Shown: piece after piece, positions 1-58,983 of the stretch | Numbering within the stretch: the stretch's first letter is position 1 | Layout: each line of letters opens with the position of its first letter | Assembly (NCBI GenBank): GCA_003427395.1 | Contig: BFEA01000001.1 | Span: 10,214,654 to 10,273,636 of the forward strand | Reading direction: 5' to 3' | Length of the DNA: 58,983 bases | DNA from: Chara braunii | Taxonomy: Eukaryota; Plantae; Charophyceae | The notes under the pieces: generated by a model | Seen by the model: only the letters and a program-made list of their open reading frames with translations | What the model was told of the DNA's origin: nothing | The model's database searches: none | Program-made: the position numbers and the translations under genes

Positions 1-744
1 CGGCACTTGCCGCAGGCATAAAAAAAAAAAAAAAAAAAAGCAAAAAAAAAAAAAAACATAAACATGAAATAAAATTACATGAAAAAAAAAAACCCCTCAA
101 TCGCATTCCTCGGGTCAAAAAACACATGTGACAAGACGCGCAATCGCGGCTCGGCACAGCCTTCCGACTGCACGACAGAGAAAACCAACGACGGTTCTCC
201 GTCCACGCCCGTTGCCACCGTTACGTTGCACAACTTTTTTCCTGGTGGTCAGTCTATTTTTTTGCTTTGTTTTTTTTTTTTTTGCTATTCTCGTTGTCGA
301 CACCTTTGTGTTTTTGGGCCTGTTGTCGTCCTCGTCGCCTCCGGCACACCCTGCTGCGCAGCGCGGAGGACGGAATCGCGCATCCACCACGGACCCGTTC
401 GCAAGCTATTACAGGCGGCGATGCGCACCCCATCAACGACCACCTTTCCGAGTCGCTCCGCGTCGCAACCGGACCACACCTCCCGCCACGAGCACAACTG
501 CGCCGTGTGGGAGGGGAAGAGGGGGGTTGGGCTAGAGAGGGGGGGGGGGGCGATCCCGACCATGAGGACGCTTGGTGACCCTACAAGAACGCCGTGCGCC
601 GCCGCAACCTGCGCAGTCACGACATCATACTGGTTCACTACTGCGGGCCAAAGAAAGGTGAAATGACGTCGTTTGCGCCGCCGTTGCCACGCAGTAATGA
701 ACTGCATTGTTGGGAACTTAAGAGCACAATTTTTTCAACACACA

Positions 745-836
745 CTTGTTGGAAATGTGTTGGAAACATGTTGGACCAATGTTGAACGCATGTTGAAAAC
801 ATGTTGGCCGCATGTTGGTAAACGGTTGAAAACATG
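745..836. repeat. Degenerate ~11-bp tandem repeat (ATGTTGRAAAC-like)
   Basis: About 8 units such as tgttggaaat, tgttggaaaca, tgttggacca, tgttgaacgca, tgttgaaaaca. Confidence 0.7.
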
Positions 837-1465
837 GACCCGACCCTTCTAAATGGTTGGACACATCATTTTATGGAGTTCCAATGCTGGTCCAGTTTTG
901 GGCCCAAGTTGAAAACTCGATGAAATTTTGCCACAATTTTTCTGTTGTGGCCGGTATCGCCCACCTGCTGTAGAAGGTATCGCGCGTGCTGGTGGGTGCA
1001 GCTCCTCCCTCGTTGGAGGCTTGAGCAGGGATGTGGTTGCAACACATCCCCATAATACTATAATGACAATAAAAAAAAAAGGCCTGAAAAGCATCCTAAA
1101 ATTTAAGGATCGCAGCCCGTCAGGGTTGCGTTTTCCCCATGAGACATTTCAACATCACTCAAATTTCAACATCGGTGGTCGTTCGGGAGGGTGGGCATTT
1201 TGAGGTTTTAGGGCCTTGCAAGGGCCGGGACCGCATAGGACCAGTAGCTGCCTGTACGAGGCCGAGGAGGCTGCGGTCCTTAAGCCTTTTTTGAAATTGA
1301 AATGGCGCGGGTCCACCAATCGTGAATAGCAGAGCACCTCGAATACAACGTGTACCCTTTCTATTCGGATTTCGAAAAGAAAAAACTCTTGTATTGTCTA
1401 CCATGTGTGCGAGGGGAACGCAGCCCTGAGGTAGCCAAAGCAACGAGACTCTACGAGCTCGCACA

Positions 1466-1471
<6 letters not shown>

Positions 1472-1535
<64 letters not shown>

Positions 1536-1835
1536 NNNNNNNNNNNNNNNNNNNNNNNNNNNNNNNNNNNNNNNNNNNNNNNNNNNNNNNNNNNNNNNNN
1601 NNNNNNNNNNNNNNNNNNNNNNNNNNNNNNNNNNNNNNNNNNNNNNNNNNNNNNNNNNNNNNNNNNNNNNNNNNNNNNNNNNNNNNNNNNNNNNNNNNNN
1701 NNNNNNNNNNNNNNNNNNNNNNNNNNNNNNNNNNNNNNNNNNNNNNNNNNNNNNNNNNNNNNNNNNNNNNNNNNNNNNNNNNNNNNNNNNNNNNNNNNNN
1801 NNNNNNNNNNNNNNNNNNNNNNNNNNNNNNNNNNN

Positions 1836-1902
<67 letters not shown>
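1472..1902. repeat. (GA)n and (TA)n microsatellites flanking an assembly gap
   Basis: Direct reading; N-run 1536-1835. Confidence 0.95.
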
Positions 1903-1903
<1 letters not shown>

Positions 1904-2921
1904 CTGAATAGCAAAATTGAAATATGGGTCAAATTGCGTCCGCGATTTATTTCACAGTTGGAATGATTTTTTTTAAATTTATTGAGCGTTTTTCTTGGAA
2001 AGATCACAACGAAATCTATGAATACTTCAATTTTCAGGTTTTTTCACACATTCTTCTGAGCACGAAAAATCGCTGAAATGTTGTTGGTTTCAAGCGAAGA
2101 AAGCCCCTGGTAAGGCAAAGTGTGTGAATATTGGTGTTCTTCCCACCATGGCAGAGAAGGTAATGAACTAAGATCAAGTCAGTTTACCTATCAGCATTGG
2201 TGTCCTGTGCCACGTCAGCGCCAATATCTGAAAGGTTGACATTGCATCAGTGCAGGTAGCAGTGTCAGCGCATTCGTTAGTATCAGCATTTTTTTGGTGA
2301 GGTATTCATTGGAGGGGACCAGGTGCTTAGTGCACGCGAGGTTACTTGAGGCGCTGGGTGTCACCACGTCACAGGCTGACGTGGACTGTACGCCCAAAAA
2401 GGCGACATGATAATGTGAATCCTCACTTCGAAGACGAAGATAAGATTTTTATAAATGTAGAGGGGACAAGGCGGATTATTGAAGAGGAAGACAAGAGGAG
2501 TGCGTAAATGTAGACATAAAAGGAGGTGAGACAATCAATATTGGAGTTCTCCTTTGTAACTCATACAGTTAATTCTACAATCCAGGTATCATCCTCTTAT
2601 CAGAAAGGTACAAGTCAAGATTATTAATAGCTCGTAAGTAGGCATCTCGCCTATATGAGTAGATATAAGGAGTAAGGGTAGTAAATGACATTTGTGGGAG
2701 AGAAGGAAGAATAGGAAACGAAACAAACGGGGAAAACTCATCGCATTGTCATGAAGTATCATTCCTTCCCTGTATAACTGGTGTGGAAAGTTGGCATGAC
2801 GAGGAGCTGAGGAGAAGTAAAAATAGAGATAGTTTAATTTTAATGTGGTAGTCCCTCACAACTTTTGGTGTTTCTATAATCTCTTAATCCTCTTGGATCG
2901 CAAATTACAGCTGGGTCATGA

Positions 2922-3113
2922 GACACGAGTCTGTTTTCTCACAATCTAACGTGGCAAAAAGAATGAGCAACGTCAATTGAGGGTAACAATAGCTTTCTTG
3001 GAGGAAGTAGCTCGTGGGACACGAGTCTGTTTTCTCACAATCTAATGTGGCAACAAGAATGAGCAACGCCAATTCAGGGTAAGGGTAACTTTTGTGGAGG
3101 AAGTAGCTCGTGG
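2922..3113. repeat. ~96-bp tandem duplication (2 copies)
   Basis: gacacgagtctgttttctcacaatctaa...ggaggaagtagctcgtgg occurs twice, back to back. Confidence 0.9.
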
Positions 3114-3954
3114 TTGACAAAGTAGAGTGTGTTTTGTCTTGTTGTTGAGGTGGCATTTGGCCACAGGTGATTTTTTCAGGATATCCGGGAACTAGAGTGG
3201 TACTAAGGAGATAGGTTTCCAAACTGTTAGGGGTGAAGGAGGGTGAGATATGAAGAGGGCATGGGGATTATAAAGAGGCAATTCAACCAAATGGGAGAAA
3301 ACGAGCAGATGGCATAATCCATAGAGGTCACTGGAAGATAGAAAGGCGATTTTAAAAAGAGGGCAAGGAGTGGAAAGTCGAAGTGGTAATATGTGAGGAA
3401 GAAGGGAAAAAGTTTTCAGTGTCGGGTGACACGAGATGGCAAACAACCACCGGGTGAGTTCACACGCTTCTACATGGGAGAGAAACAGGATTCCGATCCA
3501 ACCAGGCAAAGAACAACAAGGAGAAAGAGAACTTGTCATGTGACATCTCCCCAGTATCCATTCCCTTCCTCCTTGACTCGTTCCCTCTCACCTCCCCCAC
3601 CTTCCTCAAAAGGATGCCCCGCTCATTGTTACAAAAGAGCCATTGCAAAAAAAAAAAAAAAAAAAAAAAAATAGAGACAGGAAAACAGAAAAGAGAAAGG
3701 AATAAAATCATAAATTAACAACAATATTAACCACCATCAAGATGATGAAACTGGGTTACAGGAAAATAAGAGGGGGGGAATCACTCTCGTTCTACCAAGG
3801 GGCTATGAGGCACATGATGTTCAAACAGCTAGGGACCAGCCCATATGCCCGGCCACCTGGGTACAAAGCCCTGCTCCCAGATGCCGTCGGGGGAAGAGCA
3901 AGAGGGGTGGCAATGTAGCCTGAACAGGCAAACAACAACACAAAAAGAATAACA

Positions 3955-6900
3955 ATGCATGCGCTATCTCAAGCGGGGGAGGCAGGGGGGATGGGCAACA
4001 AGTTGTGCAGGGGGGTAGACATGGAGACAAAATTCCCTCCCTTGGGCCCAGCGAGTCAACAACATACGCAAACACAACAGTTTGTCCCCTCTATGACCAT
4101 GAGAGTTTTAGGGGAAAGTGGCCACAGGGTAGCCCAGGAACAAGGGGTAGCACAACCATCACAATACCTGATCATGGAAGAGAGAGAAAACGAGATCATG
4201 ACAGAAGATAAAAAAACAACAGAGATCAAAGGAGTAAACAAGAATGAAAATCATCCTTCCCAATTGACACAACCACCTGAACAACCCTCATGGGCAAAGA
4301 AGATCAGAGACAATTTGCAGGAAAAATCTTTAACAATAATGCGTCCGTCAGTGAATGATTTAGATTTACCAGTTGAAGAGGGTAAAGTCCCATTAAGGAA
4401 TCTATCATCTGGATGAGCCTATTTTCTCACCTTATTCCTCTTACCCTCATAACAGAAAATGGTTGAACACGGGGAAAGGAAAATATTGATGAAACCGTAT
4501 CCGGTAGACAAGCTGGCACAACGAGATATAGTCTACACGAAGCATGCCAGCAACTGGATTTTTTACGAGGATGGGGCACATCGATCAGTAAATGATAAGA
4601 TAAGGTGGATCTGCAAAAGGCCTGAAACAATGAAAGATGGGCCAAAGGCAGTTAAGAAAATTTTCTGATCCAACCCCTCACGACCACTGTCTTTACGGTG
4701 CTCAGTCTTTTTGAACAGGATAAGATCAAGATGGATGGATGGAAGAAACTAAGATGGGAAGGATCAGACGTACGAATCTACTTATGGCAACCAAAGAAGA
4801 TAGGACCAAAAAAGAGAAGAGAATTATTGGGTGGAACTCAGACACATTCCCATCGAAATTCAGACAGCTTCCATCCATGACTTTGGTCAGCAGTACAGAA
4901 GAGTGAACTTCATTGATCCACTTCCTACTTATGTGGCCAAGAGAGATGACTATCTAACGCTAGCCCTTGACCTAGCCAAAGATGAACCTTTTCTGCTAGA
5001 CGACATCATTCCTTTCAAAATGGGAAGTCGTCTTTATCAGATTCATACAGCTCACAAGTTTAGACCATGGTGCTATAAATGCAAAGCTTATGGACATCTC
5101 ACTATAAAGTTTGCATGTCCACAACATCCACAACGTGTGTTAGGATCCGAAGGACTGTTGAAAAAAAATGCCCATCGCCCCAACAGATGACTGCCGTCTT
5201 TACCAGGCTATGAGGGATGGGTATATGTGGATGAGTTGTCATCAGGAGGTCAACAAGGTGGTTGGTGCTGGGAAGGAAGGGGTGACCCTAGACGCTCGCA
5301 AAGACCGCCAGCGGAATGAAAACCTCCAGAACAACCTCATGGACGTAACCACCGGATCACACAGCCTCCCAAAAACAAAGTCACAACTTCCTCAGGTGGA
5401 CAAGGAGGAGGAGGAGAAGGAGGGGATGAAGGAGGAGGAGGAGAAGGAGGAGGGGGGGACACCAATGCAAAAGGCAAAGAACAAAAGACAAATGAGCCTG
5501 CCAAATTAAAACAGATGGGAGGTCATAGAGGACTTCAAGCTGACTCCTACCTACCCACGACCAACAGATTCAGTCCTCTAGAAAAGGTGACAGAACCACG
5601 AGGACAAGCGGAGTCAGTCTTAAATGGCATAGGTATTGCGGGCACGAAGCAATCAAAAAATCACCACACAACAAAGAAAGATGTCAGAATAAAAAAGAGT
5701 GCGGAAAAAGAAAGACATGAATCTCGGAAAATTTCTAGTACTGATCCAGATCCAATTCCAATGGATGTGGACCCATTGAGAGAGGCCTTTGGAGCACAAC
5801 CCATGGAAATAGACCCCATCCCAGGAGCTCTCCCGATGCCATAGATGCCCAACAGTACCTCACCCCAAGAACATTCAAGAAATAGGTGCTCAGATCTACA
5901 GAATGTGGCGGAGTGGCTGCTTGAAAATCTCAAGCTGAAATTCTCATGTTTTTCGGAAGAAATCTGGGATGATACCTACAGAGGTCTGGTTCCTCTTTTG
6001 GAAACCAGCGGTAGCTTGAGAATAACATTGGAACGAGGCGGGAATCAGTTGGCAACAGATGTTCCATAGCCCACTGACATTTCAGCAACCCCAATAGGAG
6101 AATCTTCACAGCAATCAACACTACTAATGGATCCTGAAATGGAATCAAACTTCATGACAAAGGAAGTAAAAAAAAAAGGTTAATGAGCAGAAACAGGAAA
6201 CCATAAGCAATGGAAATGACACGCAAATGTCCAAGAATCTAACTACCGTGTATTTACAAGAAAAGGCAGAAGAGGCAGTGCTTAGTGGACGGGGGGTGTA
6301 GCCCCTTCCCTGCTCAACAACAGACTTCGAGTTGAAATCAATGCACGGTAACTCGGTCATCCCACTCCAGGTACCTACGAAGCTGAAGTCATTAATGTCA
6401 TTCACATCAGACTTACCGAAACCGATCACAAGGAATCATAATCAATATGGGTAGATAGACGTAGAGGAAGGAACCGAAAATACAGGGTCGGTGGGGTCTG
6501 AGGAAATTCAATGAGCTTTACTATCATCTCCATCTGGAAATCAGCTAGAGGTTCAAACAGTCAAGCACCAAGTATACGGAAGGGAACAGGGCATTGAGGA
6601 TAAGGGAGGTACGCTAGTTAATAACACAGAACAACAAGTATCCTTTCTAGCAAAAGGAGACATAAATGGTCACAACGAACACAATGTCCCAGAACCTCCT
6701 TCCTCTAACTTCAAGGAGGTAGTTTCCAAGGTCACAGGTGAGAAGAAATTCCTCCTATTCCCTACGCCCAATATGAAAAAACCGGAAACCCACCCTAGCG
6801 CACATCTAATAGAATGGGATCTGGCTAAGGAAGAGGAGGAGGAAAAATGTAAGGGGGAGAGAGGTGATGAAGGAGAGAAGGAAGCAGAAACAGACCCTCA

Positions 6901-7750
6901 AGGGAGCATTATAGTTGCATACAATGCAGAAAACTGTATAGCGTCAAAATTACTACAAAAGGAAATTATGTCAGAGCCTCAATCTCAGTCCAAGAAGGGA
7001 ACGGAATCAAAGGGAGAAGAAGAGTCAGAAGGATTGGTCGAAATAGAAGACCTACAGGAGTCCGTTGGAAAAAAAATTAAAAAAAATTAAGACCACCACA
7101 CTATGACTCCCCTGAAGGAGAATTGGTCAACAAGAGGCAAAAACTACACCACCTCTTAGCTAAGGGACATGCAGAACTATTATTAACAAAGCCAGGACTT
7201 GTAGTCCTACCGCCGCTACCGGTAAGATAAAAGGAAGATGAATGGGAAGTCGGCCTATCTGAGCCCTAAGGGGCTCTTCATGGAGAGGTCACAATACACG
7301 GAATGTCACCAGGCATTATCTCAACGGTAATGGGAAGAATAACAGGAGAAACTCCCTTCAAAGCTCAAATACTAAGCTTTATCAAGACTCAGTTCCACTA
7401 GGAGGTTAATCCATAGTAATTGTAACAGAGGAACATCACGGGTTGACAGTCGGAGATGTATTCCTCAAGTATCTCAATCTCGATCGGTCAACCTGTGATG
7501 GTTCAACAAGCACACGCTAGGAGAACTGCAACCATTGAAGGTCAAAGCCAGTGATTTTAGAACCGAAGTTGATGTTACTGTATTGCTCTCCAGACTAATA
7601 ATCAATGGGGTGTTAGAGCAAGGGGGGGTCTTGGATGGAGCACTATGGATGAATATATAAAGTGTTAACAAGTGAGTGTCGTTAGACAGAAGATAAAATA
7701 AGTGATGAAGGTGATTAATGTTCTGGATGCACTGTACAATAAGGACAAAG
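3955..7750 (+). pseudogene. LINE-A ORF1 (zinc knuckle, long acidic/low-complexity C-terminal part), fragmented
   Basis: PSWAKKI; ELRHIPIEIQ...RPWCYKCKAYGHLTIKFAC; homologous to LINE-B ORF1; many stops and frameshifts. Confidence 0.75.
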
Positions 7751-7751
7751 A

Positions 7752-10700
7752 ATGAAAGTTACAAAAAAGAACAACAAACTAAGACCTCCGATCACTTAAT
7801 GTAAATGGCCTAGCCTCGGCTAAAGAATCTAAACGCCAGACGATCTTTGACCAACTGAAAGGGGTAGAGGGTAAGGATTGGCCGGATGCTATCTGTATAC
7901 AGGAAACTCACCTATTGGATAATGCAGATCATCATCATGTTCACAAGCAAATATGGCCTCATCGAGCCTTTAGGGCATATGCCCCCAGACCAGGCAGTGC
8001 AGGGGTAGTGATTTGGCTCCCGCCCGATTCGAGGATTGACCCCTTATATTGAGGAATGGATAAAGAAAGTGGTAGGTGGGTTTACGTATTAACTATGTTA
8101 GAGATAAAGGTAATAATCATTATATGTGTGTATGCGCCAACGAAGTGGGGGAGAGGAGATAATTTTTCAAAGGCTTGAAGGGACACCTCCCAGTAGGGAT
8201 TCCAGTCATCATAGCAGGGGATTTCAATGCAGCACTTAATCGACATCTTGATCGCTGACACATCCCCTCCCCATGCCGCTCATACATAGAGACTGATGAA
8301 CTTATAATTGATGAATTATGTCATTCTCTCAATCTCTTTGATGCATATAAACGCTCTCACCCAGTGAAACGCACCTACACATATTTTAGAAAAAACAAAC
8401 ATTGAAGGCTTCAAAGTCGCGCATTGATATAATATTACTGTCAGAGGAATTACAGGGGCACTACAAGTAGCAGAGATCTTCCCTCGTAGTGCCCTCCCAA
8501 GACTGGATCATGCAATGTGTGTCGCAATTCTGTCCTTCAGAAAAAAAACCTGACCAGGGCAGGGGATTTTACAAATTGAACATATCATTACTAAGTATAG
8601 AACGTTTCAAGGTATATCTACATAATATCTGAGATTTATGGAGATAACAAAAGCACGACATCAATGATGTTATACGTTGGTTTAACAACGGTCTATTATT
8701 CTTAGGTCGTAAATACAATTATGAATATTCAAAAATGTTGGCGGCACAACGTCATCTAGAAGAGACAAATCTATAAAATCAACTTCTGCAACTTCACCAA
8801 CAAGAAGAAGAGTTAGAGGACGACTCCCAATTATTAACCCTCATTGAACAAATCAACAATTTGGAAGACAAACTACTTACTTTTATGGAACACAGATGAC
8901 AAGGAATCCGCATTAGATTGAAGTTATCTAAATACAATATTGAAGGAATTATGGATGTAAGATTTTTTGTCAAAGTTAAAGTAAGATCTGATAGATCAAT
9001 CATTGAAGCATTCAAGGATCCACAAAACGAACACCACCCCTTAGTAACCTCAACGACAACATGCACCTATATAGCAAGAAAATATTACAAAAAAAAAATC
9101 ACTGCTGAATGTAAAAGCCTTCCCAAAACTCAGAGGATGATAAAAATAGAAGAACTTATCCAACTCTTAAATAAATCGTTATATGATCTGCAAAGAAGCG
9201 AACTAAAGAAACCTCTCATGAAGGAAGAGATCTGAACATCGCTTATGCTGGTGGAAGAGGAAAAAACACCGGGTATTGATGGTCTTCCCAAAGAATTTTA
9301 GGAAACAATATGGACTCATATCTTACAAGATCTGATGAAGTTTTACAATGTTATTTGGGATTCAAGGAATATGGGAGAAATAATGAGTCAGGGGATCCTA
9401 ACAGTATTATATAAAAAAGGGGACAAAATGAATATTCGTAATTATAGACCAATCACCCTTCTCATCGTCATCTACAAATTAGTAGCAAAAACATTCGCTA
9501 ATCGATTAATGAAAGTGATTACTGAAATTATTCACCCAACTTAAACAGGATTTATTTCAGGAAGGAACATACAAGACAATAATCTTTTGATTAATAAACT
9601 GGTGAAACAACCAAGACGATCAAAGAACAATACAACGTTCATCTTCATAGACTTCGAAAAAACATATGACCATGTGGACTGAATATTATAGACAAGTGTA
9701 TGGAAAAATCCAACTTTGATCCTTGTTTTAGAAGATGGGTGAAGATCCTACATATAAACGTCACAACAAAAGTTATGATTAATGGTAACTTAGCCCCTCC
9801 CGTTCAGCTCGAGCGATTAGTGAGACAAGGTGACCCGATAACTCCTTACCTCTTTGTAATAGTGATGGAGGCCTTAGCGGTTAATTTAATACAAAATAGA
9901 GACATTAAACGTATTAAAGTCACTTCTATCTCAGAGGAGGTCATCCCCATATGTTCCCTGTTTGTCGATGACCTGTCCTTAATGATAGATGCCTCAGAGA
10001 AAAATATGAGAGCAATCAAATTATTGATGGATAAATTTTGTGCCCTATCTGACATGTGGATCAACTAGGGACTAAGACGCAAGGATGGTGAATTCATCAT
10101 TAGGGGGTGAGACCACCAGAGCAACCTCATATCAATTGGCCTCCCCCCTCATCGACGATTAGAGTGTTAGGATTCTCCCTGTCAAGAGAAGGAAAACCAA
10201 CAACAAATAATGAATGGATCTCACAACCCGTTCTGACAAAATTGGAAGTATGGAAAGATAAACCGAGGTCTCTGATAGGAAGATCACTAATTATTAACAA
10301 TGTCATACTAGCTGCTCTTTGGTACAAATTTGTCATATGGTCACTATACAGAACTGCCCTCCAAGCCTTACAAAAGCAAGTGACAACCTATCTTTGGAGA
10401 GGAAATCATAAATACAAAAATGTGATCAGTAGGGTAGCCTGACGTGCGGTGATCCAGCCTAAATCAAAGGGTGGCTTGGGTATTTTGGACCCAAACACAC
10501 AAGCACTAACACTATCTATCCAATGGATTAAGAGGTTGCTCTTTAACGTACAAACGTCGTGGCAGACGCTCGCATGAGAATAGATTTCAAGCATGACGCC
10601 ATAAGTCTCGGATGATACAGACCCGATGATATGGTTAGAGAATCTACACTGGACTATCCCAAGGAGTTACACACAGGATGCTAACAATGAGTCAACTTCA

Positions 10701-12167
10701 AACAAGAGGGCAACTAGGTCAGATATCAAAAAGGATCCTTTCTGACCTAACCTCCTTAAAACATGGCGAAAGCTCCTACTCCCTGATAAATGTCCTCCAA
10801 ACAGATGGGAAGAAGTATGTCAACAACCTTTATTCAATAACATATGGATCAAGGATTCTCAAGGGCGTACTCTACACTGTTTGGACTCACCATGGAGAGG
10901 ATGGGTGAAAAGAGGGATCCTCAGGATTGAAGATATTTGGTGTAAGGAATCTAATGACTGACTTGAAATAGATCAAATCCAGCCTATCCTCTGCTATTGT
11001 AGACACACGAAAGAAGCCATGGACACTTTAATTGACCTAATCCCTCTAGACTGCATCAAAATTCTTAAAAAAAGACGAAATCTAAAGGAGGGGGACTGGG
11101 TTGGACTCCAGGGCACTACTCAACAGGTAGGCAATGTGGTGGTGGTTAGGGAAGAAGGGGATATTCTTCTCTCTCTTTTCTCTTTGGGTCATAACAATAT
11201 TTTATATACCCCACAACCATAGGAGACTAAGTAGTACCAGAAAGATCAATTATTCATAATAAGAGTCCTGAAGGATAAAGAGCAATGATTGGCTTTTAAA
11301 CCACCCCTCTCAATAGACAAACTGGCTTTGGACCCGGCTACGTGGACATGGACCGGGCATAGGAGGAAAGGGCAAACACGACCGTGCTACCTTCATTCCT
11401 TAACAATTAAATCCACGTATAGGTTATTGAGACCTATTGTCAACCTCAAAGATAGAGTGGAATCCCGGTGGATGAAGCAACTCAATGTAAGCAAGCAGTC
11501 TCTGCATGACATCAAGTGGTTTAAGAATATCAAAGTCAAACCAGCTAAGATAGCATCCTTTCAATGGCAGATAGATCATCGATGCTTACCAACAAATGAC
11601 TGACTAATTGATGGGACCTCCCTGTAAAAAGAAGGTTTGGCTCTACCATGGTGTGGACTTTGCTCTTCTGCATTTCCCTCCCAACTCATCCCGACAACCA
11701 TAGAACACATTTTCTTACAATGTCCAGGTGCAGTTTGGTTGTGGATATGGTGAGACAGGATTTGGAGTAAACTCCCCATCACCCAACCCTGGTTGTGGGA
11801 ATGGAAAACCTTCCTTTGCGAAACATGGAATCCTCCCCAGAGCGACGAGTTCAGGATTAATCGTTATAAAGCAGGAAGAAGGGCAATCCAATGGGCCCTT
11901 TGGAACCGCCGTTGCACATATGACATGGAAAAGGTGAGGATTGATGGACCAAAATTTACGGACTCGATAAAGCAGCAAATTCAAACTGAAATCGCTGCTC
12001 ACTGGGACAAAGTAAAAGAGAAGATCAAGCATCTACTAACCAAAGCAGAAATTCAAAATCATATTCAACAATTTTGTGGCAACTGGCTCGGGGGCACCCA
12101 AGGGATGAATCTGGGAAAAGTCATATGGAGGGGGGCACACAAAGAGGATATGTCGGCAGAAGGATAA
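7752..12167 (+). pseudogene. LINE-A ORF2: AP endonuclease, reverse transcriptase and C-terminal zinc finger
   Basis: LRSLNVNGL, IQETH, VYAP, AGDFN, RID, LDH (APE); PGIDGLP, NYRPITLL, IDFEKTYD, VRQGDP, LFVDD (RT); WCGLC...TIEHIFLQC (zf-RVT); stops and frameshifts. Confidence 0.93.
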
Positions 12168-12851
12168 AAAAGATTTTCAAGAGACTATCGTTTGACTATC
12201 AAGATTGGACAATGGTTGACCCAGCCATCTCCCTCAGGCCCCTCTCAGATTTCCCCGACCCTTTTCCACCTTCATCATTGAGTTTAGTTCCCATGAGTTG
12301 GTTCGGTGTGAAATGATTAAGTTCAGTCTTCTGGGTTCTGGGTTATTTGGAAAGGTTCTGCAACGTTCTCAGTTTCCCCGAAAAAGGGTGGCATCTCCTT
12401 GGTCAAGGATGCAAGACATATGTACGAGGGCTGATTGATCATAGCCGGCGCCTATTATTGGATGAAGAGGTAGGTCTTGCAGAATGGAATATTAAAAGAA
12501 GGGTCAGTGAAAGAGAACCTGGAAAGGGTGAATGAGGCAGGGATCTTGCAAATGGGCTGCAGCAATAAGCCAGGGCTGTCTTGGAGGATCAGGCGCCCTA
12601 TTGTTGGGTGAAGAGGTAGTTCTGCTAGTCCCCTTTTCTTCACCTGCTCAGTGAACCCCCCAATTTCTCTTGGGGCAGTCAATGCTGGCAGGAATATCTA
12701 CAAAACTCACTTTTTGCTTTAAGGTTTATTGTACTCAAGGGGACGTTGGACCCGCTTTCCGGCAGGTGTAGCTCCCCACCAATAGAATGGAGCAATCAGA
12801 ACCGTTACTAGGGGGGGCTGCTCATATCACCTCCTCTAGTACTTTGGTTCA

Positions 12852-12891
<40 letters not shown>

Positions 12892-13478
12892 NAAAAAAAA
12901 AAAAAAAAAAAAAATACACTGACTCCAGCTCAGCAGCAATGGCAGAGACATACTCAGAGTTGGCAACAATCTGCTTGTTTGGAGAGTAATAGACAGGTAT
13001 AGGCGGCAACAAGATGGGAAAGGCCAAAAAGAAGTGACAGCAAGTCAGGGGTTGCAGGAAGATAGAAATCATCTGACTCACAGGAAAGAACCCCACAGTC
13101 ACACAGTTTCACACGACATGTATACTCGCACACCATTGCACCGCGTCCCAAAGGGTGGGGGTACATGACTGGGAGGTGTGGTTGCCTGCACGAACAGGGG
13201 TCCAATATTGCATGATGTCACCACATTCTGAGTTTCTTGCTGGTTGAAAGGGGAGAAGCAAAGCACAACCTAGAATCTGTCCCCGATTTCTCCTAGCAGT
13301 ACACATGAAACTGGGGGATAACGCCATTTTTTATGCTTTCATCTAGGCAATCATCTTAGGCTGCACTATGGTTCTATCCGTCAAACTCTCATCTGGGCAG
13401 GCACGCACTGCAGCATGCTGCCGTTTAGATCATTTAAGTCCTGAGTCCGTTCAGTCAAGCAAACAATTACAATGTACA

Positions 13479-13525
13479 GGGATGCTCAACCGGCTTTCCA
13501 GCAGGTGCTGCTCCCCACCAATAGA
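13479..13525 (+). mobile_element. Isolated LINE 3'-tail motif (type A), probably from a short 5'-truncated insertion
   Basis: GGGATGCTCAACCGGCTTTCCAGCAGGTGCTGCTCCCCACCAATAGA matches the LINE-A tail at 12740-12786; A-rich run follows at ~13607-13640. Confidence 0.65.
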
Positions 13526-14787
13526 TGAAGCCTCCCCGTGAGTGCTAGCGGCGCCTGCCCCTATCAGCACCCCTAGCATCAGCCCGGGTTGTTCTCTCTC
13601 TCTCTCAAAAACAAAAACAAAAAACAGAAGAAGAAGAAGACCTCTAAGACCATTGTATTTGAGTTCACATTATTATTTGCTCAAACTCAAGAATTGGGGG
13701 TCAGAGCAAATGCGGTTGCCATGTGATGCTAGTTGGCGGTTCTGGGGCCGGTGGAGGCATGCTAAGAGCCCGCTGACCCACCTGGCAGTTGGATGAACGA
13801 ATGATGTGTCTTGTTTGGAAGAGCAGTGCGCCTGACAGCAGACTTGGTGCAGACATGCTATGCTGAGAAATTCGACAGAGCATCCATATTATGGGGAGAA
13901 CCGTATAAACTTCTCTCACATGAAACTAAGGAACGGGGCTAGGAAACCCCATAACATCCCGAAATTACTGGGGCCACTACCCAGATAAGGCCCCTGGAAA
14001 CCGGGTCCAGTGTCCCTTTGAACTGAAACAAAAGCTCTCCAAATATAAAAAAAGGTACCGCCCAGGCACTTGACAATATTGGACCAACCTTCTCCATGCT
14101 GTTAGATAGAATGCCAGAGTTTGAACCCATACACCCCCGGTCCCATTCTACGACAACCATCCAGCACCGATCCTAGCATCTCGAATAGCCCCGCCTCCCC
14201 CCAACCCACCCTCCCCCTTCCCCAACTCATACTCCCCTGCTCCCTATCTGCAACAACCATCCAACACCGATTCCAGGGGTCACTCCTACGGATCCCGAGT
14301 AGCCCCGCCTCCCCCCNNNNNNNNNNNNNNNNNNNNNNNNNNNNNNNNNNNNNNNNNNNNNNNNNNNNNNNNNNNNNNNNNNNNNNNNNNNNNNNNNNNN
14401 NNNNNNNNNNNNNNNNNNNNNNNNNNNNNNNNNNNNNNNNNNNNNNNNNNNNNNNNNNNNNNNNNNNNNNNCCCTCCCCGCCCCTCCTGCCTCATACCCA
14501 GCCTTCCCACCTCTCCCTTTCCCCGACCCCTTTCCACCTCGCCCTCTTCTCCTGCCCCCCCGCTCCCAATCCAAGGTGATCATTCCTGAGTAAGAACCCC
14601 CGATCCCGGGAGCGAATTTGCGATAGTAGAACAGGCGCACGTGTTGAAATCTGATACACCCTCACACAGAAGTGCAAAATGGCAAGTCTGAAAAACGAGG
14701 CAAGAAGAAGAAAAGGAAGAGGATGGCCACATACAATTTGGTATCAGGGAGCCATGGGTCACTATTTGACAGATTGGCGGCCCTGGC

Positions 14788-17700
14788 ATGGGAAGGAGAG
14801 GATGGAGGTGGGGACTGCGGAAGAGGCCTCCTCCTCCCAATCTCCCTCCACAGAACATACAGAAGGTCTGCTGTCTCAGTCCCCCCCCCTCTCCAGCGGA
14901 GCTACTAAAGGAGATGTACAGTGGCCAAACCTTGTCCGTCAAAAAGGGTCCCCCCCAGGGGCCTCCCCCTTCGTGGGCCGATAAAATCACGAAGATGTAC
15001 AGCGGCCAAACCTTGTCAGTCAAAAAGGACGGAGAAGGGGAGGGAGACCTGAAAATCCCATTGGATAACCTTTTTTTTTTTTTTTTTTTTTTCAAAAAAC
15101 GGGCCCTGTGCCCAAGGCTGATAGTGATATTTGAGAAAATTGAGGCCGGGGTCCTCACAGTCTACCCGGAGTAACCAGACAGAACATGCTGAGAACCAGG
15201 CCCAATGTCCCTCAGATGATGATGATGACGATGAGAATGAGAATGACAATAATGCTAAAGATAATGATGAGCAACTGGTTGGAGATAATTACTAAATACT
15301 AATCAAAGCTTCGACCTTCTTCCTCGCAGGCCAACCCAGAAGACAAAATAATCAGCCAGGGGGCCAAAAAACATAGGGTAAAAGCCCTCCCGAACGACAT
15401 GATTGAGGAAAGGGATGCGATATATATCTGCCATGCAAGCACTCGGGTTTTTTACGATAACACCGCCTACAAGTTAGCCAAGGATAAGGTAGGGTGGATT
15501 AGGAAGCGACTCGCAACTATGAAAGGATCAGAGGAGGGTGCCCGAGACTTCTTCCTAATCCAACCTATCTCGTCGACGGTGTTCACCGTAATCTGTATGT
15601 TCGACTCCGACAAGCGGATCATGGACACATGGCAGAGCATACCCTGCGGGCGTTCGGAGGTTCAAATTTTCCCTTGGTCCCCCCCAAAACAACAAAGGCC
15701 AGAGGACAAGCGGGACCAATTAATGACAGACCACTATTGGGTGGAGTTCCGTCATGTGCCCATAGAAATTCAAGGGGCTTTTGTACAAGAGCTCGCTCAA
15801 AAATACGAGATTGTCGATTTCATCGATCCCCTCCCTCTCTATGTGGCCCCAAGAGATGACTATCTCATGATTCTCTAGACTTGCCCAACGGTCACATTTT
15901 CATCACCGACGATGTGATCCTTTTTCGAGTGGGAGGGAGGGACTTCATAATCCACACAACACATAAAACAAGGCCTTGGTGTTTTAAATGCCAGGCATAC
16001 GGCCATCTCCCGTCAAAATCAGATTGTCCCCACCATCCGGCCAAAAGAATCAGATCTACAGGGCGCTTGTTACGCGATCCTTTCAAGGATACCTAGTGGA
16101 GAATTGTCGACGCAGGGCACGAATGATGGGTCTATATGGACGAACCCCGAGAAGGAGGAGGGGTAAGAGGGTGGGAGTGAGAGAAAGGTGAAGCAGTGAA
16201 TTGGAACACAAAACCACCAGACCAATGGATCCCCCCCAAGTCAGTGGAGGTACATATGGACGAGACCGTCAACCTCCCATACCTTCCCCCCTCCAAAAAA
16301 AAGGGTGCACCGACCCACAGTCAGCAGAACAGGACAGAAGCAGTTAGGAGTGAGCCCAGGCCTCAGGACTTCATTACTCTGACAGACATGGGAGAACTAT
16401 GACAATCCCCAACCCCGAAGAAAAAAACACATTCCAACAAGTCGTGTACAAAAGCAGACCTCAAATAAACGAATTACCCTTGGAAAACTGGACAACCGCT
16501 TTCAGGCCATATCAAGCACAACAAAAACAGGGGACGAACAGACATTCGAGCAACAGTCACTGGAAGTAGGACAGAATGAGCAAACATGAGGGGGGAGACT
16601 TGCTCAGCAAAGACAAAAGGAAGACAAGGGACAAGAAAGCTATGTGCAGAGGCTACAGGTCCTCGGTGGGTGTAACAACGAACGAACGGACAAGGTGGGA
16701 GAGGGAGGGAGAGGGGGAAAGGAAGGAGGCTTGATGGTACAAAGGGGAGAGAAACAACCAGCTCAGGGGAAAGGGGCTATGAACATAAGTACCCACCAGG
16801 CAGCCAGGCATCAGACCCTAGGGGAGACTGCAACATTGGAACCTCCTCAAGGGCCTCGGTCTCAGGCACCGGAAGACTCCCCCCCCCCCCCCCCCCCCGA
16901 CACGAGGGACAAAACGGACCCTTTCTTTCAAACTTTTGGTCCTCAACCCATGGATTGAGAATCGTCATCCGGCCCCCTAGAAGTAGAGATGACAGATAGT
17001 GTCCCTGAGGCCTGCGGGTTATAAGGAGAAGAGGATGTCGAGACTAAGTTAAGGAGCCTGGCAGAGTGGTTAATTGGCCAACTCCAGACACTATACACAA
17101 GCCAAACAGATTTATATTGGGGCGTATGTACAGTTGTTCTCTCTACTGGATGAGAGCCCCAGCCTGAAGCAGGCCTTGGGGCAAGGCCTGTCCCCAAAAA
17201 CTGATTGACAACAGATGCTGTGCAGAGTCTGGAACATTGTGCAAAAAAAATTCCAGCCCCCCGTAACGATAGGAACGCCAGACCCGTTCAAAAGATCAGT
17301 AAACCCGGGCCGCGCAGACAAGCCCCCCCCACACCCCCCTGACCAGTCGCCATAGAAAGGAGATACACAACAGGCCATGTACACCGAACTAACCGAGTTA
17401 ACTGAGCAGGGAGAGAGCGAGGTCCGAGAGGCAGCAAAGCAAATAGGGCCCTCAAAACGGGCAAAATTGCGCCACCTCATTGAGAATGGGTTATACCACA
17501 AAAACCCGTCGAAGGGGGATAAGGTACCGGTACTTCCGATCAGGAGGAGGGTCAGAAAATGGAAACTAGGTCTGTCACCCGCTGAGCCTGAGGACCCATA
17601 TACCCCTACCTATGGAGGAATGACGTTGCACGACTGGCATATGCAGAGGGAGGGGGCATTAAGGACCCATGAGGTCATATAATTCATTACAGACCACTAT

Positions 17701-18000
17701 GAACCAGGAGCCACAACCACCATTAGCGTGTCATCAGAGAACCTGAAGATGACATACAAGGATCTCTATGTGGGATTCAAAGATAATAAGGGGGTAGGTT
17801 TACAATGACCTACGCATGACATGCTTTTGGACACCCAACAACAGAAAATAAAGCTTAGTAGCATCTGGTCGACCGATGATCTACTCACATGTATATGCAC
17901 CATACTAAGAAAAAATATCCTCAACAAGGGGGTGGACTGGGAGACACAAGAATGGTCACAGTTACAAAACGGAGGATAGAGGGGGGGAGGGCAAAGGGAT
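14788..18000 (+). pseudogene. LINE-B ORF1 (zinc knuckle), fragmented
   Basis: PSWADKI; WVEFRHVPIEIQ...FIDPLPLYVAPRDDYL; RPWCFKCQAYGHLPSKSDC. Confidence 0.75.
15071..15185 (-). mobile_element. Short antisense LINE-tail (type B) retro-insertion inside LINE-B ORF1
   Basis: Poly(T) 15071-15092 plus the reverse complement of CCGGGTAGACTGTGAGGACCCCGGCCTC, which matches 36291-36319. Confidence 0.6.
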
Positions 18001-18077
18001 GCACAAACTGCAATGGACTGGGTAGAAGCTGTGTATGGAAAAAAAATAAAATTGGAAACACACCCTCCAACAAGCAG

Positions 18078-21000
18078 ACTTGGACATTAGATCGATTAAT
18101 GTAAATGGTCTAGCGTTCCGTACCCAGGAAAAAACTAAAGCGTTGTGGGACCTAATGCGGGGGGTTGGGGGAAGGACATGGTCGGACGTAGTTTGCGTTC
18201 AGGAAACCCACTTGATGGACACACCAAAACACTAAAGGGCACACAAGCAAGCTTGGCCCTTCCAAAGCTACCAAGCTTTTACGCCAACTCGGGGAGTGTT
18301 AGGGTGGCAATATGGATCCTGCCCGAATCACGACTAGAAGTACTCAGCTGGGAGAATAATAAAGAGGAGGAGTGATGGATTATGGTGCTGACCACATTGG
18401 AATTGAAAGTGGTGTGCATTGTTTTCCTATATGACCCCAACACAACCTATAGAGAATATTTTTTTTCGAAAAGATTGAAATGGTTTCCACCCCAGATATC
18501 CCGACAATCCTAGCGAGAGACTTCAATGGCGCACCAGATAGATGGCTGGACCGATGGAAAGTCCCCCCCACTACCACACACAATGCAGAGGAGGACGAGC
18601 GAATGCTAAGAGACTTGTGCGCCCCCCCTCTCATTATTCGACACTTTCAGGCGCAACTACCCGACCGAAAGAGCCTTTATCTGTATTCAAAACGACCCCG
18701 CCATACTATCTAAATCCCGAATCGATCTAATCTTGACCTCAGAAGAGTTGGGAGAGGGTTAACTATGTCGGCAATCCTGTCGACCAGCCCATACCCTGGC
18801 TTGGACCACAGGATGTGCATGGCAGTTTGGACCTTTCGCAAACGGCCGGATAATGGGGCTAGATACTATAACTCAATACCTCTCTGCTTCGATCGAGGTC
18901 CTTCCAGAAATACCTACAGCAGGCTTGGGACTTTTGGAAGGACTACCGCCCTCAACAAGACTCTCAAATTGCATGGTTTAATGACGAACTTTTCTTTATG
19001 CCCAAGAAGTGCAACAAATATTCCAAATATCTAGCTACATAACGACACCAACAAGAAATCACGATCATGCAAAACCTCGTGGACACAAAACAGCAGCAAA
19101 ACTCGCAAGGGCAGAAACAAAGGACCTATGCATTACAAACCCGCATACAGGACTTGAAGACCCAACTTTTGAAGCATGCACAGTATCGATGGCAGGGAGC
19201 CCAAACAAGGACCCGACTATCCAGGTCCTCAACTGAAGGAGCGGTGGATTCCCACTTCTTCAGCCTAGCCCGAACACGGATCAAAAGGACCACGATTGAG
19301 GTGCTTTATGAACCAGAAACCTGAAAATCGTCCCCAACGGTGACCACGGCGAGATGCACCAAGATAACATACGATTTCTACAACAACGAAAAAATTTCCT
19401 AGAATTAAATCATCATTCTATAGTAAAATTACAATCTAAGTTTCAAATTTTCATTCCATCTTAAAAAATGTCATTCCAATTTTAAAATTTTTCATCTTAC
19501 TTGCAAACTTTCATTCCAAGAATAGGGTATCCCTTCTTATTTGGACTGCATGCTAGAGATGGAATGAAAGTCTGGATGAGTTCATGAAATATTTTAATTG
19601 GATTGTCATTCTAAGTAAGGATTTTCAATCATAGATAGGTTAATCCAATCTAAATTAGAAGATATTTGTTGTAGTAGAATGAAAATTTAATTAAAACATT
19701 TCATAAACTCGTCCAGACTTTCATTCCATCTTGAACAAATCGATGTAGTTGGAAGGGAAAACTCATTTTTAGACGGGAACTTATCAAATAAAACTGGATT
19801 TTTTTTTTATTTTTTTTTTAATCAAATAAAACTGAAAATTTTAGAATTGGACGAACATTGGAATGATAATTTCTAAATATAAAGGATTTGTTTTTTATGG
19901 AATGTTTTTTCAACTTTCATTTCTCGTGGGAATTTTTATGTTGAAGTGTGGATAAGTCGGATGGGTCATACCACGATCGCCAAATAGCGGGATTTTTTAA
20001 ACCGGTAGACAAAACGCTGATACCCAAACAATGCGAATCCTTCGAGGCCCCACTCTCTAAGCAAGAGATATGGACCGCCCTCCTTAAATGAAGGAGGAGA
20101 AAACACCTGAGATTGATGGCCTCCCTAAGGAATTTTGAGAAACCACATGAGACTTTTTGGGCCAGGATGTCATGGACTTCTACAAAGAAGTATGGTACAC
20201 AGGTGAGATGAGAGAAAAAGTGAGGCAAGGGATGCTGACACTCCTATATAAAAAAGAGGATAAAATGGATATAAGAAATTACAGTCCAATTACACTCCTC
20301 ACGGTAGTGTACAAAATGTTGTTTAAAGCCTTAACAAATAGAATGATCCTGGTAATGGAAGATATCGTTCATCCTTCCCAAACCGGTTTCATGGAGAGTA
20401 GGAATATACAAGAGAATATCCTGTTAGTCCATGGATACTCCAGCTCACAAGACACTCCCATCAAAATGCGGCCTTGATTTTCATCGACTTCAAGAAAACC
20501 TACGACCATGTAGACTGACTGTTTCTCGACAGATGTTTGGAAAAAAATGAACTTTGAACCTGATTTTAGGCGATGGATACAAATCTTACACCAAAACGCA
20601 ACCACCTGCGTCCAAGTCAACGGATGCTTTGTGTCGCCCCTACGTTTGGAGCAGTTGGTCCACGAGGGGGACCCAATTGCCCCCTTCCTTTTTCTGGTCA
20701 TTATGGAAGCATTAGTTGCCAACCTCCAGATAAACAAAAACATTACTAGAATCCGATTCACACGCAGTCAGGAGGACGCAATTCCGGTGTGCTCCTTGTT
20801 TGCTGATAACCTCACGATAATGGCAGAAGCCACACATCAAAATATGGAGGAAGTACAAGAAATAATGAAAAGGTTTGTCAGGGTCTCCGACATGATGGTC
20901 AATTGGGGGAGCAAGACATAAGTATGGTGGATTTCACTATCAAGGGGGACACCCTCCAGAGTCACCCCACATTACATGGATGTCGTTAGAAACCCCAGTA

Positions 21001-22580
21001 AGAATCCTATGGGTATCTAGGACCACAGAGGGACGCCCACCAACTAATGACGAATGGATCAACGCCCCGACTAAAAAAAACTAAATAATTGGAAAAATAA
21101 GCATACATCCCTGTTTGGATGCGCAATGGTAGTCAATAACGCAATCTTTGCAACAATATGGTACAAGTCCCTATTCTGGCTATTGAGCAAAGGGAAACTG
21201 AGGAGGCTACGGAAAAAGGCAACGATTTTTCTATGGAGGGGGGATGGCGAGTAGAGCAATGTGATCAACCGAGTGACATGAAATTCAATTATCCAGCCCA
21301 AGGCAGGGGGAACCCTGTGAATAATCGACCCAGCCACGCAGATGCAAGCACTTCGATTAAAATGGATTAAAAACTTATTTTCGACCCCTAGAGCCTGTGG
21401 TACGTCTTAGCTCTAGAACACTTGGCCTGACTGTCCCCGGCAACCCCCCAAAGGATCCACCCGCTGGCATGGTTGGAAGACCGTTTCTGGACGGTCCCAC
21501 CCAAACTCCCACAAGGAAGGGTGGGGCTAGATGGCGGAGACCAGACAATGGACAACTTTTGGCCATTCCTACTGGAAACATGGCACAGACTTCCGCTCCC
21601 AAATAGAACCCACCCCGACCGTTGGGCGGAAGTCTACCGACAACCCCTGTTTGGAAATCGATGGGTGACATATCTGAGAGGCTGCATCATGATAAGCTCG
21701 TCCCTGCCCTGGAAGAGCAGAGTCAAATGAGGTGTCCTTAGGGTTGCGAATCTGTGGGACAACGAGAAACAGGACTGGATAACAAGAGATCAATTGTGGA
21801 AAACCCTACGGTACTGCCATCACATGGAGGGGTTTTTGAATAACCTAATTCAAGCCATACCACTGGCGTGATATCGAATTCTTAAACGGGGCCCCACCTT
21901 GAGAGAGGTGATTGGGTGGTAAATAGGGAGACTCCGCCGAGGATCGGCCAGATACATATGGTCTCACCCCAAATAGTCATGGTCGAGCACTACACTATCA
22001 CCAGAATGGGCGCCCTCCAAGGGAGCAGAGCTCCCTTTTATTGGAAAGAGAAAGCATCAGTATACCAAGTGAGAGTCATAGAGGAGAAGGGACAGAGGAT
22101 GGCATTCCAGCCATCCACACCGCTCCAGGATCTGGCTCTGGACCCAGTAGAATGGACATGGACCCCCCCCCCAAAAGAGGGAAGGCCCCTATGTTGGTCA
22201 CATCAGCCTGCATCAGTTGTCTGTCAAATCGGCCTATAAAATGCTCAGACCCAAACGATATCTGAGGGACACCGTTAACGATTGCTGGGATAGGCACCTT
22301 AATGTGGACCGCACTCTCCTGACACCAATCCATTGGTTCAGTGAACAAGAATCCAAACCCATGAAAATCACCTCCCTACAGTGGCAAATAGCTCATCATT
22401 GTTTGCCAACCAATGACTGGTTGACAGACCACAATAACCTAGAACAAAGAGGCCTGGTACTACCATGGTGCCAGTTGTGCCAGAGTTTATTCCCTTCCCA
22501 TAAGAAGGTGGAGACATTGAACACATTTTCATGCAATGCCTGATCGCCCAATTCACATGGAGATGGTGGGACCGCATATG
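18078..22580 (+). pseudogene. LINE-B ORF2: APE, RT and zf-RVT
   Basis: IRSINVNGL, VCVQETH, RDFNG, PGLDH, DIRNYSPITLL, HPSQTGF, VHEGDP, LFADN, WQIAHHCLPTN, WCQLC..VETL. Confidence 0.9.
19385..19948. mobile_element. AT-rich non-autonomous DNA-transposon-like insertion interrupting LINE-B ORF2 (possibly CACTA-derived); ends approximate
   Basis: Abrupt AT-rich block with repeated TTCATTCC/GGAATGA motifs; imperfect inverted ends caac..aaaaatttcc / gggaatttttatgttgaagtg; LINE coding resumes after ~19950. Confidence 0.55.
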
Positions 22581-23661
22581 AGAGGCGGTTAACGGACACC
22601 CTAATTTTCAGACAACTTGTCATGCCATTTATAACAAAATCCAAGGGTCATTTTAACCAAACTTGCCACCACGTCATAGAGCAGGGACCATAATTACTAA
22701 CTGCAAAAAAAAAACCTAAGAATAAAAGTAAAAAACCTATAAAACAGCATGGCAAAAGTGCACTTTCATGCAAATTTCGCCAACATTCAGTTTCAGAAAT
22801 CTTGAGAAATTTCAGAAATCTTAGCATGGGAAAATTGGAAAATTCCAATGCTCCAAATGAGACCAAATCTGGTACGCAACAACCTTGAACCAAAAGTGTG
22901 CCGAAGTATGGATAATAGGTTAGCATTCCGAGCATTCTGAGTCTTTCATGTATAATGGGACTTTGGACCCGGTCTCCTGCAGGTGTTGCTCCCCACCAAT
23001 AGAATGGATCCCTGTTAAAAAAGAAAGAAAACAACGAAAAAGGAAAAGAAAAGATGGACACGTTTATTCCTTCATACTAAGGCTGAGATTCAGGCTTGCA
23101 AGCAAAAAGGTAGTCACCACGGACTGGATGTTGTCCGTGCAATGAAGAATCTATGCACTTAAACCACCATAACATTTCCCAGCCATTTTCCTCAGACGTG
23201 CCTTGCATGTTGCTGCAACTTTTGGAGGTCGGCTGCCGGAGCAAAATGGCTGGTGGCACCAGCCAAAACGAGGCCTGCGCGGGTTCACTTTTTTTGGACG
23301 TGCAGGGCAAGTGGCTTGGAAGCACTGGCGATTTAAACCACCAGTAATTGGCCCAGCTATCGGTCGTGGAAAAAAAATAGAGTAGAAACATTTCTAGTCG
23401 GATGAATTTGGGCGCTCCTGTAGTGGCCCATACGTTTTCTAAAATCGTGGCTTGTTTACGGGTACGACTTTAGGAAGTACTGATGGTTTAAACCACCAGT
23501 ACCTTTCCCCGCTTGGGATCAGGGGCGCGACGGTTAACACAGAGGCCCAATTCGGCCTCCAGCGCTGACCACATCCATCGGCCGCACTTGCCCTGCAGGG
23601 CCCGCAGCCGATATACGAGAAAGGTACTGGCGGTTGAAGGCACCCACCCGAGCTTGGAGAG

Positions 23662-23726
23662 GCAGGGCTCTAAAGCACAGGCTGCCAGGAAAGGCAGGGC
23701 TCTGAAGCACAGGCTGTCAGGAAGGC
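23662..23726. repeat. ~31-bp tandem duplication
   Basis: gcagggctctRaagcacaggctgYcaggaa twice. Confidence 0.8.
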
Positions 23727-23782
23727 CCGCTCTCCAATGCTTGATAGATATGTTTCCTTAAAAAAAACAGCGATTCTTTGTA

Positions 23783-24100
23783 GGGAAAATTTGTCTAGCG
23801 CCCCTGTATTTTCCATTTATTTGCATCGCACCCCTCCGGCATGCAAAATACCCTGCCGCGCCCCTCTGACCAGTAGTGAAATGTTTCATGAACCCGTGGC
23901 GTCGTTCGGGCCTCACATCTTTTCTTAGTGCCCCTACCGGTACCCACAGTAACTTTGTGTCATGCCCCTACCGGATAGCCGTTGGGAAAATTTCCGATAT
24001 GCCCCTACCGGTACCGTCTATCTTTTTACAGTGCCCCTGTCGCCGTTGGAGAGACTCAGGGGAATTTCAACCCACCCTCCCATAGGCCGTCTGCCTGTCT

Positions 24101-24171
<71 letters not shown>

Positions 24172-24321
24172 ACACANNNNNNNNNNNNNNNNNNNNNNNN
24201 NNNNNNNNNNNNNNNNNNNNNNNNNNNNNNNNNNNNNNNNNNNNNNNNNNNNNNNNNNNNNNNNNNNNNNNNNNNNNNNNNNNNNNNNNNNNNNNNNNNN
24301 NNNNNNNNNNNNNNNNNNNNN

Positions 24322-24383
<62 letters not shown>

Positions 24384-24410
24384 TGACACATTCAAGTGTC
24401 GTCTGCCCTC

Positions 24411-24441
<31 letters not shown>

Positions 24442-24464
24442 GTGTGTGTGTGCGTGTCACACAA

Positions 24465-24509
<45 letters not shown>

Positions 24510-24891
24510 CATCGACGACGAGCAGGAACGAAGAAGGGGGGGGACACTCACCTTGCGAAAACGAAGACGACAGGAGGTTGGCCTTCAGGAGCGCGTCAAA
24601 AAAATGGTGGCGCGTCAACAAGAACACTGTTCGAAATTGAATTCAAATTTCCAGCGCTAAACTGCTGCAGGGCATCACAGGAAGATGGGTGCTCCTTACG
24701 AGGGCATATGGCACATAGCCCAATGGAATGGGACGGCCTGTTGAGGGAGGGCGTCATGGAAAGTTGCACCACTACCGACGGGGGCCTGCCAAAAAGATTT
24801 TCAGTCCCAGGGTTGCGGCAGGGTATTTCGCATGTCGGAGGGGCGCGACGCAAATAAATGGAAAATACAGGGGCGCCAGACAAATTTTCCC
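23783..24891. mobile_element. Non-autonomous Mutator-like element (MULE MITE) containing (CA)n/(CT)n repeats
   Basis: ~77-bp TIRs GGGAAAATTTGTCT.GCGCCCCTGTATTTTCCATTTATTTGC...; 9-bp TSD ttctttgta (23774-23782) / ttcttttta (24892-24900), 8/9 match. Confidence 0.88.
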
Positions 24892-25746
24892 TTCTTTTTA
24901 ATATCCATGTGATTAACCAAAGCATAGTGAACTTGACCGTGTAATAAGGATACATTCTTTTGATATTCTAAATAGGATACACTTTGAGGCGTTTTATGCC
25001 ACCACTTTATGTCCAGCAACTCGGTTGATGTGCTTTCCTTACGTGGATGGAGCGCTCCCTAGGGAATAGCTACTTGGATGTTTCAGTTCGCTTAGGGCCT
25101 CGTTCGACACTCCTCGGGGCCCGAAATTCCCCAAGGAAATGGTCGTTACACTCATCCTCGGGGAAGACGCGGAAAAAAAAAAGTGAAAACATTTCCTCGG
25201 GGATTCCTCGGGGCCACAGCCATTTTGACGATTTCTCTCGAGGTCCCTCGGAGGTCGAGCTTCCGGAAGAATCGGGGCGTCGACGGCAGCTCCTTTGATG
25301 ACATTTTTCAATTTCGTCTGGTCCATCGGTGGTCCTGCTGCGTCTCCACGGACATGTTGGGTCGGCAACGTTCGGCTTCACTCCAACGGTTACCGTTTGC
25401 GGCCAACCGGCATCCCCGACGTCCAGAAGGTACCGTCTTGCGTTGTCGCGTATGGCAATCCGCGGGAATGTCCCAACGGTCGGCAGATACGAATTTTTAA
25501 GGCCGCACTCCAGCTCCCAATTACGCACTGACCGTGGGAGACCGAAGACGTCCTTGGGGGTTTGTTGCGAAGTCGGGACGGCCGTTTGCAGCACTGCGCT
25601 CCACTGTTATGTTGGCGCCCGCGTTGTCTTCCGTTTGCTGCCATCGTCGTCGACTGTTTTATGGCTGACGTGTTCCGCAGGCTGCCGCTGCTGCTCCTTG
25701 TGGTTCTCTTCGACGCAAAACAAAGTCTTCGATGAAGGACGCCAGG

Positions 25747-27362
25747 ATGGAGGCACGACAGGCGATCCCCCGGTCCGGTGGGGAGCAGGTCGGAGGAAGG
25801 CGGTGCGGCGGGAGCCTGTCGACCGTTGGCAGGGCCTCCCAGCGGGTTGGGTGTGATGAATTGCCACCGCACTTGCAACCACTCCCTGGCTCATCGGACG
25901 AGGAGGAGGAGGTGGAGAGACGGCCACAAACCGTGTCGTTGGGCAGCGGATCAACGCAGGAGTGGTCAGCCACGGAGCTGTGCGGGACGGGCGGCGGCGT
26001 GTACGAGCAGTCGTTCACTGAACTCCTTCGGCCTGGCCTTGGCGAAGACGAAGGAGATGGCCGTGTCAACCTGTCGTTCGGTTTGTCCACCGGGCGGTCT
26101 ACAACTCCATCGCGCACAGTGCTCGTGCGACCCCACCCTGGCGACGAAGGCGGCCAATTGACAGTTGTTGATCGATCAGCGAGGACGAGGGCGTTGGCGA
26201 GTGAGACGGCGGGAGCGAACCGGAACTCGTCGACGGCCCAACCACGGGCGGCCTCTCTGTCCAAGGGCGCCCAGGGTCGGCCGGAGTGGATGCAGTTGCC
26301 ATCTCCCCTGTCTGTGGCGTCGGAAGTGGCACGAGGCCGTGGCGTCGGAGTCGACGGCGGGACCGACTTCTTGGATGCTGGTAATGGTCGCGACGGGAGG
26401 GAGGTGTGGAGGGACCTGCGGCGGGATCACCGGCTGCGGCGAGAGGAATACATCACACGGGGGGTGGAGCGTCTTCACGTGGGAGACCGGGAGAACGAGA
26501 ACGAGACGGACGATCCACCGGCGGAAGCAGACGATGACGACGACGACGAAGACAACGACGTAGAGTGTGGGGAAGGGGGGGGTGGTCACGCGTCGCCATC
26601 GTTGCAGACCGACATGGCTGGTAAGGGTGGGAAGTCCAAGCCTTCCGGCCGCAATGCTCGTTCGCGGGCGAAAAAAGGGCAGGGAAAGGGGAGCGGTGGC
26701 GAAGGCGATGGTGATGCGGAGGAGAAGCGCAACTTCTGGTCCGTGGAACACATTATAGCCCTCATAAGGGCTAAACGTGACCAAGATGCGCATATGCAGG
26801 GGATGGGGCACGCATACGCATGAATGAAACCGCGCGAATGGAAATGGCAAGACGTCGCCCAAAGGTTGAAGAACGTCGGCGTGTACAGGAATGCGGAGAA
26901 ATGCGGGAAGAAGTGGGACAATCTAATGCAGCAGTTCAAGAAAGTCCATCACTTTCAGTCACCATCAGGGGGTGCCGACTTTTTCCAGTTGACGTCGAAG
27001 GAGAGGGCGAGCAGGGGCTTCAATTTCACGATGGATCGCGCAGTTTATGACGAGATAGAGGGGTCGACTGGGATGAACCACACCATCCACCCGAGGAACG
27101 TGGTAGACACCGGTGCGTCTGGCGGCGTGCGCCCACCTTCGACGTCTTACATGGATCCTGACTCGGTGGCGGACGGGGAAGGTGTTGCAGGGCGAGAAGA
27201 CGACGAGGAGGGGTCGACGCGAGGCTCTTCGCAGATGACGGGCACCCCCGACGGTTCTGGGAAAAGGAAGAACACGAGGCAGCAGACTTTCGAGGCGCTG
27301 ACGGAATGCATGGAGAAACACGGGGAGCTGATGGCGTCGACGATGGAGAGTGCGAGCAAGCG
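25747..27362 (+). pseudogene. Harbinger Myb/SANT (trihelix-like) DNA-binding protein; one in-frame stop at 26821; 3' end lies in the gap
   Basis: FWSVEHIIALIRAK...WKWQDVAQRL...RNAEKCGKKWDNLMQQFKK. Confidence 0.88.
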
Positions 27363-28379
27363 NNNNNNNNNNNNNNNNNNNNNNNNNNNNNNNNNNNNNN
27401 NNNNNNNNNNNNNNNNNNNNNNNNNNNNNNNNNNNNNNNNNNNNNNNNNNNNNNNNNNNNNNNNNNNNNNNNNNNNNNNNNNNNNNNNNNNNNNNNNNNN
27501 NNNNNNNNNNNNNNNNNNNNNNNNNNNNNNNNNNNNNNNNNNNNNNNNNNNNNNNNNNNNNNNNNNNNNNNNNNNNNNNNNNNNNNNNNNNNNNNNNNNN
27601 NNNNNNNNNNNNNNNNNNNNNNNNNNNNNNNNNNNNNNNNNNNNNNNNNNNNNNNNNNNNNNNNNNNNNNNNNNNNNNNNNNNNNNNNNNNNNNNNNNNN
27701 NNNNNNNNNNNNNNNNNNNNNNNNNNNNNNNNNNNNNNNNNNNNNNNNNNNNNNNNNNNNNNNNNNNNNNNNNNNNNNNNNNNNNNNNNNNNNNNNNNNN
27801 NNNNNNNNNNNNNNNNNNNNNNNNNNNNNNNNNNNNNNNNNNNNNNNNNNNNNNNNNNNNNNNNNNNNNNNNNNNNNNNNNNNNNNNNNNNNNNNNNNNN
27901 NNNNNNNNNNNNNNNNNNNNNNNNNNNNNNNNNNNNNNNNNNNNNNNNNNNNNNNNNNNNNNNNNNNNNNNNNNNNNNNNNNNNNNNNNNNNNNNNNNNN
28001 NNNNNNNNNNNNNNNNNNNNNNNNNNNNNNNNNNNNNNNNNNNNNNNNNNNNNNNNNNNNNNNNNNNNNNNNNNNNNNNNNNNNNNNNNNNNNNNNNNNN
28101 NNNNNNNNNNNNNNNNNNNNNNNNNNNNNNNNNNNNNNNNNNNCGCCCTTGCCGCCGTCAACGTCCATCCGCCATTCGTCGTCGTCGACCTTTCAGTCAT
28201 TCGTCGTCGCCCTGACCGTCATTCGCCACCCTGTAATCCATCCGTGTACTCATAGCTGTCCGTTCCATTCTGTCTTCCATTCTCGCCGCCCTGCGATCAT
28301 CCAACCGCCGCGCGGTGTACTCGTCCGCAAGTTCTGCGAACCACCGACCGCGATCGAAGGTGCTTTTGTCGGATCCGCC

Positions 28380-30032
28380 ATGTCTTCCCGCCGAGGTGGA
28401 CGGGCGAAGGCTGCCTTGAAGCAGATCGTGGAAGGCGCGACCCCCGCGAAGAAGGGACGTCATCAAGCGAAGAGGCAGAGGAAGGGCGTCCAAGCCGTGG
28501 TTGCTGGCAGTGCGCGGGATGTTGTGGAGGAGGTTGTGGTGGAGGAAGAGATGACGAACGACGACGACGACTTTGAAGATGACGACGATGAACTACTGCC
28601 GAGGAAGGCGAGGGTCGGTTCCAGGGGGGGGATTAGAATAAACGAGGGGAGGGAAGGGAGACCGACCGCACGGCGCGGCGGTGGCGTTGCCGCGGCCAAC
28701 CAACCAGTCTTCGTCGACGTGGCACGCGACGTGGCGCGCGACGTCGCAAGGAGGGACGTCGTTGGCCGTGCGAAGGAAGGGGCCGCATCGCATGAGGCTG
28801 CGCAACGCGTGCTTGAGCCGGTGAATCACCCCCGAACCCCGGCTGCAGACGTGGCGGGGGGTTCCCAAGCAGCGGTTGAAGGTGGGACGTCGCGATCTCC
28901 CGCGGTGGCGGCGCGCGGCGGCGCTGTGGCGGTCCCGGGAGAGGCGGTTGAAGTCCCGAAGGGAGGAGATGGCGCGGCGGGCGGAGAAGACGACGAGGCT
29001 CTGGTGCACAGACTGCGCGGGCAACGAGCGGCGACACATGCGATGGATGCCGCCGTCAAACTTTGGGAGGGTGACAACAGATTCGGGAACGACACGTAGG
29101 GGAGCATCGTAATGAGGATAATCCAAGAAGCGCGCGCGTATCTCTTGGCCGTGGCGCGGGGAGTGCAGCCTCCGGCTATTCGACGGAGCATCTCCCTTCC
29201 ACACAACTCCATCCCCCAACACAAAATCGAGGACGAGTCGGAGCTCAACGCGGCGAAAGAGAGGGCGTTGAAAGTGCAGACAATCTCCCTCAGGGCGATC
29301 CATGGTTGGGTCTTCAAGTCGGAGAGCAGGCAAAGGGGGTATCACATGGCATACCAATACGCGTTGAATCACGCTGCCACGGACATCGCTAGGGCAATGT
29401 GGTCAGCAGAGGACTGGCGCAGTTTGGTGAGCCCAATGTTGTTCCGCACCACATTGAACGCAGACATGAAGTTGCCTTTGTGGTTCGTGGGCGTGAACAT
29501 AGTGGACAGGCACGAGGACGATGAGTGCGCGGCTTACCAGGAAGCTTGTGTCCAGCGTCTTGTGCGGGATTTCACAAGCGCAGTTGGCACGGCAAAAGCT
29601 ATGGACGGCGGTCGAGTGTCGTACGAGCGTCTGAAGGGGATGGCAGAGGCGATGAGGTATTTGCTCGCCGCCACGATGTGGATTATGCGAATGGCGGGGG
29701 ACGATCCGAGATCGCATTACGACGCTTGGGTTTTCGTTCAACGGACGGCGAAGACAACGCTGCTGGCGTCCATGAACTGTCAGTTCGACACCCGCCGACA
29801 CATCACGCAATCCGCGCAGGTCATGACGGACAAGTTGGGGAGACCGCCTCCAACCTTCGCCCCCCCACCTGTGTACATCCCCGATTGGGCGTCTAAGTGC
29901 GGGGTCACTTTCTCGCACGACGCCACGTTGGCCTCCCCGATGGAGGCGAAACGGTTGGATTGGCTGGGGACAGGTCCCCCCGAGGACGACGACGGCGACG
30001 TCGAAGGCGATGACAAAGGCGAGGGGGGGTGA
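28380..30032 (+). pseudogene. Third Harbinger-borne ORF (~550 aa) of unknown function; one in-frame TAG at 29097
   Basis: ORFs 27306..29099 and 29112..30032 share a frame; ATG at 28380; basic/acidic N-terminal half and a globular-looking C-terminal ~300 aa. Confidence 0.65.
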
Positions 30033-31378
30033 CGCATAGACGACGTTGATGGTGAGGGCGAGGAGGGGATGATGCGCAGGCCCTGTTCAGATGGCAGGTA
30101 CAAGAGGATGGTGGGAGGGGGGGGACGTAAGGGGGGGGGGGGGGGGAGAAAGTGTTTGTGCCATCGTTTACGACTCTGTTCAGGGCAGGACGCCATGACC
30201 GTGCGGGGTTTGTTCGACTACCGTGGGAACGATCGTCGTACAAGTGTTGCTTTCTGGTATCGTTGATGACTGTATTCGGGGCAGGACGCCATTTGGAAGT
30301 GTTTTTATTGGCAGTTTTTTTTTTTTTTTCGCTGGATTTCGGCATGCCACTGTTCAGAGGTGGCATGCGTAGTAGAAGGTGTGCATTGGTAGCGCACCGA
30401 ATATCCTTATGGGTGATGTTCTTTTTTAACTTCGCAACGATGCGAGGTCTTTTGTTTTCATTCCATTCATCACTTTTTTGTTTTTTTTTACCTNTTTTTT
30501 TTTTTTTTTTTTTTTTTTTGGAAAACGTATGCATGGCGGGTATGGTTTCATCTTTCATTGTCTGTTGAATTTTCGTGGCAACAAAGTTATGCGTCATGTT
30601 TCCAACGTATCGAACGTCCAATCCATCCTTCCGCCTTCCTTTCCTAAAAACAAAAAACAAAAAAATAAAATTTATAATACACAAAACAATTGTGTTGCAA
30701 ACCCATGCAATAGCAACTCCCTTCAACATAACAACAAGAGAAATGCGGAATGAACTGGGTTTGGCATACAACATTGTGAGCGAAGGAAACTCAAATCTGA
30801 AAAAGGGATTCCCCTTAGAATGCGAAAGCATTTCCAGGTACCAGGAACGTTGCATTGTTTCCAATCAAACCCCTCACCCCACCCTCCCCCCGCCCCCCTC
30901 TCGCCCGTCATCCCCCATCATCATAAGTACTGCACGTTGCACGCATGGAACGTGCAACCCCATCACGCGCACCCGCCATAACGGCAATATCCGCAAGCAC
31001 CAACTATACTACCTGAGCGAACAATAACGCTAACCTGCCCGTACTCCCTGTCCATGGACAAGGAAAAAAAGAAAAAAAAAAACAAATAAAAAATACAAAA
31101 AAGAAACTAAAAACCAAGCGACAGCGCACATAAGCCAGTCGTCGGCACTCAACACTGGACAACTAACCGCACCGACCACGCGAGACACGCCGGCCACATC
31201 TCGCTTGAACGACGCTACCACGGCCGGACTGCCATCGTCGACCGCCTCTTGCTGTGAGAAGTCTACCTCCACTTCCTCCCGCCACCGGATCTCCTCGGTG
31301 CTCCCCCGCTTCCCACAGCTTCGTCCCTCAGACTCGTTCCATTCATGGCGGGGTCTCCACCTGCGAACACGGCCAACC

Positions 31379-32738
31379 TCACTGCGCAATCATCCGCTCC
31401 GCCAATGCGTCCCTCAATATCAGCGCATCCCCCATCGTAGACTCCATGCACACTGGCCTCAATGGCTGATGCATCCCCAGATCCACTCTACAACGCACGC
31501 CGTCTGGACCCACTTCCCACAGCAGATTGTCGTCAAACGGGACGCCGGCGTCGATGAGTATGTTGTGGAGGATGCAGACGGCGACAAATTGTTGTGGCAA
31601 GCTGTCCATGTTGCACTTGTGGGTGCGGAGGAACAACCTCCACATCCCCTTCAGTCTGCCAAACGCCCTCTCCACTGCTCCCCTGGCCGTCTTCTGTTTG
31701 TTGTCGAAGCGTGCCTCCGTCGGGTGTTGCGCGAGACCGCCGTAAGGGACGACTATCCATTCCGACTGCGGATAACCATTGTCGCCGAGCAAGTAGCCAT
31801 TAGTCCGCACACCGAAAGGCAGCATCACATGCGGGCCAGTGAAAAGTTGTCCTGACTCCGCGAGCACCCACAAACTCGACAGGTTCAGCATCCTCATGTT
31901 ATGCACACTCCCCGGATAACCGACGAAGACGTCCAACACACGGAAGTTCATGTCGACCACCACTTGCGCCTGCACGGAGAATCGACGTCTCCTGTCGCAG
32001 TAGTCCCCACCGTTGGCGTTCGCGGGTTTGTCGATGTAGATATGTGTGCAGTCGATGCACCCATGGTAGTTTGGAAACCCCTTGGCCGCGAAGGCGCGCA
32101 ACACGACCGCCTTTTGCAAACCTGTGGGCCATGATATCTTGTCGGGGTAAGCAGTCAGCAACGCCGCCGTGACGTCACGCACCGCCGTGATGTCGGAAGC
32201 CCTCCCGATGCCGAAGCTACACGTCCCGCTGTCGTACGTCTCCCCCGTCGCCCACCTATACAGTGCATACGCAATGATGTGGTCTGGCTGCAAAGGCACC
32301 CTTTAGAACGTCACACGACGTTCAAGGAGTGGGGAAAGAGTCTCCGCGATCTCGCGGAAAACACGAGGCGACATTCGAAGCTTCTCCTTGAAGTAATCAT
32401 CCGTGGCGTCATCACATTGCCGCAGATCCTCCCACGTGCCGCCGGTTCGCCGCTTCACCCACCACCGTGGAGTTGCCCGTGGAAACCCCCCGCACCCCAT
32501 CGCGTAGCAGACCTCCAGCACCGCGTCGGAAATGGCAGCCACATCCAAGCACTGCCCAGTCGTCAGAAGCGCCATGAGCTTGCGCCGTGCACGAACAGCC
32601 GCTTTGAAGTTNGNGTCNTTGCTCGCCATCTGGCAGCNGAAGAGGACGGCATTAACCACCGCAGCAATAGCNGTCCTCTCCGCCGNCGTCAAACCACCGC
32701 GCCCTGCCCCGCCGTCAACGTCCATCNCAGACGCCGCT
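31379..32738 (-). pseudogene. Harbinger DDE transposase (HARBI1-like) with an in-frame stop at ~32303
   Basis: FKEKLRMSPRVF, ALYRWATG, GCIDCTHI, VGYPGSVHN, LLGDNGYP, ARGAVERAFGRLKGMWR, VCILHN. Confidence 0.93.
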
Positions 32739-33731
32739 TCCGATGACATCACGAGATTCACACTGGACTCCACAAACACCNNCACGNNCAAGATCACAGC
32801 GTCGGTGGCTGTGCAATATCTTGGGAGCCACGCACTGATGATGGTCGTCTCCCTTTCCCAGCGCTCACGTTTCGATGTCGTCTCCCTTGCCGCCGACGCG
32901 TAAACGACCGTGCTCATCGATGACAACCGCAGGGGACAATCGTCACTTATGCGAACGACACGAACGCCAGCCGCAGACGCAACCACGCCTGAAACGTACG
33001 TCCTCCACGCGCCGCCGATCGCAAAGCCTGATTTCAAATTTCAAATTTTGAACAGGAGCGCTGCGCGCCATTTCCAAGGGCCCCGGTTTTGTTTTTTTTT
33101 CGTTTCCCGCCCTCCTTCCAATTCGCGACGGCCAACAAAGGTGGACCACCGCCGTCCGCACGGACACAACTCGGTGGACCACCGTCAGCCCCACCCCCGC
33201 GTCCGCTTATGCATATATAAATCGGGGCCGCAGGAGGAATCGTCCTCGGGGGTCGACTCCGAGGATGAGTGGAACGAAGGCGACAATTTCCTCGGGCGAC
33301 TCCGAGGATCGTCCTCGGGGCCCGAGGACGCCCCGAGGAGTGTCGAACGAACCCCTTTGTCAACTTCGTCGTGGATTCCAAATAGGAAAAAAAAAAAAAA
33401 AAAAAGGAAATCCATGGATGAAAGAGAGGTTATCCCCATGGCGCTTTGCCTTTCATTGCATCCTTCTTTCTCAATGCCAAGGCATCCACCGAAGGCATTA
33501 TTTTGGATATAGCAGGGCTCTTTGCGCCCTACTTCTCACTTTCAATATAATGTCGTAGACTACTATCTATTTATTGGTTTTGAGGAATAAGGACTGCTCA
33601 CTTTTCGGTCTCTGAATTATTAGTCAGAAATGCTGCTTTCAGTTTTGAAAAGCAAAACCATTTACTCCACTGCAATGAAGTGCAGCGCTACAAGCGGGCT
33701 GTATACTAATTTCGTCCCTGTCGTCATTGTC

Positions 33732-33874
33732 GGGACTTGATCCCGCAACCTTTGTCTGCTGTGTTGCCTGTTCCTTTGCTGTTTGTTTGTTTGTAGCATT
33801 GCGGGACTTGATCCCGTGACCTGTAACCTGTGTGTTTTGCTTGTGAGTGTTGAGCCCTGTGGGACTTGATCCCC
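33732..33874. repeat. Three spaced copies of GGGACTTGATCCC (mini-hairpin)
   Basis: At ~33732, ~33803 and ~33861. Confidence 0.7.
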
Positions 33875-35199
33875 GAGTCTGTCACTAGTAGTCTCTGTTT
33901 GGTAGTCCTAAGCCATTCGGCCTTTTCCTTTTGCCTTGTCTTAGGTCTAGGTCACCTTTTCCCTTGTTTCCATCTAGATACAAATGAGTCTTGGCTTGTT
34001 GCCTTTGGAGTCCGTCGTAGGTCTACGCAGAGGGTAGAAGTAGCGGGCAGGAAAATGAGTTGGGGTCTTTTCTCGTGTTTTCGGCTGGGGAATTCCCGCT
34101 CGTTCGCTATAGAAGCGTTGCTGCGTTATTTCGGGCGAGGGCATCTTCTTCCTCAAGGCCCAGCCATAGCTGGGGCTGGGATACGAAGTTGGAGGTGGCA
34201 CTGCTGCTATTCAGCAGCTCTGCTCGAGAGCTTCCACAGGACCGTGTTGTTGGGTTTGGGTGCTGCCTTCCTTCACTTGGCAGCCATATCTGCTGTTCCT
34301 CCTCACGAGGAACTTCGTTTTTTTTCTCCTCTTCGAAGTGCTGGATTGGTTGTCTCCTTCTTCATCAGGACTTCCAGCGCTGGACTGTCGTGCAGGCGCT
34401 GAGCTGGCGCTGATATTATTGGGGTTGCTGGTTCAGACTGGCAGGTTGTGACAGCTGTGGGGTTACTGCTGCTACCGCAGCCATAGCCAAGGGTTTCAGG
34501 TGGCGACGAGGAACTTCAAGAAGAAGACTCCTGCAGACTTCGTTGAACACTTGTTTTTTTTGGTTGTTCGGGGTTGTTGTAAACGCAGTTGTGATTCTTG
34601 GAACAAGTACTTTGGATTGATTGGAGGAGGACGACGAGGGATTGCAGAATCGAAATTCGGTTTTCAATTCTCTGTGCATTTAGAGCTTCTGCTGTGCGTA
34701 TCCTCTCTCTGTTTTTGTGTGGATTTGCCTCCTCCGAGTCTACTCTGTAATTGCATGCGTGTATGGGAACGTGTGAATTTGTTGTGGATGGAAGTTCAAT
34801 CGGGTACATAACGCCTGTATGCTCAAGCAAGCATACATGAGATCCTCATCAAGACCCCAGCACCACTGGCGACGCCAGCGCCCACCCCTTGCCAATGTAC
34901 CCCTCCCTCCTTTACCCAGTATCCTCCTCCCCTCTCCTCATTGCAATCCTGTTTCTTGCAGCCTCCTGACACCTCAGGGATTATGCGGTGCGGCCATCCC
35001 TTGTCCAACTATGTGGGATCTGCAGCAGTGATTGCCTTAGATCTCTAGGCGCGGGCCCACACAGGGCCACTGGTTCACCAGCCTTTTTCTCTTTCTTTCT
35101 TTTTTTTTTTTTTTCTCCGCCTTTCCCCTACACGAAAAGCCCTTGTCCACAATGGTGTACTCGCCGCTCGCCCAGTGAGCATTAATTTTGTTTTTGTTT

Positions 35200-36355
35200 T
35201 CCTTGCACACAGGATTCCAAACCAATCTCTTCTTATTGGAAGACCTGCAGGGGAGGGAGGGCGACTTTGTGAAATTATGGAATGTCTTACTCGCCCTCCC
35301 GGACCTCAAACAAGCTAGTTTATTGTGGATGCTCTTGCTGTTGGTTACCCCCTCAGCGGTATGGCTCTGTAGCAGAGGTATGGAAGCCCCCTTGAAGTGT
35401 TCCAGATGCTCCTGGCCCTTCGAGTCAACCAAGCACCTATGGTGGGATTGCCCGGCGTCAAGGAGAGTCTGGAGATGGTGGGAAGAACACTGGGAAAGTC
35501 TGGGAGGGGAGGGGATCGCTTGGGACGAAAAATGGGTACTGGGCTTTGTGGGGAATGAGCAAACAGGGAGAAAAGGATGGCCGTATGTGGCCCATGTGGC
35601 CAGGGCGGTTATCTGTTCGGTCATTTGGGCAGACAGAAACCGCTCCAGATTCGAGGGGCGCCCTTTTTCTGACGCTGAAACTAAAGCAGACATCAAGAGA
35701 GGCCTATGCGCAGCCATTTGGGCCGACTGGCGTAGGAAAGCCAAATGCGGAAGGGGCCCAAGGAGACAACTCTGGTGGTTTCTGTGATCCTGGGCAAAAG
35801 GCAATCAGTTGGCCGGGGTGCATACCTCACGGGGACTGGTGATCTCGAAGTGGCTGAGCTCTTGATAGTTAGATGGAGGTAGTTGGTAGAGGGGGGGGTT
35901 AAGTTGCCGTATAGGTGGACCAGGGTCCCTCGGTCAGTAAGGAGGAGGTTAGAGAGGGCCAGAGACTTAACCAGGGTACTCCGTTGGTAGGGATGCAGTG
36001 GTCCTTTAGGAGAGCCCCAGGGATGGGGGAATAGTATGTTCCACCTGGCCGCTTAGGCCTGGCCGTCGCTTTAGACGCCAAGTTGTAGAAAGAATAATGA
36101 GGTTCAATTGATTAAGTACTCTAGCAGGGTGGAGCTGAATAGTTTCTGAAAGGGGAGGTTGGCTAGAATTCAGATCTGTTTACGTATTTGAATATAGACG
36201 ATTGAAGATATTGAAGTTTGATTACTGCAGATTGTGTTCCTGGTTCGGTTGGGACCGTAAGCTAAACTGGCTGATGCTGCCAGGATAACTCTGGGTCGAA
36301 TTGTGAGGTCCCCGGCCTCAACGATTAATTGGTTCGAAATATAATAAGCTCATTT

Positions 36356-36390
<35 letters not shown>
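35200..36390 (+). mobile_element. 5'-truncated L1/Tx1 LINE (LINE-C): zf-RVT, 3' UTR with type B tail, poly(A)
   Basis: LKCSRCSWPFESTKHLWWDCPASRRVWRWW...VIWADRNRSRFEG; poly(A) ~36359-36390. Confidence 0.85.
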
Positions 36391-36391
<1 letters not shown>

Positions 36392-36417
36392 AATGTCTTT
36401 TTTTTTTTCTTTTTTTT

Positions 36418-36462
36418 TTTCTCGATTTATGCATGTCATCCTTGCGCAGGGGCCACGCTAAT
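36418..36462 (-). ncRNA. U6: U6 snRNA fragment, 3' part (pseudogene), followed by poly(A)
   Basis: Minus strand ATTAGCGTGGCCCCTGCGCAAGGATGACATGCATAAATCGAGAAA; 2 mismatches to plant-type U6 as recalled. Confidence 0.93.
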
Positions 36463-38446
36463 ATGGATAGGGACGGCCATCCTCTCGATTTATGTGTTTT
36501 GAATCTGTTTGTTTGGCTGTTTACCTTTGATTAAGATGGCTGGCAATATGGATAGGGACGGCTGCTTTCATTGTGGCTCTTTGAATCACTGGATGCGAGA
36601 ATGCCCTCGTAGGGTTTCGAGCTTTCGCCCTCCTGTTATGGGCGCTAATGCGGTACCGACAGGACCTCCAATATTGACCCTGCCTCCTCATGCTCATTCG
36701 GCCCCGGCGCCGCCGGCTAATATTGCTCCCTCTTATGGTCTGTCTTCGTCCTCCAATTTCAGATCCGGCAACAACACGGGCTCTGGGAGTGGCCAACAAC
36801 CTCAACAGGCTCGCCCGAATTGGTGGGCTCGTAATCAAGAAAGGCTTGATAAAGTGTATGGTAAGTATGTCGAAGACACCGAACGAGAAGCTAAGAGGAA
36901 GGAGGAGGAAGCCAGAGATAAGGCTAAAAAGGAAGAAGAGGAGAGATTGTTGGCATGGAAAATTGAACGGGAGAAGTTTGAAGCAGCAATGGGAGAACGA
37001 TTGGAAAAAAGGCTGGACGCCTGAGCGATTATGAAAGGCAAGTCGGTTGATGTGAGTGGGGGGGATGTTGTTAATGAGGAGGCGCAGAGGTTGCGCAAGG
37101 AGAATGACGATCTGAAACGTAAATTAAGTGAGGTGTTGTGCCTGGCTGGGGAAGACCGGGTTTTATATCTACAGAATGAGGTCATGGAACTGCGTCGGAA
37201 GGTTGGTGACAAGCAAGTCAACGAGGATGTGATTACTTCCTTGAAGACCGAGATTAGCGAGCTTAAGCAGTCGGCATTTATGAAGATCAATTTTGAACAG
37301 GAGATCGCAGGGTTGAGAAAGGAGGTGAGCGTACTACGTGATCAGAATGAGCGTGTGGTTTCGGAGGCTGGGCAATGGAGAGAGCAAGCCTTGCGGCCAG
37401 GGAATAAGTGGGGAAGTGTGGTGTTGCAGACACCGGAAGTCACAAATCGTGGATCGCCGAAACCACATTGGACGGATAATGTACGGGAAGGGGAGAAATG
37501 GAAGGCTGAATATCGCAACCTGCAGAGCCTTCATCGTTTGGCTAATATCGAAGCAGAGGCGCTCAAGGAGAAGCGGGCTGAGGCTGAAGCCCGGAGGATG
37601 GAGGCGGAAAAGCAGGTTAAGGTGCTGGAGGAGGAGATGAGGAAGCTGATGGCAAGCGGGGAGAGGGGTAACGAAGGAAATATTGGGGGCACGAATCTTA
37701 AAGAGCGACTTGAAGAGGCGGCGCTTCGGTCGGCTCGGAAGGGAGTCAAAGCGACGCCAGGGAGAATGGGTGTTAGGGCCGCGTCGTCGTCAGCACGGCC
37801 TGAGAAGGAGCTTACTCCGAAGCAGGTCGCTACCTCGGTCAATGACCGTACGGAGTTTACCGAGGAACAGAAGCGGCAGCTGCGTATGCTTCGCAAAGCA
37901 GGGTTGGAGCCCATGTGTAAAGAGGAAGGTGTGAAGCTCGGTAAGTTCGAGGATACTGTTTGCGATCTGGCTGAAGCTCGTGCTCGAAAAGCCTTTGGGG
38001 GCGTTGCAGGCCCATCTAAAGGGACTAGCAGCATTCAAGAGGTAAGCGACGATGCTTCGAAGAGCTCCGGCGATGCCGAGGAAGACGAGGGAAAGTCGGT
38101 GGAGCTATAGGAACCTTTCCCGAACGCGTCCTCGCTTTGGTCTTTTGCTGATGAGTGCCGACGAAGTAGGTGCGAAGTAGGGACTTCGGCGGTTGACATC
38201 CACTCTCTCTGTTCTAAGTCTCCTTCTCCTCAAGATTGCTCTTCTTTCTTTCTTCGGGATGCTGAGTACAATGGTTTCTTTAGGCTGGTGGTGATGGGGC
38301 TTATCGCTTTGTCAATGGTCGTCATGAAGGTGTGTTTAGGCCTTATGGCCGGGATGAAGGACTGATATAGGCTATGTGCCGGGATGGTCTGCTCCATGAT
38401 TGGTTGTGACTAATGGATGTTTTTGCGAGTATCTCACACTCTCACA
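36463..38446 (+). mobile_element. ~2 kb retroelement-like insertion within U6, 9-bp TSD
   Basis: Flanked by cacgctaat (36454-36462) and catgctaat (38447-38455); removing it and one TSD copy restores contiguous U6. Confidence 0.85.
36536..38110 (+). pseudogene. Gag/ORF1-like protein: N-terminal CCHC knuckle and long coiled coil (~524 aa; one in-frame TGA at 37022)
   Basis: GCFHCGSLNHWMREC; ORFs 36509..37024 and 37031..38110 are in the same frame; E/K/R-rich heptads. Confidence 0.8.
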
Positions 38447-38473
38447 CATGCTAATCTTCTCTGTATCGTTCCA
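38447..38473 (-). ncRNA. U6: U6 snRNA fragment, upstream part (ACAGAGA box and AGC triad)
   Basis: Minus strand TGGAACGATACAGAGAAGATTAGCATG matches the conserved U6 core at all 27 positions. Confidence 0.93.
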
Positions 38474-38690
38474 TTTTTTTTTATTTTTTATTTTTTATTA
38501 TTTTTTTTTTTTGGTGGAAAGTTGTCCTTTATATTTCATAAAAATGGAACGAGGCCGGGGACCTCACAATTCAACCCGGAGTTATCCTGGCAGCCTCAGC
38601 CAGTTTCGCTTACGAGCCAAGCTCGAAGACCCACCTACTGCTCTTGAAATATCAATTCTACTGCTGGAAACCGGGTCCAGCGTCCCATTA
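38474..38690 (-). mobile_element. LINE 3' tail (type B, preceded by half of a type A motif) with poly(A) abutting U6
   Basis: Reverse complement of 36256-36319; T-rich run 38474-38512; GGGACGCTGGACCCGGTTTCCAGCAG at ~38660-38686. Confidence 0.75.
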
Positions 38691-38941
38691 CTTTAACCAC
38701 TAACTTTCCAAAATTAAATCTTGAAGCGCTTTGCAAAAAGGGACTGCCTTAGCAGCCATGCTTTCCTGAACGTAAGAAATTACAATCAAGTTCATGTCAA
38801 CTATAAGAGATTGGCGCAACGGCCCTGTGTGGCTTTGCTACTCAATATGCGATCTTTAGGCTCAGCCTCCACTCTGTTCTACATCCTATCTTTGTTTCCA
38901 ACTGTAACTCAAACAAAGAAGGACTTCCTCTCTCTCTCCAT

Positions 38942-38992
<51 letters not shown>

Positions 38993-39329
38993 TGTTTAAT
39001 TGTCCCTCCCCTGCCCGACATTCTAGATGTATAGAGCCGTGGTAAAGTCCCGGTGCATTCAATCTTTGAACCAGTATAAATGTATCTGGCGCATAGGCAA
39101 TGCCAGATACATTCAGACAGCTTCAAATCTCGAATGGGGGCCTCTCTCTCTCACACACTTTTTTTTTTTGTGCCCACACACTGATAACGAATGTATACAA
39201 GCCATCTTTCCGTTGCGCGCTATATGTCCGCAACGGGAAAGATAGCATGTCTACATTCGTTACCAGTGTACAGAGAGCGCACGCCTGGGCAAAAAAGCAA
39301 TATATATATCTATATATATATATATATAT

Positions 39330-39388
<59 letters not shown>

Positions 39389-40419
39389 AGGTAAGTCTCC
39401 AGCCTCGAGGCTGGCCTCATGCGACGTCCATCGATTGGATGAGCAAAATCGAATGAACTACNNNNNNNNNNNNNNNNNNNNNNNNNNNNNNNNNNNNNNN
39501 NNNNNNNNNNNNNNNNNNNNNNNNNNNNNNNNNNNNNNNNNNNNNNNNNNNNNNNNNNNNNNNNNNNNNNNNNNNNNNNNNNNNNNNNNNNNNNNNNNNN
39601 NNNNNNNNNNNNNNNNNNNNNNNNNNNNNNNNNNNNNNNNNNNNNNNNNNNNNNNNNNNNNNNNNNNNNNNNNNNNNNNNNNNNNNNNNNNNNNNNNNNN
39701 NNNNNNNNNNNNNNNNNNNNNNNNNNNNNNNNNNNNNNNNNNNNNNNNNNNNNNNNNNNNNNNNNNNNNNNNNNNNNNNNNNNNNNNNNNNNNNNNNNNN
39801 NNNNNNNNNNNNNNNNNNNNNNNNNNNNNNNNNNNNNNNNNNNNNNNNNNNNNNNNNNNNNNNNNNNNNNNNNNNNNNNNNNNNNNNNNNNNNNNNNNNN
39901 NNNNNNNNNNNNNNNNNNNNNNNNNNNNNNNNNNNNNNNNNNNNNNNNNNNNNNNNNNNNNNNNNNNNNNNNNNNNNNNNNNNNNNNNNNNNNNNNNNNN
40001 NNNNNNNNNNNNNNNNNNNNNNNNNNNNNNNNNNNNNNNNNNNNNNNNNNNNNNNNNNNNNNNNNNNNNNNNNNNNNNNNNNNNNNNNCAAGCACACACG
40101 ACAGGAGGACGACAGGCAGAGGGGCATGGAAGATGGGAGTGAAGGTCGGAGGCGGCACGCGACAAACTATCTCCCACAAGGTGGATTGCAGCAGGGAGGG
40201 TCGCGTGGATTGCAGCATTTTTTTTNGCGGCGGCGCCAAACACGCATGTTTGAATTGGAACTGGTCGCGCCTCCCGGCTGAAGGGCATCTCACAAAGATG
40301 CATCCCTGGCAGGAGGGCAGAGCAGACATCCAACACCGAAATGGGACCAGCGATCCGGTAAGGGCGTCCCCGAAAGTTGCGCCGCTCGCTGACGGGGGCC
40401 TACGGGAAACTTCAGAGGC

Positions 40420-40505
40420 CCTCGGGGCACGACAGGGTAAGTCAGCCGTCGGAGGGGCATGCCGCAAATAAATGAATTTCGGAGGGGCATTTTGAAAATT
40501 TTCCC
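40420..40505. mobile_element. Right TIR of a MULE MITE related to 23783-24891; left end probably in the gap
   Basis: cagggta..gtcggaggggc..cgcaaataaatg..aggggc..aaattttccc resembles 24815-24891. Confidence 0.65.
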
Positions 40506-41112
40506 AAAAAAAGAAGAAGAAAAACAAAAAACTAGCAGAAGATTGTTAGGGCGACCCAAAAAAGAGAAAAAAAAGAAAAAGAAAAATGGAAAAACGGCCA
40601 ACCCTGCAACCCTCCCAGACCCCCGTTTTTCTTTCCTTCTTCATTTCGGACATTTTGGATTTCCCAAAGGAGAAATGCCGGGGGCCGGCCACAAACAACG
40701 CCGCACGACCTCTGCAGACTACCGCTGGTCATTCCCTTTTTGCCTCTGCTAGGACCACCCGAACGACCAATCCGTCCTATGACAATGACCGCACCCTCTG
40801 CGCCTATCTAAAACCTTGAAAGAGTCGTCTACATTACCCGATCCGGAAACTCGGTGCGCGCCAAAAACGCAATCGGGTATAGCGCAGCCTCCTGGCTGCG
40901 AACTTCGTCAAACATAGCACATGACTTCACAGACGCTCCATGGTGGGGAGCAGCGTCTGCCACGAAATCAGTGTCCAGGTGCAATAAAAAATGATACAAC
41001 TTACGAGCATACACATAGCCTACGGGCACATACTATGTATCGTCAAAAAGAGCTGCCCGGTAAACTGTAGGCAGAGAGGGAGAAAAGGACAACAAACTAG
41101 GGGCTGTGACAA

Positions 41113-41163
41113 ACTGTTTCGTCGGTGTTTCATCGACTCACAGGAGGCTGAACCCTCAACGGT
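41113..41163 (-). ncRNA. Type III hammerhead ribozyme, degenerate copy A
   Basis: ACCGT-T-GAGG-GTTCAG-CCTC-CTG(-)TGA-GTCGATG-AAA-CACCGAC-GAA-ACAGT. Confidence 0.8.
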
Positions 41164-41608
41164 CTGCAGAATCCCATAACTGATTACACTGTAAGTGATA
41201 ATCCACCTTAACCCCAACTGTGGTTAAGTATCAACGACTGCCCGACAACTGATACCCTGAGGTAGGCACCAACCACTGCCATCAAGGTACCTGTGATGCA
41301 AACCAAAGCAGACTATCACTCACCCACGCCAGATGGAAAACTCCACAGACTGTCGGTTCACACCCCATCACAAGCCAGCAAAACACCCACGAAACAAAGA
41401 AAGGTCTGTCACAGCCAAAAAATACACTCCAGACACACCGTTGGCACTAGAGGGACAGCATGGCCGCCCCGACCACTGCCGCTCGATCTGACCAGAGAAA
41501 ATTGTAGCAGGGTGCTAGCGAAGTCATGGTAAATATCGTCAAAAAAAAATACCCCGTAAACTGTAGGCAGAGAGGGAGAAGAGCACACCAAACGAGGGGC
41601 TGTGACAA

Positions 41609-41660
41609 ACTGTGTCATTGGAGTTTTACCGACTCATCAGGAGGTTGTACCCTCAACAGT
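41609..41660 (-). ncRNA. Type III hammerhead ribozyme, degenerate copy B
   Basis: ACTGT-T-GAGG-GTACAA-CCTC-CTGATGA-GTCGGTA-AAA-CTCCAAT-GAC-ACAGT. Confidence 0.75.
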
Positions 41661-41835
41661 ATTCTGCACAATCCCATAACTGATTACACTGTACGTGATA
41701 AACAACCTTAACCCCGACTATGATTAAACATCAACGACGGTTCGGCAACTGATACCCTGAGGTGTGCACGAACCACTGCCCTCATATAATATACAACCAC
41801 AATACTAAGGCTGGGGAGGGGGTCACAATCAACTA

Positions 41836-42050
41836 ATGATGATAATAGGCGTTTTGATGACGACAAGTACCCCACCCTAAAATCTGCTAGACTGTGTGTG
41901 GGAGAGGAGAGGGCATGAGTCACTGGTTGGGTTGGGATCATCTGATGATGATGATAGGCGTTTTGATGACAAGTACCCCACCTTAAAACCAGCTAGACTG
42001 TGTGTGGGAGAGTAGAGGACGACGGATGTCAGTTACTAGTTGGTTGGGGG
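41836..42050. repeat. ~108-bp tandem duplication
   Basis: gatgat..ataggcgttttgatgac..aagtaccccacc..aaaa..gctagactgtgtgtgggagag twice. Confidence 0.8.
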
Positions 42051-42720
42051 CTAGTAGAAGATAGCTTGAGCCTGGCGTCCGAAGTTCCCGTACAACAAGG
42101 TTTGTTCGATTCCACCACGGCTGGGTGGGTCATGGCTAGCCTTGGTGCCTGTCACTGCTGTTCGGTCCAACTTGCCCTCGATACTGGTAGGGCAATGGTC
42201 CTGAGTGCTGGTCACACTGAGGTAGGATAGTAGGGATAGGGGATGCGGTAGGAGTCTTGACGCGAGGACGGGATGCGAGGTAGCCTCATCGTCTCACGAC
42301 AACTTTGGCTGACCACTTCTGGTAATCACCGTCTGCCTGGAGACTGGCCTCTACAACACCCTGGACTTTTCCTCAAAAAAATAAAAATAAAATATATAAA
42401 AAAATCAAGAGTGTGGGGGAGCACATGGGGTTAAGTGGAGGCAAGGGGGAAGACAGGGAGGGGGGTGGGGGTTGGGGGGAGAATCATGGAATCAGGCTAC
42501 AACGATAAGAGAGATAGACAAGTAGTTGCTGTTAGATTCACCCAACCTTTTTCATGGCTATATTTCAGACTCGTCTATGTGCGTCCGTCTACCAGACCTA
42601 CTCTTCACTCTTCACCGGGAAACGGGTGGTTCGTACAACCCTCACAGCTAAACCTTTTTTTTGTTCCCCACTTTTTTCTCTCTTTTTTTCTCTCCTTTTT
42701 TTGCGGGGGAAACTACGCAG

Positions 42721-42885
42721 GAGTCACAAAAATGAGTTATAATTGCACTATGGGCCAAGATACAGTTTCGAATTGTAGTTCGGGCAATGTATACAACCTA
42801 TCTTTCTGGCCAGGTAAGGTGCCTGAAGTGCAGTTGCAAACTGTATCTTGGGCCATAGTGCAATTATAACTCGTTTTTGTGACTC
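42721..42885. mobile_element. Fold-back MITE-like element (~65-bp inverted arms)
   Basis: gagtcacaaaaatgagttataattgcactatgggccaagatacagttt... / ...aaactgtatcttgggccatagtgcaattataactcgtttttgtgactc. Confidence 0.8.
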
Positions 42886-43820
42886 TACTGACAGCAGACA
42901 CAAGAAGAGGCTTCTAGGTAGCGTGGTTTGTTTAGGAAGGTAAAAAAAAAAAAAAAAAAAGGAAGGTAGAATGACTGGTCAAAGATTTGCTGTAGTTTCA
43001 TCTAAACGATCGTTTCCGGCTTTTATAAATGAATTGAGAAAAAAAAAGAAAAAAAAGAAAAGGGATGCTACGATGGACACCCGAAGATTTACTGACAGCT
43101 TGCTGACATTCAGGGGCAGGAGTTCTAATGGAGCTTTGACATGCTTGTCTTCGCCTTTGGAAAGGCCCTCTTTTTTGCTTTTTGTCTCAAAAAAGGCAAC
43201 CAGAACCCTGTACTGGGGGGGTGGAAACACTGGAAAAGCCCTCTTTTCTTTTTGTGAAAAGGAGCAACCTTTGTAAAATGGGTGCCAGGAACCGGGCCAT
43301 CACAAATTTCATCGCAGCTCTTAGGCTGAGAGAGGCCCTCCTTTTGAACCGTTCGTCAGTGAAGATTCTTTTTCGACCTTTGAATTCCTCGGCGAGGATA
43401 GCCGAATACTACTGACTCACAACTTCACAATCTTTGCGGACAGCAAGAAGCACTACAGAAGTGGAGGATGGACAGGTGGATGAAGCACAAACCCAAGAAG
43501 TAATTGAGTAGAAAATACAGACAGAATGAGAGACATCAATATCAGGTACTCAAAATGTTCAGTGAAAAAAGAAAAGGATCAGGTGCTCAGATCGTTCAGA
43601 AGGGATAGACACCAGCTGGATACATGGCTAAGGGAGGGAGAGGGACATCCACCCAGACTACCGTAGACCCTTCTTCACAGACTGGATGAAGCAGGTCAGC
43701 AATTGGGTGTTAGACCCCATGCTGATTTTGCTGACCCTCCCCCCCTAACAGCTGAGTTTGTCCAGCTATCACAGGTTAGAATTGAGGAGTTGCTCTTCGA
43801 AAAAAAAAAAAAAAAAAAAA

Positions 43821-44774
43821 GGAGCGCCAGTCTATTCGTGGGGAGCAGCACGTGCTGGGAACCGGGCCCAGCGTCCCATCGGAAGAATACATTGGAATTT
43901 GGAACATTTGGGAACCTGCCCCTGCCAGCATTGATTGCCCTGGATACCAGGGGATTAACTGAGCAGGGTACTCCTGTTTGGAAGTATGCCAAAGCCCTTC
44001 ACCCAATAACCGCCAGCAACTCAACCCAATCGTGACCAAGAGGGGCTTGCAAATGGGCCCAGCTCCTGGAAGAGGGGGGGGGCGCTTTGGGCCCGGGGAG
44101 CACCGGAACCCCTGGCAACACTGCTGTCCCCTCCCCCCATCCTGTAAGACAATGATACTGTCTGTAACCTTGTTGAGATGATGCTTTGATGCTTGGATGA
44201 TACTCAGACATCCCTCTGCAGGCATTCCACCAGGAATAACGGATGGGGGGTGAATGGATCCGCAAAGTCCTGTGGCGACCTTAACGGGACGCTGGGATCG
44301 ATCACCATCCAGTCGTGGAAATGCAGGCGATAGCCCCTTGCTATCTCCGTCTGTTGCCACCCTTGTGGCCTCTCCTCCTCCTCCTGTCACTGCACCTGCG
44401 CCTCCCCATTCCAGCTCACCTCCGCCATCCAGCCCCCCCCGACTTCCCCCCAACCAATCCTCACAGAACTGGGAGATGATCCGATCAGTGTCTCCCCTGG
44501 TGTGGACCCGATCTAGCTGCTCCTTGATGGCCTGCCACTCGACGATGATCTCAGTCTGCACCAATTGTCGAAGTTGTTCCGTGACTTCCCCATCCTCCAC
44601 CCTGGCCCCTTCCATCTCCAGGATGCACCTCCTCCACCATATAACCCAAAGGATAGAACACCTGCCTAGGCGGAACATGTTCTCATCGAATGTACTTCCT
44701 TCGACATGAGGCAATGTCCTAGCAGGATGGCCCTCCAGTCCCATGGCCAAAGTGAGCCCGGAACCACGTGCCAC
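43821..44774 (-). mobile_element. LINE-D, 3' part (ORF2 C-terminus, 3' UTR and type A tail), split by the Gypsy element
   Basis: ILWVIWWRRCILEME...LVQTEI...ISQFCEDWLGG is homologous to LINE-A IQWALWNRRCTYDME...IQQFCGNWLGG; tail motif at 43831-43877. Confidence 0.85.
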
Positions 44775-45310
44775 TGTGACGAACTGTTTTCTGCGACCGC
44801 GCGACTTTCTGCGCAAGGCTACTTCGGGGTTGAATTGGGATGGCCCGTTGGATTGCATGAGTACCCTTGTTTTTCCTGTTTTTGGAATTGAGGCGGGCAT
44901 GGTCCCACGACGGTTGGTAGTTGATCGCGCCTCAGCGAGCACGAAGGATAACTGTTGCCATGGCTTCTTTCTTGTTCCGCTGTGGGAAATGGGAATTTTG
45001 GCGCGATTGTCGCAGGGGCAAATCTTTTTGAATTTTCAACTGATGTCGAGCCCCCGCAGGCTCTCGGAATTTTCTTCTCATGGAATTTCTTTTTGTAATT
45101 AGGATTTAGGCTAGGAATTTGGGTACATCGCAATTTTGCTGCACGGCGCTTCTTGCTTGCCCGCACTTCGCCGCGTCAGGATCTGTGCTCTGACTTTTTT
45201 GCGCCTTAATCTTACGTGTAACTGTAATTTCTTTCTTGGCGGGCGTGATTGTAATTGTAATCCTCTCCTTCTTGACATCTTTTTGTGGTGCTCCTACGTA
45301 CGTATATTCT

Positions 45311-45473
45311 TCCCAATCTTATTGGCCTAAGCGATGCATGACTGGATCGATGCGTGGAGTGCGGCTACGTCCCCCACGCCGCGGCCTGGCCATGCAGTCG
45401 TAGGCACTTCCTCCTCCTTCCTTCCCACTCCGGCACAACCCCGGGTTTCTCGCGCAACCATGCATGCTATAAA
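45311..45473 (+). promoter_or_regulatory. Putative LTR promoter: CCAAT/ATTGG pair and TATAAA (45468), with a (GA)n tract downstream
   Basis: Motifs conserved in the 3' LTR (TATAAA at 56849). Confidence 0.5.
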
Positions 45474-45727
45474 TTTCGCAAGCGCGATTAACTCGCTCTT
45501 TTTTGAATTTTGGAGTTAGAGCGGTCGAGAGGATCGGCTAACGAGCAATAGTTGGAAGGTGAGTAGAGAGTTGGGCGATCCGACGAGCTGGTGCTGGGCA
45601 TGCGGGGTTGACATGGTGCCGCGACGGACTGTGGCGCACGGGCGAACCTGGCTTGCATGCTCGGACTACGCGGGGTGACAACTCTGTGTGCGTGCGAGGC
45701 GATGGACTGCCCGCATCGGGGTGCTTT

Positions 45728-45776
<49 letters not shown>

Positions 45777-45777
45777 N

Positions 45778-45845
<68 letters not shown>

Positions 45846-46393
45846 CAGAGACGGGATGCATTATGATGGTGTTCCTCTTCTATTCTTCTAAGCAATTTTG
45901 GTATTTGGCACAAGTCGCCCTTGTCCTTTTTGGATCGACATCTCGGATCTTTCCTTTGTTTCTTCTTAGAGACTGATGTGTGATTGTCTCCCCAACTTCC
46001 CTTCTCTTTCTGTTTGAATCCACAATCTGATTGGTTGGTCACCTGTGATCGAATTTCGTGTGATCCCCGTGCCAATGGCCAAAGACTTGATGCATGAAGA
46101 ATATCGACTTCTTTTTGTTTATGAGTGTGTATGTTTGAAGCTGGATGCATAGATGTTTGGTGTGTTTTCGTCTAAGTATGAATCAAATGAGCATGCTAGA
46201 TTATTAGATGTCTGTCTCCCTATAGGATTACCCGCCTTATGAGTTGTCGGCGTTCATCCACCCGACCGAAGGACAGGTCTTGTGCACGCATGTGTAAGCC
46301 CGACCAGGGAGGGCCGCTACTTACACGCGTGTCTGCAAAACCTGTACTCGGCCCAACTTCCCGAATGTCTGAATTCCCGCCCCACCCTGCAGT

Positions 46394-46816
46394 ATGAATA
46401 TTGAAGTCCCCTTTCGTATCACTGACCGAGAGTGCCTGAGGGATCGGGAATTCCAGGAATATTGGGAACACTCTTGTTTGTCTCCACGATCAAGGGCGGG
46501 ACCTCCGGAATTCCCCTACTTAATCCGGAATGAGCGCATTTGCGAGTGGGATATTGATCAGGCCTTGGGACATATCTTCCATCTCCCTAGCTGTCCTAGC
46601 TTACACACGTGTCACGTCGTCGCAGAACCTAGAATCATTATCCTGGGAACTGAATTCCCTCCCTATCACCGCATCCCGCCCTTTCACTCCCTAACCATCG
46701 TCCCCTGGCGAGCAATCGCTCCCTACTGGCCCCAATCCCCATGCTCGGAGTGCCTGCAGGACCACGGTTATCGAGCCTCCGGCTTCATCCGGCGAACTCG
46801 CTCGGAGGAAGAATGA
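46394..46816 (+). CDS. LTR-internal ORF, 5' copy (140 aa, Cys/His/Pro-rich), unknown function
   Basis: Same start and frame as 57688..58266; TGA here corresponds to CAA in the 3' LTR. Confidence 0.35.
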   Translation: MNIEVPFRITDRECLRDREFQEYWEHSCLSPRSRAGPPEFPYLIRNERICEWDIDQALGHIFHLPSCPSLHTCHVVAEPRIIILGTEFPPYHRIPPFHSLTIVPWRAIAPYWPQSPCSECLQDHGYRASGFIRRTRSEEE

Positions 46817-47169
46817 CGGGCGCACAGCCTTTGACTGAGGTCGTCCGTGTCGGATTCCGAGACTTGCAACGTTCGACGTTGGCAGGTGACCAGCCAGCGA
46901 GATAGCCGTAGCGTCCAGGCGGTGCACCATATACGAGTCCGACCCAGACGACAGAACCATTAGCGACGGTAGCTCCGCTTTCTGAAGCATAAACCAGGAC
47001 TCCGATCCGCGCCTACCCTCTGGCATTCGTATCCATGAAACTGGCCACTAGAGATCTTAGTTCTGACCTGGGACTCCACCCCCACTTTCCTAAAATCCTT
47101 GGCACACCCCCTTTTCGCACTTGCAGGCTCACTCCCACTCCGATCAGAAAGTCGCGCCGGGCGTGAGGT

Positions 47170-47181
47170 TGGTATCGAAGC
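47170..47181 (+). promoter_or_regulatory. Primer-binding site, tRNA-iMet-like
   Basis: TGGTATCGAAGC versus canonical TGGTATCAGAGC, located where LTR similarity ends. Confidence 0.7.
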
Positions 47182-47232
47182 TGACACGTGGCAGGGCCAG
47201 GGATTGTCAATCAGGTAGGCTACAAGGAACGC

Positions 47233-48854
47233 TATGGCGAACAGAGGGCGTCCTAAGCAGAGGAACGCGCCACAACATGACCCTATATTAACTAGGATCA
47301 GATCGGCAGGCCCGACGGGGCGCCAACATGAACCCCAATCCAACACCAAACGCCAATGCACTGCAAGGAGGAGGTCCTAATCCTCAAGGAGTCGACGAGG
47401 ACGTGCACTTGCGGCCCGCCTGATCTGTACCTTTTCGATCCCACGCATCATCTGGTCGGAGCATGGCTAGCCACGCTGCATGCACAACAATATGACAATG
47501 ACAAAGCTAGGATCAACCTCCCCGCTCGGTTGGGAGGGGATGTGCACCACTGGTTCAACACTTACGCTTGGGTCGATCTCCCGACCTTCGAGAGGGACTT
47601 CTTAAGCTGATTTGACTTTATCCACCCCGAACAGGCCTTCTTCATGATGAAAGATCGAGTTCAGAAGCCCCTCGAATCCGTCACTGAATATCGCAGTAGG
47701 TTTTATAGGTTATTTGTTAAGTCAGAGCGGGGCGAGGAGGTCGGAAGGGATTTGTTTATCGATGGGCTTCATAGCCGTACAATGAGGGTGAAAATGCCAC
47801 AGATCATGGGCGTTGTGAATGAAATGGAGTGAAAGTTTGCTGCTAGCTTCCTAGAAGAGGAAAACCACGCTAAGGAAGAGGATTCCTCAGAATTGGCCAG
47901 AGCGAAGGCCAAAACAAATTTGAGAACATGGGCTTCATCTCCGGCCCCGTCACTTATCTAGAACAAGTTGGAGTTAAGAGATCGATACCGGACACAACCA
48001 CAAGACTGTCTGTGGTGATCACACCCACGCCTCCCCCGGATACCTCTGCGAAGCACAACGAATCGAACGCAATACGGGAATTAACTCGAACGCTAGTTAG
48101 CCTGATGCCGGAAAGCACGAAGGAACAGCGTGAGCATAATGCTCGGATAGAATCTTTGATGAGGTCGATGCGCCCCATCGTCATCCGAGCTGCACCTATA
48201 GTACAAGGAGCAGCCCCCGCTCAAGCTGCGGGCGGTGCGGCGGCTAATCTAGGCGTCTGTTACACGTGTCACCAGCCCGGCCACATAGTCCGAGACCGCC
48301 CCAATCGTCCGACGCAAGTCCGGGTGGGAGCAGCCCCTGTGGCAGCAGCACCGGTGGCCAATGGACCAGGAAGGGTGGGCACGATGGTGGAGGACATAGA
48401 AGGGGGGGGGAGTGCGATAGTCACTACCGAGGAAGCTGCGGAACTTATCCCGCTCGTTCAATACATCTCACTGGGTTACCCGGGATTAGGAATAATCGGA
48501 ACCATCCGCCCCGCGAAGGAACAACGTGAAATAATGGAGTGGAGACCATCTCCCAAAGAAATGGAATCGGGTGGTCCCGCCTTTGTTACAGGAGAAATTG
48601 ATGTCCTGAACATCGTTCGAGCCCTGGACCACCAAATTCCCTTGCCCATCGGGCACTTGCTATCCATATCGGAGCAAGCGAACGAACGCATGTTGCAACA
48701 CTGCAAAGTGAATCGAAAGTCGTTCGCTCTCGCCAAGTTAGCAGCCACTAAAGGGAAAACCCCTGCCTGTGAAGACAAGCCCGATGTCCCCATCACCTCG
48801 GACCCAATACCGTTAGGGACTAATCCAAAAAGACGATCATTTCCTGCGCATTAA
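47233..48854 (+). pseudogene. gag: Gypsy gag (fragmented)
   Basis: VQKPLESVTEYRSRFYRL...LFIDGL capsid motif; CYTCHQPGHIVRD[R] zinc knuckle. Confidence 0.8.
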
Positions 48855-48859
48855 GGTCA

Positions 48860-51800
48860 TTCCGTGGACATTTGCGGAATGCGATATAGAAGTCTGGGGA
48901 ATTCCGTACAATGCTATCATCAACTTGGGAGCCACAGTCCTGGCCATCTCGCTGAGGGTCGTGGAACGAACAAGGAGAAGAAAAGATTTGATCCCGTTAG
49001 CAGAAGGAGATCACCTTGTCTCCGCTGATGAGGAAAAAATCAAGGTGGTGGGAAGGATGACAAATGTTGCGTTCCGATTGGGAAAAGTCCACGCCTTGGG
49101 AGATGTCGTGGTATTGGACGTAAATACGTACGATGTCCTTTTGGGATTGCCGGCCCTTACCACGCTGAGAGTCAATCTAGATTTCGAGAGGCGGTCAAAG
49201 AATACGGGTGGAAAACCATACGTTGTCCCAGTGCGTTTAACTCTCCGGACTACGCTACCTATGACCCGGAAAACTCTCCCCGGGATCGGGAAACCACTGC
49301 ATGTGATCATCTGGAGAGAACCCCTCAAAGAAACGGACTGAAGGGGAAAGGGACCCGAACTGTCGATTAGCTCCTCTGACAGTGAGGACGAAGCGGACCC
49401 AGTAATCCAGGACATGGCGCATCAACTGATTCACTACCCAGTCCGGCAGAAAGCAGCGGAAACATTCATCCTTACAGAAAGAAACCTCCAACGGACGCGG
49501 ACCCTAATCCTAGGGGAACCGCTGGTACAAGTATCCCGAATGACCGATTCTTTGGAACCCCCTTGGACCTTATACGAGGCCACCACCCCGCTTCTCTCAA
49601 GATATAGTGACAAGAAAGCATTCTGCGATATTACGGAATTACCTCGTTACCTGCTCTCTACAGGGAAGGAGGTACGTTTGCTGCGACAGGGCCCTGAGAG
49701 CGAAGCTTTGGAACCCCCTGGGCGCGACAACCCTTACGAACTCAGGATCAAAATCGTCGAGAAACCTGTAAGCTTGCAGGACATCGACGACAACGTAACA
49801 CCGGAAGAACACGTGGCAATCCGGCGTAACACCGGAAGAACACATGGCAATCCCAAATGGTTGCAACGGTGTTCTCTTGGCAATCGGACAAGTCATTTAT
49901 TTCAGCTCCCCCGCCAAGGAACGGTAGTAAAGTGGGCACAAAACAAGTGACGGTTAACATACACAAACAACTTTATGAACTACATGTGCCCCAGTACGTG
50001 CCCGATGAAACTCACCGACTGATTGTGGACATCCTGACCGAATATCAAAGGGCGATTAGCGTTAAGGACACAGATATCGGGCTGTCGTTAGTTATTTGTC
50101 ATGAAATCCAAACCAGAACGCACCCGCCAATCCACTACAAACCATACCGATACTCCCTCGCGGAACGGAGAACAGCGTTGGAACGAATCAGAGAATTCGA
50201 GCTAACGGTTGGATTGAGCCAGCTACCGGACCATGGTTATTCCCCGTAGTTCTAGTTCCGAAGAAAAACGGGTTGATTCACATATGCATCGATTATAGGA
50301 AATTGAATGACATCACGATCAAAGATGTGTACCCCCTTCCCCGGATTGATGACCTGTTGGATGCGATTGGATGTGCTAATTATTTCAGTAAATTTGATAT
50401 TCGCCACGGGTTTTATCATATCCTTGTTAAGGAGGAGGATCGACCGAAAACGACATTCGTATTGTTCGAGGGCACTTGGCAGTGGATTCATTGCCCTATG
50501 GGAATATGCAATGCACCAGCTACTTTCCAGAGAGCAATGACCAGGCTGACCCAGGGAATGATCAATTTTTGCCGCATTGTGTACATGGACGATATCCTGG
50601 TGTATTGTGAATCATTTCATGGACACGCTCAACACATCGAATGGACACTTGGGGCATTACGGGATGCTGGATTCAAGATCGCATTGGAGAAAAGCGAGTT
50701 CTTCCTCTCAGAGATCTCGTTCCTAGGGTATGTGGTGACCCGAGGGGGTTTGAGACCAGATTCCAGAAAGGTCGAGGCGGTTGGAAACGCCCCTGCACCT
50801 ACGTCACTAACGCAGGTTCGAGCCTTTCTGGGGCTGGCCTCGTATTACTGACGATTTATCAAAGGGTTTGCGGCAATCGCTCGACCTCTGACAAACCTCC
50901 TACGAAAGGACCAGCCGCTGAAGTGGGACTCGGAGTGCGAACAGGACTTTGTCACCTTGAAGGAGGCCCTGGCCTCCACGCCTATTTTGATTCGGCCCGA
51001 TCATGAGAAGCAATTTATACTCATCACGGACTGGCAGCCCGAGGCGATCTCCGCTATTTTGGCCAAGAAGGGGAAGGACGGCCGCGAACATGTCATCGAG
51101 TACGCCTCACGAACTGTACCCAACGAGTGAAGGAACGATTCGACCCCTCAGGGAAAATGCTACACGGTCGTTTGGGGAATTCAACACTTCCATCCGTATT
51201 TGTACAGACAAAAGTTTCTCCTCGTCACGGATCATGAGCCCCTGTTGGCTCTCAAGAGGCTTACTAACTATACGACATGATTGGACGATGGGCTGTCCGG
51301 CTACAGGAATATGACTTCGACATCATCCATTGGAAGACAGAGAAGCACGGGAACGCCGACGGATTGACATGACTGCATCGGTCAAGCAAGGTGGCCAAAG
51401 GTGAAGAGATCACTCCGTGGAAGGAGCCGGAGCCAACCAAGGGACCATCGTACGGAGAGGTGGCCAATGGCCATTCTCCCCCGAACCTCCAGGAAGTGAC
51501 ACGAGGACACGATGGCGATGGGTGGATAAGGTAATTCTAGAGGCCCCCTTTCTTCCCTCTCATCTTGTTCTTTTCTCTCCTTGTATGACAAATTTTGTTA
51601 TTTTTGCGAAGCAATATCGCGAGTCTATTCGGTTCCTATGCATCCTAGTGGGGAAGGGTATGTCGAGTGGGTAGACTGTGCCCACGACTCCTGTGTTCAA
51701 TACAGGAACGCAGATAAAGCCTGGTTATGTCCTTTGTGTCGAACCGACAAAATCGCGATGGAGGCTTGATTCCTCGAAGCCACGTCCGAAGGGTTGGAAA

Positions 51801-53090
51801 AGACACGCAGGTTTCGACGTGCCGAGGTATGGACAAACGTCGTTCTGATAGCTACGGTGGTCGGGAACTCCCTCCGAGAATTCACTAGGGAAGATTGGAG
51901 GTGGGCCAACGAGAGGGTATGGGATTACAGATGGAACGATGGACGGTTAGAGAAACGAAAGACTAACGGTAGTGGGATTTGGATGTCGGTGCCTCATCTG
52001 TTCATGAGGTACGACTGGGTTAAGTCAGCACACGAGGAAACCGCCTCCCACTTTGCTGTCAGGATCACAGAGTCAGCAATTTACAAAAACGAATGGTATT
52101 GGTCCAATATCAGAGACGATGTTAAATTCATCGTTAAAAATTGTCCGGTCTGCGCGGCAGACAAGGCGCCGGTTCAGCCGCCTAGGTCGATAGTGCCCAC
52201 TATAGTCGAACAGTCATTCCAAAGGGTTAGCATGGATACGACGGATATTGTCGTGCCCCCTGGACCGAATAGCTGCGAATATTCAGTTCTTTTGGTATTC
52301 GTGGATCATTTCTCGAAATGGATCGAGGCCTAGCCATGCAAAACGCGACAGACGACGGAGATTGTGCGGTATGTCAACCGCTTCCTTGGAATGCATCAAG
52401 ACACCGGGGAAATCCTAACGGACAACGGGGCAGAATTCCGAGGAGAAGTCTTGAGGAACCTAGTTGTACATGGCATCTCCATTCACAATATGACTCTCCA
52501 TATGTCGCAATCGAACGAACTGGTAGAGAATGCGAACCGGGTGATTATGACAGCTTTGCGGCGAAACATCACGGCTAGGGACACGAGGCCTTGGCCCGAT
52601 ATCGTAGACCACATCCTAGCTATCCACCAAGGGACACCCCATGATTCCACCGGCCTGACCCCTTTTCAGTTACGGACCAATAGTGTGGCTTGCGTAGCTC
52701 TGCCGAGCCTGAACGACGAGACGACCCTTGCGCGACGAGCCACGAGGGCGACGGTCAAGGACAAGGCTCAACAACATTTAGAATTGATGGGAAAGACCCT
52801 CCCCCGATTAGCCCGAAAAAGACAGCGGATGACCGAAATGGCCCACGGACGACAGGCCCGGAACTATGAGGCCCGGAATGGGAACGCTGGACCTCGAGCC
52901 CAGTATAAATTAGGGGACAGTGTGCAAATGTGCTCGCCAGGGCAAGTTAGCGCCGCGATTCTTCGGGCGATTCTGTGTAGTCGAGCTCGGTCCTAGCGGA
53001 GTGAACACGGTGCGGCTTGCGCCGGAGGTCTCAGGAAGCCGATCGGCTCGACCGATCATTCGACACGTGTCCTATCTTCGTCCCTTACCT
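48860..53090 (+). pseudogene. pol: Gypsy pol: protease, RT, RNase H, PHD-like insert, integrase
   Basis: AIINLGAT..YDVLLG (PR); CIDYRKLN, YPLPRIDDLL, YMDDIL, RAFLGLASYY (RT); ILITDW, YASR, VTDHEPL, NADGL (RH); AHEE..H..CPVC, VDHFSKW, LTDNGAEF, VENANR (INT). Confidence 0.93.
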
Positions 53091-53696
53091 CCCTCTCCTT
53101 CTCTCCCATCGTCTACATCGTCCCTCAATTCTAAGTAGGAAGGCGACGATCTCAAACTCGAATACACTGATTCTCCTTCTTCTCAACCTTCGTCTCCATC
53201 TTCTCCCCCATCTCCATGAGCTTTTCTACAGAGCAGGACATTAGCGAGTGTCTAATGAGACCTGGGGGGCATATCTCGTCAATCCGGCAGGTACAGCAGG
53301 CACGGTTGAGTCCCGATCTGCTCTGATTCGTGACATTCTTCAGCACAGCGGCCATCCACGCGGCGACATAATTTCGGTTTACATAGATCAGCGATCAAAC
53401 GCGAGTGTTGGCCGAGGTGTCGGCTTTTTTGTGGCTGTCTCCACCAGGTGTTAGCCACGTGTCAGTAATCGTCGCCTTCACCGGCGGTCTTACGACGTTG
53501 CATCCATCGTCCCACACAGCCGTCATCCGACAGTTGTGACTCTGGGGCGGGACCTCACGGCCACGTGGATTCAGCTGTTAGCGCAACCTGGCGATCAGAT
53601 CGACTCCACTAACGACGTCGATCTCAGCCAACTTCGACTTTCTCCCGCTGCGCCGGAGGTCTTCATCCCGGAGCTCCTTCCCTTTGCATCGCCCCA

Positions 53697-54920
53697 ATGA
53701 ACCGGCATCGCCTCTCGACTTTCGGGCTTCCCTCCAACCTCCCCACCTTCTGGCAGTCCGCTACTGACGCCCCTCTATCCTATCAGGTCAGGTGGCTGGA
53801 CATGCCGATCCTTGACATTGGCAAGTGGACGGAGTGGTGGAACGCATACGTCACGCTCAGTTTCTGTCTCCTCGAAGTGGTGTTCCATTGGGCCGAGCCG
53901 GCCAACGAGGATGAAGAAGACGAAGTCCCCGACGACGAGGTGGAGCTGTTGATAGTCCACGCGTGGAGAAGGGATACGGAGGGGGAGTTGTTGGGGATCC
54001 TGTTCGGAAAGGTGAGGGACGACCATCTGGAGCCAATCACGAGTGAAGTCCGAGTGTTCCTGGCACAACTCTTGAACGATCTGCCTCTAGACACCCTTTC
54101 GTGTTGTGACGAGCGGCCCACGCCGGCCACGCTCACCCATACGTTGGTACCGCATCTGTCGTGGTCCACGTGTACGGAGCTCGACAGGGACAACTGCTAC
54201 TACCCCTCCTCGGGCCACTATCCGGTCATCGATGTGACCGATCTCACCTTGTGGGATCCGATCATTCGAAGGGTGGAGGTAGAAGAAGAAGAAGACAAAG
54301 AAGAGGTGGAGGAAGAGAGAGAAGAGGCGAGCGAAGAAGAAGAAGAGAAGAAAACTCGGGGGTGGAATCTGACGACCCCGATTACAACGGGTCAGAGGAG
54401 AGTGAGTTGGGAGGGAGTGAGTCAAATGAATCAGGCAGCCCCAACGAACAGAGCAAGGAAGAGGACGAAGCCGCAGCGCAGAAGAGGTGAGAGAGGGCAA
54501 AAGGAAAGCGACCAGTGGAAGCATCGGACGGACCCGCAACACGGCTGTCACAAGGCGATCTGGCGCGCAATCCAGAGCCGCCGCAGGAGGAACTTGGAGG
54601 ATATGGCGTCACCACCACGTAGGGATCACGAAGCAAACGCCGTAGAAGAAGTTCTTCGCCGACTCAATCCTCTCCACCACGGCCCACTGTTCGCATACGT
54701 GGAAATGCGGGCGCTCGGGCTTCGTCCCCGGTCGTTATCCCGCCGTCCCCTTGATTACCTTACCCTTCATCAGCTCGCGGGCCGCCCCCCGTTTCCTTCT
54801 AACTGGCATCCTTTCCCACCTTCCCTCTTCCACCAACTCTACTCCACCCGCATCATCGCCACTGTCTTCCCACACGCCACCTTTCCCACACTCCTTTCCC
54901 CTCCACATCCTTCTCTTTAG
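53697..54920 (+). pseudogene. Additional ORF downstream of integrase (acidic, unknown function; frameshifted near 54350, probably extends upstream)
   Basis: 407-codon frame WTEWWNAYV...ELLIVHAWRRDTEGELLGILFG; the acidic tail continues in the 54161..54490 frame. Confidence 0.55.
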
Positions 54921-54996
54921 AGCGGCATGGGAGGAATATAGGTCTATTGTATAATCACGGGTACCATCCCCGCGTGCGAACATTATGAGGACTTAC

Positions 54997-55084
54997 GCTG
55001 TGTAACCGCTCGTTCATTGAACGCGGGTTTTCCGCTCAATTTTTTAACGGAACGAACACGCGTTCAATGAACGCGACCGAACGC

Positions 55085-55119
<35 letters not shown>

Positions 55120-55772
55120 NNNNNNNNNNNNNNNNNNNNNNNNNNNNNNNNNNNNNNNNNNNNNNNNNNNNNNNNNNNNNNNNNNNNNNNNNNNNNNNNN
55201 NNNNNNNNNNNNNNNNNNNNNNNNNNNNNNNNNNNNNNNNNNNNNNNNNNNNNNNNNNNNNNNNNNNNNNNNNNNNNNNNNNNNNNNNNNNNNNNNNNNN
55301 NNNNNNNNNNNNNNNNNNNNNNNNNNNNNNNNNNNNNNNNNNNNNNNNNNNNNNNNNNNNNNNNNNNNNNNNNNNNNNNNNNNNNNNNNNNNNNNNNNNN
55401 NNNNNNNNNNNNNNNNNNNNNNNNNNNNNNNNNNNNNNNNNNNNNNNNNNNNNNNNNNNNNNNNNNNNNNNNNNNNNNNNNNNNNNNNNNNNNNNNNNNN
55501 NNNNNNNNNNNNNNNNNNNNNNNNNNNNNNNNNNNNNNNNNNNNNNNNNNNNNNNNNNNNNNNNNNNNNNNNNNNNNNNNNNNNNNNNNNNNNNNNNNNG
55601 AGAGTGAGAGAGAGATCCATAGCGAAAGAGAGAGAAAGAGAGGGAGGCTCTTTAAAAAAGAAAAAAAAAAGAAAATTGAACGGCGTTCAATTTTGAACGC
55701 GAATTTAAATCCGCGTTCAAACGCAAATTTGAACGCGAACGCGCGTTCACGACGTTCAAACGGTTACATAGG
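54997..55772. mobile_element. MITE nested in the Gypsy 3' internal region
   Basis: Inverted ends tgtgtaaccg / cggttacata; (GG)ACTTAC duplicated at 54989-54996 and 55771-55778; subterminal TTGAACGCG/CGCGTTCAA repeats. Confidence 0.75.
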
Positions 55773-56156
55773 ACTTACATGCCGTGATTCACTCTCTGCA
55801 CCCTTTACCCAGACTACCTCGCCTCGCTCCCCCATCAAGACCATCGCTTCCCCCGCATCCATCACACCGTCCACTACACTCGGCTCCCCACTGGAGATCG
55901 AGAACTTTGTCGCTTTTTGCCACCTCTCCCACAAGTTCACCCCCGTCCTCCTCCACCCGTCATCAGATTACCCTTCCCCGACAATCTCTAGGATTGGAGT
56001 TCGCGAATGCCACCTGGATGACTTCCACACTCTTATCTCATGGTAAGTGGCACGTGTCAGATCCACGCCGACCGCCAACATTTCTTGCGGGATCGACGGA
56101 TGATGAGAGAGCAAGCAGGAGCTTGCTCAAGACTGAAACCCCCTGGGCGTCACATA

Positions 56157-57107
56157 TGTGACAAACTGTTTTCCGCGACCACACGACTTTCTGCACAAGC
56201 CTACTTCGGGGGTTGAATGGCACGTTGGATTGCATGAGTAACCTTGCTTTTCCTGTTTTTGAAATTAAGGTGGGCATGGTCCCACGATGGTTGGTAGTTA
56301 ATCGCGCCTCTGCGAGCGTGAAGGATAACTGTTGCCATAGCTTCTTTCTTGTTCTGCTGTGGGAAATGGGAATTTTGGCGCGATCGTCGCTCGGGAAAAT
56401 CTTTTTGAATTTTCAACTGATGTCGAGCCCCCGCGGGCTCTCGGAATTTTCTTCTCGTGGAATTTCTTTTTGTAATTAGGATTTAGGCTAGGAATTTGGG
56501 TACATCACAATTTTGCTGCACGGCGCTTCTTGCTTGCGCCCACTTCGCTGCGTCTGGATCTGTGCTCTGACTTTTTCGCACCTGAATCTTACGTGTAACT
56601 GTAATTTCTAGCTTGGCGAGTGTGATTGTAACTGTAATCCTCTCCTTCTTGCCATCTTTTTGTGGCGCTCCTGCGCGCGCATATTCTTCCCAATCCTATT
56701 GGCCTAAGCGATGCATGACAGGATTGATGCGTGGGGTGTGGCTACGTCCCCCACGCCTCAGCCTGACCATGCAGTCGTAGGCACTTCCTTCCTCCTCCTT
56801 CCTTCCCACCCCGACACAACCCCGGGTATCTCGCGCAAGCATACATGCTATAAATTTCGCTAGCGCGATTAACTCGCTCTCTATGAATTTTGGAGTTAGC
56901 GCGGTTGAGAGGATCGGCTAGCGAGCAAGAGTTGGAAGATGAGTAGAGAGTTGGGCGATCCGACGAGCTGGTGCTGGGCATGCGGGGTTGACGTGGGGCC
57001 GCGACGGATTGTGGCACAAGGGCGAACCAGGCCTGCATGCTCGGACTAAGTGGGGTGGCAACTTTGTGTGGGTGGGAGGCGACGGACTGCCCTCATCGGG
57101 GTGCTGT

Positions 57108-57183
<76 letters not shown>

Positions 57184-58474
57184 GGGATGTGTTATGATGG
57201 TGTTCCTCTTCTATTCTTTTGAGCAATTTTGGTATATGGCGCAAGTCGCACTTGTCTTTTTTGGATCGGCATCTCAGATCTTTCCTTTGTTTCTTCTCAG
57301 AGACTGATGTGTGATTGTCTCCCCCGCTTCCCACCTGTGATCGAATTTTGTGTGAACCCCGGGCCAATGGCCAAAGAATTGATGCATGAAGATTATCGGC
57401 TTCTTTTTTTGTTTATGAGTGTGTGTGTTTGAAGTTGGATGCATAGATGTTTGGTGTGTTTCCGTCTGAGTATGAATTAGATGAGCATGCTTGATGATTA
57501 GATATCTGTCTCCCTATAGGATTACCTGCCTTATGATCTGTTGGCCTTCATCCACCCAACTGAAGGACAGGTCTTGTGCACGCACGTGTAAGCCCGACCG
57601 AGGAAGGCCGCTACTTACACGCGTGTCTGCAAAACCTGTATTTGGCCCAACTTCCCGAATGTCTGAATTCCCGCTCCACCTTGCAATATGAATATTGAAG
57701 TCCCTTTTCGTATCACTGACCGCGAGTGCCTAAGGGATCGGGAATTACAGGAATATTGGGAACACTCTTGTTTGTCTGCACGATCAAGGGCGGAACCTCC
57801 GGAATTCCCCTACTTAACCGGGAACGAGCGCATTTGCGAGTGGGATATTGATCAGGCCTGGGGACATATCCCCCGTCTCCCTAGCTGTCCTAGCTTACAC
57901 ACGTGTCACGTCGTCGCGGAACCTGGAATCATTATCCTGGGAACCGAATTCCCTCTCTATCACCACATCCTGCCCTTTCACTCCATAACCATCATCCCCT
58001 GGCCCGCAATCGCTCCCTACTGGCCCCAACCCCCGTGCTCGGAGTGCCCGCAGGACCACGATTACCGAGCCTCCGACTTCATCCGGCGAACTCGCTCGGA
58101 GGAAGAACAACGGGCGCACAACCTTCGACTGAGGCCATCCGTGTCGGATTCTGAGACTTGCGACGTTCGACGTCGGCAAGTGACCAGCCAGCGAGATAGC
58201 CATAGCATACCGGCGGTGCACCAGATACGAGTCCGACCCAGACGACGGAACCAACGGAGGCGGTAGCTCTGCTTTCCGAAGCATAAAACAGGACTCCGAT
58301 CCGCGCCTACCCTCTTGCATTCGTATCCCTGAAACTTCCCACTGGAGATCTTAGTTCTGACCTGGGACTCCACCCCCACTTTCCTAAAATCCTTGGCACA
58401 CCCCCTTTTCGCACTTCCAGGCCCACTCCCACTCCGATCAGGAAGTCGCGCCGGGCGTGAGGTTGGGCGTCACA
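56157..58474 (+). repeat. 3' LTR (~2.3 kb)
   Basis: TGTGACAAACTG...GGGCGTCACA; collinear with the 5' LTR. Confidence 0.93.
57688..58266 (+). CDS. LTR-internal ORF, 3' copy (192 aa, Arg-rich C-terminus), unknown function
   Basis: Uninterrupted ORF; its first 140 codons are also open in the 5' LTR. Confidence 0.35.
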   Translation: MNIEVPFRITDRECLRDRELQEYWEHSCLSARSRAEPPEFPYLTGNERICEWDIDQAWGHIPRLPSCPSLHTCHVVAEPGIIILGTEFPLYHHILPFHSITIIPWPAIAPYWPQPPCSECPQDHDYRASDFIRRTRSEEEQRAHNLRLRPSVSDSETCDVRRRQVTSQRDSHSIPAVHQIRVRPRRRNQRRR

Positions 58475-58880
58475 CCACCAAATCCTATCCCACCACCGCC
58501 ATAACAGCATGGCTGAGGGGTACTGCAAAAGAACGTGCTCCGCTATCTCAGAGCGCCTTGTGCTGGGAAGCCCTGCAGACACCACCGACACCACGGCAAC
58601 ATGCACCCCTGTTGTTCGAGATGAGTGTGATCAATTGACCAATTGTTGGCTGGCAGGCACCAGTGGGCTATCTCCCACTGGAGGGAGGAAAACTTGGCTA
58701 CCCTCATTTTATATTCCCTGAAGGGGCTGAACCACTTTATCGGCCTGAACAGGCCGACGTCCACGTTAAACCACCAGTACTTGGACCAGCTATGAAGTCC
58801 GAGCCTCGGCTGACCGGTAGGCCGACCCACGCCAAGGCAGAAGCTACCAGGCGTCCACCTCCCCAACCAACTTCAAGAAG
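58475..58880 (-). mobile_element. LINE-D, upstream part (zf-RVT region), 5'-truncated
   Basis: SSLQWEIAHWCLPANNW..LEQQGCMLPWCRWC; WRWWDRIWW joins HVVPGSLWPWDW across the Gypsy insertion. Confidence 0.85.
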
Positions 58881-58983
58881 AAAAGTTAAAAAAAAGGAGA
58901 AAAAAAGAACGAAAAAAAAAAAACGGTTCCAAAAAAAAAAAGGCAAAAAAGAAAGACAATTTCGACCAATGAAAAAAGGAAAA

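Follow-up and report, generated by a model that had tools for sequence, protein, structure and literature searches.

A 1,984-bp insert that splits a U6-like sequence at its AGC-triad region in the Chara braunii genome is most probably a dead, non-autonomous Penelope-like element (PLE) of the Chlamys clade, which landed there once and by chance. The sequence it entered is a U6 retropseudogene, and the hit on the AGC triad is probably incidental. This PLE type is already published for C. braunii (PMC8557442). The stretch analyzed—the window—comprises 58,983 nt of the forward strand of contig BFEA01000001.1 (assembly GCA_003427395.1; positions 10,214,654–10,273,636). Coordinates are positions within the window, except where they follow the handle of a locus that carries a relative of the insert (L002, L003, and so on).

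On the minus strand, sequence reading shows a U6-like core interrupted by the insert at 36463–38446. The Rfam U6 model (RF00026) matches this strand on either side: 36404–36464 with 35.2 bits (E 2.8e-6; model 48–105) and 38447–38484 with 26.4 bits (E 1.3e-3; model ~22–56). Both scores are under the gathering score of 44, and at gathering the U6 model gave zero matches anywhere in the window. When the insert and one copy of the flanking repeat are excised, the two pieces fuse into a single colinear U6 core. The repeat is a 9-bp duplication (left copy 36454–36462, right copy 38447–38455) that falls at about model 48–56 in the Rfam alignment. An earlier sequence-only reading had described a U6 core broken by an insert with a 9-bp target-site duplication; the split and the 9-bp repeat stand, but the repeat is imperfect, with one mismatch (C/T).

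The interrupted sequence lacks the U6 5′ stem-loop (model 1–21), which is also not found upstream of the 5′ portion, and an A11GA10 run substitutes for its 3′ end, as seen in the Rfam alignment and by sequence reading. Because the stem-loop is missing and the A-run stands in place of the 3′ end, the U6-like sequence is a ~70-nt, 5′-truncated, A-tailed retropseudogene and no gene. All its parts lie on the minus strand: the 5′ portion at 38447–38473 (~model 28–56, with the right duplication copy; 26.4 bits), the 3′ portion at 36420–36462 (~model 48–92, with the left copy; 35.2 bits), and the A11GA10 tail at 36397–36419. A functional U6 gene is ruled out by the absent stem-loop, the A-tailed 3′ end, and the sub-gathering Rfam scores of both pieces. 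A U6 intron acquired through reverse splicing is also ruled out: with the 9-bp repeat placed in each of its 10 possible registers, no GT…AG boundaries that restore U6 arise, and the ORF of the insert is antisense.

A LINE 3′ end flanks the retropseudogene on each side, with its A-tail facing inward. The left arm (36256–36390, plus strand) is a 3′-end fragment of an APE/RT LINE family with an A36 tail; the right arm (38474–38614, minus strand) is likewise a LINE 3′-end fragment, and its A-rich tail directly adjoins the U6 piece. The left arm forms an inverted repeat with 38485–38614 (94% over a 64-nt core, 79% over 135 nt). The right arm matches a LINE 3′ end at L002 9578–9725, and the ORFs of that LINE match Exo_endo_phos_2 and RVT_1. 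The presumed target, a conserved multicopy U6 gene, is in fact a dead U6 retrocopy between LINE 3′ ends.

The insert carries a gag-like ORF, ORF1 (36536–38110), on the plus strand and hence antisense to U6. ORF1 comprises a CCHC knuckle, a low-complexity linker, long helices of predicted coiled-coil type, and a small C-terminal helical domain. Residues 9–24 match zf-CCHC (Pfam PF00098; E 1.3e-5, above cut-off). For a 359-aa part of ORF1, AlphaFold predicts helices at residues 65–120 and 148–208 (56 and 61 residues, pLDDT >90), whose length fits a coiled coil, and a three-helix domain at residues 273–322. A homologue search returned 33 proteins, all from C. braunii. The frame is broken by an in-frame TGA at 37022–37024, where the closest relative, L002, has TTA. 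Sequence reading, Pfam, and AlphaFold thus bear out the 1,984-bp length, the ORF antisense to U6, and the CCHC/coiled-coil content given by the sequence-only reading. Its ~524-aa gag-like protein holds as a gag-like CCHC ORF, but the reading frame is interrupted. Its statement that the insert has no TIR, LTR, poly(A), or RT also agrees with our sequence reading and repeat search, which found none of the four.

Alignment to L002 identifies the insert as an internally deleted copy of a Chlamys-type PLE. Insert positions 36770–38309 correspond to L002 9740–11279, and 38305–38448 to L002 16260–16404, each at 92% identity. Between these two segments L002 carries about 5 kb of ORF2 (GIY-YIG, CxC, RT). 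The deletion junction lies at 38305–38309 on the plus strand, where L002 11279 is joined to 16260 at a 2-nt “cg” microhomology. Downstream of it, a conserved 142-nt 3′ terminal segment (38305–38446, plus strand; 92% to the L002 3′ end) runs to a CA-rich end, ...CTCACACTCTCACA, and homologous 3′ ends are present in L003, L005, L007, and L008. The earlier description of the insert as a non-autonomous retroelement is therefore upheld: of a ~7-kb element, nothing but ORF1 and the 3′ end is left.

The relatives, about 7 kb at full length, encode ORF1 and an ORF2 in which an N-terminal GIY-YIG nuclease is combined with a CxC motif and an RT. In L002–L008, ORF1 precedes ORF2. Longer copies, to which the sequence-only reading had looked for the type of RT and endonuclease, show the endonuclease: L002, L007, and L008 encode GIY-YIG upstream of the CxC and RT motifs. 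The Pfam GIY-YIG matches (PF01541) are all just sub-gathering (L002 11318–11593, E 4e-4; L007, 2.5e-3; L008, 9e-3), and the motifs GIY...YVG..R..H..E..N are readable in them. A CxC triplet (CKC, CNC, or CSC) occupies the equivalent position in L002, L003, L005, L007, and L008 and is followed by a conserved GHVSFRL. RT motifs lie on the same strand downstream of GIY-YIG, in the region deleted from the window copy; ..FD[IV]KEM.., GIPMGKPSS, and LIDDV are readable, with no Pfam RVT_1 match. Atlas look-alikes of the RT piece (0.92–0.98) belong to eukaryotic, largely animal clusters, some with RVT_1 and HTH_animal, and their taxa, where recorded, are Cnidaria, Rotifera, and Arthropoda. The arrangement of the copies also supports PLE identity, since the three head-to-tail tandem units of L005, the pseudo-LTR of L003, and the 5′ truncation of L002 are PLE hallmarks. 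The 3′ region is found upstream of ORF1 in L003, L004, and L007.

These relatives bear directly on the sequence-only reading, which had proposed that the insert belongs, as a non-autonomous copy, to a family specific to U6 and had likened it to the site-specific non-LTR elements R2, Utopia, and Keno; on such a model it would use an RLE or APE. A split conserved U6 motif, a target-site duplication, and a gag-like ORF1 agree with that proposal. The longer relatives, however, have GIY-YIG, CxC, and RT in the PLE-type arrangement, with no APE or RLE, and they form tandems and pseudo-LTRs; none of the five other copies lies in U6, and the target is a pseudogene. Kinship with non-LTR elements is therefore not borne out, and we hold this proposal to be extremely improbable. 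R2 (28S) and Utopia/Keno (U2 snRNA) do resemble the present case in that a conserved small-RNA-derived sequence is interrupted with a short duplication, but they use an RLE or APE and one recurrent site in functional multicopy genes (PMC4640811), whereas the window family has GIY-YIG and unrelated flanks. Also unlike these elements, the insert has no LINE poly(A) tail and its relatives occur as tandems and pseudo-LTRs.

The published C. braunii elements give a closer match. For the Chlamys type of this species, Craig et al. 2021 report an upstream zf-CCHC ORF, genome-wide spread, tails, and internal-deletion copies (PMC8557442). Compared by description, the family resembles the Chlamys-2_cBra type in its C. 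braunii host and its ORF2 with N-terminal GIY-YIG, CxC, and RT; in its upstream gag-like zf-CCHC ORF; in pseudo-LTRs or tandems, 5′ truncation, end tails, and genome-wide distribution; and in internal-deletion derivatives that retain the 3′ end (PMC8557442). It differs from that type in that the copies examined show no canonical 3′ hammerhead and the window copy, a defective one, has ORF1 alone. No hammerhead was found at window positions 35500–39500 at E ≤ 10; in L002, L003, and L005 at gathering; or in L002 15500–16700 (E ≤ 1) and L003 9000–15700 (E ≤ 5), and a strict pattern scan of the examined copies was likewise negative. A (CA)n/(C)n microsatellite target, common but not universal in the clade, occurs at none of the six 3′ junctions; there is no more than a 2-nt CA overlap at the 3′ junction, in the window and in L002. 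Loss of coding sequence with retention of the 3′ end shared with autonomous elements is also seen in Chlamydomonas reinhardtii, in MRC1 and in the internally deleted, transcribed Chlamys-3_cRei (PMC8557442). Those derivatives often form pseudo-LTRs and multicopy tandems, whereas the copy in the window stands alone and has a clear 9-bp duplication. Its boundaries—the duplication, the CA overlap at the 3′ junction, and a 5′ junction composed of a 15-nt internal and a 12-nt target copy (described below)—are unusually clean for a PLE.

The sequence-only reading named no equivalent family for U6, but Dada-U6 DNA transposons target U6 (Kojima & Jurka 2013, PMC3706591). Like the insert, they show overlapping U6 fragments on both sides and no TIRs, and the fish elements are antisense to U6 (PMC3706591). 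A captured CCHC gene fragment inside a Dada-U6-like element, or inside a Mutator-like element that lacks TIRs and duplicates 9 bp of target, could account for the duplication, the lack of TIRs, and the gene antisense to U6. Against this, no DDE transposase is present, both insert halves are colinear with the PLE in L002, and the sites differ: Dada-U6, which does have a DDE transposase, duplicates 6 bp (GCGCAA) at U6 65–70 and recurs in true U6 arrays of animal hosts (PMC3706591), whereas here 9 bp are duplicated at ~model 48–56. We give a DNA transposon almost no credence. Helitron, MULE, and Dada as such were ruled out by wrong termini, the lack of a transposase, and the colinearity of both halves with the PLE.

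The flanks of other copies show how the family as a whole inserts. In five of them—L002 (92% identical, the closest), L003, L005, L007, and L008—the 3′ flank is unrelated, non-U6 DNA; with the window, this makes six sampled 3′ junctions of a family whose copies are probably far more numerous. A search of 177 kb (the window plus the relative loci) found no further U6 3′ half. The family probably inserts genome-wide, and the hit on the AGC-triad region is probably incidental. The claim of a U6-specific family finds no support at either end of the element, with none of five other 3′ junctions in U6 and a U6-antisense 12-mer of the window copy (described below) in none of eight other 5′ ends. Unrelated flanks and 5′ ends free of U6 sequence, the pattern that the sequence-only reading had set against its own proposal, are what the sampled copies show (five flanks and eight 5′ ends). 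That proposal was not absurd: PLE-X of Selaginella targets 28S rDNA at a precise site, without GIY-YIG (PMC8557442), and Chlamys-related PLEs can thus evolve strict RNA-gene targeting. Such site recurrence is not seen in the window PLE family, which has GIY-YIG.

A second U6-antisense piece in the 5′ end of the insert, noted earlier at 36484–36497, is confirmed. The 12-mer at 36483–36494 is identical to the U6-antisense target at 36420–36431, 32–43 nt upstream of the insertion point, and no run of 12 was reached in 20,000 shuffles (p < 5e-5). It is one part of a composite junction. The insert begins with a 15-nt tail (36463–36477, plus strand) that copies ORF1 codons 5–9 (36548–36562) exactly; a repeat search extends the identity to an 18-nt direct repeat (36460–36477 and 36545–36562, 18/18), and the tail overlaps the target through an AAT microhomology. 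PLE insertions commonly bear 30–40-bp tails (PMC8557442). There follows a rearranged 5′ terminus (36478–36494, plus strand), which comparison with eight other copies resolves into CATCCT, the native family start, and then the 12-mer.

The 5′ ends of those eight copies begin (T)CATCCT[G/T/C]ACGATTTGGAACC... and share a ~55-nt block, GGAACCACCGTAG..., that is conserved in 8/8 and missing from the window copy. Where they have T[G/T/C]ACGATTT, the window has TCTCGATTT, matching the target. The 12-mer occurs in none of the eight, and the similarity of the family 5′ termini to U6 is within chance in shuffles (p 0.06 to 1); the Rfam U6 model at E ≤ 5 gave no match in L003 9000–15700. Target-derived 5′ sequence, which had been proposed as a family feature, is thus not shared by these eight copies. 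For the window/L002 subfamily the 5′ end is known from the window copy alone, L002 being 5′-truncated. When another complete 5′ end of this subfamily was sought with N-terminal ORF1, the search returned P0027 only, from a divergent copy; an ORF2 query for a full copy of the subfamily gave no matches, nor did short-word BLAST of 36464–36540 against all relative loci fetched. Since the 12-mer is absent from eight 5′ ends and lies in a copy-specific rearranged 5′ UTR, we read it as the template-switch footprint of one integration, along a path that we infer to have needed at least two or three switches.

The 12-mer could instead be native. Under this alternative, the window/L002 subfamily has a U6-antisense-like 5′ end, and annealing of the cDNA 3′ end to matching target DNA aids full-length insertion in abundant Chara U6-derived sequences. 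The 12-nt identity between 5′ end and target is highly non-random (p < 5e-5), and CATCCT and CGATTT of the family 5′ terminus are both found in the U6-antisense target as well. Yet the 3′ flank of L002, the closest relative, is not U6, four more copies likewise lie in non-U6 DNA, and the family 5′ termini are not significantly U6-like. The actual join, moreover, did not use the 12-nt homology, and the window copy lacks the block kept in 8/8 others, which points to a copy-specific rearrangement. We consider homology-assisted homing to U6 unlikely; if true, it would be the first case of an snRNA-directed Penelope-like element and a counterpart of R2-style 5′ joining.

A one-off PLE insertion could have proceeded as follows. 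Earlier, LINE machinery would have inserted the ~70-nt U6 retropseudogene where two LINE 3′ ends carry A/T-rich tails. The element would have lost about 5 kb of ORF2 through internal deletion, retaining ORF1 and the 142-nt 3′ end, which is what non-autonomous PLEs typically keep, and the window copy would have needed ORF2 protein in trans. In a single landing inside the retropseudogene, a GIY-YIG nuclease may have placed nicks 9 bp apart, and the bottom-strand end, with its terminal TG, may have primed on the CA-rich RNA 3′ end. At the 5′ end, the polymerase may have switched templates via short microhomologies, copying a 12-nt stretch from the top strand of the target close by and another of 15 nt from within ORF1 before a final join at the AAT microhomology. 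Such a course of events would leave the 5′ junction as a patchwork and 9 bp of target duplicated.

LINE reverse transcriptases produce U6 chimeras, and switching is visible at the 5′ junction, so the U6 pieces might themselves have been added to the element ends by template switching onto U6 snRNA. The pieces, however, are colinear, with an overlap of exactly 9 bp, which is what staggered nicking of a sequence already in place predicts; U6 is also antisense on both sides, whereas switching predicts sense U6 at the 5′ end only. A chimeric retrocopy is therefore very unlikely.

The U6 sequence is a dead retrocopy, the PLE type is known, and other copies lie in unrelated DNA, which together suggest an ordinary insertion by chance: the element, of a published transposon type, is a degenerate copy that happens to sit in a U6 retrocopy and appears to reveal no U6-targeting retroelement. 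With its clean boundaries and a 5′ junction of 15-nt internal and 12-nt target copies, the solo copy offers a readable natural record of 5′-end resolution in PLEs, which are poorly understood elements. A further point of interest is the strongly conserved ~55-nt block at the family 5′ end.

The U6-like core on the minus strand reads as two interrupted pieces (reading of 36200–38700). Both match Rfam U6 (RF00026): piece 1 at 36404–36464 (minus; 35.2 bits, E 2.8e-6, model 48–105) and piece 2 at 38447–38484 (minus; 26.4 bits, E 1.3e-3, model ~22–56). Both fall below the gathering score of 44, which no U6 match anywhere in the window reaches. The pieces overlap in a 9-bp repeat (36454–36462 and 38447–38455, with one C/T difference), and 1,984 bp lie between the repeat copies (36463–38446). 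Sequence reading and Rfam matches agree on this split core, repeat, and insert as the sequence-only reading had described them, and the second U6-antisense piece that it placed at the insert's 5′ end is present as an exact 12-mer (36483–36494, identical to 36420–36431). An exact 18-nt direct repeat also occurs, at 36460–36477 and 36545–36562.

The interrupted U6 is not a gene: The 5′ stem-loop (model 1–21) is missing, A11GA10 stands in place of the 3′ end, and the U6 is enclosed by inverted arms (36256–36390 and 38485–38614; 94% over 64 nt, 79% over 135 nt) whose A-rich tails are both directed at the U6 piece. The right arm resembles the 3′ end (9578–9725) of a LINE in L002, another C. braunii locus, that encodes Exo_endo_phos_2 and RVT_1 and has a long poly(A) at its end. 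The U6 piece is most simply read as a 5′-truncated, polyadenylated U6 retropseudogene pasted by LINE machinery into LINE A/T tails, as the established target preference of LINEs would suggest.

The insert matches L002 in two segments, each at 92%: 36770–38309 to L002 9740–11279, and 38305–38448 to L002 16260–16404. The window copy thus derives from a longer element by internal deletion, and its deletion junction at 38305–38309 shows a "cg" microhomology. The ~5 kb that it lacks can be read in L002 and, more diverged, at L003, L005, L007, and L008. It encodes a GIY-YIG nuclease (three copies match in Pfam, at E 4e-4, 2.5e-3, and 9e-3), a CxC motif conserved in all five loci, and RT motifs whose look-alikes in the Atlas are eukaryotic, largely animal clusters, some with RVT_1. 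L005 holds three head-to-tail units and L003 a pseudo-LTR; the L002 copy is 5′-truncated. This combination—GIY-YIG, CxC, and RT, tandems, and a pseudo-LTR—is that of Chlamys-clade Penelope-like elements (PLEs). The L005 units (9377–25831), each ~5.4 kb long and disrupted by frameshifts or stops, form a textbook PLE tandem array, and in L002 the poly(A) of an APE/RT LINE, 60 nt long, directly adjoins the truncated PLE copy (9578–9746/9740).

Membership in the non-LTR class, as initially proposed, is ruled out by the family's nuclease, which is GIY-YIG and not APE or RLE. Dada-U6, known U6-targeting DNA transposons, was also rejected as the insert's identity: These encode a DDE transposase and leave a 6-bp GCGCAA duplication at U6 65–70 (PMC3706591), whereas the repeat here is 9 bp. 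A canonical 3′ hammerhead belongs to the C. braunii type of Craig et al. (2021, PMC8557442); Rfam and a pattern scan found none in the copies examined (window copy region, L002, L003, and L005), and the insert is therefore of the same kind but not necessarily the same family. A subthreshold Hammerhead_3 match at 41111–41165 (minus; 30.2 bits vs. gathering 48.5, E 3.8e-4) carries a deletion in its CUGAUGA box, and no sequence link was found between it and the PLE copy at 36463–38446.

Targeting of U6 by this family is not supported. Recurrent U6 flanks, expected under that proposal, did not appear: All five other 3′ junctions compared (L002, the 92% relative; L003; the last L005 unit; L007; and L008) pass from the conserved 3′ end straight into different sequence, none of it U6, the six junctions including the window's being a sample from a large family. 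No further U6 3′-half occurs in 177 kb of window and loci. Because Chlamys copy number in C. braunii is very high (Craig et al., PMC8557442), occasional chance insertions into U6-derived DNA are expected. PLE-X of Selaginella, which is Chlamys-related, targets 28S rDNA (PMC8557442), which means that PLEs can in principle target RNA genes; the family here gives no sign of it. What sits in the U6 retropseudogene is one defective copy belonging to a known type of retroelement.

The 12-nt identity with the target at the 5′ junction is not chance (reached in 0/20,000 shuffles). Eight other family 5′ ends start (T)CATCCT[G/T/C]ACGATTTGGAACCACCGTAGCAAT... and continue into a conserved ~55-nt block. 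The window copy starts with the same CATCCT, then CT (as in the target) vs. the family's xA; it is without the entire block, and family sequence resumes ~40 nt before the ATG. An alternative is that its subfamily natively carries a U6-antisense 5′ end; no second close copy with a full 5′ end was found among the loci searched, L002 being truncated there. As a family feature, a U6-derived 5′ end fails on the eight differing starts, which share at most 6–7 nt with the U6 piece (P 0.06–0.2) or nothing. The junction is informative and probably event-specific. A polymerase template switch onto the nearby target top strand during a single integration, via the short microhomologies CGATTT and TATG, would account for the 12-nt patch as well as for the UTR deletion; 15 nt copied from ORF1 codons 5–9 as a false start may then have been joined to the top-strand nick via AAT. 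This proposed path agrees with the described PLE "tail" phenomenon (PMC8557442).

ORF1 is a single long frame (36536–38110, plus) that includes a CCHC knuckle (zf-CCHC in Pfam, E 1.3e-5) and is interrupted by an in-frame TGA at 37022–37024. The AlphaFold model of its 359-aa C-terminal part, built with 17 homologues, has two long helices (56 and 61 residues, pLDDT >90) and, toward the C-terminus, a small domain of three helices; the prediction fits a coiled-coil, gag-like protein. All homologues of this part (33/33) are C. braunii proteins, the closest ORF1 homologue being P0002 in L002 (88% aa). Between the window copy and L002, 8.4% of ORF1 bases differ, most of all at third codon positions (18/26/47), and L002 reads TTA at the TGA position; hence the frame was at one time intact and under selection.

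The ~55-nt noncoding block at the PLE unit 5′ end (…TTGGAACCACCGTAGCAAT…GTGTGACTCG…) lies within L003 9851–9930, L004 9143–9222, L006 9418–9497, L007 9683–9762, L008 9748–9827, and L005 9228–9307, 14897–14976, and 20396–20475. It is conserved far more than the surrounding UTR, across subfamilies with ORF1s only ~50–70% identical; RNAalifold folds it into two small hairpins that show hardly any covariation, and Rfam gives no match. It may serve as a promoter, packaging signal, or RT recognition site. The 3′ end of the L003 copy is followed by 11 unrelated nucleotides and then, at L003 15487–15560, by a degraded version of this family's 5′ terminus (…GATCCTGCGTTTTTGG…), which resembles either a PLE "tail" or what is left of a further tandem unit downstream. 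A U2 snRNA match in L003 (6954–7075, minus; 76.3 bits) exceeds the Rfam gathering score but spans only 122 nt; it is probably a further snRNA retrocopy, truncated and lying in TE-rich DNA. Short near-perfect hairpins at 39178–39269 and 39056–39136 (34–35-nt arms, 88% and 80% complementary) have weak plant-miRNA-family Rfam matches, far below gathering, and look MITE- or foldback-like.

Follow-up and report, generated by a model that had tools for sequence, protein, structure and literature searches.

Decayed type III hammerhead ribozymes in two head-to-tail copies of a probable non-coding retroelement family of Chara braunii

Two hammerhead ribozyme motifs lie 497 nt apart on the minus strand of a 58,983-nt stretch of the Chara braunii genome (this whole stretch is called the window from here on), each within one of two direct repeats. 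The question that they raise is whether they delimit a functional RNA unit, as an earlier note made from the sequence alone had proposed in describing a 497-nt retrozyme-like unit, or are the remains of another kind of element. We consider it probable that the locus consists of two old copies, now inactivated, which belong to an abundant and transcribed family of non-coding retroelements and lie head to tail in decayed (TA)n DNA, and that this family spreads by the self-cleavage and target-primed copying set out below.

Repeat search, blastn and alignment all recover two direct repeats, at 41029-41284 and 41525-41784, which are about 256 nt long and 84% identical. In agreement with the earlier note, each carries a hammerhead on the minus strand. 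The repeat search places the repeat families D1, D2 and D6 at a spacing of 496-500, and blastn gives 84.5% identity between repeats A and B across 251 nt, with which the pairwise alignment is concordant. Read along the minus strand, the locus is best described as three parts set in a decayed (TA)n tract: a 5'-truncated copy, a short TA-like linker and, from about 41518 to 41038, a full-length copy of ~480 nt. The features are listed in that order.

41783-41800, no strand: TA-rich upstream flank GTATATTATAT, taken as a remnant of the (TA)n target (AT/TA dinucleotides 0.28, versus 0.097 in the whole window)
41525-41784 (about 41782 to 41525), minus strand: copy B, the upstream, 5'-truncated copy and pseudo-LTR-like direct repeat, 84% identical to copy A; it starts directly after TATATTATAT and ends ...UUUUGACGAU
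41607-41662, minus strand: hammerhead B, decayed, recognised by motif inspection and without an Rfam match
41512-41524, minus strand: TA-like linker, recognised from its sequence, that joins copy B (at its 3' end) to the full-length copy (at its 5' start)
41285-41511, minus strand: 5' half of the full-length copy (the "spacer" of the earlier note), highly repeated and bridged to the repeat by contigs
about 41337-41416, minus strand: arm within this 5' half that is partly antisense to the hammerhead, as judged from complementarity and fold
41038-41284, minus strand: copy A, which is the 3' half of the full-length copy, recognised from the repeats and the boundary sequence; it ends ...CUUUUUGACGAU, adjoining decayed TA/TG-rich DNA
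41111-41165, minus strand: hammerhead A, type III, decayed (Rfam RF00008, 30.2 bits, full model 1-54)
40998-41037, no strand: downstream flank, TA/TG-rich and decayed, taken as a remnant of the microsatellite target (AT/TA fraction 0.26)

A truncated and a full-length copy placed head to tail give rise to two "repeats" of 256 nt at a spacing of 497 nt, and the proposed functional unit is more likely a by-product of this arrangement. Most of the differences between A and B are private to one copy, with the other agreeing with the family majority, and three to four derived sites are common to both. Searches of the window found no further copies, and Tandem Repeats Finder found no tandem array at the locus. 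ORFs that overlap the element reach at most 79 aa, consistent with the absence of an evident ORF recorded earlier; no ORF for a reverse transcriptase (RT), with or without a GIY-YIG endonuclease, as expected of an autonomous Penelope-like element, nor another such ORF was found in or beside the element, and Pfam scans revealed no RT domain in neighbouring ORFs.

Both hammerheads carry the sequence GUU/GAGGG on the minus strand (the slash marks the scissile bond), that is, both retain a cleavage-site NUH triplet, and the predicted cuts at 41655/41654 (B) and 41158/41157 (A) are separated by the 497 nt first reported. The damage differs between the copies, again as described earlier. In hammerhead A, A6 of CUGAUGA is deleted (CCUCCUG-UGAG), stem II has two changes and stem III has one (41161). 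Hammerhead B has an intact CUGAUGA, carries GAA>GAC (A14>C) in UGACACAG and has a broken stem II, GUCGGUAAAACUCCAAU; it departs from the family majority at 41614, 41617, 41627 and 41648. The Rfam Hammerhead_3 search suggested in the earlier note does detect copy A (41111-41165, minus strand; E-value of 3e-4 when 1 kb was searched and of 0.019 over the whole window), but with 30.2 bits it stays short of the gathering score, 48.5. Copy B has no match, and nothing in the whole window reaches that score. The cmscan alignment of copy A spans model positions 1-54, with three helices around the core, of which I and II are capped by loops and III is open, and since the open helix is III, the hammerhead is of type III. 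Neither copy folds better than shuffled sequences, and the minimum free energy (MFE) structure of copy B is not a hammerhead fold. Because both are mutated at essential core positions, the two hammerheads are predicted to be inactive, and the locus should release no RNA.

The family to which these copies belong has a better preserved ribozyme. In public runs, CUGAUGA and stems II and III are intact once the majority letters at 41126, 41133 and 41161 are taken together with a T inserted behind 41140, which fewer than a third of the reads covering that place contain; ...CUGAUGAGUCGGUGAAACUCCGACGAAACAGUC is the sequence of the loose end at 41141. The family majority is a canonical type III hammerhead, with a stem III of 5-9 bp, the GUU cut, a stem I of 4 bp with a 6-nt loop, CUGAUGA, a stem II of 5 bp (GUCGG/CCGAC) with a 7-nt loop (UGAAACU), and GAAA. 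The MFE structure of the majority-corrected 65-mer is the three-way junction, at -22.7 kcal/mol. There is one hammerhead per element, about 120 nt from the 3' end. The consensus that the earlier note had merged from the two damaged copies thus holds for its core, its CUGAUGA/GAAA and its stem pairing, but not for stem II, which had been given as 7 bp (GUCGGUG/CACCGAC). Its suggestion that GUU arose by CpG decay of GUC is not borne out by the contig ends displayed from public runs, which read UUGAGGG. Its broader proposal, of a relic of a retroelement or circRNA family bearing a ribozyme, is supported for a non-coding retroelement family, whose majority has a canonical type III hammerhead.

The family is abundant and transcribed. 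In DNA run X1, 14,642 contigs match at 80% or more, and summed depth is 10^5-10^6 over the element versus about 50-200 in the flanks, although contig depth does not equal copy number. The former "spacer" (41285-41511) reaches a depth of up to 1.2 million, and records 2 and 7 of X1 bridge it to the repeat. The family is also present in three RNA runs: X21 (raw reads), X5 (RNA by guess) and X19 (RNA by guess, and under a different organism label). In X21, the first mate is on the plus strand in a ratio of about 4:1, which points to RNA of the minus strand, the sense of the hammerhead, provided that the library was prepared by a common stranded protocol. These data point to transcription mostly of the hammerhead strand. 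RNA depth is higher 3' than 5' of the motif (18-fold in X5 and 4.6-fold in X21, versus 1.4-fold in DNA). The depth step, at about 41140, is the site of the 1-nt deletion of copy A, where reads are clipped, so that RNA 5' ends cannot be assigned to the scissile bond; mapping of reads on the locus lists no discrete start or end sites.

Copies of the family are mostly dispersed, with (TA)n flanks of their own and defined ends. Most end ...GACGA beside (TA)n, and the loose ends at 41034-41044 and 41552 enter (TA)n straight after GACGA. At the other side, contig ends at 41140 read (TA)n-UUGAGGGUUCAGCCUCCUGA, and many copies start near the predicted cut, with a scatter of -2 to +1 (agreement of the loose-end consensus is only 0.54), while others start further in. 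In the DNA run, depth over the junction at 41512-41545 is 7,031 versus 134,000-161,000 in the adjacent bins, i.e. about 20-fold lower, which indicates that this copy-to-copy junction is rare in the family. Contigs of run X5 (labelled as RNA) contain head-to-tail neighbours with TA linkers, and those that jump back from 41653 to 41040/41042 carry linkers that are TA-rich.

The mechanism that we propose has three parts. The RNA of the element would cut itself at GUU/G; this RNA, often just the ~120-nt 3' cleavage product, would be reverse-transcribed into nicked (TA)n DNA by target priming; and the reverse transcriptase would come in trans from another element, most likely one of the Penelope-like (Chlamys-type) elements with hammerheads that have been reported for Chara braunii. 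Such cleavage and target-primed copying would leave copies with a fixed 3' end of GACGA-(TA)n and with 5' ends close to the cut, and would account for their pseudo-LTR layout of head-to-tail neighbours. A non-autonomous element mobilised by Penelope-like elements would fit, a link that we infer; self-cleavage in the living alga, a partner among the Penelope-like elements and a circular form of the RNA are likewise putative. The RNA of the 497-nt unit is predicted to fold into a long quasi-rod (z of -4.2 and -4.4 versus shuffles), with 94% complementarity between the 16-nt arms at 41381-41396 and 41115-41130, and the hammerhead is predicted from this fold to be masked inside a quasi-rod of ~300 nt in the uncut RNA.

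The same rod can be read in another way. Cleavage by both hammerheads could free a 497-nt RNA that is ligated to a viroid-like quasi-rod circle and serves as the transposition intermediate, with reverse transcription over more than one unit producing the 1.5-mer seen here. The tandem hammerheads at 497-nt distance, the transcription of the hammerhead strand and a fold far better than that of shuffled sequences, forming a hammerhead-masking rod like those of viroid-like RNAs and retrozymes, are all in keeping with such a circle, and the head-to-tail arrays of Penelope-like elements have been proposed to derive from circular templates (Cervera and de la Pena 2014). However, a circle junction would map colinearly on a 1.5-mer, so that none is demonstrable; the back-joints that are observed contain TA linkers and are thus those of genomic neighbours; the copy-to-copy junction is rarer than its surroundings by the factor given above; most copies have the fixed linear 3' end; and both hammerheads at the locus are predicted to be dead. 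We regard this origin of the locus as unlikely. It is equally doubtful that full-length RNAs of the family (~480-500 nt), once cut by their type III hammerhead, are closed by ligation to viroid-like circles of quasi-rod shape, which would make the family as a whole a "type III retrozyme" lineage of a streptophyte alga, without LTRs and targeting (TA)n.

If the two 256-nt repeats were LTRs with type III hammerheads flanking an internal region of 240 nt, the locus would be a plant LTR retrozyme mobilised by Ty3/Gypsy elements, and the hammerhead in each repeat and the lack of coding capacity suit that reading. Yet no tRNA-Met primer binding site (PBS) occurs in or near the element with up to 2 mismatches allowed, there is no polypurine tract (PPT) upstream of copy A (purine fraction 0.44), the only words shared by the flanks are TA/TG 4-mers from the microsatellite rather than a target-site duplication, and the ends are not clearly TG..CA and adjoin TA microsatellite. 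Copies that run from near the cut site to (TA)n are moreover frequent in the family, and the supposed internal part is among its most repeated segments. With tRNA-Met PBS, PPT, clear TG..CA ends and ORF all lacking, we rate identity as a plant LTR retrozyme as extremely improbable; the earlier note's observation that the repeats fit neither the angiosperm LTR retrozymes nor the typical type I motif of Penelope-like elements stands, with the scans for PBS, PPT and TG..CA ends negative. Hammerhead satellites are known in newt, cave-cricket and schistosome, and 1.5 units of a ~497-nt repeat with a hammerhead in each could be part of a satellite of this self-cleaving kind, or the outcome of segmental duplication in place, amplified by unequal crossing-over instead of retroposition. 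This is very unlikely given a family that is dispersed, with (TA)n flanks and defined ends for each copy, and a locus at which Tandem Repeats Finder reports no array and no extra units are adjacent or elsewhere in the window. A chance resemblance to a hammerhead within an unrelated repeat might be suspected because neither copy attains the Rfam gathering score or folds better than shuffles, but the match covers the full-length model (E of 3e-4), the majority letters mend every core and stem defect, and copy ends cluster at the predicted cut; given the family majority, mere chance is close to refuted and can be credited with next to no probability.

The Penelope-like elements of the Chlamys type, on which the preferred reading of target-primed copying draws, are among the closest known systems. 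Craig et al. (2021) reported canonical hammerheads in two Chlamys subclades of Chara braunii, and described Chlamys elements as targeting microsatellites and as having non-autonomous forms with pseudo-LTRs and head-to-tail insertions (PMC8557442). The description of the family as "undescribed" in the earlier note is correct in so far as the literature searched contains no account of it, but the canonical hammerheads of Penelope-like (Chlamys) elements in this species had already been published (PMC8557442). The element shares with non-autonomous Chlamys-type elements bearing pseudo-LTRs, and with the hammerhead-bearing Chlamys-2_cBra / PLE-X types of the same species (PMC8557442), the LTR-mimicking head-to-tail or partial-tandem insertions, seen here both in the layout of the locus and in the X5 contigs, the hammerhead near the 3' end and an insertion bias to microsatellites that hides target duplications ((TA)n at both kinds of copy end, and TA-rich flanks at this locus). 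Non-coding derivatives of this type are known, e.g. MRC1 in Chlamydomonas. Unlike Chlamys elements, the Chara element has no RT, endonuclease or gag ORF, and its target is (TA)n instead of (CA)n and (C)n. Against the Penelope-like link, the window contains no Penelope-like RT; the hammerhead here is a full type III, while those described from Penelope-like elements are type I or minimal (PMC4209133, PMC7761336); and Craig et al. give (CA)n and (C)n as the usual targets of Chlamys elements, and (TA)n as that of Naiads.

Metazoan non-LTR retrozymes (Cervera and de la Pena 2020, PMC7229834; 10.64898/2026.07.22.740005) are likewise short, non-coding, hammerhead-bearing and transcribed, without LTR, PBS or PPT, and animal retrozymes have been interpreted as derivatives of Penelope-like elements (Li et al. 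2026 preprint, 10.64898/2026.07.22.740005). Both groups are thought to be non-autonomous derivatives of such elements. Metazoan retrozymes have a type I hammerhead, often with a weak helix III and acting as a dimer, tandem units of 150-400 nt and proven circular RNAs. The Chara element differs in its type III hammerhead with a stable helix III, its full length of ~480 nt, its mostly dispersed or 5'-truncated copies in (TA)n and a circular RNA form that is putative; as to non-coding tandem units, the locus has 1.5 of them, without tRNA-Met PBS or PPT. With the angiosperm LTR retrozymes (Cervera et al. 2016, PMC4918200) it has in common the type III hammerhead in both direct repeats, the lack of coding capacity, a strongly structured RNA between the cuts and membership of the green lineage. 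It differs from them in lacking LTR termini, tRNA-Met PBS, PPT and 4-bp duplications, in inserting into a microsatellite, and in the length of its repeats (256 nt versus about 350 nt) and unit (497 nt versus 600-1000 nt).

In the genomes of eukaryotes, hammerheads of type III are known chiefly from the LTR retrozymes of angiosperms, and an origin by horizontal transfer has been suggested in review (PMC7761336). A streptophyte-alga family that combines a full type III hammerhead with Penelope-like insertion habits and a viroid-like rod would link the type I and type III groups in a testable way. If the doubtful circle-forming type III lineage were real, it would form a bridge between Penelope-associated hammerhead elements on one side and the LTR retrozymes of flowering plants and viroid-like RNAs on the other. 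Such a family would also provide copies by the thousand in the genome, with 5' ends that may preserve a trace of self-cleavage in vivo, and to these the present locus, itself dead as far as its predicted ribozymes go, contributes the long ~480-nt form and a head-to-tail example.

With respect to Rfam RF00008 (Hammerhead_3), the family majority shares the topology and the core, and its stem II and loop 2 are near the model consensus; it differs from the model in its GUU triplet instead of GUC and a stem I of only 4 bp, and the two copies at the locus score as given above. Two metagenome contigs of identical sequence (L001 and L002), found with the 29-nt majority core, have no similarity to the family outside that core and are therefore not members of it; they carry an intact, unrelated type III hammerhead, whose core and stem II equal those of the family majority and which scores 53.6 bits on RF00008.

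A repeat search recovers the two direct repeats proposed in the earlier note as three pieces at a spacing of 496-500, and blastn (84.5% identity across 251 nt) and a concordant pairwise alignment confirm them:

41525-41784, minus strand: copy B, direct repeat of about 256 nt
41029-41284, minus strand: copy A, direct repeat of about 256 nt

GUUGAGGG is present once per copy, placing the predicted scissile bonds between 41655 and 41654 and between 41158 and 41157, exactly the 497 nt apart that had been claimed. The damage is also copy-specific as described: copy A reads CCUCCUG-UGAG and lacks A6 of CUGAUGA, while copy B retains CUGAUGA, carries GAC in place of GAA (A14>C) and has a broken stem II. 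In the suggested check against Rfam Hammerhead_3, copy A aligns end to end (41111-41165) at 30.2 bits, short of the 48.5-bit gathering score (E 3e-4 when 1 kb is searched, 0.019 over the whole window), and copy B has no match to the model; across all of Rfam, the whole window has no match at or above the gathering score. Folded alone, neither copy forms a hammerhead or beats its shuffles. Both ribozymes of the locus are predicted to be dead. No ORF overlapping the element exceeds 79 aa, in agreement with the earlier statement that none is evident, and no further family copies were found within the window.

Public runs were aligned to 40900-41900 at 80% likeness. In X1, a DNA run, 14,642 contigs match, and the summed depth, which does not equal copy number, is 10^5 to 10^6 over 41036-41680 versus roughly 50-200 in the unique flanks. 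Contigs of X1 bridge the repeat and the “spacer” between the copies (record 2, 41069-41432; record 7, 41236-41543), so the spacer is part of the repeated element and not unique DNA. The family is also found in X5 (RNA by guess), X21 (raw oligo-dT RNA reads) and X19 (RNA by guess, with a second organism label). First mates of X21 favour the plus strand over the minus strand by about four to one, which, given the usual stranded library type, indicates minus-strand, hammerhead-sense RNA. The family is thus very large and transcribed.

In nearly all reads the majority letter differs from copy A at 41126, 41133 and 41161, and from copy B at 41614, 41617, 41627 and 41648; at each of these seven sites it mends a stem or the core. 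A T inserted behind 41140, present in fewer than a third of the covering reads, restores A6, and the loose end before 41141 reads CUGAUGA-GUCGG-UGAAACU-CCGAC-GAAAC-AGUC in the RNA sense. A 65-nt motif made of the window sequence with only the reported majority changes has a three-way junction as its minimum-energy structure (-22.7 kcal/mol), with a stem III of 5 bp (extendable to 9 via G-U pairs), a GUU cut site, a stem I of 4 bp with a 6-nt loop and a stem II of 5 bp with a 7-nt loop. The majority form of the family is a canonical type III hammerhead, so the claim of a canonical consensus holds, with core and stems kept in the family. As to details of that consensus, the 7-bp stem II is an artefact of merging two decayed copies, and the idea that GUU is a CpG-decayed GUC is unsupported, the contig ends shown reading UUGAGGG.

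Metagenome contigs Ga0114903_1000585 and Ga0114902_1000484, which are 99.6% identical, also hold a type III hammerhead in intact form (53.6 bits in Rfam):

L002:3440-3494, plus strand: metagenome hammerhead (Rfam)
L001:8195-8223, minus strand: the same sequence

An ATG with a purine-rich leader follows it closely, and in core, stem II and loop 2 it does not differ from the family majority. The contigs were rejected as family members, as they share a near-consensus motif only and have no other similarity to the window.

The ends of family copies are informative. Loose ends at 41034-41044 and 41552 enter (TA)n straight after ...GACGA, and ...GACGA-(TA)n is the fixed 3' end of the family. At 41140, (TA)n-UUGAGGGUUCAGCCUCCUGA is the RNA-sense reading of 67 contig ends from DNA, which puts the copy start 1-2 nt 5' of the predicted cut. 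In X5, contigs jump from 41653, 1 nt 3' of the predicted cut, back to 41040/41042 via linkers such as ATATATG, which indicates head-to-tail neighbours with the downstream copy starting at the cut. Other copies start a few bases further in and the loose-end consensus agreement is only 0.54, so copy starts do pile up near the cut, though without a sharp peak. Short copies, about 120 nt long, extend from close to the cut as far as GACGA-(TA)n and resemble 3' cleavage products that have been retroposed. RNA depth is 18-fold higher 3' than 5' of the motif in X5 and 4.6-fold in X21, against only 1.4-fold in DNA, with the step at about 41140 coinciding with the 1-nt deletion of copy A, where reads get clipped. 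The read mapping lists no discrete RNA start sites. This asymmetry agrees with cleavage in vivo without proving it.

At the locus itself, X1 depth is 7,031 in 41512-41545 and 134,000-161,000 in the adjoining bins, so the junction of the copy B 3' end and the spacer, a short TA-like linker in sequence, is rare in the family. Copy B begins directly after TATATTATAT, copy A gives way to decayed TA/TG-rich DNA, and the AT/TA dinucleotide fraction is 0.26-0.28 in the flanks versus 0.097 window-wide. On the simplest reading, one (TA)n tract would hold a copy truncated at its 5' end (41782 to 41525), then a linker, then a copy of full length, about 480 nt (~41518 to 41038). Most differences between A and B are private to one copy, the other having the family majority letter, and three or four derived sites are common to both (41066/41562, 41176/41676, 41217-8/41717-8). 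This fits two copies of one source or subfamily that afterwards decayed independently of each other, and is compatible with either tandem formation at insertion or two successive insertions. Many family copies skip 41214-41299 (86 nt; joint 41213>41300 in 2 DNA contigs and 43 RNA reads), and in further copies it is swapped for other sequence, with loose ends at 41213 and 41300.

The 497-nt cut-to-cut RNA (-186.6 kcal/mol, z -4.2) and the linear monomer (41520 to 41038; -190.7 kcal/mol, z -4.4) are each matched by no shuffle. In both predicted folds the hammerhead strand is paired with a partly antisense arm of the 5' half (41381-41396 and 41115-41130 are 94% complementary), giving a predicted quasi-rod of about 300 nt. 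Viroid-like RNAs and retrozymes typically hide the hammerhead within a rod in this way. The skipping and replacement of 41214-41299 point to subfamilies in which the apical domain of the rod is shorter or of a different kind; the skipping form would be about 320 nt, shorter in layout than the unit.

The type III motif and paired repeats recall plant LTR retrozymes. Unlike these, however, the element has no clear TG..CA ends, no tRNA-Met primer-binding site, no polypurine tract and no target duplication, only microsatellite words being found in the flanks; each feature was tested, and the element indeed fits neither known class cleanly. No reverse transcriptase or other ORF was found near it. 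Like the element, animal non-LTR retrozymes have no LTR features and probably depend on Penelope-like elements, but they carry type I motifs in tandem arrays (PMC7229834, PMC7761336, preprint 10.64898/2026.07.22.740005), whereas the family motif is type III. Hammerheads of Penelope-like elements have been described as type I or minimal (PMC4209133). Craig et al. 2021 reported that two Chlamys subclades of Chara braunii carry canonical hammerheads; they also described microsatellite targets and non-autonomous Chlamys elements that have pseudo-LTRs and head-to-tail insertions (PMC8557442). On structure, these are the closest match. In the literature searched, only that paper made a relevant link between Chara and hammerheads, and none gave an account of short type III hammerhead retroposons in microsatellites.

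The earlier interpretation as a relic of a ribozyme-bearing retroelement family therefore stands, but the 497-nt unit is most likely incidental to a head-to-tail pair. We consider it likely that these are non-autonomous type III hammerhead elements mobilised in trans into (TA)n, a step that Penelope-like elements would probably supply; no autonomous one was found in the window. That they are circular and viroid-like, a candidate “type III non-LTR retrozyme” in a streptophyte alga, seems rather unlikely. To the family so understood, the locus contributes the long form and a head-to-tail example.

Two units of about 106-109 nt (41828-42018), 91% identical, lie in tandem immediately upstream of the element on the minus strand; they are low-copy, with a DNA-run depth like that of the unique flanks. 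About 1 kb from the element is a 66-nt inverted repeat (42721-42885, 88% complementary, 33-nt loop), MITE-like or hairpin-forming. A mir-297 match at 24437-24506 (minus strand; 44.4 bits, gathering score 90) is sub-threshold and probably low-complexity, not a microRNA. Two sub-threshold U6 snRNA matches on the minus strand, 2 kb apart (36404-36464 and 38447-38484; 35.2 and 26.4 bits), have zf-CCHC ORFs between them (36509-37024, E 1.4e-5), which fits a U6 gene split by insertion, as was noted separately. Two further ORFs were found:

26824-28215, plus strand: Myb/SANT-like ORF (PF13837, E 5e-8)
31379-32299, minus strand: DDE_Tnp_4 / Plant_tran transposase ORF (E 2e-29)

Together they point to a DNA transposon of PIF/Harbinger type, which agrees with a genome of the plant lineage.
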